DNA of 64,000 nucleotides from Acidithiobacillus sp. (lineage in GTDB: Bacteria; Pseudomonadota; Gammaproteobacteria; Acidithiobacillales; Acidithiobacillaceae). The stretch is taken from assembly GCA_050251535.1 (NCBI GenBank), contig JBFWMO010000003.1, positions 9,768 to 73,767 of the forward strand. The letters are read 5' to 3'. The first letter of the stretch is position 1, and each line of letters opens with the position of its first letter. The translations under genes were made by a program, and so were the position numbers. Below, one piece after another: positions 1 through 64,000 of this stretch. The notes beneath the pieces were generated by a model. That model was not told the DNA's origin. It worked only from the letters and a program-made list of their open reading frames with translations, and did not search any database.

Positions 1-23
1 CTGTCCCGCACCTGATCTATACC
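1..23 (+). promoter_or_regulatory. copy of the orientation-locked motif CTGNCCCG-N4/5-TGATCTATACC
   Basis: The sequence ctgtcccgcacctgatctatacc lies 33 nt upstream of the ATG at 56. The same motif recurs upstream of about 10 other ICE genes. Confidence 0.5.
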
Positions 24-55
24 TGCGTATAGGTGTATTGCCTCTGGAGGACAAT

Positions 56-1057
56 ATGGCACTTCCGAAACGAACGACGCTGGCGATGGCTTTGCTGCTT
101 GTCAGTCCGCTGGCGATGGCGTCTCAGGCCGAAACTGCCGCGCAGGCTCTCGCGCGAATGCAAACCGATGCGCAGGTGTTGCAGAATATCGCCAATACCT
201 GGCCGCAGATTCAGACCCAAGCGCAAAACTACGGGCAGTTTTCTGGATATGCGGATCGGGAATGGGCCGGGGAAGGTCCCATCGTGGAAACAGAGTTGGG
301 CGGAGAGGAGCTTTGCCATAACACCCGTTGGGATAGTGACACGTCCAATCTCGTGACTGGCGGCCTGAACATCGCTGGAGATGCCGAGGCGGAAGCATAT
401 GCAATGGAGTTTGTGAGCGAAGATTTTTTGTCGCAGCTCGGGGACTATCTGGACGCGACCGCGCAGCAGGTACAAGCCCCCAATCTTGCGCAGGTGCAGC
501 AGGAGGCAACGCGGATGGAAACCGCGTCCTCGCAGTTGAACGAGCTTCTGAATACGGTAGGCAACCAGGTATCGGCGGCGCTCGGACAGAACTCCGCTTT
601 GACACCTCTGCCGATCAGTAACTGGCAGGCGGGTATCGGCGATATTCCGAACCTGTCGGCGTCGGAATATGTTCCGGGACCAAACGACGGCGCTCCGATT
701 GGCTGGAGCGTGCCGCCCGTTCGTGGATTTGCCCGCCTGATCGATGTCTGTCCAACAGGCACGGCAACCATTCCCATGTTGCCCTATCAAGGCGAGGTTC
801 TGAATGCCATTCAGGTGACGGTTCAGGAAAACCCGGAGATGGCACAGAATATCCAGAGTCTGGAAACCCCTAGTAGCTATTCCATCCCAGAAAATGCGGG
901 AATTCGCGGGTTGCCGGGGGATTATTCCACGCGGATGCGAGTCGTCGGCGTTTTAGGGCAGGATCTGCCCGCCATCGCGGCTTATATGGGGCCAGTCGAT
1001 TCGGGACTCGCCGCGTACAATCAGGAAGCGCAGTCTGTGCTGGGTGTGGTATCGTGA
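56..1057 (+). CDS. secreted protein in the T4SS locus, function unknown (possible TrbJ/VirB5-like paralogue)
   Basis: ORF 38..1057. GGAGG lies 5 nt before the ATG at 56. Signal peptide LAMALLLVSPLAMA-SQA resembles that of the downstream TrbJ (LTLVSPLAMA-GGA). The N-terminal half is Gln-rich and helical. The stop overlaps the next start (GTGA). Confidence 0.55.
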   Translation: MALPKRTTLAMALLLVSPLAMASQAETAAQALARMQTDAQVLQNIANTWPQIQTQAQNYGQFSGYADREWAGEGPIVETELGGEELCHNTRWDSDTSNLVTGGLNIAGDAEAEAYAMEFVSEDFLSQLGDYLDATAQQVQAPNLAQVQQEATRMETASSQLNELLNTVGNQVSAALGQNSALTPLPISNWQAGIGDIPNLSASEYVPGPNDGAPIGWSVPPVRGFARLIDVCPTGTATIPMLPYQGEVLNAIQVTVQENPEMAQNIQSLETPSSYSIPENAGIRGLPGDYSTRMRVVGVLGQDLPAIAAYMGPVDSGLAAYNQEAQSVLGVVS

Positions 1058-1233
1058 AAGAAAAGAATGTGGAAATCCGGGCGGCTGGCCGCAATTTTCT
1101 GATCGTCAAAAACGATCGGCTGATTGGCGGGATCGTTCGCCGCAACGGTGCCTGGGAGCTGGTGATTCCCGATGGCGGCAGTCATCCGTTTGCGAACCTG
1201 GAAGCGGCACAGTCCGAGGCGCGAAAATTGTGA
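1054..1233 (+). CDS. small hypothetical protein (59 aa, GTG start)
   Basis: My own translation is VKEKNVEIRAAGRNFLIVKNDRLIGGIVRRNGAWELVIPDGGSHPFANLEAAQSEARKL. It has GTGA overlaps with both the upstream and downstream ORFs. It falls below the length cutoff of the ORF track. Confidence 0.35.
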   Translation: MKEKNVEIRAAGRNFLIVKNDRLIGGIVRRNGAWELVIPDGGSHPFANLEAAQSEARKL

Positions 1234-1424
1234 GCCGCGCGGCCCAGGATCAAGCGTTTCGGACGCTGGTGAAAGCGTGGGTGGACACAATCCCCCTGGC
1301 GTGGCTCGAAGAGGAAACCGTCTCCATGATCTGTCAGCCGGTGGTCCTGTCAGAGATTCGGGTGCTGGCCGCACAAGGGTATCGCCGAGCACAATTCTTT
1401 GTTGCCCATTATCGACCATTGTAA
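1230..1424 (+). CDS. small conserved ICE protein, paralogue of 27600..27791
   Basis: Internal GTG start in ORF 1044..1424. The sequence FRTLVKAWVDTIPLAWLEE...EIRVLAAQGYRRAQFFVAHY aligns with FRNVVKEWLNVIPMEWLED...EIRVLAAQGYRRAVLFMAHF. Confidence 0.55.
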   Translation: MSRAAQDQAFRTLVKAWVDTIPLAWLEEETVSMICQPVVLSEIRVLAAQGYRRAQFFVAHYRPL

Positions 1425-1440
1425 AAAAGGAGGGTTGGGC

Positions 1441-2208
1441 ATGAACAGAAATCAGGTGCGGAACATCACGGTTGCTGTGGGCTTGACTCTGGTAAGCCCG
1501 CTGGCAATGGCCGGCGGCGCCGTTACAGGCGGCGCGACATTCCCTGAACAGATCGTTCAGGAAGGAACTTCCGTTGAGCAGCTTGCGAAGCAGGCGGAAG
1601 AGGTCAGCACGCAGATTTCGCAGTATGCCAACATGATCCAGCGTTACGAAAACATGGTCCAGAACACCGTGACCATGCCCATAGGCATGTTTGACAAAGT
1701 CTGGAACCCGTTGGTCGGCAGCATTTCCAAGTTGGAGGGCATCTACAGCCAGGCCCAGGCGCTGGGGTATGCCGGGCAGAACATTGGCGCGCAGCTCGCC
1801 CAGGAGTATCAGGGTGCGGGGAGCTCGATTGCGAACCTGTCGCAGAACTACGCCAACTGGAACAACTCCACCAATACCGTCATGCAGGATACGTTGCAGT
1901 CATTTGGATTGAGTGCGAATGATTTCGCGACGGAAGATCAGTCCATGCAGACGATCCAGCAGGAAGCCGCGACGGCCCAGGGGCGAGCGCAGGTAGCCGG
2001 CGCTGCGGTGGCTGCGGCCAACGTGACGACCAAAGCCATTCAGCAACTGGCGACGATCACCGAGAACGGGTATCGCGCGCAGATTGCGTATGAGAAACAG
2101 AAGAAGGCACAGGCGAATGCAACCAATCAGGCGGTAGCTGATAGCTTGTTGGCGCCGGGGACAAACTTGACCCCCAGCACAGGCCCCGCAGTGTTGTCCG
2201 TTCCATAA
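1441..2208 (+). CDS. trbJ: P-type conjugative transfer protein TrbJ (VirB5-like)
   Basis: AAGGAGG precedes the ATG at 1441. It has a signal peptide and a Gln/Asn-rich coiled coil (QYANMIQRYENMVQNTV). It sits directly upstream of the trbK-like and trbL genes. Confidence 0.75.
   Translation: MNRNQVRNITVAVGLTLVSPLAMAGGAVTGGATFPEQIVQEGTSVEQLAKQAEEVSTQISQYANMIQRYENMVQNTVTMPIGMFDKVWNPLVGSISKLEGIYSQAQALGYAGQNIGAQLAQEYQGAGSSIANLSQNYANWNNSTNTVMQDTLQSFGLSANDFATEDQSMQTIQQEAATAQGRAQVAGAAVAAANVTTKAIQQLATITENGYRAQIAYEKQKKAQANATNQAVADSLLAPGTNLTPSTGPAVLSVP
2144..2205 (+). repeat. direct repeat copy 1 (encodes the TrbJ C-terminus SLLAPGTNLTPSTGPAVLSVP)
   Basis: A ~62-nt segment that is highly similar to 2344..2406. 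Confidence 0.9.
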
Positions 2209-2223
2209 GGAAAGAGGTGAATT

Positions 2224-2427
2224 ATGCGAAAAATCAATAACATTTCCCGGTTGTCCCTGTTGGTGATGGTCGTTCTCCTCGCGAGTGCCTGCGCCAAGAA
2301 AGAGGATGGGGGCGCGGCTTCTGCCCGGCAGACGATGAAGAACAGTCTGTTGGCGCCGGGGACCAATCTGGCCCCCAGCACAGGCCCCGCAGTACTGGCG
2401 ATCCCGATGGAAAAAACAAAGAGTTGA
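2224..2427 (+). CDS. trbK: small lipoprotein, TrbK-like entry-exclusion candidate
   Basis: 67 aa with lipobox LLASAC. Its position between trbJ and trbL matches IncP/Ti trb operons. Confidence 0.6.
   Translation: MRKINNISRLSLLVMVVLLASACAKKEDGGAASARQTMKNSLLAPGTNLAPSTGPAVLAIPMEKTKS
2344..2406 (+). repeat. direct repeat copy 2 (encodes the TrbK-like C-terminus SLLAPGTNLAPSTGPAVLAIP)
   Basis: See 2144..2205. Confidence 0.9.
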
Positions 2428-2437
2428 GGGCAGCTTG

Positions 2438-4366
2438 ATGAGAAAGAAGATCGCAGGTCTGTATGCCGGATTCCTGCTGTTTCTGGTCCCGGCCATTTCT
2501 TTTGCCGATACGAGCACGGGGCTTGGTTCGGTGCGGTCCGAACTGGAAAGCACCATCATGCCGTGGCAAGGCGTCATGCAGACTGCGGCGACCGATCTGT
2601 TCTACGTTCTTGCCGCCGTCGAGTTCAGCGTTTTGTTTTTGAACCATGTGCTGAACAAGCGCGGGCATGAGGATTTCTTTGCGTCGGTCATCAAGAAGGT
2701 GGTGACACTGGGCTTCTTCCTGACGGTGCTGGACAATGCCGGCACCTGGTTCCCCGCCATTATCAATGGACTGGCGGGCGGTGCGCACGCGCTAGGAGTT
2801 ACCACCGTGACTCCGGGCACGATTGCAGGGGAAGCCCTCAAGACGTTCCTTGGCGTGGCGTTCGCGCCCGTTGCCGCAGCAGCGCATAACGATGCCAGCT
2901 TCTGGAGCGACCTGATCAGCTTCAATTTTTCGGGAATGTTTTCGTCGCTTACCAAACTGTTGACTGGTGCCAACCCGTTTTCTCTGCTGCTGGAAATGCT
3001 GATGTCGGTTGTCATCGGACTGCTGGCGGGCCTGGGGATTTTGGTTATGGCCCTGGAATTCCTGATGGTGCAGATCGAAAGTTATCTGGTGATTGCCCTC
3101 GGTGTGATCATGCTGGCAGGCGGCGGCCTGCGCTGGACGGCCAAGTATGTCGGCACCTATTTTGACTACGCCGTGAATGTTGGCGTCCGGCTGTTCATTC
3201 TCACGGCGCTGGCCTATCTCGTGACGTACAGTATTACCCCGTTGATCGAAAAGACCATGCAGAACGTGGCCAACCCGTTCCAGATGGCCTTTCAGGTTCT
3301 GATTCTCGGTGCTGTTGTGGCGCTTCTACCGCGCAAGGCATCCAGTATTGCCAACAGCCTGTTGTCCGGCAAGTCGAGCTTTACCGGCGGCGAGATGATG
3401 AAAGAGGGCGCCATGGTTGCCGGTGGAACGGTCATGGCGGGTGCTGGTCTGGCTGCCGCAGGCGTCGGCCTTGCAGGCGCTGCGGGAGCCGGTTCCCTCG
3501 GCGCGGCAGCGGGGGCCGGCGGCGGATCTGCTGGTGGTGCAGCCGGTGGCGCTGGCAGCTTGTCTGCTGCGGCGAGTGGCGCAGGCGAAGCGGCGGCGGG
3601 TGTGCCTGTCCCGGCTGGTGTGATGGAGAGCCTGCCATCCGCTGGCGGATCTGGCCCGGCAGGCGGTGCGTCCGGTGGTGCTCCGGCATCTTCCGGCAGT
3701 AGCTCTGGTTCGGCTGGCGCCCCGAGTGGCGGCGCTTCACAGCAGAGTGGCACACAGCCGAAAAAAGACGAGAGACAAAGTGAGGATCCAGCGTCTTCCG
3801 TTGGTAACAACGCGCCATCCGCTCCGGCGCAAGGGGAAGGCCCAGCGGCAGGCAGGGAGCAAAGCTCCGGTGCGGAAACGACAGCCGCTGAAGTAGCGGG
3901 CGGTGCAGCCCTGGCAACGGGTGCGGCGGCGGACATGGCTGCAACGACGAAAGCGGCTCAGCCTGCAAGTGCTCCCGCGACGGCTGGAGCCAGGACCGCA
4001 GCGCCTGCGCCGTCATCCGCTGGCGGCGGTTCCGGCAGCACCCCAGGCCAACCTGCCGGACAGTCGGCATCCGGCGGCGCGGCACCTGTATCTGATGGCG
4101 CCAGTGGCGAAGCGCCGGCCACTCCAGAAGCCCCGCTTCCGCCTGTATCCGATGCCCACGGTGTTCCTGCCCCAAGCGGTGCCACCCTCGATGACGTAGT
4201 GAACGCTATCAAGCAGGGGCAGCCGAAGCCGTTATCATTAAAGGATATGGCGGCTAAAGAGCTAATGAGTCGCGGTAAAAATCACGTCATCGACGACACT
4301 CTATTTAGAAAAGACGACGGCGTTTCTGGGTCTGGCGGGATTCAGACAGGCCACGGACAGGATTGA
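2438..4366 (+). CDS. trbL: TrbL/VirB6 family T4SS inner-membrane protein with a long Ala/Gly/Ser/Pro-rich C-terminal extension
   Basis: The N-terminal ~320 aa are polytopic. Its place in the trb gene order fits TrbL. From about residue 320 to 590 the sequence is low complexity (AGAGLAAAGVGLAGAAGAGS...). Confidence 0.85.
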   Translation: MRKKIAGLYAGFLLFLVPAISFADTSTGLGSVRSELESTIMPWQGVMQTAATDLFYVLAAVEFSVLFLNHVLNKRGHEDFFASVIKKVVTLGFFLTVLDNAGTWFPAIINGLAGGAHALGVTTVTPGTIAGEALKTFLGVAFAPVAAAAHNDASFWSDLISFNFSGMFSSLTKLLTGANPFSLLLEMLMSVVIGLLAGLGILVMALEFLMVQIESYLVIALGVIMLAGGGLRWTAKYVGTYFDYAVNVGVRLFILTALAYLVTYSITPLIEKTMQNVANPFQMAFQVLILGAVVALLPRKASSIANSLLSGKSSFTGGEMMKEGAMVAGGTVMAGAGLAAAGVGLAGAAGAGSLGAAAGAGGGSAGGAAGGAGSLSAAASGAGEAAAGVPVPAGVMESLPSAGGSGPAGGASGGAPASSGSSSGSAGAPSGGASQQSGTQPKKDERQSEDPASSVGNNAPSAPAQGEGPAAGREQSSGAETTAAEVAGGAALATGAAADMAATTKAAQPASAPATAGARTAAPAPSSAGGGSGSTPGQPAGQSASGGAAPVSDGASGEAPATPEAPLPPVSDAHGVPAPSGATLDDVVNAIKQGQPKPLSLKDMAAKELMSRGKNHVIDDTLFRKDDGVSGSGGIQTGHGQD

Positions 4367-4369
4367 TCC

Positions 4370-4398
4370 TTGACAAGCGCCGAGACTGGCTCTATATC
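4370..4398 (+). promoter_or_regulatory. sigma70-like promoter (TTGACA-17 nt-TATATC)
   Basis: TTGACA at 4370-4375, a 17-nt spacer, and TATATC at 4393-4398, about 30 nt upstream of the ATG at 4428. Confidence 0.5.
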
Positions 4399-4427
4399 AT
4401 GAAAAAGTGTTGATTCGAGGTGTTGTT

Positions 4428-4781
4428 ATGATGTTCGATACCAGATCGCCTTACATTGACGAGCAAGAATATAGAGACGGAGAGCTAAAGTGGGTGCGGA
4501 AGAATAATCCGCATTACGTGGACCAGAACCCCTACGGTCTGGTAGCTATCCTAGCTCTTCCATTTTATAGCTTCTATTCTCTCGCCCGTGGCCTTGCCGA
4601 CCCGTACTCGCGTCCGGCCATTTTGCGCTGGACGGCGATCCTGCTGTTCATCGGCTTCGGGATTCCGCTGCTGTTTTTCGCGGGTGCCGTGGTGGCAGTC
4701 TTTCTGTATGAGCCGCACCAGTTTCTGGCGCATGTTGCGGCGACCAACTGGCCGGCGGTGTGGAAGAAAGCGGGGCTGTAG
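4428..4781 (+). CDS. hypothetical membrane protein
   Basis: ORF 4407..4781 with an internal ATG at 4428. It has two or three hydrophobic helices (LVAILALPFYSFYSL, ILLFIGFGIPLLFFAGAVVAVFLY). Confidence 0.5.
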   Translation: MMFDTRSPYIDEQEYRDGELKWVRKNNPHYVDQNPYGLVAILALPFYSFYSLARGLADPYSRPAILRWTAILLFIGFGIPLLFFAGAVVAVFLYEPHQFLAHVAATNWPAVWKKAGL

Positions 4782-4933
4782 GGGCATCCCAAGATCGGAG
4801 GTAGTTATGGATAGCGTATGGGAAGTATTGGCTCAGAAATACCTTGGCAATGTGTTTTTTCGTCGTCAAACCGACGCCGCTGCGAGCCGGGGCGACAGGC
4901 ATGCTCTCTGCGTAATCACTACCGCAGCGGCAA

Positions 4934-5117
4934 TTGCAAAGTAACCTGGCCGCGTGCGCGAACCTGCGGGAAGCCGTAGAACTCCGCAGGCGGCAACAGG
5001 ATTGGCCGCAGGTGCAACGGAGTGGCTATTTGCTGGACTTGCTCTGCTATTTTGCTCCGCAGCATAAGGGATTGTGCGTGACCGTGATAAAGAGCGGGGC
5101 AAGGGGCGTGATTTATG
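4934..5117 (+). pseudogene. deletion remnant of the 35049..36456 two-gene module
   Basis: 4975-5066 matches 35276-35361 (encoding ...WPQVQRSGYLLDLLCYFAPQH). It is joined directly to a copy of 36404-36459 (attgtgcgtgaccgtgataaagagcggggcaaggggcgtg.tttatgaaa). The junction lies at a shared GCAT. Confidence 0.65.
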
Positions 5118-5702
5118 AAACGAGAAGATATTGAAAAGTCATTCTCCCGGATTGGAGAGCTTGCGGACAGGCAGGGGATCATTGTCGATTTGGCGGTGTA
5201 TGGTGGTTCGGCAATGGCGTTACGATGGGAATTCCGCCGTTCCACAAGGGACGTGGATGTTATCATTTCTGGCGACAAATCTTTTATGAGAAAAGCCGTT
5301 TCTATGGTTGGCGAAGAAATGGGGCTGCCAGACAACTGGATGAACGATGCCGTAAAGGGTTTCTCTTCGTCCAACGCAGATCACGAGTTTTACAAGGAGT
5401 ATCTTGGCGAGAGCGGAGGGATCAGAGTGTTTGTTCCAAAAGCCGAATATCTTCTCGCCATGAAATGTATGGCGATGCGGCTGGATTCTCCTGACGGCCA
5501 TAACGACGCTGATGACATCAAGTCGCTAGTAGCTGTTGTCGGTGTGAAAAGCAAAAAAGATTTGTGTGATACGGTAGAGAGGTACTATCCTAGAGACAAA
5601 ATTCCGTCGAAAGTGTATTTTGGGATAGAACAAATCATGATCGAGGTGAACCTTGAGAACCGAAGAAAGCGCAAAAAATCTCCGCCCGAAAACTCTCTTT
5701 GA
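5115..5702 (+). CDS. nucleotidyltransferase-fold protein (MNT/DUF6036-like)
   Basis: The motif LAVYGGSAMALRWEFRRSTRDVDVI (GG-x-A...R-x-T/S-x-DVD) is typical of minimal NTases. The ATG overlaps the TGA of the upstream remnant. Confidence 0.65.
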   Translation: MKREDIEKSFSRIGELADRQGIIVDLAVYGGSAMALRWEFRRSTRDVDVIISGDKSFMRKAVSMVGEEMGLPDNWMNDAVKGFSSSNADHEFYKEYLGESGGIRVFVPKAEYLLAMKCMAMRLDSPDGHNDADDIKSLVAVVGVKSKKDLCDTVERYYPRDKIPSKVYFGIEQIMIEVNLENRRKRKKSPPENSL

Positions 5703-6069
5703 GGTTGCGCGGAGGGCTCGGGAAGGCGAAACCTCTGGCTTCGCAATCAAGGAATTTCTGGACGAATACTATGCGGCTCCGGCTGCGGATAGGCCGAGCA
5801 TGCTGGAAGCGGAGCCAGATTCGGTGGAACTTCCTGACCGCTGGAAGACTCTGGTAACGGACGCCTATCTTTCGGCGGTGGCCGAGGCGCTAAGTTACTA
5901 CGAAGGCAGGGATGCGCCTCGCTGGGTATTTCAGGACCGCTTTTTCCTGGACAACCCCTGGTTTGCTTCGCCCATCGACGGGATGAGACCCCTGCTGCTG
6001 ATGGAGAGCCCCGTGTTTTTCCGCAGAAGAAATCTGTTTGTCAGCCGGAACGCGCTGGCACGGGCGTGA
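5653..6069 (+). CDS. hypothetical protein, partner of the 5115 NTase
   Basis: TTG start 6 nt after GAGGTG. It overlaps the upstream gene by 50 nt. I recognise no motif. Confidence 0.45.
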   Translation: MRTEESAKNLRPKTLFEVARRAREGETSGFAIKEFLDEYYAAPAADRPSMLEAEPDSVELPDRWKTLVTDAYLSAVAEALSYYEGRDAPRWVFQDRFFLDNPWFASPIDGMRPLLLMESPVFFRRRNLFVSRNALARA

Positions 6070-6109
6070 GAATTTTGAAATCCGCAATACCCGTTGTTGC
6101 GCGGGCTGT

Positions 6110-6727
6110 CTATAGTTCTGGCCCTCGCCCTCTCCTGCGGCTGGGAAGTATTTGAGGGATTTTCCCAAGGACTCTGGTGAACCTCGCCGGAACGCTGGAG
6201 TGCAACCATCGTTCTTCTTCTGGCGTGAGGGCGGGGATTTTCCCCAGATTATGCAATACGGTGGGCCGCTCCACCAATCCATGCTCAATCATGGCATCGA
6301 GAAACGGTCCATCCTTGGGCCGGTTTGCGATGGTTTTGGCAAGGAACAGATCTGATGGGTGCATACAGTAACCGACGATCTGGTTGGTATTTTGGCTGGC
6401 CAGCTTATAGCAACGTGATTCCCAGCCTTGCGGCGCCCGTACCGTCTCTTTGGAAACTCCTTGGGCGTAATACCCAAAAGAGTGATGGAAGTACGAATCT
6501 TCTCCCAACGTGCCATCAATCAGGTCGGATTTTTTCTCATCATTGTCGATGGGGATGATGTTCGCTTCCGTCGATAATGTGAAAATGTTGGGCCACTGAC
6601 GTGGGGGCCTGCCGGCTTTTTCCCGTAGCCAAGGCAAAATCGACTGGCTTCCGATGATGAGTACCTCATGGTCCCCGACGATTGCCCCGGAAGCCCGGAT
6701 CAGATGCTCAAGCTGCTCTTCCGTCAT
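6110..6727 (-). CDS. nucleotidyltransferase-fold protein (DUF6036-like) with a C-terminal RGRGPEL tail
   Basis: Contains HEVLIIGSQSILPW and IPIDNDEKKSDL. It overlaps the upstream gene by 20 nt, a TA-like arrangement. Confidence 0.65.
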   Translation of the reverse strand: MTEEQLEHLIRASGAIVGDHEVLIIGSQSILPWLREKAGRPPRQWPNIFTLSTEANIIPIDNDEKKSDLIDGTLGEDSYFHHSFGYYAQGVSKETVRAPQGWESRCYKLASQNTNQIVGYCMHPSDLFLAKTIANRPKDGPFLDAMIEHGLVERPTVLHNLGKIPALTPEEERWLHSSVPARFTRVLGKIPQILPSRRRGRGPEL

Positions 6728-7139
6728 CCCATTGCCCCTCTCTCCACTTCTGCTCGAAATCCAGTAACACCTGCGTCCGCTCTCTGGTCGTCAGCACCAT
6801 GGCAAAGGGAGAACTGCTGCGCATGTCGATGGCGTGCTGATCGGTAGAAAGCATGAGGGAGCGTAAAGCTTCCAGACCTTCGGGAGAACGAACGGCTGCA
6901 TCGAGCCGTCCAACCCACTCAGCAAGCCACACGTCTTCTGGCCTTTCTTGGGAAAACCGTGCTGCCCAATCGCGGGCCTGCCACAGGTACATCTCTGTAC
7001 CCGAATCGGCAACTGAGGTTCCCAGAATCTTGCGGTAAATCGCCCGAAACAGGGCGAGACTTTTGGCGTCATGCCTCAAGAGACCCACTCCGGTATCCCC
7101 CCAATCTATGCAGCAAGCTCGATGCTGGGCGACGCACAA
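6708..7139 (-). CDS. hypothetical protein, upstream partner of the 6110 NTase (start uncertain, possibly the ATG at 6992)
   Basis: The ORF is translationally coupled to 6110..6727. I recognise no motif. Confidence 0.4.
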   Translation of the reverse strand: MCVAQHRACCIDWGDTGVGLLRHDAKSLALFRAIYRKILGTSVADSGTEMYLWQARDWAARFSQERPEDVWLAEWVGRLDAAVRSPEGLEALRSLMLSTDQHAIDMRSSSPFAMVLTTRERTQVLLDFEQKWREGQWDDGRAA

Positions 7140-7143
7140 AATC

Positions 7144-7185
7144 GTCTACCCGGTAGACGGTCTGCCCCGTCGGTGATCTATACCC
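7144..7185 (+). promoter_or_regulatory. operator-promoter module: palindrome GTCTACCCGGTAGAC (7144-7158), 3 nt, then CTGCCCCGtcggTGATCTATACCC
   Basis: Exact palindrome followed by the motif, 23 nt upstream of the RBS and ATG at 7209. Confidence 0.6.
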
Positions 7186-7208
7186 TATCGGAAATTCCGG
7201 AGGGAGTC

Positions 7209-8129
7209 ATGAGCCTGGGTATTCTGGATTCCCGAAGTGGAATCCTGGGTTTTCTTGCTGTTGGATCGATGTTGTTGCTGGTTGGCATCGGCCACTGGAT
7301 GCGTGCCGATTTTCCGCAGGTTTTGGCAGGGTATAGCGCGATCTTGCCTCTACTGGCTTTCTTGTCCATTCTCTTTTCCCTGGACTGGTTCGGAGAAACC
7401 ATCGTGGGATCGTGGGGAATCTGGCAAGCCAGAAGGGATTTGTTTCTGCTTCAGCAGGATCTTGCGGCTCTGGAGCAATGGCGCTTTGGCGGCAGAACGG
7501 GCGTGCTAGCATTCCTGATGCTGTTCTGGGCAAGCATCGCGGCCCTCGCGATATTTGGGTTTTTCTTTTTCTTCATGACAACCTGCACATTGCTTCGCCG
7601 CCATTCCGCCTGGCTTGGCACGGGGGAAGAAATGTTGGACTATTCCGTACTCTGTCTGGTCCTGTTCTGGATGATCTATGCCGGCTTCCTTCTGGTCTGG
7701 AGGAGCCGGCACCGTTTCCCACCCATCCCGGAAGAAGCGGTTCCGGGATTCGCTTCCGTGTTCGCATGGCGTAAAAACCGGCTGCTCCGCGATTCAGAAG
7801 AAGCCGTTGCCTTTCTTTCGCTTTTTCAGAATGCCTGCCCGGAATTTCTACAACCCAGGGGGTTCCCCTGGAAACTCCTGCTGTTCAGCCTTCCCGGATT
7901 CTGCTGGCACTTCTACCGCTGGGCAGGTGGACAATTTTCGCTTCCTCTTGCAGCAACGGCGACCATTGGATGGTTCGGTGCTGGAGCGGTGCTGTTGAGC
8001 TTGTGGTGGCTATTCCCCTGGTCCACCGCGCAAACCAGGGCGTTACTGCACCCGGAACGTGTATCGCCCTGCTCGTACTGGCCGATTCTGCGACTGCGGC
8101 AACTGGCTCAACAGATCCTTTTGCCATGA
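7209..8129 (+). CDS. polytopic membrane protein, unknown function
   Basis: Internal ATG with GGAGGGAG RBS in ORF 7071..8129. It has several hydrophobic helices. Confidence 0.55.
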   Translation: MSLGILDSRSGILGFLAVGSMLLLVGIGHWMRADFPQVLAGYSAILPLLAFLSILFSLDWFGETIVGSWGIWQARRDLFLLQQDLAALEQWRFGGRTGVLAFLMLFWASIAALAIFGFFFFFMTTCTLLRRHSAWLGTGEEMLDYSVLCLVLFWMIYAGFLLVWRSRHRFPPIPEEAVPGFASVFAWRKNRLLRDSEEAVAFLSLFQNACPEFLQPRGFPWKLLLFSLPGFCWHFYRWAGGQFSLPLAATATIGWFGAGAVLLSLWWLFPWSTAQTRALLHPERVSPCSYWPILRLRQLAQQILLP

Positions 8130-8139
8130 GCCTTTTGTC

Positions 8140-8150
8140 GATCTATACCC
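8140..8150 (+). promoter_or_regulatory. GATCTATACCC motif copy
   Basis: Lies 28 nt upstream of the ATG at 8179. Confidence 0.4.
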
Positions 8151-8178
8151 ACTGGTGGTAGGCTTTCGGAGATTCAGG

Positions 8179-8937
8179 ATGGACGCGATGTTGTTTCTGA
8201 TTTTTGTTGGGGGACTTCTTTGGATGGGGCAGTTCATCTGGTTTCCGGATGGTGACAAGCTACTTTCTTTGGTCTGTAAAGACCACCACCCGCCGGCAAG
8301 CCAGGAAGAAAAATGGGCAACGGAGCTGTACCGAGAGACTTTTGCGCCCAAAACCGGAGTTCGCTGGCTGGCGACATCGCTGGTCCTCAGCGGATGGGTA
8401 TCTTGGGTTTGCGTGTTTTTGGCAGCATCGCTGGTCTCCTTGGTCGCAGCGAATCTCCTTCCGAAAAATGCCATGATCGCCTGGTGTCTGATCATGGATT
8501 CCGCAGCCTATCTTGTGAGCATGGTGGCAATGTTGTTTCTGCTGGCACTGGAGACATGGCTGTTGCGACGAAAACACATCCCGTTGCGCCCCGGCGTGCG
8601 CAAGAAGGATTGGCTCGCATCCCATCCTTCTTCAGTAACCGCGTTTCTGAAAGGAAAACTGCCATGGTGGTTCTGGCTGGATTCCGGTCTCCCGGAAACC
8701 TTGTTGCGCTTCGTGGTATTTTTCGGTGGCTTTTTGGCATCTCTCGCAGCAATTCTGTACATGTCCCACGTCAACAACCCAGACATAATGACGGTCGCGA
8801 ACTTTTGGGAAGTATTCGTCTCTTGGGTGCTCGCTATTCTCTGCTTGCCACTCCCGATCACGATCTGGATGTCCTATATCGACTGGACACATCGGGATCG
8901 CGAGGTTTTGCTGCTGTGGGCGGCCAGACAGGGATAG
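8179..8937 (+). CDS. polytopic membrane protein, unknown function
   Basis: Internal ATG in ORF 8059..8937. It has multiple TM helices. Confidence 0.55.
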   Translation: MDAMLFLIFVGGLLWMGQFIWFPDGDKLLSLVCKDHHPPASQEEKWATELYRETFAPKTGVRWLATSLVLSGWVSWVCVFLAASLVSLVAANLLPKNAMIAWCLIMDSAAYLVSMVAMLFLLALETWLLRRKHIPLRPGVRKKDWLASHPSSVTAFLKGKLPWWFWLDSGLPETLLRFVVFFGGFLASLAAILYMSHVNNPDIMTVANFWEVFVSWVLAILCLPLPITIWMSYIDWTHRDREVLLLWAARQG

Positions 8938-9008
8938 TCAGTGGCAATTTCTGTGCTGTGTCCAGCCCGGAGCGGGAACCCCGCTTGCGCGTGGCCGGCG
9001 GACGGATG

Positions 9009-9878
9009 CTATAACTCAGGACCTTTCCGGGTGATTTTTGAGGGAGGTTGAGAGATCGGTTTTCTCTCCCTCACCTTTTCCTGCTGCATGGTCCTCGCAT
9101 TTTTTACGAGTTCCAGCGTCTCTTCCCAGAATCCCCTGCATAATTCCCGGAACCGCTCCCGCTGCGAGTTTTCCGGCAACTCATCCAGGCACGTCAATTC
9201 TGCGAGATGGGGGATCGTCTCCTGATATTCGGAGAGGGTCGCCAGGTAGGGGCGACGTGCTTCCGCCGGGACCACAATTGGCGGAAAGCCCGCTTTGAGA
9301 ACAGGCAGGTTCGCGAGCAGGCGCGCCAGGCGCCCATTCCCGTCAAAGAATGGATGAATGGTGACGAACTCCAGATGCAGATCGGCGTATTTCCCAGGCA
9401 GACACCTGTCTCCATCCGCTTGCTGTAGTGGAGCATTCAGGTGCTCCAGCCATTCCGTTACAAGTTGCGGAATGTGCTGGGGGTGCGGGTATTCTCGCCA
9501 GTGCTGTTTGCCATCCTGCCCAACGTAGCTGGTAAAGTTTGGCTCGTTCTTCCACTTGCCAATAGGGCGGTAGATGTCCACAACGACATCCGTTTGCACG
9601 GCGCGGTGCAGATCGAACAGGTCCTGCGCCAGGATTTTGCGATGGCTCTCCAGCAATCCGTAAATCAGATCGATGGCGCGAGCGTGTCCGACCACTTCCT
9701 GATGATCCTTCAGTGACTTGCCGCTAATGGTCAGACCTTCTTCCAGAAGAAAAGCGGTGTCTCCCAGGGAAAGCTGATTCCCTTCCAGGGCGGTCGATGT
9801 ATGTGACCAGAGATTGCGAATCTGGGAAAGCAGAATATCGCGGACATCCGGATCCAGGTTGTCAGTAAAACGGGGCAT
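9009..9878 (-). CDS. Fic family protein (AMPylase-type) with an N-terminal inhibitory motif and a C-terminal TRKGPEL tail
   Basis: Fic motif HPFFDGNGRLAR. It also has an S-x-x-x-E-G motif (STALEGNQ) near the N-terminus. The start is placed at the internal ATG (MPRFTDNL). Confidence 0.9.
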   Translation of the reverse strand: MPRFTDNLDPDVRDILLSQIRNLWSHTSTALEGNQLSLGDTAFLLEEGLTISGKSLKDHQEVVGHARAIDLIYGLLESHRKILAQDLFDLHRAVQTDVVVDIYRPIGKWKNEPNFTSYVGQDGKQHWREYPHPQHIPQLVTEWLEHLNAPLQQADGDRCLPGKYADLHLEFVTIHPFFDGNGRLARLLANLPVLKAGFPPIVVPAEARRPYLATLSEYQETIPHLAELTCLDELPENSQRERFRELCRGFWEETLELVKNARTMQQEKVRERKPISQPPSKITRKGPEL

Positions 9879-10025
9879 GCCAGGATTCCCCAAAAGAAAA
9901 TTGCACTGCGAATGATAGCACGGGACTGGACTGCGGCAATTTTCTTGCCAGGGTTGGCATTCTCCTCGCTCTGGCAACGCGCGCAGGCGAAGTTCCGTGC
10001 TCAGGCCCTATCTCCAGACCTCTTG

Positions 10026-10036
10026 GTCTATACCCC
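10026..10036 (+). promoter_or_regulatory. GTCTATACCCC motif copy upstream of trbF
   Basis: Lies 30 nt upstream of the ATG at 10067. It marks the restart of the trb operon after the cargo block. Confidence 0.4.
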
Positions 10037-10066
10037 TTCATCGGACTGGTTTGGAGAGGTTTATCG

Positions 10067-10738
10067 ATGGCGGGAAAACCTGATTACCTGGCGGCACGCC
10101 GGGAGTGGCTGGAGCGGTACGGGGATTACATCCAGCAGGCGAAAAACTGGCGAACGATGGCCTTTGGCTCCATCGCCATAGCCGCACTTTTCGGGGCGGG
10201 GATGGTGTACGAAGCCGACCGCGTTCATGTCGTTCCTTATGTCGTCGAAGTCAACAAGCTGGGACAGTCGGTAGAGCTGGCCCAGGCCGTGAAAGCGGGA
10301 GCGTTTGCGCAGCCCGTGGTGCGACACATCATCTCCCGCTTCGTCTGGCTCCTGTTTACCCAGACGCCCGACCTGAACGTGCAAAAAACCTTCGTCCACG
10401 AAAGCTATAACTATGTCGCGTCCATCGCGCAATCGCCGCTGGATGCGTTCTATCAGCGGCGGAATCCATACGCATCGTATGCCAACAAAACGCAGGGGCA
10501 CACGGTTACGATCGAAAGCGCGGAGCCTGTAGGCGACGTTACATCCAAAGGTGGATCGTACATTGTCGATTTCCGCGTCAAGAGCTATGGGCCGCATGGC
10601 AATCTCGATGGCGTAGTCAACTACCAGGGAACCATCAGCTATGCGACGGTTGCGCCGTCGAATAACCCGAACGTCCTGGAGGGGAACCCATTCGGGATCT
10701 ACATCACCCATTTTGCGTTTAGTCGTCAGCTTGGTTAA
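10067..10738 (+). CDS. trbF: conjugal transfer protein TrbF (VirB8-like)
   Basis: N-terminal TM anchor (MAFGSIAIAALFGAGMV). Its size and its position before trbG fit TrbF. Confidence 0.8.
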   Translation: MAGKPDYLAARREWLERYGDYIQQAKNWRTMAFGSIAIAALFGAGMVYEADRVHVVPYVVEVNKLGQSVELAQAVKAGAFAQPVVRHIISRFVWLLFTQTPDLNVQKTFVHESYNYVASIAQSPLDAFYQRRNPYASYANKTQGHTVTIESAEPVGDVTSKGGSYIVDFRVKSYGPHGNLDGVVNYQGTISYATVAPSNNPNVLEGNPFGIYITHFAFSRQLG

Positions 10739-10747
10739 GGGGGGGGC

Positions 10748-11872
10748 ATGAACCAGAAAAGCATCATGGTTGCCGCGCTATTGGCCACGACGCCCTGTCT
10801 CGCAGTCGCAGGCGTGGATACACAGGGATTGCCGCCAGTCCATCCCATTTCGTCTGGCCTGGCAGGGAAACCTGTTCCGCCAACGACGGGATTGGCCCCG
10901 GTCGCAGTGGGAGCCGCGCCAACGGCATCGGCAAAATCTCAACGACCCAGATACGTCGTACCCATCATTCATGCGGGGGGCGCCCCCGATGCTGCAAAGG
11001 TCTGGAAGCAGGCCATCGCCACTCCACCAGAAGGCGTCGAGTCCGCATCCACCAGGAAACTCGCGGAGCAGGCTTTGACAGCGTCCAGGGCCGCAGACAA
11101 AACCTTGCCTGTCGTCAAAGGGCAGGATGGCGGGATAATCAGCCTGGGCGGGCGCCCGGTCCTGGTTTGTTCGCCTCTGCATACCTGCGCTATCGAACTC
11201 CCTCGCGGTGTGCAGCCTGTGGTAACAGTTGGGGTGAGCAAATCTGAATGGTCGGTGCAGCAGGCCATGGTGGGAGATCAGGGAGAAGTGTTTGTCAGTC
11301 CCAAATTCGCGGGTCTGCACGAAAACATCATCATCGCAGGAACCGTAGAGGAAAAGCCGGTCAACTTCAATATCCGCCTGGTGTCTGACGCGAACCGATA
11401 CATACCCTATTTGCGGATCGCCGGGAGCGGCGAGCTTGTTCACCAATGGGGGGGCGCTGACAAGGCCGGGGGGTTCAGCCCGGCAACGTCAGACCTTTCC
11501 GGCCCAGGGCACAAAGCCAAAGAGCCTGCAGTTCTGCCTTTGCCAAATATCGATCTGGCAAAGGGTGTCAACAAAAACTGGTCCATTCAGTGCGGCGGCG
11601 GGGGGTGGTTCTCGTCAAGCGATTGCCAACCGATCAAACCGCTGCAAGTGTATGACGACGGCACACACACGTTCATCGAAATGCCTGGCGGTCTGGCGTC
11701 TCATGGTGGTTTCCCGATTCTACAGGCGAAGAACACCAGTGGGCATCTGATCGGGGTCAATACGCAAATTCGCGGCAACACGTATGTTGTTGACTCCGTT
11801 CCTGCGGAGATCACGCTTCGGGCGGGGTCGGAGGTTGCGATTATTCGTCGGAGGAGTGGGGGGCATCAATGA
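10748..11872 (+). CDS. trbG: conjugal transfer protein TrbG (VirB9-like)
   Basis: Has a signal peptide. The C-terminal block LQVYDDGTHTFIEMPGG...NTYVVDSVPAEITLRAGSEVAIIRR is typical of VirB9/TrbG. Confidence 0.85.
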   Translation: MNQKSIMVAALLATTPCLAVAGVDTQGLPPVHPISSGLAGKPVPPTTGLAPVAVGAAPTASAKSQRPRYVVPIIHAGGAPDAAKVWKQAIATPPEGVESASTRKLAEQALTASRAADKTLPVVKGQDGGIISLGGRPVLVCSPLHTCAIELPRGVQPVVTVGVSKSEWSVQQAMVGDQGEVFVSPKFAGLHENIIIAGTVEEKPVNFNIRLVSDANRYIPYLRIAGSGELVHQWGGADKAGGFSPATSDLSGPGHKAKEPAVLPLPNIDLAKGVNKNWSIQCGGGGWFSSSDCQPIKPLQVYDDGTHTFIEMPGGLASHGGFPILQAKNTSGHLIGVNTQIRGNTYVVDSVPAEITLRAGSEVAIIRRRSGGHQ

Positions 11873-12780
11873 ACATGGGGCAAATAAAATTGGGTACGTT
11901 CGTGAACCTGAAAAAGCTGGTGCCAGCCATCATCGCGCTGCCTTGTGTTTCCATCGCCAGCCCGTCCGGGCATTGGGAGAACACGGCTCAGGCGTGGTCA
12001 TCGCATGGTGCGGTGCGTGTCGAGCATCTGAAACAGGCAGAGAGAGACACACTGGCCGCGTATGCGAACGGGCATATCCGGAACTTGCCGATTCTCGCGA
12101 ATTACGCGGGCACCATGGCCTACCCATACGGGCAGATCACCCCGCTCCTGCAGACCATGCCGGGTGTCTTTTCCCAGGTCATCCTGGGTAAAGGCGTGCA
12201 TCCGGTGTCCATGGTAGGCGCGCCTGGATCGGAATGGGTGACGAACACCCACTTTGCTGCAGGGCATCCAGTGCTGGAAATCATGCCCCTACACGTGGGC
12301 CTGCATGCCAACGTGCAGATCAGCGCGGAAAGCCCTCACGGGCACCTGCTGACGTACACCATCGGCCTTGTCAGCGGCAATGGCACATACACGCCGACCC
12401 TCACTTTTTACCGAGAGCCGGCATATCACAAGCCAAGCATTCAGGAGGTAGCCAGGCTGGCCGCGCAGGAGGCCCTGAATCCGATCGCCAATGCCACAGA
12501 GGTAAGTACGGACTGGAAAGTGAGCTGCTACAACGGGGACTGCTCGGGGATTACCCCGATCTCGGTGCTGAACTCCAAAACGGCGACCTTCCTCAAGCTC
12601 CCCGCTGGAGCCAATCCGATGGTACTGGTGCGAGAGAAAGACGGGCTGTCCGTGCTGGTTCACACCCAGATGAACGGCGACACACTGGTCGTCGGGGCTG
12701 TCCCGTACCGGATTGACCTGATGAGCCATGGGAAAGGCGGCAACATCAACCTGGTCCGGGTGACGCGGGGGGAACCATGA
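11869..12780 (+). CDS. second VirB9/TrbG-like paralogue (occupies the usual trbH slot)
   Basis: ISVLNSKTATFLKLPAG...GDTLVVGAVPYRIDLMSHGKGGNINLVRVTRG aligns with the C-terminus of the upstream TrbG. It has ATGA-type overlaps on both sides. Confidence 0.6.
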   Translation: MNMGQIKLGTFVNLKKLVPAIIALPCVSIASPSGHWENTAQAWSSHGAVRVEHLKQAERDTLAAYANGHIRNLPILANYAGTMAYPYGQITPLLQTMPGVFSQVILGKGVHPVSMVGAPGSEWVTNTHFAAGHPVLEIMPLHVGLHANVQISAESPHGHLLTYTIGLVSGNGTYTPTLTFYREPAYHKPSIQEVARLAAQEALNPIANATEVSTDWKVSCYNGDCSGITPISVLNSKTATFLKLPAGANPMVLVREKDGLSVLVHTQMNGDTLVVGAVPYRIDLMSHGKGGNINLVRVTRGEP

Positions 12781-14117
12781 AAAGCGGAAAGGAGATGTTC
12801 TCCACCTTGTTTGGCAAGAGTGGAGCGAAAGAGAACAACGCAAGTTCTCAGGCTGCGCCGGACAGTTCTGCCGGCCCCAGGAGCGCGAGCGGCATTGACA
12901 TCAAGCCGTCCGGCGACGCAAAGGCCACCCGCATCCGGAAAACGCCCCTGATTGTCGGCATGGTAGTCATCGGTGTTGGCGGATACGCAGCGGTTGAGTA
13001 TATGCAGGGCCACAACTTCTTTTCCGGCGGCACGCAAGCCGGGCAAAGCGTAACGATCCAGCCCGCGAAAAACCCGCAAGGGCCGGGCATACCAAAATCC
13101 GAAAAGAAGCCATTGGCAAAGCCCAAAGCGCCTGTTGGATCGACTGCATCCTCTGCGTCTGAACCGGCAGATGGGCAAGGGGGCTCCCCAGCCAGTTCCG
13201 CCCCGCAAAATGGCGTTCCAAAGAAAAACCCTTACGCAGCGCAAGACGCGGCTTTCCAGGCAAGCATCGGCGGCGGATCAAGCGGCGGGAGTGGAGACAG
13301 CAGTCTGACATGGAAACAGCCACAGTCATCCGCGCCGACTGCAACGGAAAACCACCCGTCTTCGCAAATTGCGGCGATGCTACGATCCGCGCAGTCGGGT
13401 GCCGACAGGCAGAGCGGGAAAAAGAAGCCGGTTATGCCGCTGGTGACGCGGGAAACCAGCCCCTATGAGTTGCTGCAGGGTGCGGTGATTCCTGCGGTGT
13501 TGTCCGTTGGCATCAAAAGCTACCTGCCTGGAGAAATCAGCGCAGTCGTCAGCCGTGATGTGTACTCCAGCGTCAACGGAGCAACGCTGTTGATCCCGGC
13601 TGGCAGCAAACTGGTGGGCACTTATAACACCAAAACGGCGCTGGGCATCAACCGTCTACAGGTGGCGTGGACGCGAATCGAGTATCCCAACGGCACCTAC
13701 ATGAACCTGCCGGGCTATGAAGGGGCGGGAGGCTCCGGATACGCCGGATTTGCGGGGGAGGTGAACAACCATACCTGGCTCGTGTTCAAAAATGCGTTGC
13801 TGCTCTCGATTGTGAACGTGGGCATGGCAATTGCGAGCCCTACCAGCACGTCGAGCAATACCACCGGAGTAACAGGCAATCAGGCGCTGCAGGACGGAGA
13901 ACAAAGCCTCGCCCAGACCTTCGGACAGGCGGAGTCGCAGCTATTGCAGAAGTACATCGACATCGCCCCAACCATCACGATTCAGCCAGGGTATCTGTTC
14001 AACGTTGTCGTGACGAAAGACATGGTTTTCCCTGGCCCATACAACTCCGCGATGCAAACGGGTAGCGGCGCGGTGCATCCGGCGCTTCCATCTGCCGACA
14101 ACCCATACGGAGGCTGA
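12777..14117 (+). CDS. trbI: conjugal transfer protein TrbI (VirB10-like)
   Basis: TM anchor, then a Pro/Ser/Gly-rich linker. The C-terminal domain (GAVIPAVLSVGI...PAGSKLVGTYN...RLQVAWTRIEYPNG...TITIQPGYLFNVVV) fits VirB10. Confidence 0.85.
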   Translation: MKSGKEMFSTLFGKSGAKENNASSQAAPDSSAGPRSASGIDIKPSGDAKATRIRKTPLIVGMVVIGVGGYAAVEYMQGHNFFSGGTQAGQSVTIQPAKNPQGPGIPKSEKKPLAKPKAPVGSTASSASEPADGQGGSPASSAPQNGVPKKNPYAAQDAAFQASIGGGSSGGSGDSSLTWKQPQSSAPTATENHPSSQIAAMLRSAQSGADRQSGKKKPVMPLVTRETSPYELLQGAVIPAVLSVGIKSYLPGEISAVVSRDVYSSVNGATLLIPAGSKLVGTYNTKTALGINRLQVAWTRIEYPNGTYMNLPGYEGAGGSGYAGFAGEVNNHTWLVFKNALLLSIVNVGMAIASPTSTSSNTTGVTGNQALQDGEQSLAQTFGQAESQLLQKYIDIAPTITIQPGYLFNVVVTKDMVFPGPYNSAMQTGSGAVHPALPSADNPYGG

Positions 14118-14118
14118 C

Positions 14119-14400
14119 ATGCGCGGAAACATTATCGTACGCAGCGAATCTGATGAGGGATGGGGGCTGCCCCCAGATGCGCGGACAGAAATCCTGACCC
14201 GAGAACTGCGCGCAATGTCGGACGCTGAACTGCGTGCCATGGCTGCGCGCAGGGAGAAGCAGCGCCCTGGGCGGCGGCTTCGCCCGGTCTCCATCACGCT
14301 GCCAGCGGATGTGCTGGAACGGCTACAGCAACTCAGCGGATCTCACCTGAGCGTGTCCGCGCTCGTGGACCGAATTTTTTCTTCGCAGGGAAAGCCCTGA
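14119..14400 (+). CDS. ribbon-helix-helix (CopG-like) small protein
   Basis: RPVSITLPADVLERLQQLS...SVSALVDRI fits an RHH beta-alpha-alpha pattern. Confidence 0.55.
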   Translation: MRGNIIVRSESDEGWGLPPDARTEILTRELRAMSDAELRAMAARREKQRPGRRLRPVSITLPADVLERLQQLSGSHLSVSALVDRIFSSQGKP

Positions 14401-14999
14401 TGAATGACGCTCTTGCCGTAGTTTTTGATCTGGATGGCGTGCTGCTCAATTTTGAGCGGGCGTGGCGAGAATGCGCGGAACAGGTGTTGCGGAAACAGGT
14501 GAGGCGCATTTCCGACAAATATCCTCTGCTGGATCGTTATGGATTGTCTCGCCACGACTGCAATCGGGTCTGGGCAGAATTTCATGAGGACTGGTGGGAC
14601 CGCGTGCCACTCTATGAGCATGTCCCACAGATCCTTGCCGAGCTGGAAGACATGGGGGCAGAAGTCTGGGCGGTGACGAATGTCGATGTCCGACACCGGG
14701 ACGCCAGAACCATCTCTCTGGGTGGCCTGATACCGTTTGCCCGGATTTTCTGCCTGGGGGAAAACGCCCCCCCGCAGGAACGCAGGGACATGCTTCGGTG
14801 CATCCGCGCGAAGGCATTCGTTGATGACCGGATTGAGAATCTACATGCCGTTACAAACGAAATTCCACTAGCGGTCCACCTGAACCGTGGGTATTTGGGC
14901 ATGGAGTCGCCAGGAGACGGCATAACCGTCATCGACGATTTGCGAGATTTTCCGGAAATCGTCAGAGGTATTCAAAGGGGAGGGGGAGGCGCAGGCTAA
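14400..14999 (+). CDS. HAD-superfamily hydrolase
   Basis: Motif I VVFDLDGVLLN. It also has a distal acidic motif (AFVDDRIEN). Confidence 0.7.
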   Translation: MNDALAVVFDLDGVLLNFERAWRECAEQVLRKQVRRISDKYPLLDRYGLSRHDCNRVWAEFHEDWWDRVPLYEHVPQILAELEDMGAEVWAVTNVDVRHRDARTISLGGLIPFARIFCLGENAPPQERRDMLRCIRAKAFVDDRIENLHAVTNEIPLAVHLNRGYLGMESPGDGITVIDDLRDFPEIVRGIQRGGGGAG

Positions 15000-15001
15000 G
15001 A

Positions 15002-15844
15002 ATGCTCTGGTACCTCATCCTCTGCTTTCCTCACGCAGCCCTCCAAGGCACTCTATGGCCTTTCATTGGATTCTTGGGGGTGCTATCGATGTGGGGAGTC
15101 AGCACATTCCGGCGATGGCGGTCCGAGTGGGCTGAGTATTGGTTGTGGGCGATGTCGTGGCCCATATTGCTGTATTTGGATACCTTTGGGAAAGACAAGC
15201 CGGAATTGGAAACCAACGAGGATTGGGCGCGGTGGGCAAAGAAATATTGGCAATTGCGATATATGTCTCACTGTTGCAGAACGGGGTGGTGGATAAATCT
15301 GTTCTTCGCCATCCTCACATCCGGAATTCTGCTGTACACCGTCTCCTGGGGAATCTTCCACCCGGAAGATCGCTTGCCGGACATCCTGGTTTATGTCGCA
15401 TCCGGCATTTATGTATTCACGCTGTTTGTCTGGAGTGGCTGGGCAAGCCGGATACCGCCCAAGGATATATTGCTTTGCAATGCCTGTAATATCTCGTCAA
15501 ACCATCTATACGATATACTGCAAAAGTTTCCGGAAATAAAAAACGGTCCAGCACCGGGATGGACACATCCAACCCGTAGGCTGGTCCTGCGCAAAGAATT
15601 TTTGCGCTATCTCTTTTCGCTTTTGCCCGTCCTCTTCGTGTTGCTGGAACAGGAGTTTGATAGCGGGTGGCTGGTTCTCAGCGGACTGATTGCGCTTTTC
15701 GTTTTCTGGCATGTGTGGGGAGCACTGGCCCGGCTTTCCTATCCCCTGGTGCGATACCGATTGCCTGTGGAGGGTCCAGATGAATTTTGTGTTCGCGTGT
15801 TTCGTGATGACCTGGAAGAAGTCTGCCGAGGAAGCCAAAAATGA
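15002..15844 (+). CDS. polytopic membrane protein, unknown function
   Basis: Has several TM helices and is coupled to flanking genes by overlaps. Confidence 0.5.
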   Translation: MLWYLILCFPHAALQGTLWPFIGFLGVLSMWGVSTFRRWRSEWAEYWLWAMSWPILLYLDTFGKDKPELETNEDWARWAKKYWQLRYMSHCCRTGWWINLFFAILTSGILLYTVSWGIFHPEDRLPDILVYVASGIYVFTLFVWSGWASRIPPKDILLCNACNISSNHLYDILQKFPEIKNGPAPGWTHPTRRLVLRKEFLRYLFSLLPVLFVLLEQEFDSGWLVLSGLIALFVFWHVWGALARLSYPLVRYRLPVEGPDEFCVRVFRDDLEEVCRGSQK

Positions 15845-16374
15845 TACCAATCCACCATCTTCTGTCTGAATGCGCGCCACTGGTTGCCCCGGCAACGATG
15901 GCCGCTATCGTCCGGGTGGAGTCCGGAGGCAATCCGCTGGCGATGTACAACAACGCAACCAGGCAGACCATTCTGCCGTCGGGCCTTGCCCAAGCGCGAG
16001 CCTATCTGTCGAAGGCAATAGCCGCCGGGCAAAAAGTGGATGTTGGCCTGGCGCAAGTCGATACCGAAAATTTTGCACAATACGGATTGAATGGGAACAA
16101 CGCATTCAACGCCTGCGCCAACCTGCGCGTCGGGTCGCAGATATTGGCCGCGGACTATTTCAAAGCTGCGCGCCGGTATGGGGTGGGACAACAGGCACTG
16201 TTCCATGCGTTTGAGGCATACAACTCAGGTCGGCTGCGCGGCGATTCACCCTATGCCCTGAAAATACTGTCAGCGGCGGGGGCGCCCGCGTTGGTCCCCG
16301 TGACCTATCAGCAACGAGAGAGCCCCGTATTTTCTCCCTGGGTAGGGACAGCGGGATGGACGGTTTTGCCGTGA
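15841..16374 (+). CDS. lytic transglycosylase (VirB1-like, SLT domain)
   Basis: MAAIVRVESGGNPLAM contains the catalytic Glu-Ser context. GLAQV is also present. Confidence 0.85.
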   Translation: MIPIHHLLSECAPLVAPATMAAIVRVESGGNPLAMYNNATRQTILPSGLAQARAYLSKAIAAGQKVDVGLAQVDTENFAQYGLNGNNAFNACANLRVGSQILAADYFKAARRYGVGQQALFHAFEAYNSGRLRGDSPYALKILSAAGAPALVPVTYQQRESPVFSPWVGTAGWTVLP

Positions 16375-16409
16375 CAGTATTTCTTCGTTAGCGTAAGGAG
16401 GTTTCTCCC

Positions 16410-18884
16410 ATGCCTGGAAGGCAGTCAGTTCCAACAGATCACCGTCCATCTTCTGAGGTTCTGGATTACAAAACCCAGCGTCTTGCCCGAGGCGGCAGCA
16501 CCAAAACGCTGGTGGCCGGGATTGCGGCGGGAGCAGTCGGGTTTACCTTGGGCGTCTCTTACGTTGCGCGCGAGGTTTTTCCCGGATACCAATGGACTGA
16601 TGAGTTCATCCAGAAAGCGCACGCTTACATTGCCATCGCAGGATGGCGACTATATAACCCGATCCCGTTTTTGCGCCCGATGATCCTGAACATCCACTAT
16701 CCGGTGATCCATCAAGCACTCTATTACGCTGGCCTGCCAGCCGTGACGCTGGGAGTGCTGACAGCGGGAATACTTGGGAAAAAGCACAAGGACGCACAGG
16801 CTGCGGTACTGAACAACCCGGTTCATGGGTCGGCCCGTTGGGCTACCCGAGAGGACGCCATACGAGCAGCGTTGCTCCCGGCAACTCCCTCGCCGACGAT
16901 GATGGACCGGCTACGTGTGGTTTTGGGCGTATCCGCAAAAAACGGCAAGCCTTCCCAGAAAAACGTGGATGAAGCCCGGAAAAAAGAGGGCGAAGAGTGG
17001 CGGAAAAGGAATGCCGCACAAAAGAACGTAGACGTGTCAGAAATTCCCGATCCGATATTTTTCCAAAAATTCCCGTCTGATCATGTCTGTTATGTCGGCG
17101 CCTTTGTTGAAAAAGGCAAGGCGACGCCTTTGCAGCACACCGGCGCCGAACATATTCTCTGCTTCGCTCCTACCCGATCCGGCAAGGGCGTGGGCCTGGT
17201 GCTCCCAACGCTCCTGGACGGGTGGATGGATTCCGTCGTGGTCAACGACATCAAGGGGGAAAATTTTCACCTGACCGCTGGCTATCGCAAAGAGCGCGGG
17301 CATCATATTTTGAAGTTCTCCCCTGGATCGGTGCACGACGATGGTTGCCACTTTAACCCGCTCGATGCCGTACGGGTGGGGACAACCTACGAAATCAAGG
17401 ATGTCATGAACATCGCCACGATGATCGTGGACCCGGACGGCAAGGGCTTGAATGATCACTGGCAGAAAACCGGCTTTGCCCTGTTGACCTCCGTGATCCT
17501 GCATGTTCTGTATGCGATGCCAGACAAAACGCTGCGGGGTGTTGCAGCGTACCTGAACGACCCTACGCTAGAAAGCGTCGATGTCGCGTTCGAGCGCATG
17601 ATGCAAACGGTTCACGACTCGGAAGAACAGTTCGGCTGGAAAGACGGGAACAACAATCCAACACAGGTGCATCCTGTGATTGCGCAATCTGCGCGGGAAA
17701 TGCTGAACAAAGCCGACAACGAGAAATCCGGTGTAATCTCGACCATGATGAGCTTTTTGAGCCTCTACCGCGATCCCATCGTGGCACGATGGACAGAGTA
17801 TAGCGACTTCAGAATCACCGACCTGCAGGACGCAGACAAGCCAGTATCTCTCTACCTGGTAACGTCACCAGAAGACAAGGGGCGATTGAAACCATTGATC
17901 CGCCTCATACTCAACCAAATCGCCTCGCAGTTCACATCGGAAGAGCGCCTGTCCGCGACAAACGGGCGGATCGAGTGCGTTGGAAAACACCGCTTGCTGC
18001 TGCTCCTCGATGAATTTCCGAGTCTCGGCAAAATGGACATCTTTCAGGATTCCATCGCGTTTCTGGCTGGTTACAACATCAAGCTGTACCTGATCACGCA
18101 AGATATCGCGCAGTTGGAAGATGAGGGACACGGCTACGGAAAGGCTGGAGCGAAGGCCATCATCGGAAACTGCCACGTCCGGGTAGCCTACGCGCCCAAC
18201 CAGGTGGAAACGGCCAAGTGGGTATCCGATATGCTTGGCATTCGCACCATCACTCTGGAGAACGACAACAAGAGCTTCGATGGCGGGCTCATCTCGCAAC
18301 AGAAGGGGTATTCGACCAGCGTCAGCTACCAGTCACGACCGCTACTCACGGCGGACGAAGTGATGACCCTACGCGGTCCGTTGAAAGAGGGATCCAGCAT
18401 CAAGGAGCCGGGTGACGTGCTCGTATTCGTCGCCGGGTATTCGCCCGTCTACGGCCAGCAACTTCTGTACTTTCAAAACCCCGAGTGGCTGGATCGTGCG
18501 TCTGTCGCCTGGCCGGAGAAAAGCGACAAGCTGCCTGGCGCCGAAAAAGATTACGAGTCTATTTTCGGTCCGGGTGCTGGAAAGCTGCCGATCCCGGAGA
18601 TCCAGAGAAAAGACGATGCAGCCGGTAGCAACGGCGATGGCGAAGCCCCACCCACAGAAGAGGAACGCGTTGCGCTGGCTGCAACAACGAAAGAACTCGA
18701 CGCGCTAGCGGAGGATGACGACGATATCCCGACCGGAACCGGGAAATATGATACCCGCGAACGCGATGCAGACAGGGCGGCGACGGCCCGGCTGCAGAAG
18801 GCAACAGATCCGGAAGATGTTCCGGAAGAAGAATGGGATGATCAGGAATACCCTGAAGAGTGGGAAGAGACTGCCGGTGATTGA
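16410..18884 (+). CDS. traG: type IV coupling protein TraG/VirD4
   Basis: AAGGAGG RBS. N-terminal TM helices, Walker A APTRSGKGVG, Walker B-like LLLLDEFPSLG, and an acidic C-terminal tail. Confidence 0.9.
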   Translation: MPGRQSVPTDHRPSSEVLDYKTQRLARGGSTKTLVAGIAAGAVGFTLGVSYVAREVFPGYQWTDEFIQKAHAYIAIAGWRLYNPIPFLRPMILNIHYPVIHQALYYAGLPAVTLGVLTAGILGKKHKDAQAAVLNNPVHGSARWATREDAIRAALLPATPSPTMMDRLRVVLGVSAKNGKPSQKNVDEARKKEGEEWRKRNAAQKNVDVSEIPDPIFFQKFPSDHVCYVGAFVEKGKATPLQHTGAEHILCFAPTRSGKGVGLVLPTLLDGWMDSVVVNDIKGENFHLTAGYRKERGHHILKFSPGSVHDDGCHFNPLDAVRVGTTYEIKDVMNIATMIVDPDGKGLNDHWQKTGFALLTSVILHVLYAMPDKTLRGVAAYLNDPTLESVDVAFERMMQTVHDSEEQFGWKDGNNNPTQVHPVIAQSAREMLNKADNEKSGVISTMMSFLSLYRDPIVARWTEYSDFRITDLQDADKPVSLYLVTSPEDKGRLKPLIRLILNQIASQFTSEERLSATNGRIECVGKHRLLLLLDEFPSLGKMDIFQDSIAFLAGYNIKLYLITQDIAQLEDEGHGYGKAGAKAIIGNCHVRVAYAPNQVETAKWVSDMLGIRTITLENDNKSFDGGLISQQKGYSTSVSYQSRPLLTADEVMTLRGPLKEGSSIKEPGDVLVFVAGYSPVYGQQLLYFQNPEWLDRASVAWPEKSDKLPGAEKDYESIFGPGAGKLPIPEIQRKDDAAGSNGDGEAPPTEEERVALAATTKELDALAEDDDDIPTGTGKYDTRERDADRAATARLQKATDPEDVPEEEWDDQEYPEEWEETAGD

Positions 18885-18997
18885 GTGGACTGGACGACTG
18901 TGGAAGTTCAAGCTGTCCGAAGTGGATGAATGGGGGCGCGCCGGTGGCGCCAACGAAGAGAAAAATGAGGAATCAATCTCATCCCGTTCGAAACTCT

Positions 18998-19966
18998 TCA
19001 CAGCTCAGGGCCTCCTTTGCCCCTCATCGAGGCATGGTGATCTCTGACAGCTTCTTTTTTCAGCAGGTCACGCAAGACAGAGAGTTGACCAAGAACAGTG
19101 CGTTCAAAATGCTTTTCATATCCAGCGATACCAAACATCTGCGCGTGCTGATCTTGCGGAAGAAAGCGCGCCATCTGGTCCCGAAATGGGCCGCCGCTGG
19201 AAATGATCGGGATTGCCGTGATTGCCCGGCCCAGATAATCAGGGAAATCCGCCAATCCGTAATCAGCGACCTTTTTTCGCACCATGTCAGCATCCACTAC
19301 AGCCCCTTGTGTCGCTAGCCAGGACATATCCCAAATGTCCCGATGTCGAATCCGCGTTGGGGTGAACTCCATCCCTGTATCCGTGCGTCTCGAAATGGAT
19401 GATGGAAGGGCAACCAACTTGTCTGCGAGAATCTCATCCATACTTTCCACCACAACCAGCGGCTGATGCCGGCCTTCCAGTACAGGGTAGTTAATGCGCA
19501 GCGGAAAAACCTCTCTGGTATACGCTGGCACATTGGCGATTTCCAGCTTGATTCTTTGCCGTGGCAGATCCGCTCGTCCAGGGCTGGTCTCGATGGCCAG
19601 CATCCACTTGTTTACCTGCACAAGCCCATGCGTTTTATCCTTCTTTGGTTCCCGGACAGAAACCGCCAGGCCAAAACGCTTGCCGATCCTGGAAACCACA
19701 CAGTCCTTGATTTCTGCCATGCTGTCCGAGCAAAAATCCCTGCCACCGGCAAAATCCAGGTCTTCGCTGAAACGCTGGGAGCCATAGCAAAGTCGCAAGG
19801 ATGTGCCGCCCTGAAACACGAGATGTTTCAGGAGCCCCGCGCCGTCCATCGCCGCGAAAATCTCATAATGCAAAAGCTCCTTCTCGACAACCGGGCGAAT
19901 GAATTTCAGTTGCCCATCCTGCATTGCCTTGTCTACATACGCAGAGAACGCCTCACCATCCATCAT
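18998..19966 (-). CDS. abiEii: AbiEii/AbiGii-family nucleotidyltransferase toxin with a C-terminal RGKGGPEL tail
   Basis: Contains LVFQGGTSLRLCYGSQRFSEDLDFAGG. It overlaps the upstream AbiEi-like gene by 14 nt. Confidence 0.8.
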   Translation of the reverse strand: MMDGEAFSAYVDKAMQDGQLKFIRPVVEKELLHYEIFAAMDGAGLLKHLVFQGGTSLRLCYGSQRFSEDLDFAGGRDFCSDSMAEIKDCVVSRIGKRFGLAVSVREPKKDKTHGLVQVNKWMLAIETSPGRADLPRQRIKLEIANVPAYTREVFPLRINYPVLEGRHQPLVVVESMDEILADKLVALPSSISRRTDTGMEFTPTRIRHRDIWDMSWLATQGAVVDADMVRKKVADYGLADFPDYLGRAITAIPIISSGGPFRDQMARFLPQDQHAQMFGIAGYEKHFERTVLGQLSVLRDLLKKEAVRDHHASMRGKGGPEL

Positions 19967-20498
19967 CGACCTCGCTCAAATCCATCATGTCTACATTCCG
20001 TCCCACACGGCGCAGATCCTGAATCGCGGCGTCCCTTTTGGCAATCCGCAACGGACGACCCTCGACTACCAGCGTTCTGCCCAACAGATCGGCAATGCTG
20101 CGCTTCGTATGCGTGAATTCGATCACCCCAAACGGGGTGTCATGAACCCCTTTCGCTCCAGTCGTCATAACCGTCAATCGGTCCACGGGGATTTGCGAGA
20201 TCACGCCATACTCGGAAAGCATGCATTCCAGAGAAACATAGTTGAATGCCCCAGGTCGCAATGCCAGCGCAACCTCTTCGATTATTCTGCCCCGGTGTCT
20301 GGATGCCGCCATCCCAAATACATAAACACCACGGGCAGCATGAACAAGCAGCCCATCCTTGCACATACGCTGTAAACTTTTCTCCAGTGCCTTGGCGCTC
20401 TCCTCCGGGAACATCTTTTCCAAATCTCTGCGGGAGAAGACATAGATTCCCTTTCGTTCCAGCGGGGACAGGCGTTGCAGCAAGTCCATTCTGTTCAT
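19953..20498 (-). CDS. abiEi: AbiEi-family antitoxin/transcriptional regulator
   Basis: Contains SLQRMCKDGLLVHAARGVYVFG and is paired with AbiEii. The start is placed at the internal ATG (MNRMDLL). Confidence 0.7.
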   Translation of the reverse strand: MNRMDLLQRLSPLERKGIYVFSRRDLEKMFPEESAKALEKSLQRMCKDGLLVHAARGVYVFGMAASRHRGRIIEEVALALRPGAFNYVSLECMLSEYGVISQIPVDRLTVMTTGAKGVHDTPFGVIEFTHTKRSIADLLGRTLVVEGRPLRIAKRDAAIQDLRRVGRNVDMMDLSEVDDGW

Positions 20499-20600
20499 GT
20501 GCTCAGTTATCCTATTTCTGTGTAGGGATTCTATACACATAATAGATCACGGAGAGCGGAAGCGCAGCAGGTCTCCCCCGCCCCGTCAGAACAAAAGGCG

Positions 20601-21788
20601 TCAGCCTTCCAGCAAACGGTTCAGCGCCTCGATGATTTCCTCGGTTCCCATCGTACCGGGCAATTCGCGCCCCACTTTGGCAAAGGCCCGCTCCAGCAGA
20701 GAGCGGGGAAGCGTGACCGTCACCTGGTTCGGCAGAGATGCTTCAGGCAGGTGGTCAAGATTCTGCGCATCCTCTTCCGGGTATCCGGTATACACACCAT
20801 TTTCGTCCACTGCGCCACCATCATTGATGTCCTCATCACTATCGGCGTTGTCCAGATCGATCGTGGACAAATCTACCTCTTCTCCATTCTGATCGAATGC
20901 CCGAATGATTTCCTTTTCTGTTTCATTCCCCATCACCATCTCTTTCGCCACCTCTTTCTGCTCGCGAAATTCCTCTTCCGTCCGTTCCACCAGTGCCCGC
21001 GAGAGGGTGTCTCCCATCTGCACAGCAGATTTAATCGCATCCAGCATAGAACGCTTATCCTCATCGCGCATCCAGCCGCGCAACCGCGTTGCATCGGTTT
21101 GCCCAATGGACTCCAGCGGCACCCCGATATAATCGGCAACTGCCTGCGCCTCTTCGCTGCCCAGCGAGAGCATCTGATGCACCCACGCCTTTGATCGCCC
21201 GAGCCTCGCGCCCATTGCTGCCGCGCTGGGCCGTGGGTCCAGACTATCCATTAACCGTGTCACCGCCCTGGCCGTCTCGGTCGGTGTCATTTCAGCGCGC
21301 GCCAGATTCTCTACCAATTGCATCTCCAGAAGATCGGCGGGGTTTTCTGGTTCCAGAACGACAGCCGGAATCTTCGCGAGATCATACCCCTTGCGCTGAC
21401 AGTCCCGCCCGCTTTTCAGGGCGGCATTCGATGCCCGCCACCGTCGTTCTCCAGCGACGATCCGGTATTTCCCGGCTTCCATCCGCCGCACGGCAATCGG
21501 CTGTAACACCCCATGCTGCAAAATGCTCTCCATCAGCATGTTCAGGTCATTTGCGCCTTCCGCATTGTCGCTCGCGTCAAAGGAACGCCTCGGCTGATCA
21601 GGGTCGGGCTCGACATCCTCCAGCGCCAGGAACATCGCCAAATCCGTGGGAGCGCCCGTTGTTTCGCTACGGTCCCCCGCCACATCTTTATGCGGCGACC
21701 GATGAGCGGCACCATCCTCAACTCCGATGCTCGCCAATTCTTCTTCAATCTGGTTGAAAAGATTTTTTGACCGATCGATCTTAGCCAT
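20601..21788 (-). CDS. parB: ParB/KorB-like partition and DNA-binding protein
   Basis: ParB box IAVRRMEAGKYRIVAGERRWRAS. It overlaps the parA stop. The C-terminal region is acidic. Confidence 0.85.
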   Translation of the reverse strand: MAKIDRSKNLFNQIEEELASIGVEDGAAHRSPHKDVAGDRSETTGAPTDLAMFLALEDVEPDPDQPRRSFDASDNAEGANDLNMLMESILQHGVLQPIAVRRMEAGKYRIVAGERRWRASNAALKSGRDCQRKGYDLAKIPAVVLEPENPADLLEMQLVENLARAEMTPTETARAVTRLMDSLDPRPSAAAMGARLGRSKAWVHQMLSLGSEEAQAVADYIGVPLESIGQTDATRLRGWMRDEDKRSMLDAIKSAVQMGDTLSRALVERTEEEFREQKEVAKEMVMGNETEKEIIRAFDQNGEEVDLSTIDLDNADSDEDINDGGAVDENGVYTGYPEEDAQNLDHLPEASLPNQVTVTLPRSLLERAFAKVGRELPGTMGTEEIIEALNRLLEG

Positions 21789-22533
21789 GTTGTCCCTCCA
21801 GTTTCGATAGCAAAAATGCGCAGGCCCCGGCCCATTTCGCTGCCGCGTTGTCTTTTTTGTCGAATTCCCATACCGGCATTCCGTTTTTCATCGCGTTTGA
21901 AACGATTTGCCGGTTGGTCAAGACCTGCGGAATCGCATACTTGCCGAACGACGAGTTGACAATGGAATCCGCAACCATCTGCTGGTTTACAGAATTCAGT
22001 ACGCGCTTATTGAAAACGAGCGCCAGGTCCAAATCCACCTCACCGGAAATTTTCCTCCAGACCTTGAGCAGAGACGTGAGCCCCTGCATCGCCAGCAAGT
22101 CTGGCTCTACAGGGGCTACCAGGAGTCCGCCCAGATACAGCGGCGCAACCTGTTGCACACCCGCAGCAGGTGGAGTATCGACAACGATAATCTCGAAATC
22201 GGTATCCAGTAACCGAGACATGGCCGCGATACCGGCCTTCAGCCCTTGATCGCCCGCCTGAACGATGTCCCGATCTCCAGGCAACACTTGCAATCTGCCG
22301 AATCGGGTAGCCTTGAAGGAAAGAACGGCATCATCATCCCAAAGATCGACAACCGGGTGTTCGTGATCTCCGGACTCGCCCGTTAGAACAAAGGTGGCAT
22401 TTCGTTGCCCGTCCATGTCTACCAGCAACGTCTTTTTTTTCATTGCCATAGCCGCATAAGCGGCAATATGCACGGCCAGGGCGGTCTTTCCTACGCCGCC
22501 CTTCTGGTTGGTCACGGTGATCACTTTAGGCAT
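21781..22533 (-). CDS. parA: ParA/IncC-type partition ATPase
   Basis: Deviant Walker A VTNQKGGVGKT. Walker B is IIVVDTPP. Confidence 0.9.
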   Translation of the reverse strand: MPKVITVTNQKGGVGKTALAVHIAAYAAMAMKKKTLLVDMDGQRNATFVLTGESGDHEHPVVDLWDDDAVLSFKATRFGRLQVLPGDRDIVQAGDQGLKAGIAAMSRLLDTDFEIIVVDTPPAAGVQQVAPLYLGGLLVAPVEPDLLAMQGLTSLLKVWRKISGEVDLDLALVFNKRVLNSVNQQMVADSIVNSSFGKYAIPQVLTNRQIVSNAMKNGMPVWEFDKKDNAAAKWAGACAFLLSKLEGQHG

Positions 22534-22545
22534 GGATCTCTCCTG

Positions 22546-22962
22546 TCAAGACGGTACGCCAGCGGCCCGACGACGCAATTGCTCGTGCAATGGCGGGTGA
22601 ACTCCCCAGGCGTACCAGAACAACATCGTGAAAAGCACGTCCGGCAACGATGTTTCCATGTCCTCGGACAACGATTCCAACTGGTCGGCCAAATCGCTTT
22701 CCACGCGAACAAAAACGTGGGACCAGCCATTCAGACTTTCCGCACCACGCACCGCGCCAGAGGGTGGAGTAGATCGCCAGAGCAAACCGCGCATCCACGG
22801 TTGTTCCGCCAAAAACCGGACTGCACAATCTCCATACATCTCTCGCAGCGTAACCCCCTGCGCAAAGGCAAGCGCCTGCAGGTACAAATCCATTGTGAAT
22901 GGAATTACCGTCTCAGCTCCTGAGTACAGCTTTCCGTTAAATCTCGATGATTTCAGCTCCAT
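22546..22962 (-). CDS. hypothetical protein, first gene of the parAB operon
   Basis: The ORF starts 6 nt downstream of GATCTATACC, a leaderless-like context. I recognise no motif. Confidence 0.5.
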   Translation of the reverse strand: MELKSSRFNGKLYSGAETVIPFTMDLYLQALAFAQGVTLREMYGDCAVRFLAEQPWMRGLLWRSTPPSGAVRGAESLNGWSHVFVRVESDLADQLESLSEDMETSLPDVLFTMLFWYAWGVHPPLHEQLRRRAAGVPS

Positions 22963-22967
22963 GACGA

Positions 22968-23008
22968 GGTATAGATCAACGCCGGGTCAGATCGTCTACC
23001 GGGTAGAC
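22968..23008 (-). promoter_or_regulatory. operator-promoter module (palindrome 22994-23008, 3 nt, then the motif ending GATCTATACC at 22968)
   Basis: On the minus strand it reads GTCTACCCGGTAGACgatCTGACCCGgcgtTGATCTATACCtcgtcATG. Confidence 0.6.
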
Positions 23009-23254
23009 GGTTCGGCGCTGGACATCGCGCAAAATTCTGCTTTCAGGCTCGAAAAGCGCGGCACCGAAGACTTTCCCAACATCGCGATCCAGGTCGGCAG
23101 CAACGTCGCCGATACCATCTCATGTGCCCATCGGTCGCTGGCATCGCTGGCTCGCCATCCGAGACCGGACGGCTGCATCGCGCGGAAGTGATGAAACCAG
23201 GCGGAATACGACAGCAGCCATTCGGCTTTTCCAGCGCCTGCCGGCACTGGCAGG

Positions 23255-23974
23255 CTACTCTTCGCTGGTGCTGTTGCCATCGCTTTTCTCCCCCTGTCTA
23301 TCCACCATGCGCGCAAATTTTATCTGCCCATCGCTCTCTTTTTTCAGCCAGAACTGGCTTCCCTGGATCACCCAGAACGGCGCCACCTTTTGCAGCACAT
23401 GGCTTTCGGGAACCGGCCCGTAATACGCTGAGTCAAACGCATAATTGCCTGGCGCGTAGAGCCATACCTGTCCAGCTTTCAGGCGATAGGTGCCAAACGG
23501 GTAGTGAATGATTGCGTGCTTCTGCCCAGGCGTTCGCCGATCCACATGCGAGTTCGGCAGATAGTGCCCATCCACCCAGACGCCAGCGCGCGATAGCTTT
23601 ACCGTCTGCCCTGGCAACGCGGCGATTTCCTTGATCCAAGGCTCGTTTTTAGGAAACCAGCGATATCGCAAGCCTTCGGCGACTGCCGGATTAGTTATGG
23701 CACTCGGAAGCTGAACCTCGACCAGTTCGCCATCGCGAAGGGGGTAGGGCGATCCGATCAGTTTATAAATCCCTACCGGCTCGCAGGTGGAATCGTTTAG
23801 CACTAGATGCTCGTAGTGCATCCATATGCCAACAGCAGCGTTGAGTATCAAGGCGCTGAGAACCACCCCGCCAGCTCCCCAAGCCGCCCATTTTGCAGCT
23901 TTCTTCCAGTCCGCACGCTTCACAGAATTTTCCAGTGCGAACGATATGGGCGGAGGCTGCGCGCCGACTGGCAA
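23255..23974 (-). CDS. traF: conjugative-transfer signal peptidase TraF (S26 family)
   Basis: TM anchor, N-x-S/T-x-[S]-x-P-x-G-x-Y box (NDSTCEPVGIY), IKEIAALPGQTV, and DSAYYGPV near the C-terminus. Confidence 0.7.
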   Translation of the reverse strand: MPVGAQPPPISFALENSVKRADWKKAAKWAAWGAGGVVLSALILNAAVGIWMHYEHLVLNDSTCEPVGIYKLIGSPYPLRDGELVEVQLPSAITNPAVAEGLRYRWFPKNEPWIKEIAALPGQTVKLSRAGVWVDGHYLPNSHVDRRTPGQKHAIIHYPFGTYRLKAGQVWLYAPGNYAFDSAYYGPVPESHVLQKVAPFWVIQGSQFWLKKESDGQIKFARMVDRQGEKSDGNSTSEE

Positions 23975-24207
23975 CTTTCAGCAGAATGCTCACTTCGGTA
24001 CTTTTGCAGCATTCTTTCCGATCGCTCGCTCAGGTAATCCGGACCCTTGGCTACATCAATAGCGCGCTCGACCGCTTTTGCTGTTACCCCGAAACGCTGT
24101 GCCGCGCGTTGCAACACCTTCCGCTTCGGCATGTCCGTATTATCGAACACCCAACAAGCCCACCGACAGGCGTCCTGGATGGAAACCTGAGGTTCCTGCT
24201 TTTTCAT
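23920..24207 (-). CDS. small hypothetical protein with an HTH-like segment
   Basis: The internal ATG overlaps the upstream stop (ATGA). It contains KVLQRAAQRFGVTAKAVERAI. Confidence 0.4.
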   Translation of the reverse strand: MKKQEPQVSIQDACRWACWVFDNTDMPKRKVLQRAAQRFGVTAKAVERAIDVAKGPDYLSERSERMLQKYRSEHSAESCQSARSLRPYRSHWKIL

Positions 24208-24437
24208 GAAAAACCACCCCCATTGTTCAACCGGTCCCGGACTTTCTTCGTGCGCTGGGCGTAATGCTCCAGCAACCACAGTGCCGGAAGAGAAAGCGCG
24301 CGGAACGGAAAGAAAAACAGCCGCTCGACATGAGTCACCCCAAACAAGAGGATTTCGGCAACCCGCCGAGGCGCGGGACGCTCGAAATATCGGATCAATG
24401 CTTGATCCGATTTCCGGAAAATTTCCTGGAAGTTCAT
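24204..24437 (-). CDS. small hydrophobic hypothetical protein
   Basis: Starts 5 nt after GATCTATACCCCCC, a leaderless-like context. Confidence 0.4.
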   Translation of the reverse strand: MNFQEIFRKSDQALIRYFERPAPRRVAEILLFGVTHVERLFFFPFRALSLPALWLLEHYAQRTKKVRDRLNNGGGFS

Positions 24438-24442
24438 AGGGG

Positions 24443-24483
24443 GGTATAGATCAACGGCGGGCCAGATCGTCTACCGGGTAGAC
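24443..24483 (-). promoter_or_regulatory. operator-promoter module (palindrome 24469-24483 plus the motif)
   Basis: On the minus strand it reads GTCTACCCGGTAGACgatCTGGCCCGccgtTGATCTATACCCCCCtATG. Confidence 0.6.
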
Positions 24484-24558
24484 GGTCTGCGACTCCCGTG
24501 AGCGGGCGCCGCGTGAATATCCGTAAACAGGTATAATCGACAGGGGCCTGAAAACGGG

Positions 24559-25344
24559 TCAGAGCACCCGGGATTCGGACAAAAAGACAGAAACCGGATA
24601 CGCGAGCAGCGCGGGCTCAGCAGGCAGCCCCCATGCTCCAAACGCGCAGAGGAACCCAAAGAAATTAAGAGGTAGCATCAGTAATGCGGCGAGAAAGGAC
24701 ACCCCAGCGAGAAAAGCAAAAACAGATTTCGCCGTAAAGAATAACGCCACCATGGTAGAGAGAAAAAACCAGAAAGGAGCACCCTCAAAGCGGGAAATGA
24801 ATCCCAACCTACCCATGGGGAAAGCCCAAAGAGTTGGGCCGCGCTCCGCATCAGGGTAGCGTTTGCGCAGAGCCTCAGCGGATCTCCGCAGAGAATCTGT
24901 CGAACCGAAAATCTGGGCCGTTGCCCGATTCTTCCGCTGGAGAATCGGGGTGCTCCAGGAGAATTGCAGCACAGCTATTGGGGGGAATACCAGCAGAATG
25001 CTGCAAAGATACCATAGAGAAAAAGCAACACCCGCAGGAGATGGCGTGCCCCTTACCCCGTTCCACCCCATGTCCGCCAAAAGGAATCCTGCCGAAAAGC
25101 ATCCCGCCAACCCGGAAAACAAGAGACAGCGGCGGAGAAACCGAGACGATACGGCAGAACCATATACCATGGAGATCCAATCCAAGGCTCTCTTCTCCTC
25201 TTCGCTTTGTGAAGAGACTTTCGGCTTCCGTGCCACCCAATAGAGCAGAGCAACCCCAGCATGGATTCCGTTCATCCCGAATACGGCAACTCCAGCCAAA
25301 AACAGTGTAAATGGAAGGTAAACCAGCAGGGAGTGGTAAAACAA
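24559..25344 (-). CDS. polytopic membrane protein, unknown function
   Basis: 261-aa ORF with about 6 hydrophobic helices. The overlapping 354-aa ORF in another frame was rejected. Confidence 0.5.
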   Translation of the reverse strand: MFYHSLLVYLPFTLFLAGVAVFGMNGIHAGVALLYWVARKPKVSSQSEEEKRALDWISMVYGSAVSSRFLRRCLLFSGLAGCFSAGFLLADMGWNGVRGTPSPAGVAFSLWYLCSILLVFPPIAVLQFSWSTPILQRKNRATAQIFGSTDSLRRSAEALRKRYPDAERGPTLWAFPMGRLGFISRFEGAPFWFFLSTMVALFFTAKSVFAFLAGVSFLAALLMLPLNFFGFLCAFGAWGLPAEPALLAYPVSVFLSESRVL

Positions 25345-25377
25345 GGGATCCGATCTCCGTCCAGCCGAAGGTTACTT

Positions 25378-25468
25378 GGGTATAGACCGAAAGATCTGGA
25401 GATACCTGAAGAGCCCCGTTCCGCAGAGCCAAACTGCAGTGGCGGGCCAGATCGTCTACCGGGTAGAC
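25378..25468 (-). promoter_or_regulatory. split operator-promoter module (palindrome 25454-25468, CTGGCCCG, ~45-nt insert, GGTCTATACCC)
   Basis: It has the same parts as the other modules, but extra sequence separates the two motif halves. Confidence 0.45.
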
Positions 25469-25476
25469 GGTGCGAA

Positions 25477-26691
25477 TTATGAGTTGACCGCGGTTATGAC
25501 CGGAACGTGCAGCAGCCGCCCCCACGCCTCGACAGAAGCGCGCTGAATAGCCGGGATATCGGTTCCTCGCGCCCACCAGTCGTTGGCCGGAGCCAACAGC
25601 GCTTGCGGGTGATGCCAGGCAAGCTGCAAACCTGGCAACATCAAAAGCTGCTCGTAGCAGACGAGGTAGCCAACGCGGGTCTGCCCAACCCGAGTCATTT
25701 CCGGCTTCCCAAACACGCGCATCCGGAAACTCCCACGCGGTTGCCATGGGTGCCACATAGAGAATGGCACCGGGATATGGTCGGGCAGGATTCGGGTGCG
25801 CCCGTCGCTGATCTGGACCATCGCATCGACGTAGCCGATCCCCTCTGGGACAAACGCACCAACAAAAACCGCCTGCTTGCGATGGGTAGCGGTCCAGTGG
25901 ATGACAGTCCGCCAGATCGCCTTGGTGCCAGCATACCACGGGCCGGCCACGGTCTCCGGCAGCAAAATCACTTTCGCGCCGTCACGCAACTTCTGCATCG
26001 TCTGGCGTTCCAGACGCATAGACGCCTGTACATAGGATAGCGGGGAGGACAGATGTCCGAACCTAGTGGACAGCCCCGTCCATTCATGCGGAGCGGGCAC
26101 TGGCGTCGGCGCACTGGCAAGCAGGATGGGCGGAAGCGTGAGCACAGCGAGGATTAGCCCGTCTTCAACAAATGCCGCCAAACAAATCGACGCCAGTGTC
26201 GCAAGAACGCCAGGCCAGCCGGAATTGAGGGCGCCAATCCATGGAGAAGTCCAGCCGATAATACCGAGAGGAGGCAGAATCGTGGACAAGGCCGAGAGGA
26301 TGAGCGTCGCAACCAGGGCAGCAGAAAGCCTGCCCAGGGCGCCGCGAAACCAGCGCGAGATGCGGTGATACAACAAATACGGCGCGGCAAAAACCATGGA
26401 CGACCCGAGCCAAAACAAGCCCCCGAGCAATAGCCCCGCTTTTGGAAAAAATACCGCCGTCCCGTGAATCAGCCCCCAAGTAGTCGCCAGATGGTATCCG
26501 AACATCAGCAGAAAAGGAGCCGACATCGGAGCGCGGGTATTCCCGAAAAACGGGATGGCAACCAGCGCCAATGGCGCCGCCCAGATGGCATGGGGCCAGG
26601 CAACCCAGCCAACGAGTGCCCCGAACAAAAGAGCTGCGAAATTCAATAGAGGGATCACCAAGTGTGCGGTTCGATTTTTCTCCCGCGTCAT
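25477..26691 (-). CDS. Lnt-like (apolipoprotein N-acyltransferase/CN-hydrolase) membrane protein, TraB-like
   Basis: Polytopic N-terminal half. The C-terminal half has VILLPE, HIPVPFSMW and LVCYEQ, which I read as a Glu/Lys/Cys CN-hydrolase pattern. Confidence 0.6.
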   Translation of the reverse strand: MTREKNRTAHLVIPLLNFAALLFGALVGWVAWPHAIWAAPLALVAIPFFGNTRAPMSAPFLLMFGYHLATTWGLIHGTAVFFPKAGLLLGGLFWLGSSMVFAAPYLLYHRISRWFRGALGRLSAALVATLILSALSTILPPLGIIGWTSPWIGALNSGWPGVLATLASICLAAFVEDGLILAVLTLPPILLASAPTPVPAPHEWTGLSTRFGHLSSPLSYVQASMRLERQTMQKLRDGAKVILLPETVAGPWYAGTKAIWRTVIHWTATHRKQAVFVGAFVPEGIGYVDAMVQISDGRTRILPDHIPVPFSMWHPWQPRGSFRMRVFGKPEMTRVGQTRVGYLVCYEQLLMLPGLQLAWHHPQALLAPANDWWARGTDIPAIQRASVEAWGRLLHVPVITAVNS

Positions 26692-27320
26692 ACATCATGC
26701 CCACACGCCCGGAAATCCTTGCCAAGCCTCTGCATGATTCTCTTTCCATGATCTGACCATTTTTCTCCGCCCGGCGAACTCCGATTCCAGGCCAGCGGTG
26801 AAGTGTGCGGCATAGCGTACAGGCGACATCTGCGAGGCCATGCCGCCCGCAGATCGACCCGGTACAGCAACGCAGCCGACACAGGATCGTAGTTGTGCGC
26901 TTCCAACAACGCCATGCTTGTTTCCAACCGGGCAATGCCCGTCAGTGCTGCCGTTGCCGTAGCGCCCACCGTCAAGACCGCCTCTGGACGCGCCAGCGCG
27001 ATGGTGGAGACCAGATGCGGCAAGCAGTTCACGATTTCCTTTTTGGTGGGCTTGCGATTGTCTGGCGGACGGCACCGAACCAGATTCGCGCAGCCATAGT
27101 CATAGCCACGGTGCAAGCCCTGTTCCTCCAACAGCCGGTGCAGCGTTTTGCCCGAAGTCCCGACAAAGCCCCGGCCCTGGTGGTCCTCGTGGACACCAGG
27201 CGCCTCGCCGATGACCAACAGCTTGCAAGTCCGCCCAAACTCCGGCACGTCGGGGTACACGATTCCCTCACGGCTGACGCAAAGGCTTGCGCATTTCCTG
27301 CACTCCGACATCAAGCCCAC
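26688..27320 (-). CDS. uracil-DNA glycosylase, family 4-like
   Basis: LLVIGEAPG motif A, FVGTSG, and HTSPLAW motif B. It has an N-terminal Cys cluster. Confidence 0.8.
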   Translation of the reverse strand: MGLMSECRKCASLCVSREGIVYPDVPEFGRTCKLLVIGEAPGVHEDHQGRGFVGTSGKTLHRLLEEQGLHRGYDYGCANLVRCRPPDNRKPTKKEIVNCLPHLVSTIALARPEAVLTVGATATAALTGIARLETSMALLEAHNYDPVSAALLYRVDLRAAWPRRCRLYAMPHTSPLAWNRSSPGGEKWSDHGKRIMQRLGKDFRACGHDV

Positions 27321-27595
27321 GCCTCGTCATCATCCACTAAATGCCGGCGGATGTTCCCCCGCCCCGAAATTTTCCTGGACCTTTCCCGCAGTTGCGCACA
27401 ATAGACACAACGTACTGCGTTTACAGCCTCAACCCGCTTTGGCGGAATGATCTCCGCGCAATCCAGACAATAACGATTTCCTTCTGCATCCTCGTCGGGC
27501 GGCTCCTGCGGCACCGCTTGCATCCGGGACAGCGCAGCATCCCGGTCTCGCTGCTCAAATTCTGCGGCAATATCCGCCTCATCTCCTGTACTCAT
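27311..27595 (-). CDS. traR: TraR/DksA-family C4 zinc-finger protein
   Basis: Contains CLDCAEIIPPKRVEAVNAVRCVYC. Internal ATG at 27595. Confidence 0.75.
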   Translation of the reverse strand: MSTGDEADIAAEFEQRDRDAALSRMQAVPQEPPDEDAEGNRYCLDCAEIIPPKRVEAVNAVRCVYCAQLRERSRKISGRGNIRRHLVDDDEAWA

Positions 27596-27599
27596 TGAA

Positions 27600-27791
27600 T
27601 CACCCTTTCTCAGGCAATTGAGAGTCGCAAAAATGCGCCATGAACAACACGGCGCGACGATACCCTTGCGCGGCCAGCACCCTGATCTCGTCCATGGTTT
27701 GCTGATCGCAAGCCTGCGAGCGGGCATGATCTTCCAGCCATTCCATTGGGATGACGTTCAACCATTCCTTTACGACATTCCTGAATTCCAT
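27600..27791 (-). CDS. small conserved ICE protein, paralogue of 1230..1424
   Basis: Sequence MEFRNVVKEWLNVIPMEWLED...EIRVLAAQGYRRAVLFMAHF. The upstream part of the track ORF is only a translation of the palindrome. Confidence 0.55.
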   Translation of the reverse strand: MEFRNVVKEWLNVIPMEWLEDHARSQACDQQTMDEIRVLAAQGYRRAVLFMAHFCDSQLPEKG

Positions 27792-27818
27792 TTCTTTCCC
27801 CTTCCACTCACCTGCGCC

Positions 27819-27904
27819 GTCTACCCGGTAGACGGCCACAGCGGGGTATAGATCAACGACGGGCCAGCATCAGAGCCGCGCCTGAAAGCGTCTACCGGGT
27901 AGAC
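27819..27904 (-). promoter_or_regulatory. double-operator promoter region (palindromes 27819-27833 and 27890-27904 flank the motif at 27845-27867)
   Basis: Two exact palindromes bracket GGTATAGATCAacgaCGGGCCAG. A divergent hicA -10 (TATAAT, 27936-27941) lies just to the right. Confidence 0.6.
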
Positions 27905-27958
27905 GGACCGCCAGAACGGCGCCACCAAGGTCCGGTATAATGGTGCATAAGGGGGCGG

Positions 27959-28252
27959 ATGTGGCGGATGCTGCGCGGACTTGTAATGCGTACATATATG
28001 TACGAAAATATGCGCAACGTAATGAAGTGGGCGTGCGCGATGATCGGGGCGGAGTTTGAAAAGCGGGTGAGGCGGTTAGGGCGGAAAACCGGACAATCGG
28101 TGCGCTTCGACAAACACCACGGCCATGGCAGCCATGGGCGCCTCTACTATGGCACCCGATTCACCACGCTCAAAGACCGCAAAAAAGAGATCGGCATAGG
28201 TCTGCTGAAAGCAATGTGTTTGCAACTGGGTATCAGTCCTGATGACCTGTAA
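27959..28252 (+). CDS. hicA: HicA-family mRNA-interferase toxin (start uncertain)
   Basis: Contains HHGHGSHGRLYYG...KEIGIGLLKAMCLQLGI. TATAAT and AAGGGGG lie upstream. Confidence 0.7.
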   Translation: MWRMLRGLVMRTYMYENMRNVMKWACAMIGAEFEKRVRRLGRKTGQSVRFDKHHGHGSHGRLYYGTRFTTLKDRKKEIGIGLLKAMCLQLGISPDDL

Positions 28253-28263
28253 AGGAGTTTGAT

Positions 28264-28707
28264 ATGCGATATGTTTACCCTGTGGCTTTGGTAAAGGATG
28301 AGAATGGTGAGTTCATTGCCACCTCTCGTGATGTTCCCGAAGCGATCACCAGCGGCACCACCGAAAGTGGGGCGCTGCTCGCGATGAGCGATGCGCTGGG
28401 TGCGGCACTGGCAGGCTACGTTCTGGACCGGCAAGGCATCCCCGCGCCATCCGACCCGTCGCAAGGCGAATACCTGGTGCCAGTGGCGGCGCTGGTGGCG
28501 GCCAAACTCGCTCTGCGATCAGCCATGCGGGCTGAAGGTATCAGCAACACGGAGCTTGGGCGTCGCCTGGGCGTCTCCGAAGGCGCGGTCCGCCGCCTGA
28601 TGGATGTGGATCATGCCTCCCGCATGGACGGGGTTATCGCGGCGCTGGCCGCCCTTGGCTCGGGAATCATCATCGAGGATCAGCGGCGAACAATAGTTGC
28701 GGCTTAG
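28264..28707 (+). CDS. hicB: HicB-family antitoxin with a C-terminal HTH
   Basis: HicB-like N-terminus MRYVYPVALVKDENGEFIATSRDVPEAITSG. XRE-type HTH ISNTELGRRLGVSEGAVRRL. Confidence 0.8.
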   Translation: MRYVYPVALVKDENGEFIATSRDVPEAITSGTTESGALLAMSDALGAALAGYVLDRQGIPAPSDPSQGEYLVPVAALVAAKLALRSAMRAEGISNTELGRRLGVSEGAVRRLMDVDHASRMDGVIAALAALGSGIIIEDQRRTIVAA

Positions 28708-28753
28708 ATGCTCTGCTTCTCGCCCAGCGGAATTCCGGACGATTTTTAAGGCC

Positions 28754-29039
28754 GTCTACCCGGTAGACGGCAAAATTCGCAGAATTTCCCAGGAAGGCGA
28801 CGCGCTTCCCCGGATGACGGCACGTCTACCCCTTCTTTATCTTGCGTTCGTTTTTTATTCAAAAATCGTGTTTTTTTGCCGTTTGGTCTACCCGGTAGAC
28901 GCAAAAACCGCCGGAAATTTCCCAGGAAGCGCGTCGTCGTCTACCCGGTAGACGATCAAGACAGGCGGAAATCCGCCGGTAGACGGTGGGATGCAGGAGA
29001 AATAGAGGGAGAATATGCGAGGTCGTCTACCCGGTAGAC
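28754..29039. repeat. array of four full palindromes (28754, 28886, 28939, 29025) plus two half-sites (28824, 28978), a ~50-bp direct repeat and an AT-rich core
   Basis: GTCTACCCGGTAGAC occurs 4 times. The unit GTCTACCCGGTAGACG-CAAAA..GAA(A)TTTCCCAGGAAG occurs twice (28754 and 28886). A T-rich stretch lies at 28831-28880. Confidence 0.9.
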
Positions 29040-29413
29040 GGTAAACAGTCCGTCCGGTCAAAGTAGTCCTGAAAGCACAGGCATTCCCTAGCGTCATAGT
29101 CAAAGAAGGCATAGGCCAACAATTCCAACGCACGAAGGGCAGGGTAGTCCTGCGGCAAGTCGGCCTGGCTGATGACCAGGATTTTTCGGTTGTCTTCCGT
29201 CCATCCTTTCGAGGTTGGTAGGCAGTCGGTAATCAGAACGCGATAAGAATAGGCATCTGGGTCTTCCACCCGAAGCCGGACGCCAGATTGCGCGCAGAGA
29301 TCAGAAATCGAGGTCAGTCCCCAGACGCGGTTTTTTACCGACTTTAGGTGCGGGAGCGGGTTCCGCAGTACGATGGGGCACGGCAGATTCAGGTTCATTG
29401 GTGGTTTCGACAT
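29027..29413 (-). CDS. hypothetical protein downstream of topB
   Basis: 128-aa ORF. I recognise no motif. Its 3' end runs into the palindrome at 29025. Confidence 0.45.
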   Translation of the reverse strand: MSKPPMNLNLPCPIVLRNPLPHLKSVKNRVWGLTSISDLCAQSGVRLRVEDPDAYSYRVLITDCLPTSKGWTEDNRKILVISQADLPQDYPALRALELLAYAFFDYDARECLCFQDYFDRTDCLPSTG

Positions 29414-29458
29414 AATCCAGTCCTCGTCTCACCGTGTCCCGAAGTTTTGCCAGATCCC

Positions 29459-31492
29459 TCAAGACCGTGGTTCCCACTTCGTTCCTATCTTCTTTGCATC
29501 CTGCTTGTCAGTCCACCAGCAGGACTGGCAGGACTCGCACTTGAAAAACGGGCTTCCCTTCTTGGTTTTCAGTATGATGGTTGGTTTTTTGCAATCCGGG
29601 CAAGAAGGTCCAGAAGCCTTTGCTCCGCCACCGCCTTTTTTGCCTTTCCCTCCAGACGCTCTCGGAGCGCCGACGGTCAGAGACATCCCCTTAGCGGCCT
29701 CAAGCGCCTTGCCGACACGATTGCGCTGCGATGTCTCGAACTCTTCCAGTCCCAGCTTGCCTTCTGCAACCAGCGACAAAGCGTCTTCCCAGCGAGCGGT
29801 CAACACCGGGTCAGACAGGTTTTTTGGCAGCGCGTGAATCAATGCACGGCCCGCAGCAGTAGAAATCACCTGCTTGCTTTTTCGCTCGATGAATCCGCGA
29901 GTCAGCAAGGTTTCCAGGATGTTGGCTCGGGTGGCTTCCGTCCCAAGGCCGGAAGTCTCCTTGAGCTTCTTCTTGGCCTCCGGGTCTTCGACAAACTTGT
30001 GGATATTGCTCATAGCTTCGATCAGCGATCCATCCGTGAATCGCGCTGGGGGCTTGGTCTGCTTCGCCTGTACGTCCGCGTCCTTGACCGGCAAAGGCTG
30101 TCCCTTTTGCAGGGCAGGGATTGGCCCTGCATCTCCGTCCGCCTCTTCATCATCCGTCATGCCATAGACGGCCTTCCAGCCGGCTGACACCGGAATGTTG
30201 GCCGTGGCCTTCCAATCCTCTCCCGTGCAGATCAACAGCGCCTTGGTCGCCCGGAACACATACGGCGGATAGAACTGCGCCAGGTAACTGCGAACGATGA
30301 GTTCATACACCTTGGCAACCTGCGGGCTCATGCTGCCCTGCAACGATCCGGTCGGGATGATCGCATGGTGAGCCGTGACCTTGCCCGTGTTCCAGATAGC
30401 CGACTTCCGCTGGGCGTCCGCGCCCTTCGCGAGTTCCGCGAAGCCCTGTTTTGCGATACCTGCCAGCACACGGGCTGCTTCGCCGTGCTGCTCTTCCGGC
30501 AGATAACGGCAGTCGGTACGCGGATAGGTGGCCGCCTTGTGTTCCTCATAGAGCGCCTGAGCGGCGTCCAGCACCTGCTGCGCGCTCATGCCCAGCTTTG
30601 CGGAGCAAACCTTCTGCAACTCGGATAGCGAAAAACCCAAAGGTGCCTGCTGTTTCTTCTCCGTACTGCTGTAGTCTTTGACGGTGGCCGTCCCTGCCGC
30701 TTTTGCCTTTTTGGCGAGCTGTTCTGCTGCCATACGGTCTGTCAGGTAGCCCTCGCCATCCACTCCCGGAAAATCCTCGTGCAACTCCCAGACAGACCAG
30801 AAACCCGTCTGAATGCGGGGCACGAAAAAATCCTTGGGCTTGAAATTCTCGATCTTCTCATCACGCGCCACAACCAAGCCCAACGTCGGGGTCTGCACAC
30901 GGCCCACGGAGACAACACCGGAACCGCTATTGCGCAGCGTGTACGCCCGTGTGAGGTTCATACCCATCAGCCAGTCTGCCCGCGAGCGGGCTTTGGCTGC
31001 GTTGCAGAGTTTCTGGTACTCCCTATTATCCTTGAGATTCGCCAGTGCCTTCTTCACGCTCTGCTCATCGAGTGCAGCCAGCCAAATCCGCTGGGTCGGA
31101 CCTTTCCAGCCCAGCTCTTCCAATATCTCATCGACAAGCAACTGACCCTCGCGGTCGGGATCGCCTGCGTTGACCACGACACTCGCTTTCTTGAGCAAGT
31201 CCCGAATCACCTTGATCTGGGCCTTGGCGTCGTCCTTTGCCCGCAGTTTCCATTGCTCCGGGAAAATGGGTAGCTCCTCAAAACGCCATTTCTTTTTTCC
31301 CTTCGGGTTCAGCGGCACCGTATCCGGCGTATAAAAATCAGGCTCTTCCTGTTCAAAGACGTGGCCGAAAGCCCAAGTAATCACCGTACCTGAGCCACAC
31401 TGGATGAATCCTTTGCCCTTGCTTTTGCTGTCTGGCAGGTGCTCGGCAATGCCTTTCCCCAGACTGGGTTTTTCTGCGATGAAAAGTCTCAC
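29459..31492 (-). CDS. topB: DNA topoisomerase III with a C-terminal zinc ribbon
   Basis: GTG start after GAGAGGAGAAGG. Toprim N-terminus RLFIAEKPS. It also has GYLTDR... and RTDCRYLP, and a C-terminal CPDCKK...CESCQSC. Confidence 0.9.
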   Translation of the reverse strand: MRLFIAEKPSLGKGIAEHLPDSKSKGKGFIQCGSGTVITWAFGHVFEQEEPDFYTPDTVPLNPKGKKKWRFEELPIFPEQWKLRAKDDAKAQIKVIRDLLKKASVVVNAGDPDREGQLLVDEILEELGWKGPTQRIWLAALDEQSVKKALANLKDNREYQKLCNAAKARSRADWLMGMNLTRAYTLRNSGSGVVSVGRVQTPTLGLVVARDEKIENFKPKDFFVPRIQTGFWSVWELHEDFPGVDGEGYLTDRMAAEQLAKKAKAAGTATVKDYSSTEKKQQAPLGFSLSELQKVCSAKLGMSAQQVLDAAQALYEEHKAATYPRTDCRYLPEEQHGEAARVLAGIAKQGFAELAKGADAQRKSAIWNTGKVTAHHAIIPTGSLQGSMSPQVAKVYELIVRSYLAQFYPPYVFRATKALLICTGEDWKATANIPVSAGWKAVYGMTDDEEADGDAGPIPALQKGQPLPVKDADVQAKQTKPPARFTDGSLIEAMSNIHKFVEDPEAKKKLKETSGLGTEATRANILETLLTRGFIERKSKQVISTAAGRALIHALPKNLSDPVLTARWEDALSLVAEGKLGLEEFETSQRNRVGKALEAAKGMSLTVGAPRASGGKGKKGGGGAKASGPSCPDCKKPTIILKTKKGSPFFKCESCQSCWWTDKQDAKKIGTKWEPRS

Positions 31493-31516
31493 GACCTTCT
31501 CCTCTCTGTAGCCGCC

Positions 31517-31565
31517 GTCTACCCGGTAGACGGTCATGAGAGGGTATAGATCAGGAGCGGGCCAA
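31517..31565 (-). promoter_or_regulatory. promoter-operator module for topB (motif 31543-31565, palindrome 31517-31531 in the 5' UTR)
   Basis: On the minus strand it reads TTGGCCCGctccTGATCTATACCCtctcatgaccGTCTACCGGGTAGAC, then the RBS and GTG. Confidence 0.6.
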
Positions 31566-31930
31566 CTCACCCGGCATGAGTCTATATGGTGCGAGCCCTA
31601 TGCCCAGGATAGACTGATAGTCAAAACCCTACGTATGGCTAGGTGTTGACATGGAGCCGAAACCGTGTGCCTGTGAGCGAGAGCTATAATCCCGTGGGAG
31701 CGGAAAAGGCGATAATGTGTTGCTTATTTTGACACGCGAAAACAAGAAAAAAGCACTTCACATGAGCGCACTTCTTTGAGTTAAAATCATCGTAGCTGTT
31801 TTGGCGAACGGCAAATTTTGCGCGCCACCGCGCGTGGGTTTCTTTTGGAACTCTCATCGTCAAAGTTAATATAGTATGTTATTCTGGCGTGTTTTGATAA
31901 ATCACTATTTTAAATCAGAGGCTTTGAGTA

Positions 31931-32941
31931 ATGGTAATTATCCGATATGTTATGCATTTTGCCATGGTTGTTTGCCTCCTATTAGTCTCCGCGAGCGCTG
32001 CGTGGGCCAGTAATAAGTTTGCACATCCTCACGGCCCTGGTTATTTGGGCTTGCTTATTCCTGTAGGGCCTGCTCATTATGGTGTCATTTTTAAAAATTT
32101 TGTAAAAATAAAAGATGTTCGTATAGGGCATTTCAATTATCAAGTTGGTAATATCTATAATATTCCTGTGATCATCTGCATTCAGCCGTTTGGCGGAGAG
32201 TTTACGCGTGCCCTTACTGCACAAGTCATGGTTGATAATTTTGATATTAAGGCGCTGCTATATCCTGGTACGTCCGGTGCACACGTCCCGCCAGGCAAGA
32301 TGCATGTCGGAGACATTGTTGTAGGGACAAAGCAAGTAAACTTTGCAAATTTCTACATGTCACCAGCGGGTGTCATTGTTCCTGACGAGTTTTCTGGGAA
32401 GTCAAGCCTTAAGGACTATGAATATTTTTACCTGAATAGAAAGCTAGAAGAATATACTTCCTGTGCAGCAAAATATGTTGCTAACAGGGAGATTTTGCCT
32501 CACTGGCTAAATGGTAAGTTTAAATATAACAAGCCGGAAATATATTATTATGGAATTCAGGGAACATCTTCCATGTGGCTTGCTGACAAATCCTTCATTG
32601 CTAAAACAGATAAAGTGTTTCATGAGGTTGACGAGGATGGAGATTGGTATTCTGCTACTGTCGCTAAGATGGCCGATATTCCTTTTATTGAGGTTAGTAC
32701 GATATCTGATAGTGTGTATGAATTCAAAGGAAATGGTGTCCCTCCCCGTGGGAAGCATCAGAAGAGTGCGTCGGAAATCACGCAGAATATAAGCGATCTA
32801 ATAATGTTAAGAATTATCAAAATTTATGGCGAAGATCTCCTTGATAAGAAATATAATTATCCATCTGTAAATCCGTATCCGGCCTATTTTTATCAGACTC
32901 CGAAAGACCCGCATGGGTTACTTGTTGGTTGCAAAAATTAA
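31931..32941 (+). CDS. secreted PNP/MTA-nucleosidase-superfamily protein
   Basis: Signal peptide (VCLLLVSASAAWA-SN). Contains YPGTSGA, HVGDIVVG and EVDEDGDWYSATVAKMADIPFIEVSTISD. The gene and its 360-bp leader are strongly AT-rich. Confidence 0.55.
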   Translation: MVIIRYVMHFAMVVCLLLVSASAAWASNKFAHPHGPGYLGLLIPVGPAHYGVIFKNFVKIKDVRIGHFNYQVGNIYNIPVIICIQPFGGEFTRALTAQVMVDNFDIKALLYPGTSGAHVPPGKMHVGDIVVGTKQVNFANFYMSPAGVIVPDEFSGKSSLKDYEYFYLNRKLEEYTSCAAKYVANREILPHWLNGKFKYNKPEIYYYGIQGTSSMWLADKSFIAKTDKVFHEVDEDGDWYSATVAKMADIPFIEVSTISDSVYEFKGNGVPPRGKHQKSASEITQNISDLIMLRIIKIYGEDLLDKKYNYPSVNPYPAYFYQTPKDPHGLLVGCKN

Positions 32942-32946
32942 CCTGA

Positions 32947-33228
32947 TTAGCACGTTTTTTCAGTTGACCGGAGCCAGCGTTCTGACCGGGGTTCGGAGCT
33001 GACAGCGGCTCGGAGCAGGCTCGCAGGAAGATCCGCCAGGCGAAATCTGCGATTGAATCGGTACGCTACTGCTGAGAGGTAACGTTGGCCGTATTTGCTG
33101 AACTTGAATGCGTGGTAGGCACCGGAAACGCTGGTTTTGAGATTGCTAAGCAGTGTGTTGACCCAGAGAAATTGGGGCAGTTCTCGGGGCTTTCGGCCTG
33201 CCGCCACAATGACTTCGTGCAACGGCAT
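32947..33228 (-). pseudogene. IS1595-family (ISXO2-like) transposase C-terminal fragment
   Basis: Contains FLWVNTLLSNLKTSVSGAYHAFKFSKYGQRYLSAVAYRFNRRF. The N-terminal two thirds are absent. Confidence 0.6.
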
Positions 33229-33315
33229 GCCCCGGGAGAACGGCTTTTTGTGGACTACAGCGGGCAGACTGTTCCGGTGATCCATCCGCATACGGGAGAG
33301 ATTCGGCAGGCACAG
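33226..33315 (+). pseudogene. IS21-family IstA transposase fragment (~30 aa)
   Basis: HAPGERLFVDYSGQTVPVIHPHTGEIRQAQ abuts the IS1595 fragment. Confidence 0.5.
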
Positions 33316-33318
33316 CAT

Positions 33319-33540
33319 GGCTATGCCGTGGTCATTGGCATCCTGATGCGGCCACCGTTACTGACCGTGGGCTTCATCTTCGCGTTCTTCGTGCTGGACA
33401 TTGCCGGCTGGTTCGTTGGACAGGCGCTACAGGTATTTCTGGCGGGCATGGGCGGCACGCAAGTAGGTCCCATTGGCTTTGCGGCAATGCTGGCCGTCAT
33501 CATCAGTACGATGTTCCTGTTGTGCCATCCTCGCTCGTAA
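33319..33540 (+). pseudogene. 3' fragment of a membrane-protein gene
   Basis: Two TM helices (LLTVGFIFAFFVLDIAGWFV, IGFAAMLAVIISTMFLL) are in frame behind the IS scar. There is no start of its own. Confidence 0.3.
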
Positions 33541-33780
33541 TTGGCGCAACCGCCCCACAATACTATTTTCCACAATACATGAGAACGACCGCTTCCGCTA
33601 TAAACCTATCGCTCACAGACTCCTCATCCCAACTCTGTTTTGCATGAATCGGTGGTATTCGAAAAGCCACCTGCACCAGAGATTACACAGGACGGAGGTT
33701 GGCGCCATGCGGAATTGCCCAATATATCCAAAGAGCGGCTCCGCCAGCGCCAATGTATACCATGATCGGCCCCGAGCTGT

Positions 33781-34080
33781 TCACAGCCAGAAAACCACCA
33801 CTTTCTGCTTTTTTCCAGTACGGATCTGGGCCGCAATGTGGCCGGTAATGGCGCCGCCACCATCGAGCTTTTTCAACACCGCAACACGGTTTGCATCGCG
33901 TCGATACAGCCAACCGACGGGAACGTCCGCGAATCCGTCCAGCCAGACGCCAACTGCGTCGGTATCGAATCGGTTGCCCGTATCCCGAGCAATTCGTACC
34001 TGGTTATCCGCCGGGATGCCTGACAGCCCGGATGCTGCAGGGAACTCCTGGTTGAATGCCAAATTGGATATTCTGCGCAT
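33781..34080 (-). CDS. HIRAN-domain protein
   Basis: VRIARDTGNRFDTDAVGVWLDG...PVGWLYRRDANRVAVLKKLDGG fits the HIRAN pattern. The promoter motif lies at 34109-34128. Confidence 0.55.
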   Translation of the reverse strand: MRRISNLAFNQEFPAASGLSGIPADNQVRIARDTGNRFDTDAVGVWLDGFADVPVGWLYRRDANRVAVLKKLDGGGAITGHIAAQIRTGKKQKVVVFWL

Positions 34081-34108
34081 CGAAATCTCCGAGCAGGATC
34101 GTTGCTAC

Positions 34109-34128
34109 GGTATAGATCGACGGGGCAG
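34109..34128 (-). promoter_or_regulatory. motif copy (CTGCCCCGTCGATCTATACC on the minus strand) upstream of the HIRAN gene
   Basis: Lies 28 nt upstream of the ATG at 34080. Confidence 0.45.
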
Positions 34129-34235
34129 AGGATGGCGAACCGAATTGCCGGTGTGATGCCCCCCTTGGCATGAAGCAGACGTTACAACCGCCGTATGTCT
34201 GCTGATAGATCGGGGCTGGGCGTCGGCAGAAGCGA

Positions 34236-34259
34236 TTGACCTGCTCCCGATCTATACCC
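34236..34259 (+). promoter_or_regulatory. motif copy TTGACCTGctcccGATCTATACCC, 4 nt before the ATG at 34264
   Basis: GATCTATACCCtctcATG is identical to the topB module core. Confidence 0.5.
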
Positions 34260-34263
34260 TCTC

Positions 34264-34476
34264 ATGGCAAACCCAAAAGCAGATGATGACCTCCACATGG
34301 AATACGGAGAGATAAACGTCTCAGACGACTATCTCTGCGGTGACGCATTCACCGCAGACAATGCGCCTGACTTGTTGATTGCGGCAGCATGGGCAATCAA
34401 CGGATACCGCACCATCTACCGGGTAGACGAAGACAGTGAACAGGCCATAGAGAACATCATCGATGACGACGACTGA
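34264..34476 (+). CDS. small highly acidic protein (DNA-mimic, anti-restriction or antitoxin-like candidate)
   Basis: 70 aa, rich in Asp/Glu, ending IIDDDD. It is in a leaderless-like context. It contains a near-perfect palindrome copy at 34414-34428. Confidence 0.5.
   Translation: MANPKADDDLHMEYGEINVSDDYLCGDAFTADNAPDLLIAAAWAINGYRTIYRVDEDSEQAIENIIDDDD
34414..34428. promoter_or_regulatory. palindrome copy with one mismatch (ATCTACCGGGTAGAC), intragenic
   Basis: Sequence match. Confidence 0.5.
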
Positions 34477-34978
34477 GCAAATTCCCGCAGACACTCTGGA
34501 AGAACTCGCTGATCTGGCTGATCTGCTGCCTGTCGGCGCGCCTCTCCCGTACATCAAGGCAAAGCTGCTCGTTCTCGCATGGACCAGCATTGAAGAAAGC
34601 GCGATGGCATGGTCCGGGGCGAACCTAGTCCTAAAGGTCGATCCGGCAGCATACCAATCAGGCGAAGCAGTGTATGAGTGCCCGGACATGGGTTTGCTGG
34701 ATTTGTCCGTAGATCTCTGGCAGCCATTTCCGAATGGCTGGCGTGTTGCAGAGAGAAATGTGGATCTGTTTTCGCTGGCGATATTCTTGAAAATCAAGGT
34801 AGGAACATGGGGAACCACGCCAATAGCCCGCCGGCGGCACGTAACCAGAGACCGACTCGACGGGCTCGGCCTGGGGTGCCTGATCCATCCCTACAACGCC
34901 ACTGCGACGCTCTACCTGTCTGGAGATCGCTCGCTGATAGACATCATCCATAAAGATCTGCAAGACCAGATCAGGTGA
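34463..34978 (+). CDS. hypothetical protein
   Basis: 171-aa ORF that overlaps the upstream gene by 14 nt. I recognise no motif. Confidence 0.45.
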   Translation: MTTTEQIPADTLEELADLADLLPVGAPLPYIKAKLLVLAWTSIEESAMAWSGANLVLKVDPAAYQSGEAVYECPDMGLLDLSVDLWQPFPNGWRVAERNVDLFSLAIFLKIKVGTWGTTPIARRRHVTRDRLDGLGLGCLIHPYNATATLYLSGDRSLIDIIHKDLQDQIR

Positions 34979-35048
34979 GCGATCATATGTTGTATCATAG
35001 CCCCCTTGGACCAAAGGGATTGCACTTCATTCTTGATCGGGCCGTGCT

Positions 35049-35558
35049 ATGCTCTCTATTATGAAGCAGATGATGGTTGATCCTCATGGTCGCGACTCTG
35101 CCCTGACCGCTTTACACTACTTAGGTCAGCGAGAAGATCTGTCGACGGTCACACTGTTCTGGTTGTTGAGTAACCCTCAACCGGATATGGCTTTGCGCGA
35201 CCTGGAGCCACCACTCGGCTATTTTACGCGCCACGCCAATCCAGATCTGGAAGGCGCGGGGCTGCGAGACGCCTTGGAATTCAACCTGCGGCAACATGAC
35301 TGGCCTGCAGTCCAACGGGGAGGCTATTTGCTGGATTTGCTCTGCTATTTCGCTCCGCAGCATGACGAATGGCAGCATTCTTTGTTGCCATGGCTGGATG
35401 ACGTGGCAAACCGATTGCCTGAAGTCCCATTGTTGCCGTTTTTTCCCAGAGATTCACGGCACAATCCCATGGATGCCATGGCAGCTCGCTGGCATCTCTC
35501 ATCCGGGGTGCTCTACGACCGTCTCAAGCGGTTGTTGCGGCCGCCGTATGTCTGCTGA
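35049..35558 (+). CDS. hypothetical protein, upstream partner of the 35555 NTase
   Basis: 169 aa. A remnant copy lies at 4934-5066. Its stop overlaps the next ATG. Confidence 0.55.
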   Translation: MLSIMKQMMVDPHGRDSALTALHYLGQREDLSTVTLFWLLSNPQPDMALRDLEPPLGYFTRHANPDLEGAGLRDALEFNLRQHDWPAVQRGGYLLDLLCYFAPQHDEWQHSLLPWLDDVANRLPEVPLLPFFPRDSRHNPMDAMAARWHLSSGVLYDRLKRLLRPPYVC

Positions 35559-36456
35559 GTACCCGCACCTATACACCGAACGGCCCATCTTTCAGGCCGC
35601 ACGCGAGCTGATCCGGCAGACCGAATCCAGTATGAACGGTCATCTGGAAGAGCCGGTACGCCTTATCATGACGGGCGGTGCCGCCATGGCTCTGTATTCC
35701 CCGACCCGCAGTTCGGAGGACGTGGACGCTATTTTCTCCCACCGGATAGTTTTGCCAGAAGTGCTTATACCCTACGTGGATGAGCACGGACAGCGCTGCA
35801 CGCTGACTTGGGACCGCAATTACGCGCCGGTCATCGGCCTGATGCACCCGGACGCGGAGGAGGACGCCATCTTTGTGGCGCAGTCGCAGGATAAACAATT
35901 CGATATTCTGGTGCTTTCGTCGGTCGATCTGGCGGTATCCAAGCTGGGGCGATACGCTGACAATGACCAGAGGGATATTCAGGAACTTTACACCGAAAGG
36001 CTGATCACTCCGCAGGCACTGGAAACCCGCGCTGCAGCCGCTATGCGCTATTACGTGGGAAATTTGGGACAGGTTCACCACAACACCATAACCGCACTAC
36101 AAAACATGGGGTATCAGCCAACCATCCAGCCACCGCCTTCCAGATATATTCCCCCGGAACCCACACGCCTGAAACGCAACGACGCGCAGCGGCTGGCGGA
36201 AGGTGGAGGATCTGAGTTGCCAACGCATTGCCTGTCCAGAGGGCAGATTACTGGCATACTGATCAGCTTAAGTGAAGACCGTTCCGTGGCCTTCCTGAGC
36301 CCCGCACGGGACATGATCGCTGTCTACCGCAGTGATTATAACGCCATGCCAGAATTGTCCGCATTCAAGGGTAAATTGGTGACGATGCTCGAACAGGGGC
36401 ATAAACTGATTGTGCGTGACCGTGATAAAGAGCGGGGCAAGGGGCGTGGTTTATGA
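35555..36456 (+). CDS. nucleotidyltransferase-fold protein (DUF6036-like) with a ~110-aa C-terminal domain and an ERGKGRGL tail
   Basis: Internal ATG of ORF 35296..36456. It contains LIMTGGAAMALYSPTRSSEDVDAIF. Confidence 0.6.
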
Positions 36457-36775
36457 AAAAAAGTGTGGTTCCCAGCCTGCGGCCATGGCTTCACATAGAG
36501 CCTCGTCGGGAGATGACGAGTCCAGCGAACGACTGTTGTGCAGCGTTTGCAGTCATTCCGGTCCAATCTTGGAACGCATAATATGAACCAAGAAGCGGAC
36601 GTTCGGTTATGGCACCACGGATTACCGGAGTTCGGCCTTTGCTGCCACTGGGGGATAGAAGTTGGAAGGCTGGAATCGAACATTAACCGGCCATTCTGCA
36701 CGCAAATCACGCTGAGAACTATCCCATCACCTACGAATTTTATCTGGTCCTGGATAGCACAGCGAAGAAAATCAA

Positions 36776-38173
36776 CTAACTGATGTCTTGGATATCCAAT
36801 TCCAACTCCTTCGTTACTCGCCGAATTCTCTTAGCAAACTCCGATTGTATCGCTGCATCGTCCCAATCATTCAGATGTGCGATTCCAAAATAGTCAGAAA
36901 GAATAATTCTCTGTTGTTCAACTGAAGTTGTATCGAAGTTGGGAATATAGCTGTTGGCAGTCGGATTGCGACGTTTTGTCTCAAAGAATGTGCGCACGAA
37001 CGACTTGGCCTGACAATCGCTCGGTAGGTCAAATCGTTTAAGGAGATTACCCACCGTACGATCGAGTCTCCATAGCTGCTCCAAATGATCTTCGTCGATC
37101 TGGGAAAAATAGAAGACCCAACCCTTCCTTGCCCCCTCAAACAAACATCCAGTGACCCGTAAATTTAGCCGCCACATCAGTATATTGCGCGCAACATTAA
37201 ATTGGAATTGGCGAATATTTCTATTGAGTGCCTGAGAATTTATTTTCTGAATCTTATATTTATAAGTCGTGAATATATCGGCGAGAGAATCCTCCAAACG
37301 TTTTACAGACTCCATTTTCGCAAGACAGCGCTGATTGCGAAATTCATACCCGAGGAAATGGAATGTGTCACTGATAGGTCCGCAAGCAGTCTTTGTTCCG
37401 CCTAGTTTCAGCGGATAAGCATCAAGCTTGTGTTCATCCAGAAGGCGCGCACTCATCTCTTCCACTAAGGATGTGGCACCTGTTTTTGCGAGAACCAGAA
37501 TATCGTCAACGTATCGAAAATACTTTATATCTTTCCTGCTGATATAGTTATGGTCGAAGGGGGTCAAGTGAATCTCGGCAAGTATGTTAGAAACAGCGAG
37601 TCCTTGCGGAACGCCTTTCTTATTTGCGGCTGCCTCCTTGTTTGGAAAGGGAACCGTTGGAGTCTCAATCCCCGAGGTGAGCAGCTTTAGAAGATTCTCG
37701 TTCTGAATTTTCACCTTTATACGACTCAGGAGGATGTCATGACGAATCGACGGATAAAAATTCTGAATGTCGAGCTTGGCAAAAAATTCATATTCTCCGG
37801 TCTTAATAACTTCCTTTACCTCATGAATTATGGCCTGCGGAATATTACGTGACAGATCTGAAGCGAAAATCTTATTCAGTACGTTGCAAAGAGCGCGTAG
37901 TGCAATTCTATCTCGGAAGGTCGGAATAGAAATTTCTCTCGGATACCTCTTCGCTCCCTTTGAGATTAGTTTCTCTCTGTATTGTGAAAATCGGTATGTT
38001 CCAGAATTGGCTTTGCGATGCAGCACTTCTATATGACGGCAGAGTTGCTGCGTGAATTGCCTTTTGCCTAGTCGATCAATCCCGATAGCACTCGTTTGAG
38101 CGACATGCTTATGGTAGATATCAAGAAGATTTTCTTGGGAAAACTCTTGTGTGAACAGGTCGCCGGAATCCAT
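36776..38173 (-). CDS. reverse transcriptase (retron/Abi/UG-like, not intron-type by context)
   Basis: Motif A KLDIQNFYPSI, motif B GVPQGLAVSNILAEIHL, motif C YFRYVDDILVLA, motif E FHFLGYEF. It has a ~170-aa C-terminal extension. Confidence 0.9.
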   Translation of the reverse strand: MDSGDLFTQEFSQENLLDIYHKHVAQTSAIGIDRLGKRQFTQQLCRHIEVLHRKANSGTYRFSQYREKLISKGAKRYPREISIPTFRDRIALRALCNVLNKIFASDLSRNIPQAIIHEVKEVIKTGEYEFFAKLDIQNFYPSIRHDILLSRIKVKIQNENLLKLLTSGIETPTVPFPNKEAAANKKGVPQGLAVSNILAEIHLTPFDHNYISRKDIKYFRYVDDILVLAKTGATSLVEEMSARLLDEHKLDAYPLKLGGTKTACGPISDTFHFLGYEFRNQRCLAKMESVKRLEDSLADIFTTYKYKIQKINSQALNRNIRQFQFNVARNILMWRLNLRVTGCLFEGARKGWVFYFSQIDEDHLEQLWRLDRTVGNLLKRFDLPSDCQAKSFVRTFFETKRRNPTANSYIPNFDTTSVEQQRIILSDYFGIAHLNDWDDAAIQSEFAKRIRRVTKELELDIQDIS

Positions 38174-38174
38174 G

Positions 38175-38993
38175 TTAATTCATGGCAAATATCATGTAAC
38201 TATAGATTAAAACTGGGGATCCATATAGAAGCCACAGGCTCAGATAGCGACTGATAAAATAGCACCAGATATAAATGTAGTCCCAGCTTGTAAGTGTGCG
38301 TGACGTTCCCCTCCTTCCATATGGGAAGCGTGCGCAGCGATCATCCATGGCAGTGTGATTTTCGCTGTTCGCAATGGCCGTTCCATATTCCGCTTGAACG
38401 TACTCAATCACTTTCTGTAATTCTGCTGAGTCGGCTTGGCATTCTGCCACTTCAAGCTGGCCAAAAAGCTCCTGAAGGCGTGTGTAATTCTCTTTAAAGT
38501 GACGTGCCCTGGCGGGAAATCCTCTAGAGCTTATATAGAAAGAGAGTCCAAATAGGGTTATAGAGAGAATGATTCCAAAAACACCCGCAGCCTTGTCCGA
38601 TATTGGTTTGTATGCCAACTGTGTGACAGATAATGAAATGCTGTAGATGGCGTAAAACATCAAAAGCAACTGCGAGTGAAGTTCATTACGAAGTAACCTC
38701 TTCTCGGAGTAAATGCGGGCAATTCGTGTGAACCAAATTCGATCTTTGAGCTTATTTACTATATCAGTAAGGCACGGCATTTGGCATCCTTCCAACAAAG
38801 TTGAAAACTGGAGGAGGTGGACGGATAAATATCTAAGGATAAATTCCCCTAATAAAGCATGGCTTTTGGGGGACTGGTCGTAACGACCCACCAAGCTATG
38901 AAGACTTGGCGATTTAATACGTTCACCTCTTAATGGAGGTTCTGGTTGCCCAGCGTCCAACCCCATCCGAGGAACACTATACACGTACGACAT
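38175..38993 (-). CDS. SLATT-like multi-TM effector candidate
   Basis: 272 aa. Central TM pair LLLMFYAIYSISLSVTQLAY and GVFGIILSITLFGLSFYISS, preceded by IWFTRIARIYSEKRL. The C-terminus is hydrophobic. The stop lies 1 nt before the RT ATG. Confidence 0.6.
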   Translation of the reverse strand: MSYVYSVPRMGLDAGQPEPPLRGERIKSPSLHSLVGRYDQSPKSHALLGEFILRYLSVHLLQFSTLLEGCQMPCLTDIVNKLKDRIWFTRIARIYSEKRLLRNELHSQLLLMFYAIYSISLSVTQLAYKPISDKAAGVFGIILSITLFGLSFYISSRGFPARARHFKENYTRLQELFGQLEVAECQADSAELQKVIEYVQAEYGTAIANSENHTAMDDRCARFPYGRRGTSRTLTSWDYIYIWCYFISRYLSLWLLYGSPVLIYSYMIFAMN

Positions 38994-39589
38994 GAATCAA
39001 AGAAGGCCTTGGCGCTACGATCATCTCCTCGCATTCAAGTGCGCCCTCTGACATTCGAGGACGCTCCGCGACCAACGTCCGTTAACTGCGCGGGTGTTGA
39101 CGTTCGTTCGGCGCATACTACATAACCGGATTGGCCGAACTCCGGGCGCCGACGATGCCCACCTTGAATGACTGCTTTGGGTCATTTGCTTTCCGCTGCT
39201 GAACGACCGCAATCAGTCTGGACCTGCCATTGGAGGCGTAGACCTGATCCAGGTTGCGCGATCGGCCTTGCGGCTTGCGATTGGATGATTGTGCCCCGGA
39301 CGTTCTGGTCGCAGGCGTAGTCCTTTCCTCGTTGGGGCTCAGACGGCGCACTCCCACTGAGATCTGCGTCCACCATGCGGCACAGCACGCGCCTGCACTC
39401 CCAGCCACAGGCGTAGTTGCGGCGGATGCAGTACACAGCAAAGCCTGCCGGGGACTACTCGCCGGAGCAATGCTCTCCAGGCGAGCAGCGCCGGTGTAAT
39501 TTTGGTGTAATCTGGTGCAATTTACAGGCTGTTGATGCTGGTAAAAACCCTTATTTATTGGGCTATTCATGACGTTCACATGCCTTCAC

Positions 39590-39629
39590 ACGGCAGGGGT
39601 CACAAGTTCGAACCTTGTACCGCCCACCA
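39590..39629 (+). other. 3' fragment of a tRNA gene (T-arm, acceptor 3' strand and CCA); candidate att repeat marking the ICE end
   Basis: ACAAG-TTCGAAC-CTTGT T-arm, then ACCGCCC, A and CCA. The upstream sequence cannot form the 5' acceptor, D or anticodon arms. Confidence 0.6.
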
Positions 39630-39842
39630 ACAAAAACAACGGGTGAGATTGTATCCTTCCGATTTCTTCCATAGGGCAAAGGCCGATTCGAGGGCTTTGC
39701 TTTGTGCCTCGATTCGCAGGTGCATATAGCGTTCTGTCATTCGCATGGTGCTATCTCCGAGAATGTGGCTGAAAAATCGGCTAATGCGTGATTGTTATCG
39801 CGCCGGCATGAGCGTGACGTAGCCTTCTAAGAGAGTTTTTAC

Positions 39843-40003
39843 CGGAAATCCATGCTGATGGCCTGAAGATTGTGGGCGTTTAGACAGCGCGGCAGCACCT
39901 TCAGCTGCGTGCGCCGGCGGTTGAGAAACACGAAGAGCTGGCCGCTGGTCTCCTGTTCATCGATCAATCTTTGCCAGTCGCTCTGGCTGCGTCGCGGGTT
40001 CAT
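39843..40003 (-). pseudogene. IS66-family accessory-gene remnant (orfA N-terminus fused to a TnpB-like segment)
   Basis: My own translation is MNPRRSQSDWQRLIDEQETSGQ-LFVFLNRRRTQLKVL... The two parts resemble IS66 TnpA and TnpB signatures. Confidence 0.45.
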
Positions 40004-40894
40004 ACGTGCTTCTGCTCAGTGAATGCAGGAGCAGGATAGGCTGCACAACTCAGGCCGAGAAGTACAGTGCGCTTTGAGCGATTACTCCGGAAGAAATATA
40101 GACTACCGGACGCCCAGATTCCGATACGATTCCAGATCCAGGATGCCGCTCGCAGGAGCGGTAATGACTCCACGAATCTCCTCAACAGCCTGATGTGCAT
40201 CGATTCCTTTGTACTGCTGTCGCATCCTGGCAAACCATCCGGTGAAATCCCACCAGTTCGCCTCCCGACCCACCTCCCAGGTTTCTAGATAGTCCCGAAT
40301 GTACGCGGGTAATAGCGTTTGATCATGAACAGATCATAACCAATTGTTTCTTAAGGATCTGATACCCAACCCCTCGAAAATATAGTTTGATCATGGTGCC
40401 CATTAGCATCGTCGCCGCGTCCCGCAACGAGGTAATAAAGTTTGGTCACAGCAAGGCCTTGCGGTGAAGACCCGCAAGTCGAAGTATCCCGTTCGCTCTG
40501 CGAGTGGTGGCACAATACCTTCACACATCTGTCGGAGAGGAGCGGCCACCGCCATTCTCCATTTCGTCGACCAGATAGCGAGTTTCTAGAATGACGATAT
40601 AGCGCCCGGCCCTAATAAAGCGCTATTCAGCGTCGGGACCAGCACCATTTCGGGAGTGGATCAGATTCTCGGCCTGAAATTGGTACTTCAGATGGTGCCA
40701 TGATCAACCAGGTTCACAGCGTAATGACATGACACGCCCCCAACGTTCATGACGTGTAACTGAGCCCAAGTTGGAGCGTTGGGTATCCGCATGAAGCCTT
40801 TCCGCGGAATCTGTGCCTGTTTCCTGCTTTGCCTAATAGTGTCTGCATCAAGATTCATGTGCGCACAATATGACGGATTTCCAGCGCCTTTGGC

Positions 40895-41905
40895 CTAATC
40901 AAGGGATCGGATTGCATCCGACAGTATTTTAAGCTGTTGTAAAAAGGCTTCGCGGGCGGACCTCAGCTTTACCTGGAAAGATTCCATAGCCATGGTATCC
41001 CCGCGGTGCGCCGCTTCCAGTATAGCATTGGATAGTTCATGAATCTCCCGATGCGGCTTCTCCAGGGGCGCAAATTCGGTCAGGTGTCCAAAATTCTGCC
41101 GTCCGGCGCCGTCATACCATTTGCCCAGTCGGCATTGATGATAGTCTACGGGCAGGGGCAGCTCTTGCGCTGCTATCGCAGCATCCCCTTTCTCAGACTC
41201 GATTAACGCAACATCAACAAAGTGGCCATGGGTCTCAGCCGTGGCGTCGAATTGCATGAGGGTGGTCATGATCCGCATGCTGTGGGCCTTCCCTTGCAAG
41301 GATTCCACAAAACTCAGTACATTACTCGCATGGTCCTGCAGCTCCTGATTATGTTTGGCTATTTCCTGTCCCTGTTCCTGTAGGGCAGAAATCCCAGCGT
41401 CAATATCTTCGGTAGATGCGCGAACCCGGTTCGACAGGTTCCGGACCTCATCTGCAACCACAGCGAAACCCCGCCCATGTTCTCCAGCTCGTGCGGCTTC
41501 GATTGCTGCGTTCAGGGCCAGCAAATTGGTTTGATAGGAAATCTGTTGTATCTCTTGCAGGATGGCTCCAATAGACTGCAATTTCTGGTGCAAGGCCAAA
41601 ACAATTCGTTCATTGTTATGAATCACGGTAGCGGTGTTTTTGGAAGCGATTGACATACCCTGGGCGACCGATTCGATTTCTTCAGCAGAATGATCTACCT
41701 GGACGGTGACATTGCGCAACGACTCTGCCGTCTTGTGTGCCTTGTCTTCCGCTCCCTGCATAACTTGGATACGTTGCACTACAGGATCCAGGATCTCTTG
41801 TAGCGTGAAAGGAAGTTCTTCTTCCCGGGTGAGATCAACTTTCGCCGTACTTCCCATAATCCCGAGAAGATAGGCTGCAATTTGTGTGGCCAAAGTTTCC
41901 TGCAC
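40895..41905 (-). CDS. cytoplasmic methyl-accepting chemotaxis-type signalling protein with a C-terminal CZB (zinc-binding) domain
   Basis: MCP hairpin [37 protein letters not shown]-like HQCRLGKWY...H. No TM region. GTG start after AGGAGA. Confidence 0.8.
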
Positions 41906-41942
41906 GAGTAACGGTCTCCTATTGATATTTATGCAACAACAC

Positions 41943-42194
41943 TCATGAATCTGCGCGATTGTTCTCAGCGTTACAACACGGATGCTCAGAGGATCGGGCA
42001 ATGTTCTGCTTTGGTGGGCACGGTACGGTGCCATAGGAACAGAACACACAACAATCACCAGATTTGGGCGAAAGCAGGGCACCGCAACCCTGGCATTCGT
42101 AGAAATACAGGCAGGCGTCCACGGGCATGGTTTCTATCTCGGGGTGCCCGCACACTGGGCAGGTGATGATCGATTGCAAAGTGACCGCGCTCAT
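41943..42194 (-). CDS. GDCCVxC-domain metal-binding protein
   Basis: Contains CPVCGH, ECQGCG and [10 protein letters not shown]. Confidence 0.75.
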
Positions 42195-42646
42195 TTGACC
42201 ACCACCTCGGGATGTTTCTGAATGAGAGCCGCATAGGCCGGGGTCATCTCCTGCTTGGGGAAATAGGCCGCCATCACCCAGTTTCGATCCCCTGCATCGT
42301 ACCCGGAAAGCTTCAGCATCGCTGTCACGCCGGTTACCTGCTTGTCCATCCCGTAATTCTCTTTGACCAGAAGACTATGATCTGCATATCGGGAGACGTG
42401 GATGATGCTACCCGCCTGGACAATGGATTGCACTGCGGCGGCATTGGCGAGATCAGTGGTAAAGGCATCTACTGTGCGGGAACCCACTTGGAATGGTCGG
42501 CTTTCTGGTATGATGGCGTGGTTTTGCTGAAGAATCTGAATCTCTTGCCAGAGGGCTTGCGCCGTCAGCACGCTCTCCGTGCCGGCCAGCGCACTACCCA
42601 ATCCCAACATCCCGACCACCGTTAGCAATACTATGATGCTCTTCAT
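42191..42646 (-). CDS. periplasmic protein, unknown function
   Basis: Signal peptide MKSIIVLLTVVGMLGLGSALA. Its stop overlaps the next gene. Confidence 0.5.
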   Translation of the reverse strand: MKSIIVLLTVVGMLGLGSALAGTESVLTAQALWQEIQILQQNHAIIPESRPFQVGSRTVDAFTTDLANAAAVQSIVQAGSIIHVSRYADHSLLVKENYGMDKQVTGVTAMLKLSGYDAGDRNWVMAAYFPKQEMTPAYAALIQKHPEVVVK

Positions 42647-42759
42647 GGATATTCTTCCTTTGCATGCCTTCGCAACCACACCCGACGCCCACTCTTTGCC
42701 GCCTTGAACGATTCAGAGTTGGGAAGGATGAAATCCCCCCGCAAGCGCTCGCAGGCAGG

Positions 42760-43101
42760 CTAGAAATATGCCAACTCATCGGCCGCACTAATCCACGCCG
42801 ACAAGCTTTTCATGGAGCCAGACTGCACGCCTGAGGGCAATACGGATATGCCGTGCCTCTTGAGCGAGCTTCCACAACATTGCACTTCCAGCCCCAAGTC
42901 CAGCAACTCCCGAAAAAGCCCTAGCGTAGGGACCCCTCCACCAACGTTGTCGGTGCCCAGTAATGTTACTCCATCGCCGACTAGAAACAGGCGTACAGCC
43001 TTATCCTCCGCCAACATGGCCCCGGCGAGGCGAATGGCCGTGTCTGCCCGCGGATTTTCTTCGGCGATACTGCTGTGTAGTACGATAAGTGCGGTAATCA
43101 T
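42760..43101 (-). CDS. DsrE/DsrF-like sulfur-relay family protein
   Basis: 113 aa: MITALIVLHSS...VRLFLVGDGV...QCCGSSLK. The ATG overlaps the MFS stop. Confidence 0.65.
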   Translation of the reverse strand: MITALIVLHSSIAEENPRADTAIRLAGAMLAEDKAVRLFLVGDGVTLLGTDNVGGGVPTLGLFRELLDLGLEVQCCGSSLKRHGISVLPSGVQSGSMKSLSAWISAADELAYF

Positions 43102-44399
43102 TCTCCAGCTCCTTGACGACAGGAAATGGGATGCGTTTCCTCCACCGCTAGGGCGATCCAGATTGCGGAAACAGCGGTGACGCCCGCCGTCAGCCAGATC
43201 GTCGGTAAGGCAGCATCGGCCCACTGTGCTGCGCCACCCAAAAGCAGTCCACCGATGGCGTATCCCGTATCCCGCCAATAGCGATAGATCCCCAACGTCT
43301 TGCCCCGCACTGCCGCGGGTGCTACATCTGCCATGGCCGCAATCAAGTTGGGATAGAGTAACGCCATACCCAGCCCCATGACGGCGGCGGCAAGCATCCA
43401 GGCGGCAAAGTGATGGACCAAGGCAATCCCCACGAGCCCCAAGGTCAAAAGAAAGAACCCAGACAATATGGGCACTTTGCGTCCCACACGATCGGCAAGA
43501 TGCCCCGTCCAAAACTGGCATAGGCCCCAAACCATGGCGTAGCTACCCGTAATCCACCCAATCTGGACAACCCCCTCCCCATGAAAGCGAAAGTACACCG
43601 GCAGCATCACCCAGACCAGAGTGTCTGCCACCTTGTTGGCCACCCCACCCTGGCAGAGCGCGCGATAGGTATGATCACGAAACGAGACCCGGACAAAGCT
43701 CTGCCATCGGCTTTCCAGCTGGGTTCTGGCCGAATCAGGATGGAGTGGACCGGAGCCGTTCTGTTCCTGATGTTCGGCCTGGGCCCAGGGCAGGGTATCA
43801 CGCACCCAAATCAGCGTCAGCAAAGCCAAGGCAATCACCAGCAATGCAAAGCCGAGAATCGCCCAGCGGGGGCCATAGAGTACCGCCAGATAACCGGTGC
43901 CCAAACCGGCAAGGCCTACGGCGATATACCCCATGGCTTCGTTGATGCCCACCGCCAACCCGCGTTGGCGGCTGCCGGCCAAGTCGATCTGGCTGGTCAC
44001 CGTCATCGTCCAGGTAAGGGCTTGATTAACACCTAAAAAAACATTGGCGGCAATGATCCACCACCAGTTCGGGGCAAAGAAAATCAGCAGAGGAATGGGT
44101 ATACCGGCCAGCCAACCCCAAAACAATACCCGTTTTCGGCCCATCCGATCGGAGAGATCGCCGGCAACAAAATTGAGGATGCCTTTCACCAAGCCGAAGG
44201 AGACCACAAAACTGGCGAGAAAGAGAAAGGCGTGACTGCTGAGTCCAAAATCCTCCCGCATGGTCGGCAAGACATTGCGTTCCATGCCAATGAGGAGGCC
44301 GACGAAAAACACCTGCGCCGTCTGCAGGGCGAATTGTTGCGAGTTCTGCGCGATACCCTGCGGATACCGCGCTTTGGCCACAGGTGGCATGGCGCTCAT
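43098..44399 (-). CDS. MFS transporter
   Basis: About 12 TM helices. Contains the motif DRMGRKRVL. The ATG overlaps the ArsR stop (ATGA). Confidence 0.8.
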   Translation of the reverse strand: MSAMPPVAKARYPQGIAQNSQQFALQTAQVFFVGLLIGMERNVLPTMREDFGLSSHAFLFLASFVVSFGLVKGILNFVAGDLSDRMGRKRVLFWGWLAGIPIPLLIFFAPNWWWIIAANVFLGVNQALTWTMTVTSQIDLAGSRQRGLAVGINEAMGYIAVGLAGLGTGYLAVLYGPRWAILGFALLVIALALLTLIWVRDTLPWAQAEHQEQNGSGPLHPDSARTQLESRWQSFVRVSFRDHTYRALCQGGVANKVADTLVWVMLPVYFRFHGEGVVQIGWITGSYAMVWGLCQFWTGHLADRVGRKVPILSGFFLLTLGLVGIALVHHFAAWMLAAAVMGLGMALLYPNLIAAMADVAPAAVRGKTLGIYRYWRDTGYAIGGLLLGGAAQWADAALPTIWLTAGVTAVSAIWIALAVEETHPISCRQGAGE

Positions 44400-44746
44400 G
44401 CAGAATCTTTTTGCGGGAGCTGCACCAGTTCCGCGCGTTGCTGCGTGGTGAGTTCCATTTGTTCCAGAATCAAGCCGCGCACGATCTGACAAGTCTCCAG
44501 CACCTTGGGACTCGTCAAACGGTAATGACAGAAGGTGCCGCATTTTTCACAGTGGACCAGACCCCGCGCCTTGAGGACATTGAGGTGCTGGGAGAGGTTC
44601 GCCTTGGCGAGGCCGGTTCGTTCTGCCAACTCTCCGGCACTATATTGTTTCATTCCCAAAAGGTGGATGATTTCCAGGCGCTTGGGATGCGCAAGGGCGG
44701 CGAATACCTCGGCAAAGAGGGCAAAACGCACGGTTCCTGTACTCAT
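44396..44746 (-). CDS. ArsR/SmtB-family metalloregulator
   Basis: Contains HPKRLEIIHLL...SAGELAERTGLAKANLSQHLNVLKARGLV. Confidence 0.85.
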   Translation of the reverse strand: MSTGTVRFALFAEVFAALAHPKRLEIIHLLGMKQYSAGELAERTGLAKANLSQHLNVLKARGLVHCEKCGTFCHYRLTSPKVLETCQIVRGLILEQMELTTQQRAELVQLPQKDSA

Positions 44747-45480
44747 GCCGCACGCCCGAGATTAGCCGCCACGATCTGCTCCATCTGGGCGGGCCGTGGC
44801 GGGACGGTGGCCACGAGCTCGCGCACAAAGTTTGCGCGATCCATCTGCAAATAGGGGTCCCAGCGCTTCTCGAAGGCCAGGGTAGAGCTGGCCTTGCCCG
44901 ACAACCCCGCACCACAGACACTCCCTGCCGCGTGTCCGGGATAGATTTCGATGGTGTCCGCCAAGGGAAGGATTTTATTCTGCAGGCTCTCATAGAGCAG
45001 GGCCGCCATTTCTTCCGGCGTCCCGCCTAGGTCTGGACGTCCAACCGCACCGACGAAAAGAGTGTCTCCCGTCAACAAAAACCAGGGCTCGGGGCCGCGC
45101 CGCTGGTCGGTCACCAACAGACAGATACTGTCCCGCGTGTGCCCCGGAGTGTGCAGAATTTTGGTCTGGACATTCCCGGTTTCCAACACTTCACCATCGT
45201 GTAGAGCGCGGATCGGAAAGTTAGCCAGATCCTGATCGCTCTCGTGCAGACAGTAAGGCGCCCCGACTTCCTGTGCCAACTGCCGCCCGCCGGAGAGATG
45301 GTCGGCATGGAGATGGGTGTCGATGACATAGGAGATGCGCACCCCTTTTTGCTCTGCCTGTTGCAGAAACCAATCCTCGTCGCCAGCGACGACATCGACC
45401 GCCACTGCAAATCCCTTACCGCCACAACCATAGAAATACGACTGCGTGCCATCGGCACCACCGCGCTGTTGAAAAAACAT
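44743..45480 (-). CDS. MBL-fold hydrolase (persulfide dioxygenase/glyoxalase II-like)
   Basis: Contains VIDTHLHADHLSG, TPGHTRDS and a later GH. Confidence 0.8.
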   Translation of the reverse strand: MFFQQRGGADGTQSYFYGCGGKGFAVAVDVVAGDEDWFLQQAEQKGVRISYVIDTHLHADHLSGGRQLAQEVGAPYCLHESDQDLANFPIRALHDGEVLETGNVQTKILHTPGHTRDSICLLVTDQRRGPEPWFLLTGDTLFVGAVGRPDLGGTPEEMAALLYESLQNKILPLADTIEIYPGHAAGSVCGAGLSGKASSTLAFEKRWDPYLQMDRANFVRELVATVPPRPAQMEQIVAANLGRAA

Positions 45481-45635
45481 GGAGCACCTGTTTCGTTACT
45501 TTCGAAATTATTAAACTATTGCTTGGACTCGTCCGTTGTCAAGCCCAACCTCTGACAGGGCTGTGCCTGCGGTCGTGCCAAAACGATCGAAAGGGGCTGG
45601 TCTGGGGCTCTTCCTGCCCGCTCTACCAATTTCTT

Positions 45636-46043
45636 TCACAGTAATTCCCGAGGATAAAAAAAGTCTCCCACCCAATGGCCCTTCCGATAGTCCAAGGTCA
45701 CAGCACGAGGAATGAAGGGCGTCACGCGGCGGATAGGAAAAGTCAGCAGATCCGCCACATCGGCATCGCCAATGGCGCAAACCTTGGTACCTACTGGATA
45801 GAAATACAGGATCAGGCGTGGGTCCGTTCCGGGCACCGGAATGGCTTCAGCATGGGGGGTATCGGGAAAGCGCACGCGCTTACGGATCAGGCAGCTAAAA
45901 AGTAACTCCAGTTCTACCAGCAGTGGGGTGGGATGCATCGTCAAGGCACGCTCCGCAGCGGCCGTCAACTGCACTTGAATGGGGCGGCGTCTGCCCCTAG
46001 GCTGATTTGCGGCGCCTTTCACATCCTCAAAAGATGAACCCAT
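45636..46043 (-). CDS. hypothetical protein
   Basis: ORF with an internal ATG. I recognise no motif. Confidence 0.4.
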   Translation of the reverse strand: MGSSFEDVKGAANQPRGRRRPIQVQLTAAAERALTMHPTPLLVELELLFSCLIRKRVRFPDTPHAEAIPVPGTDPRLILYFYPVGTKVCAIGDADVADLLTFPIRRVTPFIPRAVTLDYRKGHWVGDFFYPRELL

Positions 46044-46099
46044 ATTCTTTCCTCCGAGCATCGGGAAGCATTGGGAAATTCAAACGGGACCATACGATC

Positions 46100-46714
46100 T
46101 CAGGAATCCCGAAGAAGTCCTTCCGCCTGCAGGGCCGATTGTACAGCTGGCCGCATGAATACCCGCTCCTGATAGGCCTTGAGTAGCGGCCATTGTTCCA
46201 GTTCAATGCCCACATGCCGACACCAACCCAATACCGTAAAGAGATAGGCGTCAGCCACTGTAAAGTCCTCGCCCAACAACCAATCCTTGCCCTCCAGTTG
46301 CCTGCTGACGGTGTTCAGGCGCCGCCCGAGTTGGGCAGCGGCCACCGCCTTCCATTCCTCGGGCACCTGCGGGTTGAATAAGGGAGAAAACCCCTTGTGC
46401 AGTTCCGTAGAGATAAAATTGAGCCATTGCATGAGCCGATAGCGCTCCAGCGTGTTCGGAGGCGGAACCAGATTCTTTTCGGGCACGCGATCAGCAAGGT
46501 ATTGAATAATGGCCGGCCCCTCGGTGAGCACTTGACCGTCGTCGAGCAGCAGGGCAGGCACGTAGCCGTCGGAATTGATGGCGGTATAGTCAGCGCCGGT
46601 TTCCGTTTTCTTGGTGGCGAGGTCCACCCGTTCCTTGTCGAAGCGGAATCCCCCTTCGTTGAGAATGATATGGGGAGAAAGGGAACATGCGCCGGGGCTG
46701 TAATACAATTTCAT
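46100..46714 (-). CDS. glutathione S-transferase
   Basis: MKLYYSPGACSLSPHIIL is a GstA-like N-terminus, and the C-terminal domain is helical. Confidence 0.8.
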   Translation of the reverse strand: MKLYYSPGACSLSPHIILNEGGFRFDKERVDLATKKTETGADYTAINSDGYVPALLLDDGQVLTEGPAIIQYLADRVPEKNLVPPPNTLERYRLMQWLNFISTELHKGFSPLFNPQVPEEWKAVAAAQLGRRLNTVSRQLEGKDWLLGEDFTVADAYLFTVLGWCRHVGIELEQWPLLKAYQERVFMRPAVQSALQAEGLLRDS

Positions 46715-47011
46715 GGCAATCCACCTCCTAGCTTGGCGATTGGCAGCGAAGTGCTGGGGTTGTCGTGCATGGCTTCCGACTCCCAACGTGCTACCAAGGC
46801 AGCATCCTGATCCTGCTGCCAAGCACGGTAGGCCGGCTTCTGCACACTGAATCCCAAGCTTCGCAGGAACTTTTCCGGACGGTCATCAGGGACACGTCCC
46901 GGCCGAAACGGTGGGTGATCAGATCCCGCACCATGGCCAGTATCCACAGGGCAAAAGGAAATTCGCATTGCTCTAGGTTCTTGTCCGCAGCGCCTTCTGG
47001 ACCCTGCGCGG

Positions 47012-47644
47012 TTACTTCTTTTTGACGCCCTCGACCTCGACTTTGACGGCTATCGCGTTGGATAGTCCCTCAGGCAGGTAGGCATCCATCCCAAAGTCGG
47101 AGCGATGAATGACGGTGGTGGCGACGAATCCCGAAAGGTATCCACCCCAAGGTTTGGGAAGGTAGGGAACGTTGCCTGCCCCAATCTCCTGGACCTGGAA
47201 GACTACTGGCTTCGTTACCCCATGCAGGGTCAAATTGCCGTATAGCTCCCCCTTTTTGGGGCCGTTCGGGACGTATTTGCTGCTGACAAAGGTGATGTTG
47301 GGATAGCGTTTGACATCGAAGAACTCCTTGCTGCGCAAATGTTGATCGCGCAAGGCGAAGTCGGTGTTGATGCTCGCGGCAGGGATGGTGATATCTACCT
47401 TGTCCTGGGCAGGATTTTGGGCGTTAAAGGTGTAGGTGCCACTGATGTTGTCAAAGCGACCAGTGAACTGACCAATGCCGACGTGACCAATGGTGAAAAA
47501 GACATTGGTATGCTGCGGATCGATGCGATAGGTCCCACTCGGGTTTCCAGAGAGGGGGGTATAGGTCATAGTAGCGGCAAACACCGGACTGGCAAGACAT
47601 AGTCCGGCGGCAAGCAGGACGCTTTGTGGGATTCTGTTACGCAT
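47012..47644 (-). CDS. YceI-family periplasmic protein
   Basis: Has a signal peptide. Contains YRIDPQHTNVFFTIGHVG...GTLTLHGVTKPV. Confidence 0.8.
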   Translation of the reverse strand: MRNRIPQSVLLAAGLCLASPVFAATMTYTPLSGNPSGTYRIDPQHTNVFFTIGHVGIGQFTGRFDNISGTYTFNAQNPAQDKVDITIPAASINTDFALRDQHLRSKEFFDVKRYPNITFVSSKYVPNGPKKGELYGNLTLHGVTKPVVFQVQEIGAGNVPYLPKPWGGYLSGFVATTVIHRSDFGMDAYLPEGLSNAIAVKVEVEGVKKK

Positions 47645-47653
47645 GAGAAGCTC

Positions 47654-48262
47654 CTAGTTTCCAGTAATGAGTTTTTGGGTAATTTCTGCCACGTGCTTAC
47701 CTTGAAAGCGAGCAATGGCAAGTTCATTGGCAGAGGGCATCCGACTGCCGTCACCGTTGGCCAGAGTGCTGGCACCATAGGGCGTGCCGCCACTGATTTC
47801 GTCCATGTTGACGAGCCCTTGGCAGCTGTAGGGCACGCCAACTACGATCATTCCCTGATGAAACAAAAAGGTGTGGAAAGACGTGATGGTGGTCTCCTGG
47901 CCGCCATGCTGCGTTGCGGTGCTCACGAACACGCTGCCGACCTTACCGACCAAGGCACCTTTTTGCCAAAGATTGCCGGTGCGGTCGAGAAAATTGCGCA
48001 TCTGGCCGCTCATGTTGCCGAAACGGGTGGGGGTGCCAAAGATGATGGCGTCGTACTCCGCAAGCTCGTCGGGATGAGCCTCCGGGGCTGTCTGCTGGGT
48101 CTTGGCGTGGATTTGAGCCAGGATTTCCGGCGACATACTCTCCGGTACCCGCTTGATATCCACGGTAGTACCGGCTACGGAACGTGCTCCTTCCGCTTCC
48201 GCTCTGGCCATCTCTTCTATATGACCCCACACGCTATGGTACAGAACCAGTATCTTGCTCAT
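47654..48262 (-). CDS. wrbA: NAD(P)H:quinone oxidoreductase WrbA (flavodoxin-like)
   Basis: Contains [19 protein letters not shown]...[13 protein letters not shown]. Confidence 0.85.
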
Positions 48263-48352
48263 TCGGGAAACTCCTTGTGGGCGAACTTGATCGACATCGG
48301 TATTAGAATAGGGGTAATCTTCTTTTGTAAAGTAGGTACTAACGAGTAACCA

Positions 48353-48679
48353 ATGAGCCAACGTTCCCCCGAAACATCCTGTCCCATGGATCGACTCCTC
48401 CGACTCATCATGGGTCCCTGGACTACCTATCTCCTCTGGGTTCTGGAAAGCCAGGGGGTAATGCGCTTTGGGGCTCTGAAAAAGTCAATTCCTGGCATTT
48501 CTTCGCGCGTCCTCACAGAGCGCCTGCGCAGTCTGGAAAGCGCTGGAATCATCTTTCGCGAGTATCGCGCTACCATCCCGCCCGAGGTAAGCTATGGGCT
48601 CACCGAAAAGGGCAGGGAGTTGGGTTTGGTTCTGAAGGGCCTTAATCAACTTGCCCAGCGCTGGTATCAGGAAACATGA
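48353..48679 (+). CDS. HxlR-family transcriptional regulator
   Basis: Contains [20 protein letters not shown]...[25 protein letters not shown]. It is divergent from wrbA. Confidence 0.85.
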
Positions 48680-48836
48680 GTAAAACCCTCATATTCACTC
48701 CAATAGTTCTGAGAACCTCCCACACCCGAGCCTGAAACAGGCTGAGTGCCTGAACGTAACGTCGGACTGGATTTGTTATCAACATTGGACGTTCTGTCCA
48801 GTGCGTTGTCTCTTTGGCAAATTTGTGGTGTTGGTA

Positions 48837-48874
48837 GTGGTCGTCTCAGAATTCGGAGTGCAGAGTACGCTAAG
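48837..48874 (+). repeat. 38-bp Tn3-family (Tn21/Tn501-type) terminal inverted repeat, outer end on the left
   Basis: GTGGTCGTCTCAGAATTCGGAGTGCAGAGTACGCTAAG compared, from memory, with Tn21 GGGGTCGTCTCAGAAAACGG...ACGCTAAG and Tn501 ...CAGAATTCGGA...GTACGCTAAG. Confidence 0.7.
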
Positions 48875-49464
48875 GAGTCTGCACATCTTCTGGGAAGGCC
48901 CACCATGGCAGTGTTGCCTTGATTGTCACAGTTTGATCCAAAAACTTCCTTTGCTTGCCTTAGAAAAAATGATGGGGCACGAGACACTTTTTGGCGGATG
49001 GAGCTTCTCTGTTTCTACTGTCACCCAACCGTTCGGTTGGGTGACCAGTAAACATGCCTGCGCAAGCTCAGTCGGTGCCGACTCGCAGCATGCTCCGCCT
49101 AAGTAGTACCGTAGGGCGGGTCCAGGGACATATGACTCCATTTTGCAGCACCCGTCGCCATTGGACAGGGAGTGCATCACCTTGGGGCGACTGCTTGTTA
49201 TGGCGCAGTAACACGGTGCGGTAACGCCAATCGCAGATGAGGACATTTCCCGGAGTCCGCTACCCATGACCCCGTGGATCAGAATGACGGGTGGCTGATC
49301 GTCGACGGTTCCGGTATGCGTATGGAGCCGCTTCAGGTCGGGTGCTTTCACAGCGGCGCAACCGGCTGTAAGCAGGACTGCGCGCGGCAACGCGGTCCAT
49401 ACGGCCCATCGATATTCGGCGACGCTGTTCACGTAATTGCCCACTGCGGATACTGAGCTGACAA

Positions 49465-51691
<2,227 letters not shown>

Positions 51692-51696
51692 TAACT

Positions 51697-52005
51697 TTAT
51701 AAAAAGTAAAGCCATAATCTGATGGCGTAACGACAGGTTGGATGGCGGAAGAATCCGGCGACGATGTATGGCAGCTTTCGCAGGCGACGGAGCGCGGACA
51801 AGACCAGGAACTTGAGGTCGTTCTGACTCTGGAGGATCTGCCTGCTGACCTGTTTCTTCACATGGCCCCAGACCAGCTCATCCGGGTTGGGGTGGGGTGC
51901 ATACGGGGGCAAGTAGAAGAGCTGCAATCGACCCTCCTGGATAGCGACGAAGTCACCGACCAGTTTGGACTTGTGGATGGCGTGGCCGTCTACGCTCGAG
52001 TGGCG
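51697..52005 (-). pseudogene. IS630-family transposase C-terminal fragment
   Basis: Contains VDGHAIHKSKLV...LFYLPPYAPHPNPDELVWGHVK. The open frame begins right after a stop at ~52006. Confidence 0.7.
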
Positions 52006-52300
52006 TCATTCCTTGCTCTTAGCTAAGAGCCTGGCCACGGTGAACGGATGGACATTGAACAGGCGCGCGGCATCTGTTGCAGTCTTCTGTCCTGAGCTAA
52101 CCATCGACACGACCTGCTGCCGCTGTAGGGGGGTGAGCTTTGGACGGCGACCACCAACACGACCAGCCTCGCGTGCCGCATCGATCCCAGCGCGCATGCG
52201 CTTCCGCAGCATGGCTCGCTCGAACTCGGCGAAAGACCCAACGAGTTGCGTCATCATGCGCCCTGCCGGCGTCGTCGTGTCGATGGTTTCATAGAGATGT
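52006..52300 (-). pseudogene. serine recombinase (resolvase/invertase) fragment lacking the catalytic N-terminus
   Basis: Contains IDTTTPAGRMMTQLVGSFAEFERAMLRKR...GGRRPKL plus an HTH. Confidence 0.7.
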
Positions 52301-52439
52301 CCGGTTCTCCTGGGTATTGGTTACTTTCAAGGGAAATCTGTGGTGGGATAGCGATGCCAGGGATGGTCGGCAGCAGGTCGGTATTTTTCTGAACAACGTC
52401 GGGAAGTCAGGATCGCATCGACGCGAGCGTTGAGGTTTT

Positions 52440-52803
52440 TGTCATCGACAGGATGGGGATTTCCCGGGCCTGGATAACGTCTTCGTCGAGCGGCTATGGC
52501 GGAGCGTCAAATACGAAGATGTGTACCTGAAGGCCTATGATGGTGTGCCGGAACTGCTGATAGGGCCCACGGAATATTTCGAGTTCTACAACAGCCGCCG
52601 TCCCCATCAATCCCTGGGGTACGCTACCCCCGACCAAATCTATCGATCCGATATGGGTGGCGGAGCCTGTATCGTGGATAAGTATCCGAAGCCGGATCAA
52701 CAGTCCGGTGAGGAAAACCTGGGACAGCGCCAATCCACTGCGACTGAAAAGGCCAGTACTAGCTTAAACTAGACAAAATTTTGTCTTGACAGTGGGGTCC
52801 ACC
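52440..52803 (+). pseudogene. rve-type (IS3-like) transposase C-terminal fragment with the IS right end
   Basis: Contains DNVFVERLWRSVKYEDVYLKAY...FYNSRRPHQSLGY. A terminal ...CAGTGGGGTCCA follows. Confidence 0.65.
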
Positions 52804-52838
52804 ACAGAAGAGTTCTGACAAATTCTTTATTTTTCAAG

Positions 52839-52923
52839 TGGTGCCCAAGGCCGGACTCGAACCGGCACGGCATAAGCCGAGGGATTTTAAGTCCCTTGCG
52901 TCTACCGATTTCGCCACTTGGGC
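52839..52923 (-). tRNA. tRNA-Leu (anticodon UAA)
   Basis: The reverse complement folds as a cloverleaf. Acceptor GCCCAAG/CTTGGGC, anticodon loop CTTAAAA, long variable arm, T-arm CCGGTTCGAGTCCGG, and encoded CCA. Confidence 0.95.
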
Positions 52924-52992
52924 AGAGTAAGTGAGTATAGCAGTGCGTCGAGCGTTTGTCCTTGCTCTTGCCGCCGCTTGCGGGAGCTGCGT

Positions 52993-53385
52993 CTATGCTG
53001 CCTGATCGAGTAATAGACGCGCTTGTTCAGCAACCGCTCGATCGCCGTCCTGCGCCGCTTTTTGCCACCAGTAAATCGCTTGATCCATGTTTTTCTGGAC
53101 ACCCCAACCATGCGCGTACGCGGTTCCAAGCTGCAACTGCGCGGCAGCGTCGAGATTTTCTGCCGCTTTCCGCCACCAGAAAACAGCGAGCTGCAAATTT
53201 TGCGGCACCCCGTCGCCCGCAGCGTAAGCCAGACCTAGCTCATACTGGGCTGGTCCGTATCCAAGTTGTGCTGAGCGTTGCAGCTGCTCGATTTTTGCAG
53301 CACTCAAAGAGGTACCTGCAGCAAGGCTACCAAGTGGAGCAATGGTGACAAGGGCTGCGGTCAAAAGTAGGACTTTGTATTTCAT
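52993..53385 (-). CDS. secreted Sel1-repeat protein
   Basis: Signal peptide MKYKVLLLTAALVTIAP. It has three Sel1-like repeats (AQYELGLAYAAGDGVPQN, ...). Confidence 0.8.
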   Translation of the reverse strand: MKYKVLLLTAALVTIAPLGSLAAGTSLSAAKIEQLQRSAQLGYGPAQYELGLAYAAGDGVPQNLQLAVFWWRKAAENLDAAAQLQLGTAYAHGWGVQKNMDQAIYWWQKAAQDGDRAVAEQARLLLDQAA

Positions 53386-53505
53386 GGCTACCTGATATCT
53401 GCGGCTTGCTATGGCGTAAGAGTACCACAGCGCAGCGGAGTTCCAGATATGCGAAGGGGGCCGATTGGCCCCCATGCATGCTTCTTTAACTTTACTGCGC
53501 GGAGA

Positions 53506-53775
53506 TTAGCCCGCCTTGGCTTCGGCCTTCTTGGCTTCTACCTTCTTGGCGGGTGCCTTCTTTGCCTCTACCTTGTGCTCAGGAGCCTTCTTCATGGCTT
53601 TCTTCATTGGGGCCTTATGCTCGGCTTTCTTCATTTCCTTCTTCACGGGAGCCTTGTGAGCTTCCATCTTGGCAGCCGGCTTCTCGGGAGCGGCGGGGGT
53701 GGTGGCAGCAAATGCGCTGGAGACGGCAAACAAAGAGGCCAAAGCAACGACGATAGCGGAAGTTTTTACAGACAT
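53506..53775 (-). CDS. secreted Lys/Ala-rich repeat protein
   Basis: Has a signal peptide, followed by KAP/KK repeats (HKAPVKKEMKKAEHKAPMKKAMKKAPEHK). Confidence 0.6.
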   Translation of the reverse strand: MSVKTSAIVVALASLFAVSSAFAATTPAAPEKPAAKMEAHKAPVKKEMKKAEHKAPMKKAMKKAPEHKVEAKKAPAKKVEAKKAEAKAG

Positions 53776-53973
53776 GATACTTCTCCTTAAAAGGTTAGGT
53801 TGAACTGCGATGTTTTCTTAGCAATCAGCATGCCAATTTTTTATACCTATAAAAAACATAGAGATACGGTATTATCCCGATAAACGATGGCTTGGTTCTT
53901 GTTGGGACGTCCCGACGGATTCTTCGTGTGCCGTGCTAACATTTTGAAAAGATTGTGTAATCTTGTTGTCAGA

Positions 53974-55866
53974 TCACGACGTGGCGATTTTGGGCTGTGG
54001 GTGTTCATCCAGGGATTGCAGGCTGGCGAAATGGCGATACACGGTAGAGTTGTGTAGCAGATTTGCGTGGTCGCCAATCGCCGTGATGCGCCCGGCTTCC
54101 AGCACTACGATACGGTCGGCATCACGAATGGTTGCCAGACGATGCGCGGCAACCAGGGTGGTGCGACCGCGAATCAGTTCGGCCAAAGCTTCCTGTATCA
54201 GACGCTCATTTTCAGCATCGAGGGCGCTGGTGGCCTCGTCCAGAATCAGAATGCGCGGATTGCGGAGCAGGGCACGAGCAATGGCAATGCGTTGCCGTTG
54301 TCCGCCCGACAGCGTGATTCCCTTCTCGCCGACATGGGTGTGCATGCCCTCGGGCAAACGTTCGACAAACTCGTCGACGCGTGCAGCCCGCATGGCGGCC
54401 TGCAAGGCAGAAGCCGGGGCGCCAGGTTGGGCGAGTCGGATATTATCAGCGACGCTGAGCGAGAAAATGGCCGGGTGTTGGGGAACGATCGCAATTTGCT
54501 GGCGCAGATCGTGTACGCGCATTTGGCTGATATCTTGGCCATCGAGTAGTATCTGTCCTTGCGTTGGCGCGTAATGGCGCAGTAATAGGTCGAAAAACGT
54601 GCTTTTACCGGCCCCGGAGGCGCCAACCAGCGCCAGATGTTCGCCTGCCTCGATGATCAGGTCGATATTTTCAAGGGTGGCGATATCACTGCGGCTGGGA
54701 TAAGAAAAATATACTTGGGCAAAACGCAGGCTGGCAGCCGAGGGCGATGCCGTCACAGGACTTTCTGTCGCCCTTTGCGCTGGCGACTCCTCCGGTTCCT
54801 GCTCCAGGAGTGCGAGCAGGCGCTCGATGGCACCGAGTAGCCGTCCCAATTGTCCCCACAAGCTGCCTAGGGAAGACAGGGCGGAGGTGGCAAACATGGC
54901 GTAGATCAGGAAGGCGGTGAGCCCACCGATACTGCCGCGATGATGCAGAATTCGCCAGCCGCCCAGATAGAGCATGCCCGCCAAAAGGAGAAAAATGAGA
55001 AACCCACTCAGCAAGGATGCTCCCGCCTGTACCTTGATACGAGCACGTACCTGTTGCAAAACGCCTTGAATACCTGCCCGATAGGTATCCTTGGCGGCAT
55101 TTTCGCGCGTCAATGCCTGCACTGTGCGGATGGCATTGATGCTTTCCTCGGTGTGAGACGAGAGATCCGCAAGGTAGTCCTGCTCCAGGCGACTATATTT
55201 GCGTTGCAAGCGTCCAGAACGCAGATTGACCCAGACGAGTGGCGGCACCACGATGACCACCGGCAGGACGAGGATGGGGGCGGTAACCAACATCATGATC
55301 AAAGAGCCGATCAACGTCAGCCCGTGCTGTAAAGCCCCGCCCAGTACCCCGGCCAGGCCAAAGCGCAGGATGGTGACGTCACTGCTCAGCCGCGAAATCA
55401 CCTCGCCGGTGCGGAACTTCTCGTAAAACAGGGCGGGCAGATGCACCGCATGGGCAAAAACCCGTTCCCGCAGATCGGCAACCACCTTTTGCCCGATCCA
55501 GGTTGCCAGCGCCTCGCGTGCGGCACGGGCGGCAGTGGTGAAGATGCCGAGCAGCAACAGGGCCAGGCTGGCCAGGAGCAAAACCCGGGCGTTGTCAAAG
55601 CCGTGATCGAGAAGGTATCGTGCCCCCTGGGGCAGAACAAGGGTACCTGCCGCACTCAACAACAAGGCGATGGCGTAGAGAATCAATAACCAGACTCGTG
55701 GACGCAGGAAAGGCAGTAGCGCAAAGAGTGCATGCCAGTTTTTGCTAGTTGGGCGCTGCCACGGATTGCCGGCCATTCTTGCTCCTGCAGGTAATGGAAT
55801 GGGCATGATAGCCAATTTGCCAGGTCCTTGCCGCCTTGTGGAACCGCTGGGCTTGGTTACGGTCAA
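53974..55866 (-). CDS. ABC exporter, fused permease-ATPase (MsbA-like); start uncertain
   Basis: Six TM helices, Walker A GASGAGKST, signature LSGGQRQR, and Walker B ILILDEATS. Confidence 0.9.
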   Translation of the reverse strand: MTVTKPSGSTRRQGPGKLAIMPIPLPAGARMAGNPWQRPTSKNWHALFALLPFLRPRVWLLILYAIALLLSAAGTLVLPQGARYLLDHGFDNARVLLLASLALLLLGIFTTAARAAREALATWIGQKVVADLRERVFAHAVHLPALFYEKFRTGEVISRLSSDVTILRFGLAGVLGGALQHGLTLIGSLIMMLVTAPILVLPVVIVVPPLVWVNLRSGRLQRKYSRLEQDYLADLSSHTEESINAIRTVQALTRENAAKDTYRAGIQGVLQQVRARIKVQAGASLLSGFLIFLLLAGMLYLGGWRILHHRGSIGGLTAFLIYAMFATSALSSLGSLWGQLGRLLGAIERLLALLEQEPEESPAQRATESPVTASPSAASLRFAQVYFSYPSRSDIATLENIDLIIEAGEHLALVGASGAGKSTFFDLLLRHYAPTQGQILLDGQDISQMRVHDLRQQIAIVPQHPAIFSLSVADNIRLAQPGAPASALQAAMRAARVDEFVERLPEGMHTHVGEKGITLSGGQRQRIAIARALLRNPRILILDEATSALDAENERLIQEALAELIRGRTTLVAAHRLATIRDADRIVVLEAGRITAIGDHANLLHNSTVYRHFASLQSLDEHPQPKIATS

Positions 55867-55898
55867 AGCCGTAGGTTTTGTGAGAGTGGAGGTTTTTC

Positions 55899-56462
55899 AT
55901 GCAGAAACATACTTCAAGGGCCATCAAGGCCGCACTCGCTGTGGGTTTGGCCGGTACTTTGTTGGCAAGTGGCCTGGCCGTTGCCGCACCCTACATGCTG
56001 GTGGATGGTAAAACGGTTCCGGTGCATGTAGAACAAAAAACCATGCACGTTCCCGGCGGCGTCATTCATATTGAAAGCATCAGCTATGGCAGCGGACCGC
56101 AGGCGCAGGTAGCCTTTCACTCCCTGAATGCCGCCCAGGCAGAAGCGTTGATGCAGCAGAATGCCTTGCAGATGCGGCAAATACAGGTCGCCATGGAGCA
56201 ACAGATGGCGATGATGAACCAAATGATGCGGGCCGCCTTTGCCATGCCCGGGCTGCCAATGGTGCAAGCGCCTGTACCAGTGCTTTTCCCGTTGCTCGGT
56301 ATCCCGTCGGCTCCGACAGGGGTGGCGCCGGCGCCGTCTCCCAAAGCCCAGCAGGTACAGCCGTCTGGCGTTGCGCCGTGGCAGCAGGGCATGTACCAGG
56401 TTCATTGGCAAACACTTTCGACGGAGCAGGGCAAAAGCAGCAATCCCAAGATTCCGCTCTGA
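55899..56462 (+). CDS. secreted Met/Gln-rich protein
   Basis: Has a signal peptide. The central segment is QQNALQMRQIQVAMEQQMAMMNQMMRAAFAMPGLPM. Confidence 0.6.
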   Translation: MQKHTSRAIKAALAVGLAGTLLASGLAVAAPYMLVDGKTVPVHVEQKTMHVPGGVIHIESISYGSGPQAQVAFHSLNAAQAEALMQQNALQMRQIQVAMEQQMAMMNQMMRAAFAMPGLPMVQAPVPVLFPLLGIPSAPTGVAPAPSPKAQQVQPSGVAPWQQGMYQVHWQTLSTEQGKSSNPKIPL

Positions 56463-56490
56463 CCTGCATTTAGCGATCTGTGTTGATTGC

Positions 56491-56517
56491 AAAACGGCGC
56501 CCGTAAGGCGCCGTTTT
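56491..56517. terminator. bidirectional rho-independent terminator
   Basis: AAAA, then CGGCGCC-GTAA-GGCGCCG, then TTTTT. It lies between convergent genes. Confidence 0.75.
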
Positions 56518-56535
56518 TGCTTGCGTGGTTGCTGA

Positions 56536-57276
56536 CTAGTGGCGAACCACCTTGTCTACGCGGGCCTGATCCCGAGGTTTGATGACCAGACGATCGATGT
56601 TCACATGCTCGGGCAGAGACACTACCCAACGAATGGCCTCAGCAATGTCTTCCGCCACCAGCGGGGTCATGCCTTCGTATACGGCCTTGGCCGCTTTCGC
56701 GTCGCCAGCAAAGCGCACCAGGGAAAATTCCGTCTCTACCAGTCCAGGATCAATCTCGGTGACGCGAATTGGCTGTCCCAACCATTCCAGGCGCATGGTT
56801 TCGCTGATGGCCCGTACCGCATGTTTGCAAGCGGTGTACCCGGCACCTCCCGCATAGGTTTCCTCGCCAGCCACCGAGCCGATGTTGATGACCGTGGCAG
56901 CAGGGGACTGCTGTAGCCGTGGCCAGAGAGCGCGAGTAACCCGAGCCAGCCCAAGAACATTGCTCTGATACATCTGCAGCCAATGTTCCTCGTCGAACTC
57001 CACCAGCGTTTCCTTTCCGAGGGCGCCACCGGCATTGTTCACCAGTACATCGACCGGGATATCGATCTGCGCGGCAAAAGCAGCGACAGACGCGCTGGAG
57101 GTGACATCCAGCTCCAGAGGCATTCCACCATATTCGCGGGCGATTTTTTCCAGGCGCTCGCGCCGCCGCGCCGCCAGAATCACGTGATAGCCAGCTGCAC
57201 TGAGCACTTGAACAGTGGCAGCGCCAATGCCGGAGGAGGCGCCGGTCACTACAGCGGTCTTTTGTCGTTCGTTCAT
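56536..57276 (-). CDS. short-chain dehydrogenase/reductase (YdfG-like)
   Basis: Contains TGASSGIGAA, NNAG, and a YxxxK (YTACKHAV). Confidence 0.9.
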   Translation of the reverse strand: MNERQKTAVVTGASSGIGAATVQVLSAAGYHVILAARRRERLEKIAREYGGMPLELDVTSSASVAAFAAQIDIPVDVLVNNAGGALGKETLVEFDEEHWLQMYQSNVLGLARVTRALWPRLQQSPAATVINIGSVAGEETYAGGAGYTACKHAVRAISETMRLEWLGQPIRVTEIDPGLVETEFSLVRFAGDAKAAKAVYEGMTPLVAEDIAEAIRWVVSLPEHVNIDRLVIKPRDQARVDKVVRH

Positions 57277-57463
57277 GGATACTCCTTATAGATTTTCGGT
57301 GGGTCGGTGGCGGCCCCGGCAACAAAGTGGGGCCCTGACTCAACGCTAATTAGTGTAGCACAGGACAGAGAGCGGTTCTTTGCGTCGTAGTTTAGGATCT
57401 GCAGATTTTTCTGCCAGGCCTGGAATGGGCTACCATGCGCGCTTTCGTTTTGAAGCCTCTGCC

Positions 57464-58075
57464 ATGCATTTTTCCTTGTTTTTGGACATCTTCAATTTCA
57501 TCGGCATTTTCGTCTTTGCCGTGAGTGGCGCTATGCGCGGCGTTCGCGCCGGTCTGGATATTTTTGGGATTGTGGTATTGGCCGTGGTTACGGCGGTGTC
57601 CGGAGGAATCGTGCGGGATGTCCTGATCGGCGCGATTCCGCCGCAATCTATCCGTGACTGGCACGGCATCGCCTTGGCGGTAGTGGCGGGCTTGTTGGTG
57701 TTTTTCTTTCATCGGCTGTTTGAACGCATGCAATATCCGGTCTTGCTGTTTGATGCCGCGGGTCTGGGGTTGTTTGCCGTTACTGGAACGCAAAAGGCGC
57801 TGGACTATGGGTTGGCGCCGGAGATGGCGGCCGTACTGGGCATGATCAGCGGCATCGGCGGTGGCATGGTGCGCGACGTGCTGACGGCACAAGTCCCCGT
57901 CGTCTTGCGCGGTGATATCTATGCGTCGGCCGCACTGCTCGGTGCCATCCTGCTGCTCGGCGGTGACTGGCTGCAGCTTCCGGCGTGGCTCAGTCTTCTG
58001 CTTGGGGCTTCCTGTACCTTTGTTCTGCGTACGCTCAGCATCTATCGCCACTGGACCCTGCCACATCCTCGCTAG
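57464..58075 (+). CDS. trimeric intracellular cation channel family protein (UPF0126/YadS-like)
   Basis: Two repeats of the Gly-rich motif (FAVSGAMRG and FAVTGTQKA). About 7 TM helices. Confidence 0.75.
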   Translation: MHFSLFLDIFNFIGIFVFAVSGAMRGVRAGLDIFGIVVLAVVTAVSGGIVRDVLIGAIPPQSIRDWHGIALAVVAGLLVFFFHRLFERMQYPVLLFDAAGLGLFAVTGTQKALDYGLAPEMAAVLGMISGIGGGMVRDVLTAQVPVVLRGDIYASAALLGAILLLGGDWLQLPAWLSLLLGASCTFVLRTLSIYRHWTLPHPR

Positions 58076-58107
58076 ATTTTTGCCAGAGCGCTTGCATTCC
58101 TCGTGAA

Positions 58108-58127
58108 TACTGTATAAAAATACAGTT
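58108..58127 (+). promoter_or_regulatory. SOS box (LexA operator)
   Basis: TACTGTATAAAAATACAGTT, that is CTGT-N8-ACAG, lies 15 nt upstream of lexA. Confidence 0.9.
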
Positions 58128-58141
58128 ACTGGTTACGGAGG

Positions 58142-58756
58142 ATGCTTGTGGAAGCTCTGACACATCGGCAACAGCAAATTTTGCAATGGATTCAAGAGCA
58201 AATTGCCAAGCATGGCCTGCCCCCTACACGGGCCGAGCTACAGGAGGCCTTTCACTTCCGTTCCCCCAACGCTGCTGAAAGTCATGTGCGTACCTTGGCC
58301 CGCAAGGGATATCTGGTCTTGCAGGAGGGCCGGGCGCGCGGCATTCGTCTGGTCAGCGAGCTGATCGAAGAAAGCGGCTTGCCCCTCATTGGCCGGGTAC
58401 CCGCAGGTGCCCCGATTCTGGCCGAGGGCCAGCAGGAAGGGCGTTTGCCTATCGATCCACAACTCTTTCCGGGCGCGGACTATCTTCTGCGCGTACAAGG
58501 AATGAGTATGCGCGATGCGGGCATCCTTGATGGCGATATTCTTGCTGTGCAGCAATGCAGTGAAGCACACAATGGGCAAGTGGTGGTGGCTCGTGTGGAT
58601 GGTGAAGTTACCGTCAAGCGCTGGCGTAAGGATGGACACCAGGTATTTTTATTGCCGGAAAATCCGGATTTTTCTCCCATAGAAGTCGATTTGCGTAAGC
58701 AGGATCTCCGCCTGGAAGGATTGGTGGTGGGATTGCTTCGTTTAGGAGGTCTGTGA
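58142..58756 (+). CDS. lexA: LexA repressor
   Basis: N-terminal wHTH (LTHRQQQILQWI). Ala-Gly cleavage-site context (VPAGAP). Catalytic GMSM and VTVKR. Confidence 0.95.
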   Translation: MLVEALTHRQQQILQWIQEQIAKHGLPPTRAELQEAFHFRSPNAAESHVRTLARKGYLVLQEGRARGIRLVSELIEESGLPLIGRVPAGAPILAEGQQEGRLPIDPQLFPGADYLLRVQGMSMRDAGILDGDILAVQQCSEAHNGQVVVARVDGEVTVKRWRKDGHQVFLLPENPDFSPIEVDLRKQDLRLEGLVVGLLRLGGL

Positions 58757-59385
58757 TGAAAACTGCTGTCGAAGAACTGTTAGCCCGTCATCCACAGCGT
58801 TTGTGGCGCGCCGAAGCCGGAAAGCCTGGGCGTCAGAAGCATCTGCAAGATCCCGGGCACAGCGAAGTGCGCGATTTGCTGGGTGGCTGGCCTCGCAGGG
58901 CCATTACCGAAATCCATAGTCAGGTAGAAGGTATCGGTGAACTCCGCCTGCTTCTGCCCACCATCGCTGCCTTGAGCCAGCAAGAAAAACGTTGGGTACT
59001 CTGGTGTCTACCGCCGTATATTCCGTACGCGCCAGCCCTGGCGGCGGCAGGCGTACACTTGGAGCGAATGCTGGTAATCCATCCACGCCAGCGTCAGGAT
59101 CAGCTATGGACGCTGGAGTCGGCTCTGCGATCGGGTACCTGCAGCGCTGTACTGGCTTGGCCACCGGCGTTGGAGGAAGCAGCCCAACGGCGTCTGCAAC
59201 TCGCTGCGGAGACCGGCAACAGCATGGGTTTTTTCTTTTATCGGGATGTCGTGAGCCAGCGTAGTCCGGCTGCCTTGCGCCTGCGACTGCAGCCCGCTGG
59301 TGAGCACACGCGGGTACAGGTGGAAAAGCGTCGCGGTGCTACGGTACCAGCAGTGGCCAATCTGGAATTGCCTCTGGCGATCTAA
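58753..59385 (+). CDS. imuA: ImuA (SulA/RecA-like translesion synthesis accessory protein)
   Basis: It sits between lexA and imuB and has a start/stop overlap. Its size is typical of ImuA. Confidence 0.75.
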   Translation: MMKTAVEELLARHPQRLWRAEAGKPGRQKHLQDPGHSEVRDLLGGWPRRAITEIHSQVEGIGELRLLLPTIAALSQQEKRWVLWCLPPYIPYAPALAAAGVHLERMLVIHPRQRQDQLWTLESALRSGTCSAVLAWPPALEEAAQRRLQLAAETGNSMGFFFYRDVVSQRSPAALRLRLQPAGEHTRVQVEKRRGATVPAVANLELPLAI

Positions 59386-59396
59386 GAGGATGCCTC

Positions 59397-60806
59397 ATGG
59401 CAGAGCAATGGCTCGCGGTGATTTTTCCCGCCCTGGCTGCGGAGTTGTGGAATCTTGACGGTACTCTGCCTGGTGTCTGGATCGCCGAGACCCGGCAGCG
59501 GGTATGGCAGATGGATGCTGGGGCGGCAAACCAGGGTATTCAGATCGGCATGAGCGCTGCCCAGGCGCGTGCTCTGGCGCCGCAACTGCAGGTTATGCAG
59601 CGGGATGCAGAGCGCGAGTTCAATCTTCTCGACCGTTGCGCGCAACTGCTGTATGCCTGGGGACCGCAGGTGGTAGCCCTGCAGGAATGGCCGCACGCAT
59701 TGGCCGTCGAGCTGCAAGGCAACTCGCGTTGGCGGGCAAGGCCCCAATCGCTGCTCCAGGCTATTCGTGAATTTGCTGGAGAACGGTTGCGGGTTCGTTT
59801 GGGCCTAGCACCCACGTCCCTGGCAGCGGCATTGTTGGCTTGGCAGGGAGAGGATGGGGAATTGTGTCACTGGCCCGCAGACCGCTCTTTTACAGAGTGC
59901 TGGCAGGAGATCCCCTTGAAACTTCTCCCCGCAAACAACATGCTGCACGTCCGCTGGGAAAGTCTGGGTCTTTATAGTTGCGGCGATTGGCTGCGCCTCG
60001 ATCGGCGGGAGCGGGCGCTGCGTTTTGGGCCGGAATGGGAGAGCTTTTTGGACCGCCTGCGCGGAATAAGAGCAGACCCGCGTAGCCCTTGGCCCCTGCA
60101 GGAAGAGTTTGCGGTCGCCTTTCCTCTGCTGCAGGAAGTCTCTGATTGGCAAGGCTTACGCTTTCCCCTGCGGCGTGCCTTTCAAGAATTGCGTCTACGC
60201 TTGCGTCATCGGGCCAGCACGCGCTGGGAGCTTCTCTTGCAGGGGAGGGATGTACAATATCGTCAGTTGTTGCACAGTCGTGATCCTCTGACCAGTGCGG
60301 AGCTCTTTCTGCAGCTTTGGCGGGAGCGTCTGCAACGACATCCTTGGGGTTTTGCTGCTCGGCACCTGCAGCTGCGTGCCATGGATACGGAGAACTGGGC
60401 AGGAGAGCAGGGCGCGTTCTGGGAGCAGAATCTGCTGCGGGAGCAAGGGCAATTGCTGGATCGTTTGCGCGCCCGCCTGGGGGTGGATAGCATTTATCGT
60501 GTACGGCCCCGTGCGGATCATCGTCCGGAATACGCGTGGCATTCCGTCGTGCCGGAAGATTCAGAGACGAACACTGCTCTTCCCGATCTTCGCCCGCGCC
60601 CTCTGTGGTTGTTACCTGAGCCCATCCCGGTTTCTGTGCTGCATGAGCCAGAAACTACCGAACTGGAGCGGATCGAGGGTGGTTGGTGGGATGGTCACGA
60701 CGTCAGTCGGGATTATTTCCGTTGGCGACGGAGCGATGGGGCGGAGTGCTGGGTTTTCCGCGATCGCCGCTCTGCTAGATATTTTCTGCATGGATACTTT
60801 GCCTGA
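59397..60806 (+). CDS. imuB: ImuB (Y-family polymerase-like)
   Basis: It lies immediately upstream of dnaE2 and overlaps it. The N-terminus is Y-family-like. Confidence 0.8.
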   Translation: MAEQWLAVIFPALAAELWNLDGTLPGVWIAETRQRVWQMDAGAANQGIQIGMSAAQARALAPQLQVMQRDAEREFNLLDRCAQLLYAWGPQVVALQEWPHALAVELQGNSRWRARPQSLLQAIREFAGERLRVRLGLAPTSLAAALLAWQGEDGELCHWPADRSFTECWQEIPLKLLPANNMLHVRWESLGLYSCGDWLRLDRRERALRFGPEWESFLDRLRGIRADPRSPWPLQEEFAVAFPLLQEVSDWQGLRFPLRRAFQELRLRLRHRASTRWELLLQGRDVQYRQLLHSRDPLTSAELFLQLWRERLQRHPWGFAARHLQLRAMDTENWAGEQGAFWEQNLLREQGQLLDRLRARLGVDSIYRVRPRADHRPEYAWHSVVPEDSETNTALPDLRPRPLWLLPEPIPVSVLHEPETTELERIEGGWWDGHDVSRDYFRWRRSDGAECWVFRDRRSARYFLHGYFA

Positions 60807-63800
60807 TCCTGCCTACGCTGAGCTCTATTGCCTAAGTAATCTGAGTTTTCTGCAGGCAACGGCAAATATCGAAGATCTGCTCGATCGCGCAAAGGCACTG
60901 GGCTATGCGGCACTCGCCATTACCGAAGAATGCTCTCTGTATAGCGCGCCGCGCGCCCATGTTCATGCCCAGACAATCGCCTTTCCTTTGCTGATTGGTT
61001 GTACCCTGCAACTGGAAGAGGGATTGCGTCTCGTCTTGCTGGTAGAGGACCGGGTAGGATATGCGGCGCTGGCGCAGTTGATCAGCCTTGCCCGCAGCCG
61101 GGCGGAGAAGGGGGGATACCGCATCTTCCTTGCCGATCTGCTACCTTTGTCTGGACTCTTGGCGATTCTCCTGCCGGAGTATCGCAACGCGCCCGCAGAA
61201 GACCACTTGGTAACGGAGCTACGTGCTACCTGGGGTGGCGCGCGGCTGTGCTTTGGACTTTCGTTACGCTATAGCGGCGATCAACAACGGCAGCTGACGG
61301 CTCTGCGCCACTGGCAGCAGCACTTCCAGCTTCCCGCGGTCGCCTGTACCGGCGCGCGCATGGCGCGGCGTTCCGAGCGCTTTTTATTGGATGTCCTTAC
61401 GGCCATCCGTTTGCGCAAGCCGATCTCTGCGGTAGGCTGGGATCTGCCCAGAAATGGCGAGCAGCACTTGCGCACACGCCAGCAACTGGCGCAGCTCTAT
61501 CCAGCAGAACTGCTGGCAGAAAGCGTCCATATTGCACAGCGCTGTCGATTTTCTCTGCAGGAACTGCGCTACCACTATCCGCAAGGATCCTGCCCGGCTT
61601 CACAAAGCTCACAGAAATATCTGCAACAAGAAGCAGAAAAAGGTCTGCTGCGACGCTATCCTCATGGCGCGCCAGAGGCGGTCCGGCAGCAATTGCGGGA
61701 AGAATTGCGCATTGTCGCCGAGCTGGGCTACGCCAATTACTTTCTGACGGTATACGAGATTGTCAGTTTTGCCAGGGAGCGCGACATTCTCTGCCAAGGA
61801 CGTGGATCGGCAGCCAATTCCGTACTTTGTTATGCCCTGGGCATCACCGAGGTGGATCCGGCACGTGCGCATCTGCTCTTTTCCCGGTTTTTATCCCGCG
61901 AACGGGGAGAGCCACCGGATATCGATATCGACTTTGAACACGAGCGGCGGGAGGAGGTCATCCAATACGTCTTTCGTCGCTACGGTCGCCGGCACGCCGC
62001 CTTGACTGCCAGTATCATCCATTATCGCCCGCGCAGCGCCATGCGGGATGCGGCTCGTGCCCTCGCTTTCTCCGCCAGCGAGCAGGATCAACTTTGTCAG
62101 CAATTGGCGTGGTGGGATGGTCGCCGGGTGCTTCCCGAACGTCTGCAAGAGGCCGGCTTCGATCCGCAACATCCCGCCGTGCAACGCCTCATTATTGTAG
62201 TCAATGCCTTGGTAGGGATGCCGCGCCATCTTTCGCAGCATGTGGGGGGGGTGGTCCTTTCCGAGACGCCGCTCGATGCCCTGGTCCCTATCGAGCCTGC
62301 CCGGATGCCGGAACGTACGGTGTTGCAGTGGGATAAAAACGATCTGGATCTGCTCGGCATATTGAAGGTGGATCTGCTTGCTTTGGGAATGCTGAGTGTG
62401 TTGCGTCGCGCCTTGGCGGATTTGCACATGCGGCTCGCCGACCTTCCCGCAGAAGATCCACAAGTCTATGCCATGCTGCAGCGCGGCGAGAGCCTGGGGG
62501 TCTTTCAGGTAGAATCGCGAGCGCAGATGGGGATGCTACCCCGATTGAAGCCCCACTGCTTTTACGATCTGGTGATTGAAGTCGCCATCATCCGTCCCGG
62601 TCCCATTCAGGGAGGGATGGTACATCCCTATCTGCGTCGTCGGGCGGGTCAGGAGGCAGTATCGTATCCCGGCCCCGAGGTCCAGAAGGTTCTGGAGCGC
62701 ACCTTGGGGGTACCGATCTTTCAAGAGCAGGTGATGCAGATCGCCATGGAAGCGGCCGGCTTTGATGGCGATGCGGCCGACGGTCTGCGCCGCGCCATGG
62801 CTGCCTGGCGGCGCAAGGGGAATCTAGGACCATATCAGCAACGTCTCTTGGAGGGTCTGGCGGCCCGCGGCTATGCAGAAGATTTTGCCCAGCAGCTCTG
62901 TGAGCAGATTCGTGGCTTTGCCGAATATGGCTTTCCCGAATCCCATGCCGCAAGCTTTGCGCTACTGGTTTATGCCTCGGCATGGATCAAATGCCATCAT
63001 CCGGCGGTATTCACTGCTGCTCTGCTTAACAGCCAGCCGATGGGTTTTTATGCGCCAGCACAGATCATCGAAGAAGCAAAGCGTCAGGGCGTGCAGGTAT
63101 TGCCTGTGGATATCCGTCGCAGTCATTGGGAAAGCCGGGCCCGCGGCCGGCGTGTGCGTCTGGGGTTGCATCAAGTCAAGGGACTGCTGCGTAGCGATGT
63201 CGAGCGCTGCCTTGTCTGGCGTGAGGCAGATGGCAATCTCGATCCTGGGACCTTATTTCAAGACGCCGGAGTTGGACGGCAAAGCTTGGAAAAGCTGGCA
63301 CGTGCTGGCGCCTTCGATGCCTTGCTCGGACATCGGCGTGAGGCACTGTGGCAAATCCTGGCGCTATGCAAGAATACGGCGCTAGCGCTACCCGTAGCTT
63401 CCAAACAACCTTCTACGCTGCCGCCACCATCTGCGCAAAGTCTTTGTCGCGACGATTATCAACAGTTGGGCTTGAGCCTGGGTCCCCATCCGTTGTCTTT
63501 TTTACGGCCACAGTTGGAACGGGAAGGTTACCGTAGCATTGTGCAGTCTCTGCGCCGGCCTTCGGGTACAAAGGTGCGCGTCGCCGGCTTGGTGACCCAT
63601 CGCCAGCGCCCCAGCACTGCGCACGGTACGGTGTTCCTGACCATTGTCGATGAGTCGGGCAGTGCCAACCTCATCGTCTGGCCACAGCGGGTGGAGGAGT
63701 GGCGGCGTCCGGTGTTGCACGGCAGGCTCCTGGCAGTGCGGGGGCGTCTCGAAAAGAACGGCCCCTATGTTCATAACATCATTGTCGAAGAAATACAGGA

Positions 63801-63852
63801 TTATTCTACGCGCCTTTCTGATCTGCGTGCGGCCTCACGGGATTTTCAGTAA
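60790..63852 (+). CDS. dnaE2: error-prone DNA polymerase DnaE2 (ImuC)
   Basis: Internal ATG in ORF 60295..63852. PHP domain start AELYCLSNLSFLQ. Pol III alpha core DIDIDFEH...GMLSVL...FQVESR. Confidence 0.95.
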   Translation: MDTLPDPAYAELYCLSNLSFLQATANIEDLLDRAKALGYAALAITEECSLYSAPRAHVHAQTIAFPLLIGCTLQLEEGLRLVLLVEDRVGYAALAQLISLARSRAEKGGYRIFLADLLPLSGLLAILLPEYRNAPAEDHLVTELRATWGGARLCFGLSLRYSGDQQRQLTALRHWQQHFQLPAVACTGARMARRSERFLLDVLTAIRLRKPISAVGWDLPRNGEQHLRTRQQLAQLYPAELLAESVHIAQRCRFSLQELRYHYPQGSCPASQSSQKYLQQEAEKGLLRRYPHGAPEAVRQQLREELRIVAELGYANYFLTVYEIVSFARERDILCQGRGSAANSVLCYALGITEVDPARAHLLFSRFLSRERGEPPDIDIDFEHERREEVIQYVFRRYGRRHAALTASIIHYRPRSAMRDAARALAFSASEQDQLCQQLAWWDGRRVLPERLQEAGFDPQHPAVQRLIIVVNALVGMPRHLSQHVGGVVLSETPLDALVPIEPARMPERTVLQWDKNDLDLLGILKVDLLALGMLSVLRRALADLHMRLADLPAEDPQVYAMLQRGESLGVFQVESRAQMGMLPRLKPHCFYDLVIEVAIIRPGPIQGGMVHPYLRRRAGQEAVSYPGPEVQKVLERTLGVPIFQEQVMQIAMEAAGFDGDAADGLRRAMAAWRRKGNLGPYQQRLLEGLAARGYAEDFAQQLCEQIRGFAEYGFPESHAASFALLVYASAWIKCHHPAVFTAALLNSQPMGFYAPAQIIEEAKRQGVQVLPVDIRRSHWESRARGRRVRLGLHQVKGLLRSDVERCLVWREADGNLDPGTLFQDAGVGRQSLEKLARAGAFDALLGHRREALWQILALCKNTALALPVASKQPSTLPPPSAQSLCRDDYQQLGLSLGPHPLSFLRPQLEREGYRSIVQSLRRPSGTKVRVAGLVTHRQRPSTAHGTVFLTIVDESGSANLIVWPQRVEEWRRPVLHGRLLAVRGRLEKNGPYVHNIIVEEIQDYSTRLSDLRAASRDFQ

Positions 63853-64000
63853 AGGGGCAACATCGGCGCTGACCTACTCCGTATACCGGGAACAAGTCAA
63901 AGTACTCAGTCTTGTCACCACCTTGACTGGCTGAGCAGACTTGCATTTCCTCCCGCTGCTGCCGTGTTGATGCTGATGCTTTTTTCTTGACACAAACGAG

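Follow-up and report, generated by a model that had tools for sequence, protein, structure and literature searches.

A basic C-terminal tail shared by toxin-type proteins of an Acidithiobacillus conjugative element is a candidate type IV secretion signal

Here we report that three toxin-type enzymes encoded in a 64,000-nt window of an Acidithiobacillus genome (by the window we mean the whole stretch of DNA that was analysed) end in the same short basic tail, and we suggest, with a probability of roughly 60%, that this tail is a translocation signal recognised by the coupling protein of a type IV secretion system (T4SS). The toxins would then be interbacterial effectors comparable to VbhT, without its BID domain. 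We infer this from sequence comparison, and it is the best supported of the readings considered because the tail is conserved among orthologues, is enriched beside the coupling protein TraG, recurs on relaxases and on an ArdC-type protein, and resembles the end of Agrobacterium VirF.

Translation of the open reading frames (ORFs) places GPEL directly before the stop codon of three minus-strand genes, for a DUF6036-family nucleotidyltransferase, a Fic protein and an AbiEii toxin. These tails had been described in the first-pass annotation, and both the ORFs and the DNA bear the description out. The tail-bearing genes, two further nucleotidyltransferases and the partner genes are:

5115..5702, plus strand: third DUF6036-like nucleotidyltransferase, ending RRKRKKSPPENSL; basic and loosely motif-like
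6110..6727, minus strand: DUF6036-family nucleotidyltransferase (Pfam PF19502), tail SRRRGRGPEL at 6113..6142, stop codon at 6110..6112
6708..7139, minus strand: putative antitoxin, the upstream partner of the DUF6036 nucleotidyltransferase, overlapping its start; ends ...GQWDDGRAA, without a basic tail
9009..9878, minus strand: Fic/DOC-family protein (Pfam PF02661), tail KITRKGPEL at 9012..9038
18998..19966, minus strand: AbiEii nucleotidyltransferase toxin (PF08843, 4.6e-30), tail MRGKGGPEL at 19001..19027; directly downstream of traG/virD4
19953..20540, minus strand: AbiEi antitoxin (PF13338, 5.9e-5), with an acidic end ...DLSEVDDGW and no basic tail
35548..36456, plus strand: second DUF6036 nucleotidyltransferase, with a C-terminal extension ending ERGKGRGL at 36430..36453, a VirF-like 'RGL' variant

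The final residues and stop are written GGG CCA GAA CTA TAG in the DUF6036 gene, GGT CCT GAG TTA TAG in the Fic gene and GGC CCT GAG CTG TGA in the AbiEii gene, and neither the tail-coding DNA nor the 150 nt downstream is more similar among the three genes than in shuffled controls. Given these differing codons and unrelated sequences, the identity lies at the peptide level, as had been claimed, and a shared DNA repeat or recombination scar was rejected as its source. In a six-frame translation of the whole window GPEL occurs just five times, and three of these close ORFs of 200 aa or more. For 76 genes, about 3e-5 triples with any common terminal 4-mer are expected, and shuffled tails attained such a triple in 2 of 20,000 trials. 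Net charge over the last 15 residues is +1 to +4 in the window proteins, and the tailed proteins carry an Arg/Lys cluster or net positive charge within their last ~20 residues.

The 6110..6727 product is identical to an NCBI record, 'DUF6036 family nucleotidyltransferase [Acidithiobacillus sp.]' (P0241), and its partner gene is kept upstream of DUF6036 homologues in four other loci (L001, L012, L099 and L103); a Pfam search with the partner itself (6708..7139) gave no significant family. AbiEi and AbiEii have the gene order and overlap (19953..19966) of the AbiE type IV toxin–antitoxin layout. The Fic protein (100% identical to P0001, 'Fic family protein [Acidithiobacillus sp.]') combines the active motif HPFFDGNGR with an N-terminal S-x-x-x-E-G inhibitory motif (S-T-A-L-E-G), and from these two motifs we class it as probably an auto-inhibited class II-type Fic protein, not a classical two-gene FicT toxin. 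The name toxin that it had received is thus a loose one, and to call the three carriers unrelated overstates the case for DUF6036 and AbiEii, which are both Pol-beta-type nucleotidyltransferases. The antitoxins, among them AbiEi and the DUF6036 partner in the window, are without the tail. No BID domain was recognised: Pfam gives Fic, AbiEii or DUF6036 domains only, followed by about 20-40 residues. In the AlphaFold model of AbiEii the fold is confident (mean pLDDT 88.5) and the last ~10 residues are not (66 for residues 311-320, 49 for a final block made up of residue 321 alone), which, together with linkers of variable length, is consistent with an unstructured tail.

The two further nucleotidyltransferases had been named as bearers of related tails. 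For the one placed at 35555..36456 the tail ERGKGRGL holds, but position 35555 is out of frame; the ORF spans 35296..36456 and its likely ATG is at 35548. The protein and its tail also occur in L019, adjoining a related coupling protein, and in a library of 50%-identity representatives the GRGL tail is confined to the protein's own cluster, so that it seems to be a lineage-specific addition and not a family trait. The tail KRKKSPPENSL of 5115..5702 is present as described but is related to the motif only loosely and falls outside the preset regular expression R1, and the protein itself matches both the DUF6036 and the AbiEii Pfam models weakly.

All of these genes had been regarded as cargo of a conjugative element, and the window does encode the T4SS and backbone genes of an integrative and conjugative element (ICE):

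1399..16374, plus strand: P-type T4SS genes, among them the next seven
1399..2208, plus strand: TrbJ
2435..4366, plus strand: TrbL/VirB6
10067..10738, plus strand: VirB8
10748..11872 and 11869..12780, plus strand: VirB9, in two copies
12777..14117, plus strand: VirB10
15841..16374, plus strand: SLT transglycosylase
16410..18884, plus strand: TraG/VirD4-type coupling protein (Pfam T4SS-DNA_transf, TraG-D_C, TrwB_AAD_bind), the proposed receptor
20601..27727, minus strand: element backbone, with the next six
20601..21788, minus strand: ParB
21781..22533, minus strand: ParA
23255..23974, minus strand: TraF-type S26 peptidase
25477..26691, minus strand: TraB
26688..27320, minus strand: UDG
27311..27727, minus strand: TraR-type zinc finger

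Toxin–antitoxin-type genes lie directly beside this machinery, AbiEii and AbiEi after traG, and the DUF6036 pair and Fic in a cargo block (~4400..10000) inserted between virB6 and virB8. The nearest plasmid relatives of TraG are IncP-1 TraG proteins (39% identity), and its last 124 residues (18510..18881) contain 38 Asp/Glu and 14 Lys/Arg, a net charge of about -24. A megablast search of 4000..21000 against plasmids returned no match, and a look-up of the window gene at 38..1057 found no record. Four relaxases used as phmmer queries on every ORF in the window and in the close loci gave a match in L006 only, and Pfam and NCBIfam searches of the unassigned ORFs found no relaxase, returning instead TraB, TrbJ, TraR-like proteins, an S8 peptidase, PLD and others.

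The tail is kept in orthologues of all three genes at 62–76% identity. AbiEii orthologues with 62-68% identity, including those of A. sulfuriphilus and A. thiooxidans, end in two to four Lys/Arg followed by GPEL, and the closest Fic homologues end ...RKGPEI, ...GKGPEI and ...RKGL, while the Fic family mostly ends ~20 aa earlier. DUF6036 relatives end GPEI, GPEIG, GPGIG, GLEI or GIGL. Across the orthologues, 2-5 Lys/Arg stand immediately before the Gly, the linkers ahead of the tail vary both in length and in sequence, extra domains are inserted N-terminal to the tail and not behind it, and the tails finish at the stop codon or one Gly short of it. In its general form the tail has several Lys/Arg in a row and then G-x-[E/G]-[L/I]-COOH, a short linear motif borne by a linker that is flexible and variable. 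Sorting signals of the PEP-CTERM or GlyGly-CTERM kind were rejected, as a transmembrane segment is lacking and the basic residues stand ahead of the motif, not behind it. Among 15 distant AbiEii homologues on viral contigs, none has the tail.

The tail is also enriched, and position-specific, beside TraG/VirD4 homologues, as would be expected of the ICE-linked motif that the first-pass annotation had in mind. The expression G.[GE][LI]G?$ was set before 80 metagenome loci were fetched, and these were chosen by a TraG homologue alone. It matched 10 of 1135 TraG-flanking genes, where 0.16% would be expected (p = 1.7e-5); among 4775 shadow ORFs it matched 7. Ten matches stand at the exact C-terminus, any one of the offsets 1 to 9 has 0-2, and permuted patterns gave 0-1. 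Relaxases, which are obligate coupling-protein substrates, make up four of the ten; the tail is found on 4/25 relaxases and on 6/1110 other genes (p = 3.5e-5). These relaxases stem from other TraG-linked elements, since none was found for the present ICE family in the window or the closest loci. For the ICE loci of Acidithiobacillia the count is 7 of 217, a figure that is not independent because the expression was generalised after L007 had been seen.

Strict tails occur in five independent contexts (the window, L001, L010, L012-16 and L007), and all five are T4SS or ICE regions. The coupling protein and T4SS share an element with the tails in the window, L001, L010 and L012: the tail in L001 adjoins VirB6, VirB4, VirB3 and VirB2, that in L010 directly follows a truncated ORF which we take for the C-terminal portion of a coupling protein resembling TraG, and that in L012-16 lies near a TraG homologue. 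L007 is an ICE region in which a row of four genes comes after an AbiEii gene with the ending ...RGPEL: GIGL closes an ArdC-N/MPTase polyvalent protein of 1685 aa, GVGL a protein of 398 aa, GIEL one of 94 aa and GMGL an LPD7 protein. L019 combines a DUF6036 protein with a strict ..KGRGL and looser Gly endings on an MPTase (..SLGR), a Toprim primase-like protein (..GVER), a HEAT protein (..GVER) and a HEPN protein (..QLGL). Unannotated tail-bearing proteins (422 aa in L012, 398 aa in L007, 575 aa in L044 and others) had no NCBIfam or PDB sequence match, and a literature search on the tail strings and DUF3363 turned up nothing relevant.

The distribution is not a simple one. Cargo in the close T4SS loci L003-L005 and L017 is without the strict tail, and a genome-contig scan with TraG gave four loci (L003-L006) with no strict tail within 10 kb, a set unfit for an enrichment test as it comprises only those four loci and none with a strict tail. 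Since tail-less homologues also sit on mobile elements, the contrast separates one T4SS type or element from another and does not set mobile against chromosomal locations. Looser variants are found on chromosomes with no T4SS gene within 10 kb, on AbiEii (...KGHGPSR) and DUF6036 (...RRGPSLGR). The proposal of a shared T4SS/TraG recognition signal, made on the first reading of this DNA, is partly supported: the computational checks come out in its favour, tempered by the searches that found no relaxase of this ICE and by these looser chromosomal variants in toxin–antitoxin loci.

Signals of this general kind are known from Agrobacterium, where the VirF/VirE2/VirE3 signal is likewise short, hydrophilic, basic and at the extreme C-terminus, with small residue(s) and a hydrophobic end, and where the receptor belongs to the TraG/VirD4 family encoded in the window. 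VirF, taken directly from NC_002377, ends ...RPRSTRGL, which the ...KGRGL of 35548..36456 resembles, and VirE3 ends ...STSRGF. The main form in the window, G-P-E-[L/I], differs: Pro and an acidic Glu come ahead of the final residue, and Lys is as frequent as Arg. A penultimate Glu is unusual against the Arg-rich Agrobacterium consensus. That consensus is reportedly R-x7-R-x-R-x-R-x-x(n), as put forward by Vergunst in 2005. Compared loosely in spacing with R-x7-R-x-R-x-R, SRRRGRGPEL has R-x-R, KITRKGPEL and MRGKGGPEL have two basic residues, and Lys often stands for Arg. According to the passage of PMC8740702 that cites Vergunst 2005, loss of the terminal Arg-Gly-Leu or of the arginines abolishes VirB/D4 transfer of VirF. 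The carriers here are toxin–antitoxin-type enzymes and proteins of acidophile ICEs, unlike the plant-directed effectors of Agrobacterium, and their translocation is putative.

[quoted passage not shown] VbhT and the Bep proteins (FIC, BID and basic tail) share with our proteins a toxin–antitoxin-type toxin beside a conjugative T4SS and a C-terminal signal held in common with relaxases (PMC5675462). They differ in that the signal here is ~10 residues with no BID domain, not a domain of ~100 aa, in that the enzyme families are AbiEii, DUF6036, Fic and, with a looser ending, HEPN, and in that the relaxases with a matching tail belong to related elements and not to the same one. The machines of F, pKM101 and RP4 (the 'conjutome') export many plasmid and host proteins, some by positively charged C-terminal signals (PMC11288057, PMC8406263), and the RP4 substrates TraI and TraC end ...TTRGRSR and ...RQRRARTY; for these systems no discrete consensus motif is reported, whereas the present tails have a defined terminal motif that returns in several families. 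Conjugation also carries over ArdC and the TraC1 primase (PMC5512222). The relaxases and the ArdC-type polyvalent protein, with the same ending, and the primase-like protein, with a looser one, belong to classes that pass conjugative T4SSs in other systems. The toxic, antibacterial XVIPCD effectors of the Xanthomonas T4SS are VirD4-recognised, and their extreme C-terminus, mixed basic and hydrophobic, is needed for transfer (PMC8740702). The likeness lies in this recognition and C-terminal requirement; XVIPCD is a folded ~120 aa domain with a Gln-rich tail that binds an all-alpha domain, and has no counterpart before the tail here.

Other roles for such a tail have to be weighed. Docking without export, on the coupling protein or on some other hub that the element encodes, which could hold toxins or transfer modulators at the donor apparatus, is suggested by RP4 Upf31.0, a member of the plasmid fertility-inhibition family PFIN that ends ...SGPRKGRGL and so shares its ending with 35548..36456. 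Fertility-inhibition factors act at coupling proteins, and those of the Osa type reportedly block substrate binding to VirD4; moreover, in the L103 helicase island neighbouring proteins share a different tail, …YG(G)RRP, and no T4SS gene is seen within 10 kb, so common tails also arise in such a locus. We nevertheless consider docking unlikely, since relaxases, the ArdC-type polyvalent protein and, more loosely, the primase-like protein share the tail and their classes are exported in studied systems (PMC5512222), and since the same end of VirF is, in the cited passage, needed for transfer itself (PMC8740702). A peptide that docks each toxin on its antitoxin was rejected, as three families with three different partners or none have the same tail.

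Slightly less probable is a C-terminal degron for a cytoplasmic protease such as ClpXP or Lon that would keep toxins and transfer proteins short-lived. The tail is extreme C-terminal, basic, flexible and aliphatic at its end, and so recalls ClpX C-motif 2, of which MuA ...RRKKAI is an example; the resemblance is loose, for these degrons have no tie to T4SS genes or relaxases and no conserved Gly or Glu/Gly positions. Of a toxin and its antitoxin it is usually the latter that is labile, yet the antitoxins here go without the tail, and a degron leaves unexplained the enrichment beside the coupling protein, the sharing with relaxases and the likeness to a transfer-essential end of VirF. That the tail is a generic nucleic-acid-binding extension of AT-hook or RGG type, aiding enzymes that act on tRNA or DNA, fits the many carriers acting on nucleic acids (nucleotidyltransferases, relaxases, primase-like proteins, ArdC) and the R-G-R-G-P of some tails. 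This we judge quite improbable: what is conserved is the G-x-[E/G]-[L/I]-COOH end, acidic residue included, fixed at the exact C-terminus, and a charge patch needs neither; Fic, HEAT-repeat and 94-99-aa proteins are tailed as well, while DNA-binding antitoxins are not. Four residues make a short match and basic C-termini are common, but coincidence, composition or a shared repeat is effectively refuted by the expected number of triples, the differing codons and unrelated flanks, the conservation in orthologues, and the position-specific signal with its nearly empty permuted controls.

Based on these observations, we propose that, in P-type (Trb/VirB plus TraG/VirD4) conjugative elements of Acidithiobacillia, the tail is the mark by which the coupling protein of the element recognises proteins. 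Binding to TraG may be electrostatic, through the acidic C-terminal domain, with a pocket for the terminal hydrophobic residue and carboxylate. Marked proteins would leave through the mating channel into the recipient together with the DNA, and the AbiEii, DUF6036 and Fic enzymes, arriving without their tail-less antitoxins, could act there as interbacterial effectors.

T4SS-directing signals are short, basic and 'notoriously difficult to predict' (PMC5675462), and the exported proteome of conjugative elements is known mainly for a few model plasmids. If our reading is right, the motif would allow the T4SS substrates of one lineage to be recognised from sequence, would carry the VbhT precedent further to toxin–antitoxin toxins recruited as effectors by the addition of ~10 residues, and may provide minimal tags for protein delivery via P-type systems. 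It also suggests an idea about the part that delivered toxins may play when an incoming element becomes established. More tentatively, and with real doubt, each element family may use its own C-terminal 'zip code', read by the coupling protein and defining all that is shipped, including relaxase, primase, anti-restriction and polyvalent proteins and toxins without antitoxins, the toxins poisoning recipients that destroy or do not express the element ('addiction at entry'). Establishment would then be enforced and restriction punished, and the proteins that an uncultured element exports could be told directly from its sequence.

The three toxin-type proteins singled out in the first-pass annotation do end in Gly-Pro-Glu-Leu-stop when their ORFs are translated. 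They are listed here with the AbiEi antitoxin and two further nucleotidyltransferases (NTases):

6110..6727 (-), DUF6036 NTase (Pfam DUF6036), ends ...SRRRGRGPEL, codons GGG CCA GAA CTA
9009..9878 (-), Fic protein (Pfam Fic), ends ...KITRKGPEL, codons GGT CCT GAG TTA
18998..19966 (-), AbiEii (Pfam AbiEii), ends ...MRGKGGPEL, codons GGC CCT GAG CTG
19953..20540, AbiEi antitoxin (Pfam)
35296..36456, ORF of the fourth NTase, likely start 35548, ends ...ERGKGRGL
5115..5702, fifth NTase, ends ...RRKRKKSPPENSL

Translated in all six frames, the 64 kb contain GPEL five times, three of them at the end of an ORF of at least 200 aa. Among 76 called genes about 3e-5 triples with a common terminal 4-mer are expected, and 2 of 20,000 tail shuffles reached this; the common tail is confirmed as far beyond chance, and coincidence is a negligible explanation. 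The codons differ as reported, and the claim that the downstream DNA is unrelated also holds, the tail-coding DNA plus 150 nt aligning among the three genes no better than shuffled sequence. Both further NTases have the ends claimed for them; the coordinate 35555 proposed for the fourth is out of frame.

The conjugative context described earlier is likewise present. Positions 1 to ~39 kb of the window form a conjugative element whose T4SS is of P type (TrbJ, TrbL/VirB6, VirB8, two VirB9, VirB10, SLT transglycosylase); it also encodes a TraG/VirD4 coupling protein (16410..18884), ParA, ParB, a TraF-type peptidase, TraB, UDG and a TraR-like zinc finger, followed by topoisomerase III, HicA and a reverse transcriptase with SLATT_5 effector. 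Tailed genes occupy two cargo slots, the virB6-virB8 interval and directly 3' of traG, and none of the metabolic or housekeeping-like genes past ~40 kb carries the tail. An Acidithiobacillus sp. MAG encodes identical copies of the Fic and DUF6036 proteins. Searches with known relaxases (phmmer) and of ORFs against Pfam/NCBIfam found no relaxase of this ICE in the window or closest loci.

Other features of the element were also observed. The T4SS operon has two VirB9/CagX-family genes in tandem instead of one (10748..11872 and 11869..12780, +). A 15-bp palindrome, GTCTACCSGGTAGAC, has 12 copies in the window (0 expected), all within the element and spanning 7144..34428 (7144, 22994, 24469, 25454, 27819, 27890, 28754, 28886, 28939, 29025, 31517, 34414); most are intergenic, many lie ~15-25 bp from a GGTATAGATCA box, and the pattern looks like an operator for the element's global regulator or a ParB/KorB-type protein. 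The low-GC (~0.47) reverse transcriptase (RVT_1, 465 aa) and SLATT_5 two-transmembrane effector (36776..38993, -) are probably a cargo defence-type RT system. A HicA-like toxin (weak Pfam match) followed by a 147-aa protein that weakly matches wHTH (27959..28707, +), with no basic tail, may be a further toxin–antitoxin pair, and a PNP_UDP_1 phosphorylase-like gene (31931..32941, +; third-position GC 0.37 vs ~0.63 elsewhere) is probably a recent foreign acquisition. The sole tRNA gene, tRNA-Leu(taa) (52839..52923, -), may be where the element integrated and where it truly ends on the right; the MCP, MFS, GST, YceI and MerA-like genes at 40-52 kb would then count as cargo.

The original proposal was made to hinge on conservation in orthologues, and relatives of all three proteins have GPEL/GPEI-like ends. 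AbiEii relatives at 62-68% identity, including those of A. sulfuriphilus and A. thiooxidans, end in ...KRPKRGPEL, ...KKSRRGPEL, ...GKKKRGPEL, ...LKNGPEL or ...RKRKKPGLEL. Fic relatives end in ...ARKGPEI or ...AGKGPEI at 72-76% identity and in ...GRKGL or ...SRKGL at ~65%; the majority of the family stops immediately past the last helix. DUF6036 relatives, some with an extra 80-120-aa domain ahead of the tail, end in ...RKGPEIG, ...GKGPEI, ...RNGPEIG, ...RHGPGIG, ...KKSGLEI or ...KDRGIGL. Among orthologues the linker is variable; what persists is the basic run and the terminal G-x-[E/G]-[L/I], as would be expected of a short linear motif that depends on a free C-terminus. In the AlphaFold model of AbiEii, mean pLDDT is 88.5, with 66 for residues 311-320 and 49 for the final block, residue 321 only.

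Enrichment in related elements, a further expectation, was borne out in 80 metagenome loci whose sole criterion was an encoded TraG/VirD4 relative. The pattern R1 (G.[GE][LI]G?$) was fixed after the A. sulfuriphilus locus L007 had been seen and before these loci were fetched. Ten of the 1135 called genes carry it, where composition predicts 0.16% (p = 1.7e-5); so do 7 of 4775 shadow ORFs, which gives an odds ratio of 6 for called genes (p = 3e-4). Matches were 4.5-fold commoner at the exact C-terminus than internally; offsets 1-9 gave 0-2 each and permuted patterns 0-1. Relaxases are obligate coupling-protein substrates, and four of the ten matches are relaxases adjoining the coupling protein (4/25 relaxases vs 6/1110 other genes, p = 3.5e-5): two with Relaxase and DUF3363 domains (...FGRKRGLGI, ...LGKKRGLGL) and two with Relaxase, TraI_middle and LPD7 (...GQSRGGIEL, ...HNLGPEL). 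The remaining relaxases have other basic or Gly-containing ends (e.g., ...RGRSR-like, ...SPELKR, ...GGIQR), some recurring on toxin homologues of other lineages, as with AbiEii P0219 (...RNPELER) and the relaxase of locus L026 (...KSPELKR).

Proteins of other families have such ends too. In L007, four of these genes in a row come after AbiEii (...RGPEL): a 1685-aa ArdC-N/MPTase polyvalent protein (...DRDRGIGL), a 398-aa protein (...QAQGVGL), a 94-aa protein (...RALGIEL) and an LPD7 protein (...RSKGMGL; ...RAKGRGL in a close variant at L008). Loci L019 and L005 hold a run comprising an MPTase (..KSLGR), a Toprim_3 primase-like and a HEAT-repeat protein (both ..KAKGVER), a 99-aa protein (..AMGISL), a DUF6036 protein (..KGRGL) and a HEPN protein (..QQLGL). 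Fic (...KGPEI) and DUF6036 (...GPEIG) adjoin VirB6, VirB4, VirB3 and VirB2 at L001, at L012-16 a TraG homologue is 2 kb away from DUF6036 (...GKGPEI), and at L010 AbiEi and AbiEii (...NGPEL) stand directly 3' of a truncated ORF that we take for the C-terminal portion of a coupling protein resembling TraG. Five neighbouring proteins of a helicase or defence-like island of A. caldus (L103, JBPSEZ010000004.1, 6573..17391) have another common tail (...AFAYGGRRP, ...QFAYGRRP, ...ISGGSRP, ...IHYSPRP, ...VIRPKP), suggesting that C-terminal tails specific to one element or system may be more widespread.

Octopine Ti plasmid substrates, read directly, end in ...SADRPRSTRGL (VirF), ...RERSTSRGF (VirE3) and ...RSQSVNSF (VirE2). 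The VirF end is common to the window's ...KGRGL NTase and the ...RKGL Fic relatives, and GPEL is a version of it with Pro-Glu inserted; we rate the tail as probably a variant form of the known VirB/VirD4 basic C-terminal signals. It would work like these signals and like VbhT, although the window proteins are not BID-type effectors. The octopine Ti plasmid (NC_002377) has its own AbiEi/AbiEii pair (12666..13601, -), whose AbiEii end, ...LRSTTRGQS, is reminiscent of VirF. The closest plasmid coupling proteins to the window TraG are IncP-1 TraG (39% identity); known RP4 substrates end in ...TTRGRSR (TraI) and ...RQRRARTY (TraC). RP4 Upf31.0 (CP152305.1, 32113..32808, +; fertility-inhibition family PFIN) ends in ...SGPRKGRGL, which matches the end of window gene 35548..36456 and the RGL of VirF. 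ArdC and TraC1 primase pass to the recipient in conjugation (PMC5512222), many proteins are exported by conjugation systems, part via basic C-terminal signals (PMC11288057), and it has been predicted that more toxins of toxin–antitoxin systems carry basic signals of this short kind (PMC5675462).

The most likely mechanism (probability about 0.6) is a C-terminal translocation signal recognised by the coupling protein, for which the acidic end of the window TraG (38 acidic vs 14 basic in 124 residues) is a plausible electrostatic partner. Docking without export is an unlikely role, a protease degron slightly more so, and a nucleic-acid-binding tail improbable. Some evidence runs contrary to a link with transfer. 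AbiEii ...KGHGPSR (L097) and DUF6036 ...RRGPSLGR (L099) have chromosomal surroundings in which no T4SS gene occurs within 10 kb, so these looser variants are either not tied to a T4SS or relics. Tail-less close homologues also occur on mobile elements, adjoining a relaxase (L101), in the A. caldus island, and in an ICE with another T4SS type (L104/105; markers T4SS_TraI, T2SSE), and no strict tail was found on cargo of the close T4SS relatives L003-L005 and L017.

If the tail is a translocation signal, the AbiEii, DUF6036 and Fic enzymes would be candidates for interbacterial effectors that reach the recipient unaccompanied by antitoxin, and the tail would offer a defined, testable motif for a signal class so far resistant to prediction.

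Follow-up and report, generated by a model that had tools for sequence, protein, structure and literature searches.

The pairing of a UG17 reverse transcriptase (RT) with a SLATT protein was catalogued by Mestre et al. 2022 (PMC9226505), and the system it forms, DRT10, has since been characterised by Tang et al. 2025 (PMC12632851), Sanchez-Nieto et al. 2026 (10.64898/2026.04.29.721553) and Ramirez et al. 2026 (10.64898/2026.06.29.735271). In the accessible text of these 2025-26 reports, DRT10 consists of an ncRNA, SLATT and RT and produces tandem-repeat cDNA by protein priming; natural repeat units are stated there as 7-9 nt, and none as long as 14 nt is given in that text. DRT9 (UG28) and DRT2 (UG2) share ncRNA-templated repetitive cDNA synthesis with DRT10, and DRT9 is likewise protein-primed. 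However, the DRT9 product is poly-dA and that of DRT2 a 120-nt rolling-circle gene, both of which differ from the templates and products of DRT10, and SLATT is accessory or absent in these two systems.

Here we describe an islet in a window of Acidithiobacillus DNA (the whole analysed stretch of 64,000 nucleotides) that, judged from its sequence, is very probably a complete DRT10 system (UG17, class 2 UG/Abi) for defence against phage. Its three parts are an ncRNA of ~160 nt, putatively transcribed on its own, a 201-aa SLATT_5 membrane effector and a translationally coupled 465-aa RT. The first-pass annotation of this DNA had suspected a DRT-type defence module with a SLATT effector, and as a class assignment this was right: the RT matches the RT_UG17 profile over its full length (6.3e-149) and its partner matches the RT-associated SLATT profile (4e-46). 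The subtype had been thought possibly undescribed, but UG17 with SLATT was already on record, and the module is thus a catalogued and mechanistically characterised defence system rather than a new subtype. The locus contains a UG17 RT, a coupled SLATT_5 protein with two TM helices, an upstream structured ncRNA and a Loop B of A-B-A' type. The RT carries YVDD and the boundary arginine, and its C-terminal helix runs to a terminal hydroxyl residue, Ser465. All three components are present in DRT10 order, and so are the RNA structure, the A-B-A' pattern, the residues for catalysis and for the template boundary, and the primer geometry at the C-terminus. Three apparent departures from known layouts also disappear on comparison with DRT10. 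The effector-first order is no departure, as tightly coupled SLATT-then-RT genes are the predominant DRT10 arrangement; what looked like an extra N-terminal region is the gene of the DRT10 ncRNA, read as protein by mistake; and no msr/msd-type inverted repeat is to be expected, since the RNA of DRT10 is of another, multi-stem-loop kind.

Gene content and composition of the islet

The two minus-strand open reading frames originally reported (465 aa and 272 aa) were recovered with their single-nucleotide spacing, the junction of the SLATT stop and the RT start reading TAA-c-ATG (Table 1). The islet is AT-rich, as had been noted by eye, with 42-45% GC across 36750-39000 against 55-61% in the flanks. 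Homology to a paralogous module at 5.1 kb ends at 36458, where it had been placed (36408-36458 corresponds to 5070-5120 with 98% identity).

Table 1 Coordinates of the features of the islet in the window.
Feature	Position	Strand	Description
13-nt perfect inverted repeat, downstream arm	36625..36637		brackets the cassette; outer limit of the islet
RT ORF	36776..38173	minus	465 aa
SLATT_5-family membrane effector gene	38175..38780	minus	201 aa, from M72 of the 272-aa ORF
SLATT-containing ORF of the first-pass annotation	38175..38993	minus	272 aa
DRT10 ncRNA, structured core	38810..38968	minus	~159 nt; covariance model, RNAalifold, MFE
SL1 basal stem	38968-38954 paired with 38823-38810	minus	element mapping
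Loop B, template loop	38824..38844	minus	AUUUAUCCUUAGAUAUUUAUC, 21 nt; directly 3' of SL6
Loop A	38912..38924	minus	GAACGUAUUAAAU, 13 nt; between SL3 and SL4
-10-like box	38976..38981	minus	TATAGT, ~8 nt upstream of the basal stem; putative ncRNA promoter
13-nt perfect inverted repeat, upstream arm	39133..39145		partner of 36625-36637

Comparison with characterised DRT10 systems

The islet resembles the Eco3DRT10-type system, as far as the latter is described in the accessible text of PMC12632851 and 10.64898/2026.06.29.735271, in the order ncRNA, SLATT, RT, in a Ser at the extreme C-terminus of the RT, after a conserved helix, which is the primer in Eco3 and the putative primer here, and in an invariant boundary arginine. 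In both RNAs a basal stem is combined with small stem-loops, Loop A measures 12-13 nt, and Loop B, 19-21 nt long, contains A-B-A'. The Eco3 RT has 456 aa against 465 aa in the window, and the window RT is ~40-42% identical to the 456-457-aa enterobacterial homologs. In the same text the Eco3 RNA has five stem-loops and a 9-nt unit, whereas the window RNA has six stem-loops, a predicted unit of 10 or 14 nt and a different template sequence. The host differs as well: that of the window, Acidithiobacillus, is an acidophile.

An Eco1DRT10-type system was recognised in E. coli NZ_CP039404 (locus L097) by its published AATCGTGT repeat. It shares with the window the layout, the coupling and the six-stem-loop order SL1-SL2-SL3-LoopA-SL4-SL5-SL6-LoopB, and the two RTs are 40% identical over their full length. 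In contrast, the Eco1 RT primes from a terminal Tyr (Y444) where the window RT ends in Ser465, and it lacks a segment of ~17 aa found at residues 305-325 of the window RT; the SLATT proteins are only 27% identical, and the Eco1-type RNA of L097 was not detected by the window-clade model (R1), even with filters off. L097 is part of a P4-like satellite, with an integrase and tRNA-Arg as its neighbours, whereas the window cassette has no adjacent integrase. The UG17-A system of Escherichia sp. E3659, in the accessible text of 10.64898/2026.04.29.721553, has a tightly coupled SLATT-RT pair in the same order in a Pseudomonadota host, as does the window; its 143-nt ncRNA has six stem-loops with a basal SL1 and lies just upstream of SLATT with its own promoter. 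It has a 7-nt repeat and a 186-aa SLATT against a predicted unit of 10 or 14 nt and a 201-aa SLATT in the window. The islet adds a divergent DRT10, with an RT ~40% identical to those of E. coli systems, from an acidophilic chemolithotroph.

Reverse transcriptase

The palm-motif RT recognised initially matches RVT_1 (E 7.6e-22) and contains YVDD. Against PADLOC, its best match is RT_UG17 (E 6.3e-149, 494.5 bits), residues 2-465 aligning to positions 2-429 of the 429-position profile. The other named DRT models reach at most 118.7 bits and the generic RT model 142.5 bits; the next-best defence RT model is Drt3a (E 1.1e-34), with Drt2 at 7e-19 and Drt9 at 2e-15. By profile score, the RT is a member of UG17 among the class 2 UG/Abi RTs.

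The four residues of YVDD (Y221, V222, D223 and D224; 37513-37502) are invariant among homologs. R380 is also invariant and aligns with R371 of the 456-aa homolog that served as a proxy for Eco3 numbering; on this alignment it corresponds to the arginine at the template boundary (Eco3 R371). The aromatic residue that contacts SL1 (Y388 in the 456-aa homolog) is Phe in the window RT. The terminal Ser, S465 (codon 36781-36779), is shared by 27 of 28 homologs; the remaining one ends in Tyr. An AF2 model of the RT (pLDDT 89.4) has a helix at 439-464 followed by a flexible, low-confidence tail at 463-465, and together with the alignment it suggests that Ser465 is likely the protein primer at the end of the C-terminal helix. 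A metagenome scan with the RT gained only two further close relatives, and complete E. coli genomes gave no blastn match to the islet. As the islet DNA is too divergent for blastn, the link to E. coli was made via a Dryocola locus instead.

A structured RNA upstream of SLATT and the start of the SLATT gene

The partner protein is indeed SLATT-like, matching Pfam SLATT_5 (1.2e-29, residues 80-264 of the 272-aa ORF), NCBIfam SLATT_5 (1.1e-37) and PADLOC RTasSLATT (4e-46). Hydropathy of the 201-aa form places TM helices at ~38-56 and 64-84 and a hydrophobic C-terminus at 180-200; the latter, which had been counted as an extra region, falls inside the SLATT_5 match.

No ncRNA had been seen next to either gene. 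One is nevertheless present, inside the 272-aa ORF at 38968-38810. The block upstream of SLATT is conserved in close relatives, where its indels are of frame-shifting length, and RNAalifold folds it into a basal stem, five stem-loops and two loops, in the order SL1 (the basal stem), SL2, SL3, Loop A, SL4, SL5, SL6 and Loop B. The window RNA has an MFE of -60.3 kcal/mol (z = -4.09). A first covariance model (R1) matched the window at 38808-38970 and 13 further loci, and its iteration (R2) reached 42 loci including the window, in each of which the RNA lies directly upstream of SLATT on the same strand; neither model matched any other position in the 665 kb searched. The window RNA scores 128-176 bits against these models. 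Covariation with changes on both sides was found for 32 of 43 pairs in the first model and for all 40 pairs in R2, and paired cells make up 96-97% in the RNA models vs 40-54% in slid controls, the values for R2 being 96% vs 46-52%. Through R2 the window is linked to enterobacterial loci with templates of the Eco3-like form CAAU...CAAU. None of the retrieved loci contains the exact Eco3 template CAATGATTCCAAT or the probe core of E3659. Rfam 15, which does not include the published DRT10 covariance models, gave no RNA family at E<=1 in 36300-40000.

The -10-like box upstream of the basal stem is preserved as TATAGT or TATAAT, in unchanged position, in all five close relatives compared upstream (L082, L083, L085, L086 and L087). 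Since a consensus sigma-70 scan gave no canonical -35 at 16-18 nt from it, its assignment as the ncRNA promoter is putative. The promoter and terminator scan gave neither a sigma-70 promoter nor an intrinsic terminator for the ncRNA, which leaves the conserved box as the sole support for a promoter.

These observations bear on where the SLATT gene begins. It could be argued that all 272 aa are translated and that SLATT carries a soluble N-terminal domain peculiar to this lineage, perhaps encoded by the same DNA as the RNA, which would make it a new architectural variant. In favour of this, no stop interrupts the frame after ATG 38993 in the window, and one NCBI record annotates 272 aa. A second NCBI record, however, gives 201 aa, and the SLATT genes of relatives are called at 201-202 aa, with an in-frame stop upstream of the M72 equivalent in every relative examined, including those whose RTs are 74-85% identical. 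M72 (ATG 38780) is served by a Shine-Dalgarno sequence, GGAAGGA at 38793-38787, whereas M1 has none; ATG 38993 sits upstream of the conserved -10-like box; and no Pfam, PADLOC or NCBIfam profile covers residues 1-77. The N-terminal region shows indels of 1-2 nt and changes by compensatory base-pair substitutions. Codon-position GC of the 71 upstream codons was uninformative. The longer protein is therefore very unlikely, and the comparative evidence places the start of SLATT at M72: the ~100-aa soluble N-terminus reported before is not one, for the first 71 codons of the ORF are non-coding and overlie structured, covarying RNA, and the supposed extra domain is, by the same evidence, the RNA gene of the system. 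The RNA gene was hidden in an over-extended ORF, and the double annotation of the same gene in public records, as 272 and 201 aa, means that gene callers can mask DRT10 ncRNAs.

Loop A, Loop B and the predicted cDNA repeat

Loop A is 13 nt long in 38 of 39 distinct relatives and 12 nt in the remaining one, and its core is conserved. It has no A-B-A' repeats (mean best repeat 2.5 nt). In the accessible text of Ramirez et al. 2026 (10.64898/2026.06.29.735271), its counterpart in the published structures is a second, non-repetitive template site bound by the second RT monomer.

Loop B, in contrast, is enriched for A-B-A' across the family, with a mean of 4.08 vs 3.44 in shuffled sequences, and none of 500 shuffled sets reached 4.08. 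Under the register rules given in the accessible text of PMC12632851 and Ramirez 2026, the window loop can be read in two registers, both beginning 0-3 nt after SL6. In the 10-nt register, a 5' linker AUU is followed by the template UAUCCUUAGA (38841-38832), A' UAU (38831-38829) and a 3' linker UUAUC. The family Loop B typically has a 5' linker of 2-3 nt, a unit of 9-11 nt and a 3' linker of 4-5 nt; the 10-nt register is family-consistent, and it predicts the cDNA repeat (TCTAAGGATA)n. The 14-nt register uses a window-specific 8-nt A/A' homology, with A AUUUAUCC at 38844-38837, B UUAGAU and A' AUUUAUCC at 38830-38823, and predicts (ATCTAAGGATAAAT)n. An 8-nt A/A' repeat of this kind arises in 127 of 100,000 shuffles. 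The 14-nt register leaves no 3' linker, and a missing 3' linker is reported to have abolished synthesis in Eco3.

It is conceivable, if rather doubtful, that Loop B of the Acidithiobacillus/Gallionella sub-clade evolved a second and much longer alignment region, with 8-nt A/A' and a 14-nt period reaching into the basal stem. The RT would then produce (ATCTAAGGATAAAT)n with its 14-nt unit, or use the 10- and 14-nt registers side by side, without a 3' linker. If true, a 14-nt repeat would break the linker-length rule derived from Eco3DRT10. The ambiguous 10/14-nt register is a natural test of the 'geometric window' definition of the template in a telomerase-like bacterial RT. The analysis provides a concrete, testable repeat prediction along with a six-stem-loop RNA model reaching 42 loci.

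Proposed mechanism

The following steps are borrowed from the characterised E. coli systems, by analogy with which the RNA of the islet would be transcribed, cDNA synthesised in one of the two registers, and the locus active in defence. Two RT monomers would bind the pseudo-symmetric ncRNA. The monomer at Loop B would prime with the hydroxyl of the C-terminal Ser465, copy a short template starting just 3' of SL6, and halt at the stem-loop boundary, whereupon the nascent cDNA would re-anneal to the downstream A' copy. Repetition of this cycle would produce long single-stranded tandem-repeat DNA attached to the RT. Such cDNA may be made constitutively and kept in check by a host ssDNA exonuclease; a phage that disturbs ssDNA metabolism would shift the level or state of the cDNA, activating the SLATT membrane effector and leading to abortive infection.

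Alternative explanations

It is extremely unlikely that the RT is that of a retron, a group II intron or another UG class 2 system (DRT2, DRT3 or DRT9) standing by chance beside a SLATT gene. Such a reading would draw on weak cross-matches to a group II RT/maturase (133.9 bits), Drt3a (1e-30), Drt2 and a retron RT model, and on the closest solved folds, which are group II intron, G2L4, DGR, DRT9 and DRT2 RTs. The NCBIfam matches, however, are far below their curated cut-offs (133.9 vs 300, 107 vs 200, 64 vs 390 and 49 vs 235 bits), and RT_UG17 far outscores the other named DRT models and the generic RT model. The fold neighbours of the AF2 model, DRT9 and DRT2 among them, are uninformative: PDB sequence search and Foldseek matched only generic bacterial RTs, and the fold search does not discriminate because the PDB copy held no DRT10 entry. 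The RNA architecture and the A-B-A' loop are of DRT10 type. A retron is rejected, with 49 bits against a cut-off of 235 for the retron_St85 RT model, no retron RNA family (no msr at E<=1 in 36300-40000) and a different RNA architecture. The group II intron alternative is rejected by profile (TIGR04416, 133.9 bits vs a cut-off of 300) and by Rfam (no intron RNA at E<=1 in the same interval).

A DRT10-family system that is inactive or decaying here, and maybe no longer expressed or protective, is also improbable, though less so. A close relative, A. ferrivorans, carries a 92%-identical copy in which the ncRNA and the 5' half of SLATT are gone, so the lineage can lose the system; the surroundings of the islet are mosaic and include an integrase remnant and a tRNA fragment, and the islet has no canonical promoter or terminator that we could detect. 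Against decay, both ORFs are intact, all invariant RT residues including YVDD, R380 and the terminal Ser are kept, the RNA retains all its stems at the scores given above, and the -10 box and the SLATT Shine-Dalgarno sequence are conserved. An intact DRT10 system is the reading we prefer.

Genomic context and limits of the cassette

The region around the islet is a mosaic with an integrase remnant and a tRNA fragment. This fragment had been reported to abut the block, but the tRNA 3' half lies at ~39596-39632, roughly 600 bp past the RNA gene, and neither ARAGORN nor Rfam calls it; near the islet itself, ARAGORN and Rfam (at the gathering threshold and at E<=1) found no tRNA or other RNA family. 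Searching with tblastn, using as queries the integrases that flank the cassettes of relatives, we found no integrase remnant downstream of the RT.

The 13-nt perfect inverted repeat that brackets the cassette occurs in two copies in 64 kb, against 0.12 expected by chance. As a terminal repeat of the cassette it is rejected: it was not found around the cassettes of relatives, except for one arm in A. ferrivorans, and homology to cassettes in unrelated genomic contexts stops at 39000-39113 and 36631-36775, inside the span that the arms bracket. The cassette itself is found as a unit in such unrelated contexts, for example in Gallionella and in metagenomes.

The AT-rich islet holds an intact DRT10/UG17 system, a fairly divergent addition to the described family. 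The reverse transcriptase (RT) matched the PADLOC model RT_UG17 end to end (6.3e-149, 494.5 bits), and the next defence RT model was Drt3a at 1e-34. Group II intron, Drt3a, Drt2 and retron identities of the RT were rejected, with NCBIfam scores all far under the curated cut-offs. Its partner was matched by RT-associated SLATT models (4e-46) as well as by the Pfam (1e-29) and NCBIfam (1e-37) versions of SLATT_5, the matches covering only residues ~78-265 of the 272-aa ORF. Mestre et al. 2022 (PMC9226505) reported the pairing of UG17 with SLATT. Later work characterised this system as DRT10, which the DRT10 literature (PMC12632851; 10.64898/2026.04.29.721553; 10.64898/2026.06.29.735271) describes as an ncRNA, a SLATT membrane protein and an RT, with a tightly coupled SLATT-then-RT order predominating and the ncRNA directly upstream of SLATT. 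It is not the possibly undescribed subtype suggested in the first-pass annotation.

The two minus-strand ORFs that it described and their TAA-c-ATG junction were confirmed, as was the AT-richness of the islet (GC 42-45% over ~36750-39000 vs 55-61% on either side). Its left boundary was also correctly placed, as 36408-36458 corresponds to 5070-5120 at 98% and the homology ends at 36458. That observation was largely right, and the anomalies it claimed arose because an ncRNA gene was read as protein. In the 35-36 kb copy, ~1 kb of additional sequence lies between 36408-36458 and a further paralogous segment (35254-35363 vs 4956-5065, 81%). A DUF6036 nucleotidyltransferase domain (4.8e-10) was recognised in the ORF at 35296-36456, which PADLOC did not match.

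Start of SLATT and the upstream ncRNA

Because the DRT10 literature gives SLATT a length of about 186 aa and matches to the profiles begin at residue ~78, the coding status of the first 71 codons was tested. A Shine-Dalgarno sequence, GGAAGGA, precedes the internal ATG at 38780 (M72); none was found at the ATG at 38993. Independent gene calls in relatives with RTs 74-85% identical give a SLATT of 201-202 aa, matching the length from M72. In all the relatives examined, a stop codon interrupts the reading frame upstream of the position equivalent to M72, only 1-2 codons away in two of their loci (L083 and L085). The DNA upstream of M72 is strongly conserved among relatives, yet with 1-2-nt indels and stem-preserving changes. 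Given these stops, indels and conserved stems, the 71 codons previously read as part of a soluble N-terminus are an RNA gene. NCBI annotations of the SLATT gene conflict (272 aa in MGE4269186.1, 201 aa in MGE0047689.1), and the 272-aa call takes in the putative promoter and the ncRNA.

RNAalifold placed a basal stem around five stem-loops (SL) and two single-stranded loops. The window RNA folds at -60.3 kcal/mol (z = -4.09), and 0/200 shuffles were as stable. A covariance model (R1) trained on six close sequences matched the element in 13 further loci, and its iterated version (R2) matched 42 loci, including the window, among 90 sources totalling 665 kb. All R2 matches lay immediately 5' of SLATT in the coding orientation, with none elsewhere in the 665 kb, and their hosts include Cupriavidus, Chromobacterium, Burkholderia, Bordetella, Pseudomonas, Buttiauxella, Photorhabdus and Xenorhabdus. 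The covariation signal is strong, with changes on both sides in 32 of 43 pairs and then in 40 of 40; paired cells amounted to 96-97% vs 40-54% with partners slid, the caveat being that the alignments had been fitted to the model. Upstream of the basal stem, at a distance of ~8 nt, is a conserved TATAGT/TATAAT box; a consensus scan of the ncRNA region detected neither a canonical -35 nor a terminator.

Features of the DRT10 locus in the window
Feature	Position	Strand
RT ORF, 465 aa	36776..38173	minus
SLATT ORF, 272-aa reading	38175..38993	minus
SL1, 5' strand	38968-38954	minus
SL2	38953-38942	minus
SL3	38940-38925	minus
Loop A, 13 nt	38924-38912	minus
SL4	38911-38889	minus
SL5	38888-38876	minus
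SL6	38873-38845	minus
Loop B, 21 nt	38844-38824	minus
SL1, 3' strand	38823-38810	minus

This RNA shares the pseudo-symmetric layout described for Eco1DRT10, namely SL1-SL3, Loop A, SL4-SL6 and Loop B (10.64898/2026.06.29.735271). An Eco1-type E. coli locus (L097) was recovered, and its Loop B includes ACACGAUU-AC, in which the published AATCGTGT repeat appears as its reverse complement together with a 2-nt A' (the downstream copy of template segment A). The order of RNA elements is common to L097 and the window. The R1 search of L097 did not detect the Eco1-type RNA, in agreement with the DRT10 literature, where RNA models are reported to work only inside sub-lineages. Identity to the Eco1-type E. 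coli proteins is 40% for the RT and 27% for SLATT. L097 (NZ_CP039404.1, 1-7117) lies in a P4-like satellite context, with a DUF927 protein, an ogr/Delta zinc-finger protein, a pseudogenised tyrosine integrase and tRNA-Arg as neighbours.

Loop A and the predicted template in Loop B

Loop A is more conserved in sequence than the template Loop B. It is 13 nt long in 38 of 39 distinct relatives and 12 nt in the remaining one, with a conserved G..CUAAUAA-like core (GAACGUAUUAAAU in the window); published work describes only short abortive products from it (Ramirez et al. 2026, 10.64898/2026.06.29.735271). Loop B is enriched for A/A' repeats in the same 39 relatives, where the mean best A was 4.08 nt in Loop B vs 2.51 nt in Loop A. 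The shuffled mean for Loop B was 3.44 nt, and 0/500 shuffled sets reached the observed value. The recurrent Loop B geometry (5' linker 2-3, unit 9-11, A' 3-5 and 3' linker 4-5 nt) resembles that given for Eco3 (2, 9, 4 and 4 nt; PMC12632851; 10.64898/2026.06.29.735271), and Eco3-like CAAU...CAAU templates occur in enterobacterial members.

Loop B of the window, AUUUAUCCUUAGAUAUUUAUC, can be read in two registers. An 8-nt A/A', AUUUAUCC, has a period of 14 nt, a length reached in 127 of 100,000 composition-matched shuffles; the predicted cDNA would be ATCTAAGGATAAAT. This register has the longer homology, but a zero 3' linker. A 3-nt A/A' (UAU) has a period of 10 nt, within the recurrent family geometry, and its A' begins 8 nt before SL1, where Eco3 is described as priming (10.64898/2026.06.29.735271). 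In this 10-nt register the predicted template UAUCCUUAGA would yield the cDNA repeat TCTAAGGATA.

Reverse transcriptase and proposed mechanism

YVDD (221-224) is invariant among the RT homologs. At the position of the terminal Ser465, 27 of 28 homologs have Ser and one has Tyr. The invariant R380 corresponds in the alignment to R371 of a 456-aa homolog; in Eco3, R371 is described as essential for the stem-loop boundary (10.64898/2026.06.29.735271). Two further residues of the 456-aa homolog pair with the window RT: K385 with R394, where a basic residue is conserved, and Y388 with F397. A confident AlphaFold2 model (pLDDT 89.4, pTM 0.81) has a C-terminal helix at 439-464 with a flexible Ser465 at its end, a predicted arrangement that agrees with the priming geometry described for DRT10 (10.64898/2026.06.29.735271). 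A PDB search returned no DRT10 structure, the nearest folds being generic bacterial RTs.

By analogy, the ncRNA would be transcribed constitutively and act as a scaffold for two RT monomers. The Loop B monomer would prime from Ser465 and copy the short template as far as the SL6 boundary; the cDNA would then realign on A', and cycling would generate long tandem-repeat ssDNA. Host exonuclease and phage SSB-like proteins may set the threshold for triggering the SLATT effector.

Origin and genomic context

The RT is 100% identical to an Acidithiobacillus sp. MAG protein and 92% to an A. ferrivorans protein. Homology to cassettes in unrelated contexts (Gallionella, metagenomes) extends between 39000-39113 and 36631-36775, and therefore the mobile unit is the RNA, SLATT and RT alone. 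An integrase converges on the RT in several relatives (L083 and L084), whereas the window cassette has none; tblastn with the integrases flanking relatives' cassettes found no remnant downstream of the RT. The cassette lies between the arms of a perfect 13-nt inverted repeat, CCGGAGTTCGGCC / GGCCGAACTCCGG, at 36625-36637 and 39133-39145; these are its sole two copies in 64 kb, with 0.12 expected by chance. It is absent around relatives' cassettes, only A. ferrivorans retaining one arm, and could represent a palindromic target site that was split.

The A. ferrivorans copy (L081, LT841305.1, 3456-5565), 92-94% identical, no longer carries the ncRNA or the 5' half of SLATT. Its upstream flank is fused to mid-SLATT ('YKPISDKAAG...'; window equivalents 39132 / 38621), with an IS66 TnpB gene close by. 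In that species the RT is an orphan, and the system is therefore decaying.

About 600 bp from the DRT10 RNA, a tRNA 3' half, GGGGTCACAAGTTCGAACCTTGTACCGCCCACCA, lies at 39596-39632 (+), not called by ARAGORN or Rfam. It adjoins an ORF fragment at 39600-39746 (-) with an integrase-like 'MTERYMHL' start near 39720-39746, and the two probably mark an old att site or the end of an island. A second AT-rich islet at ~31500-33000 (GC 40-42%) holds a 336-aa ORF (31931-32941, +) whose N-terminus weakly matches the PNP_UDP_1 phosphorylase superfamily (2.7e-7), and for which a PADLOC search returned nothing; this islet may be separate acquired cargo. The genes at 29459-31570 (-) and 26688-27320 (-) encode a Toprim/Topoisom_bac topoisomerase (1.5e-115), which cross-matches PADLOC DpdF, and a UDG-superfamily protein, and look like typical integrative-element genes.
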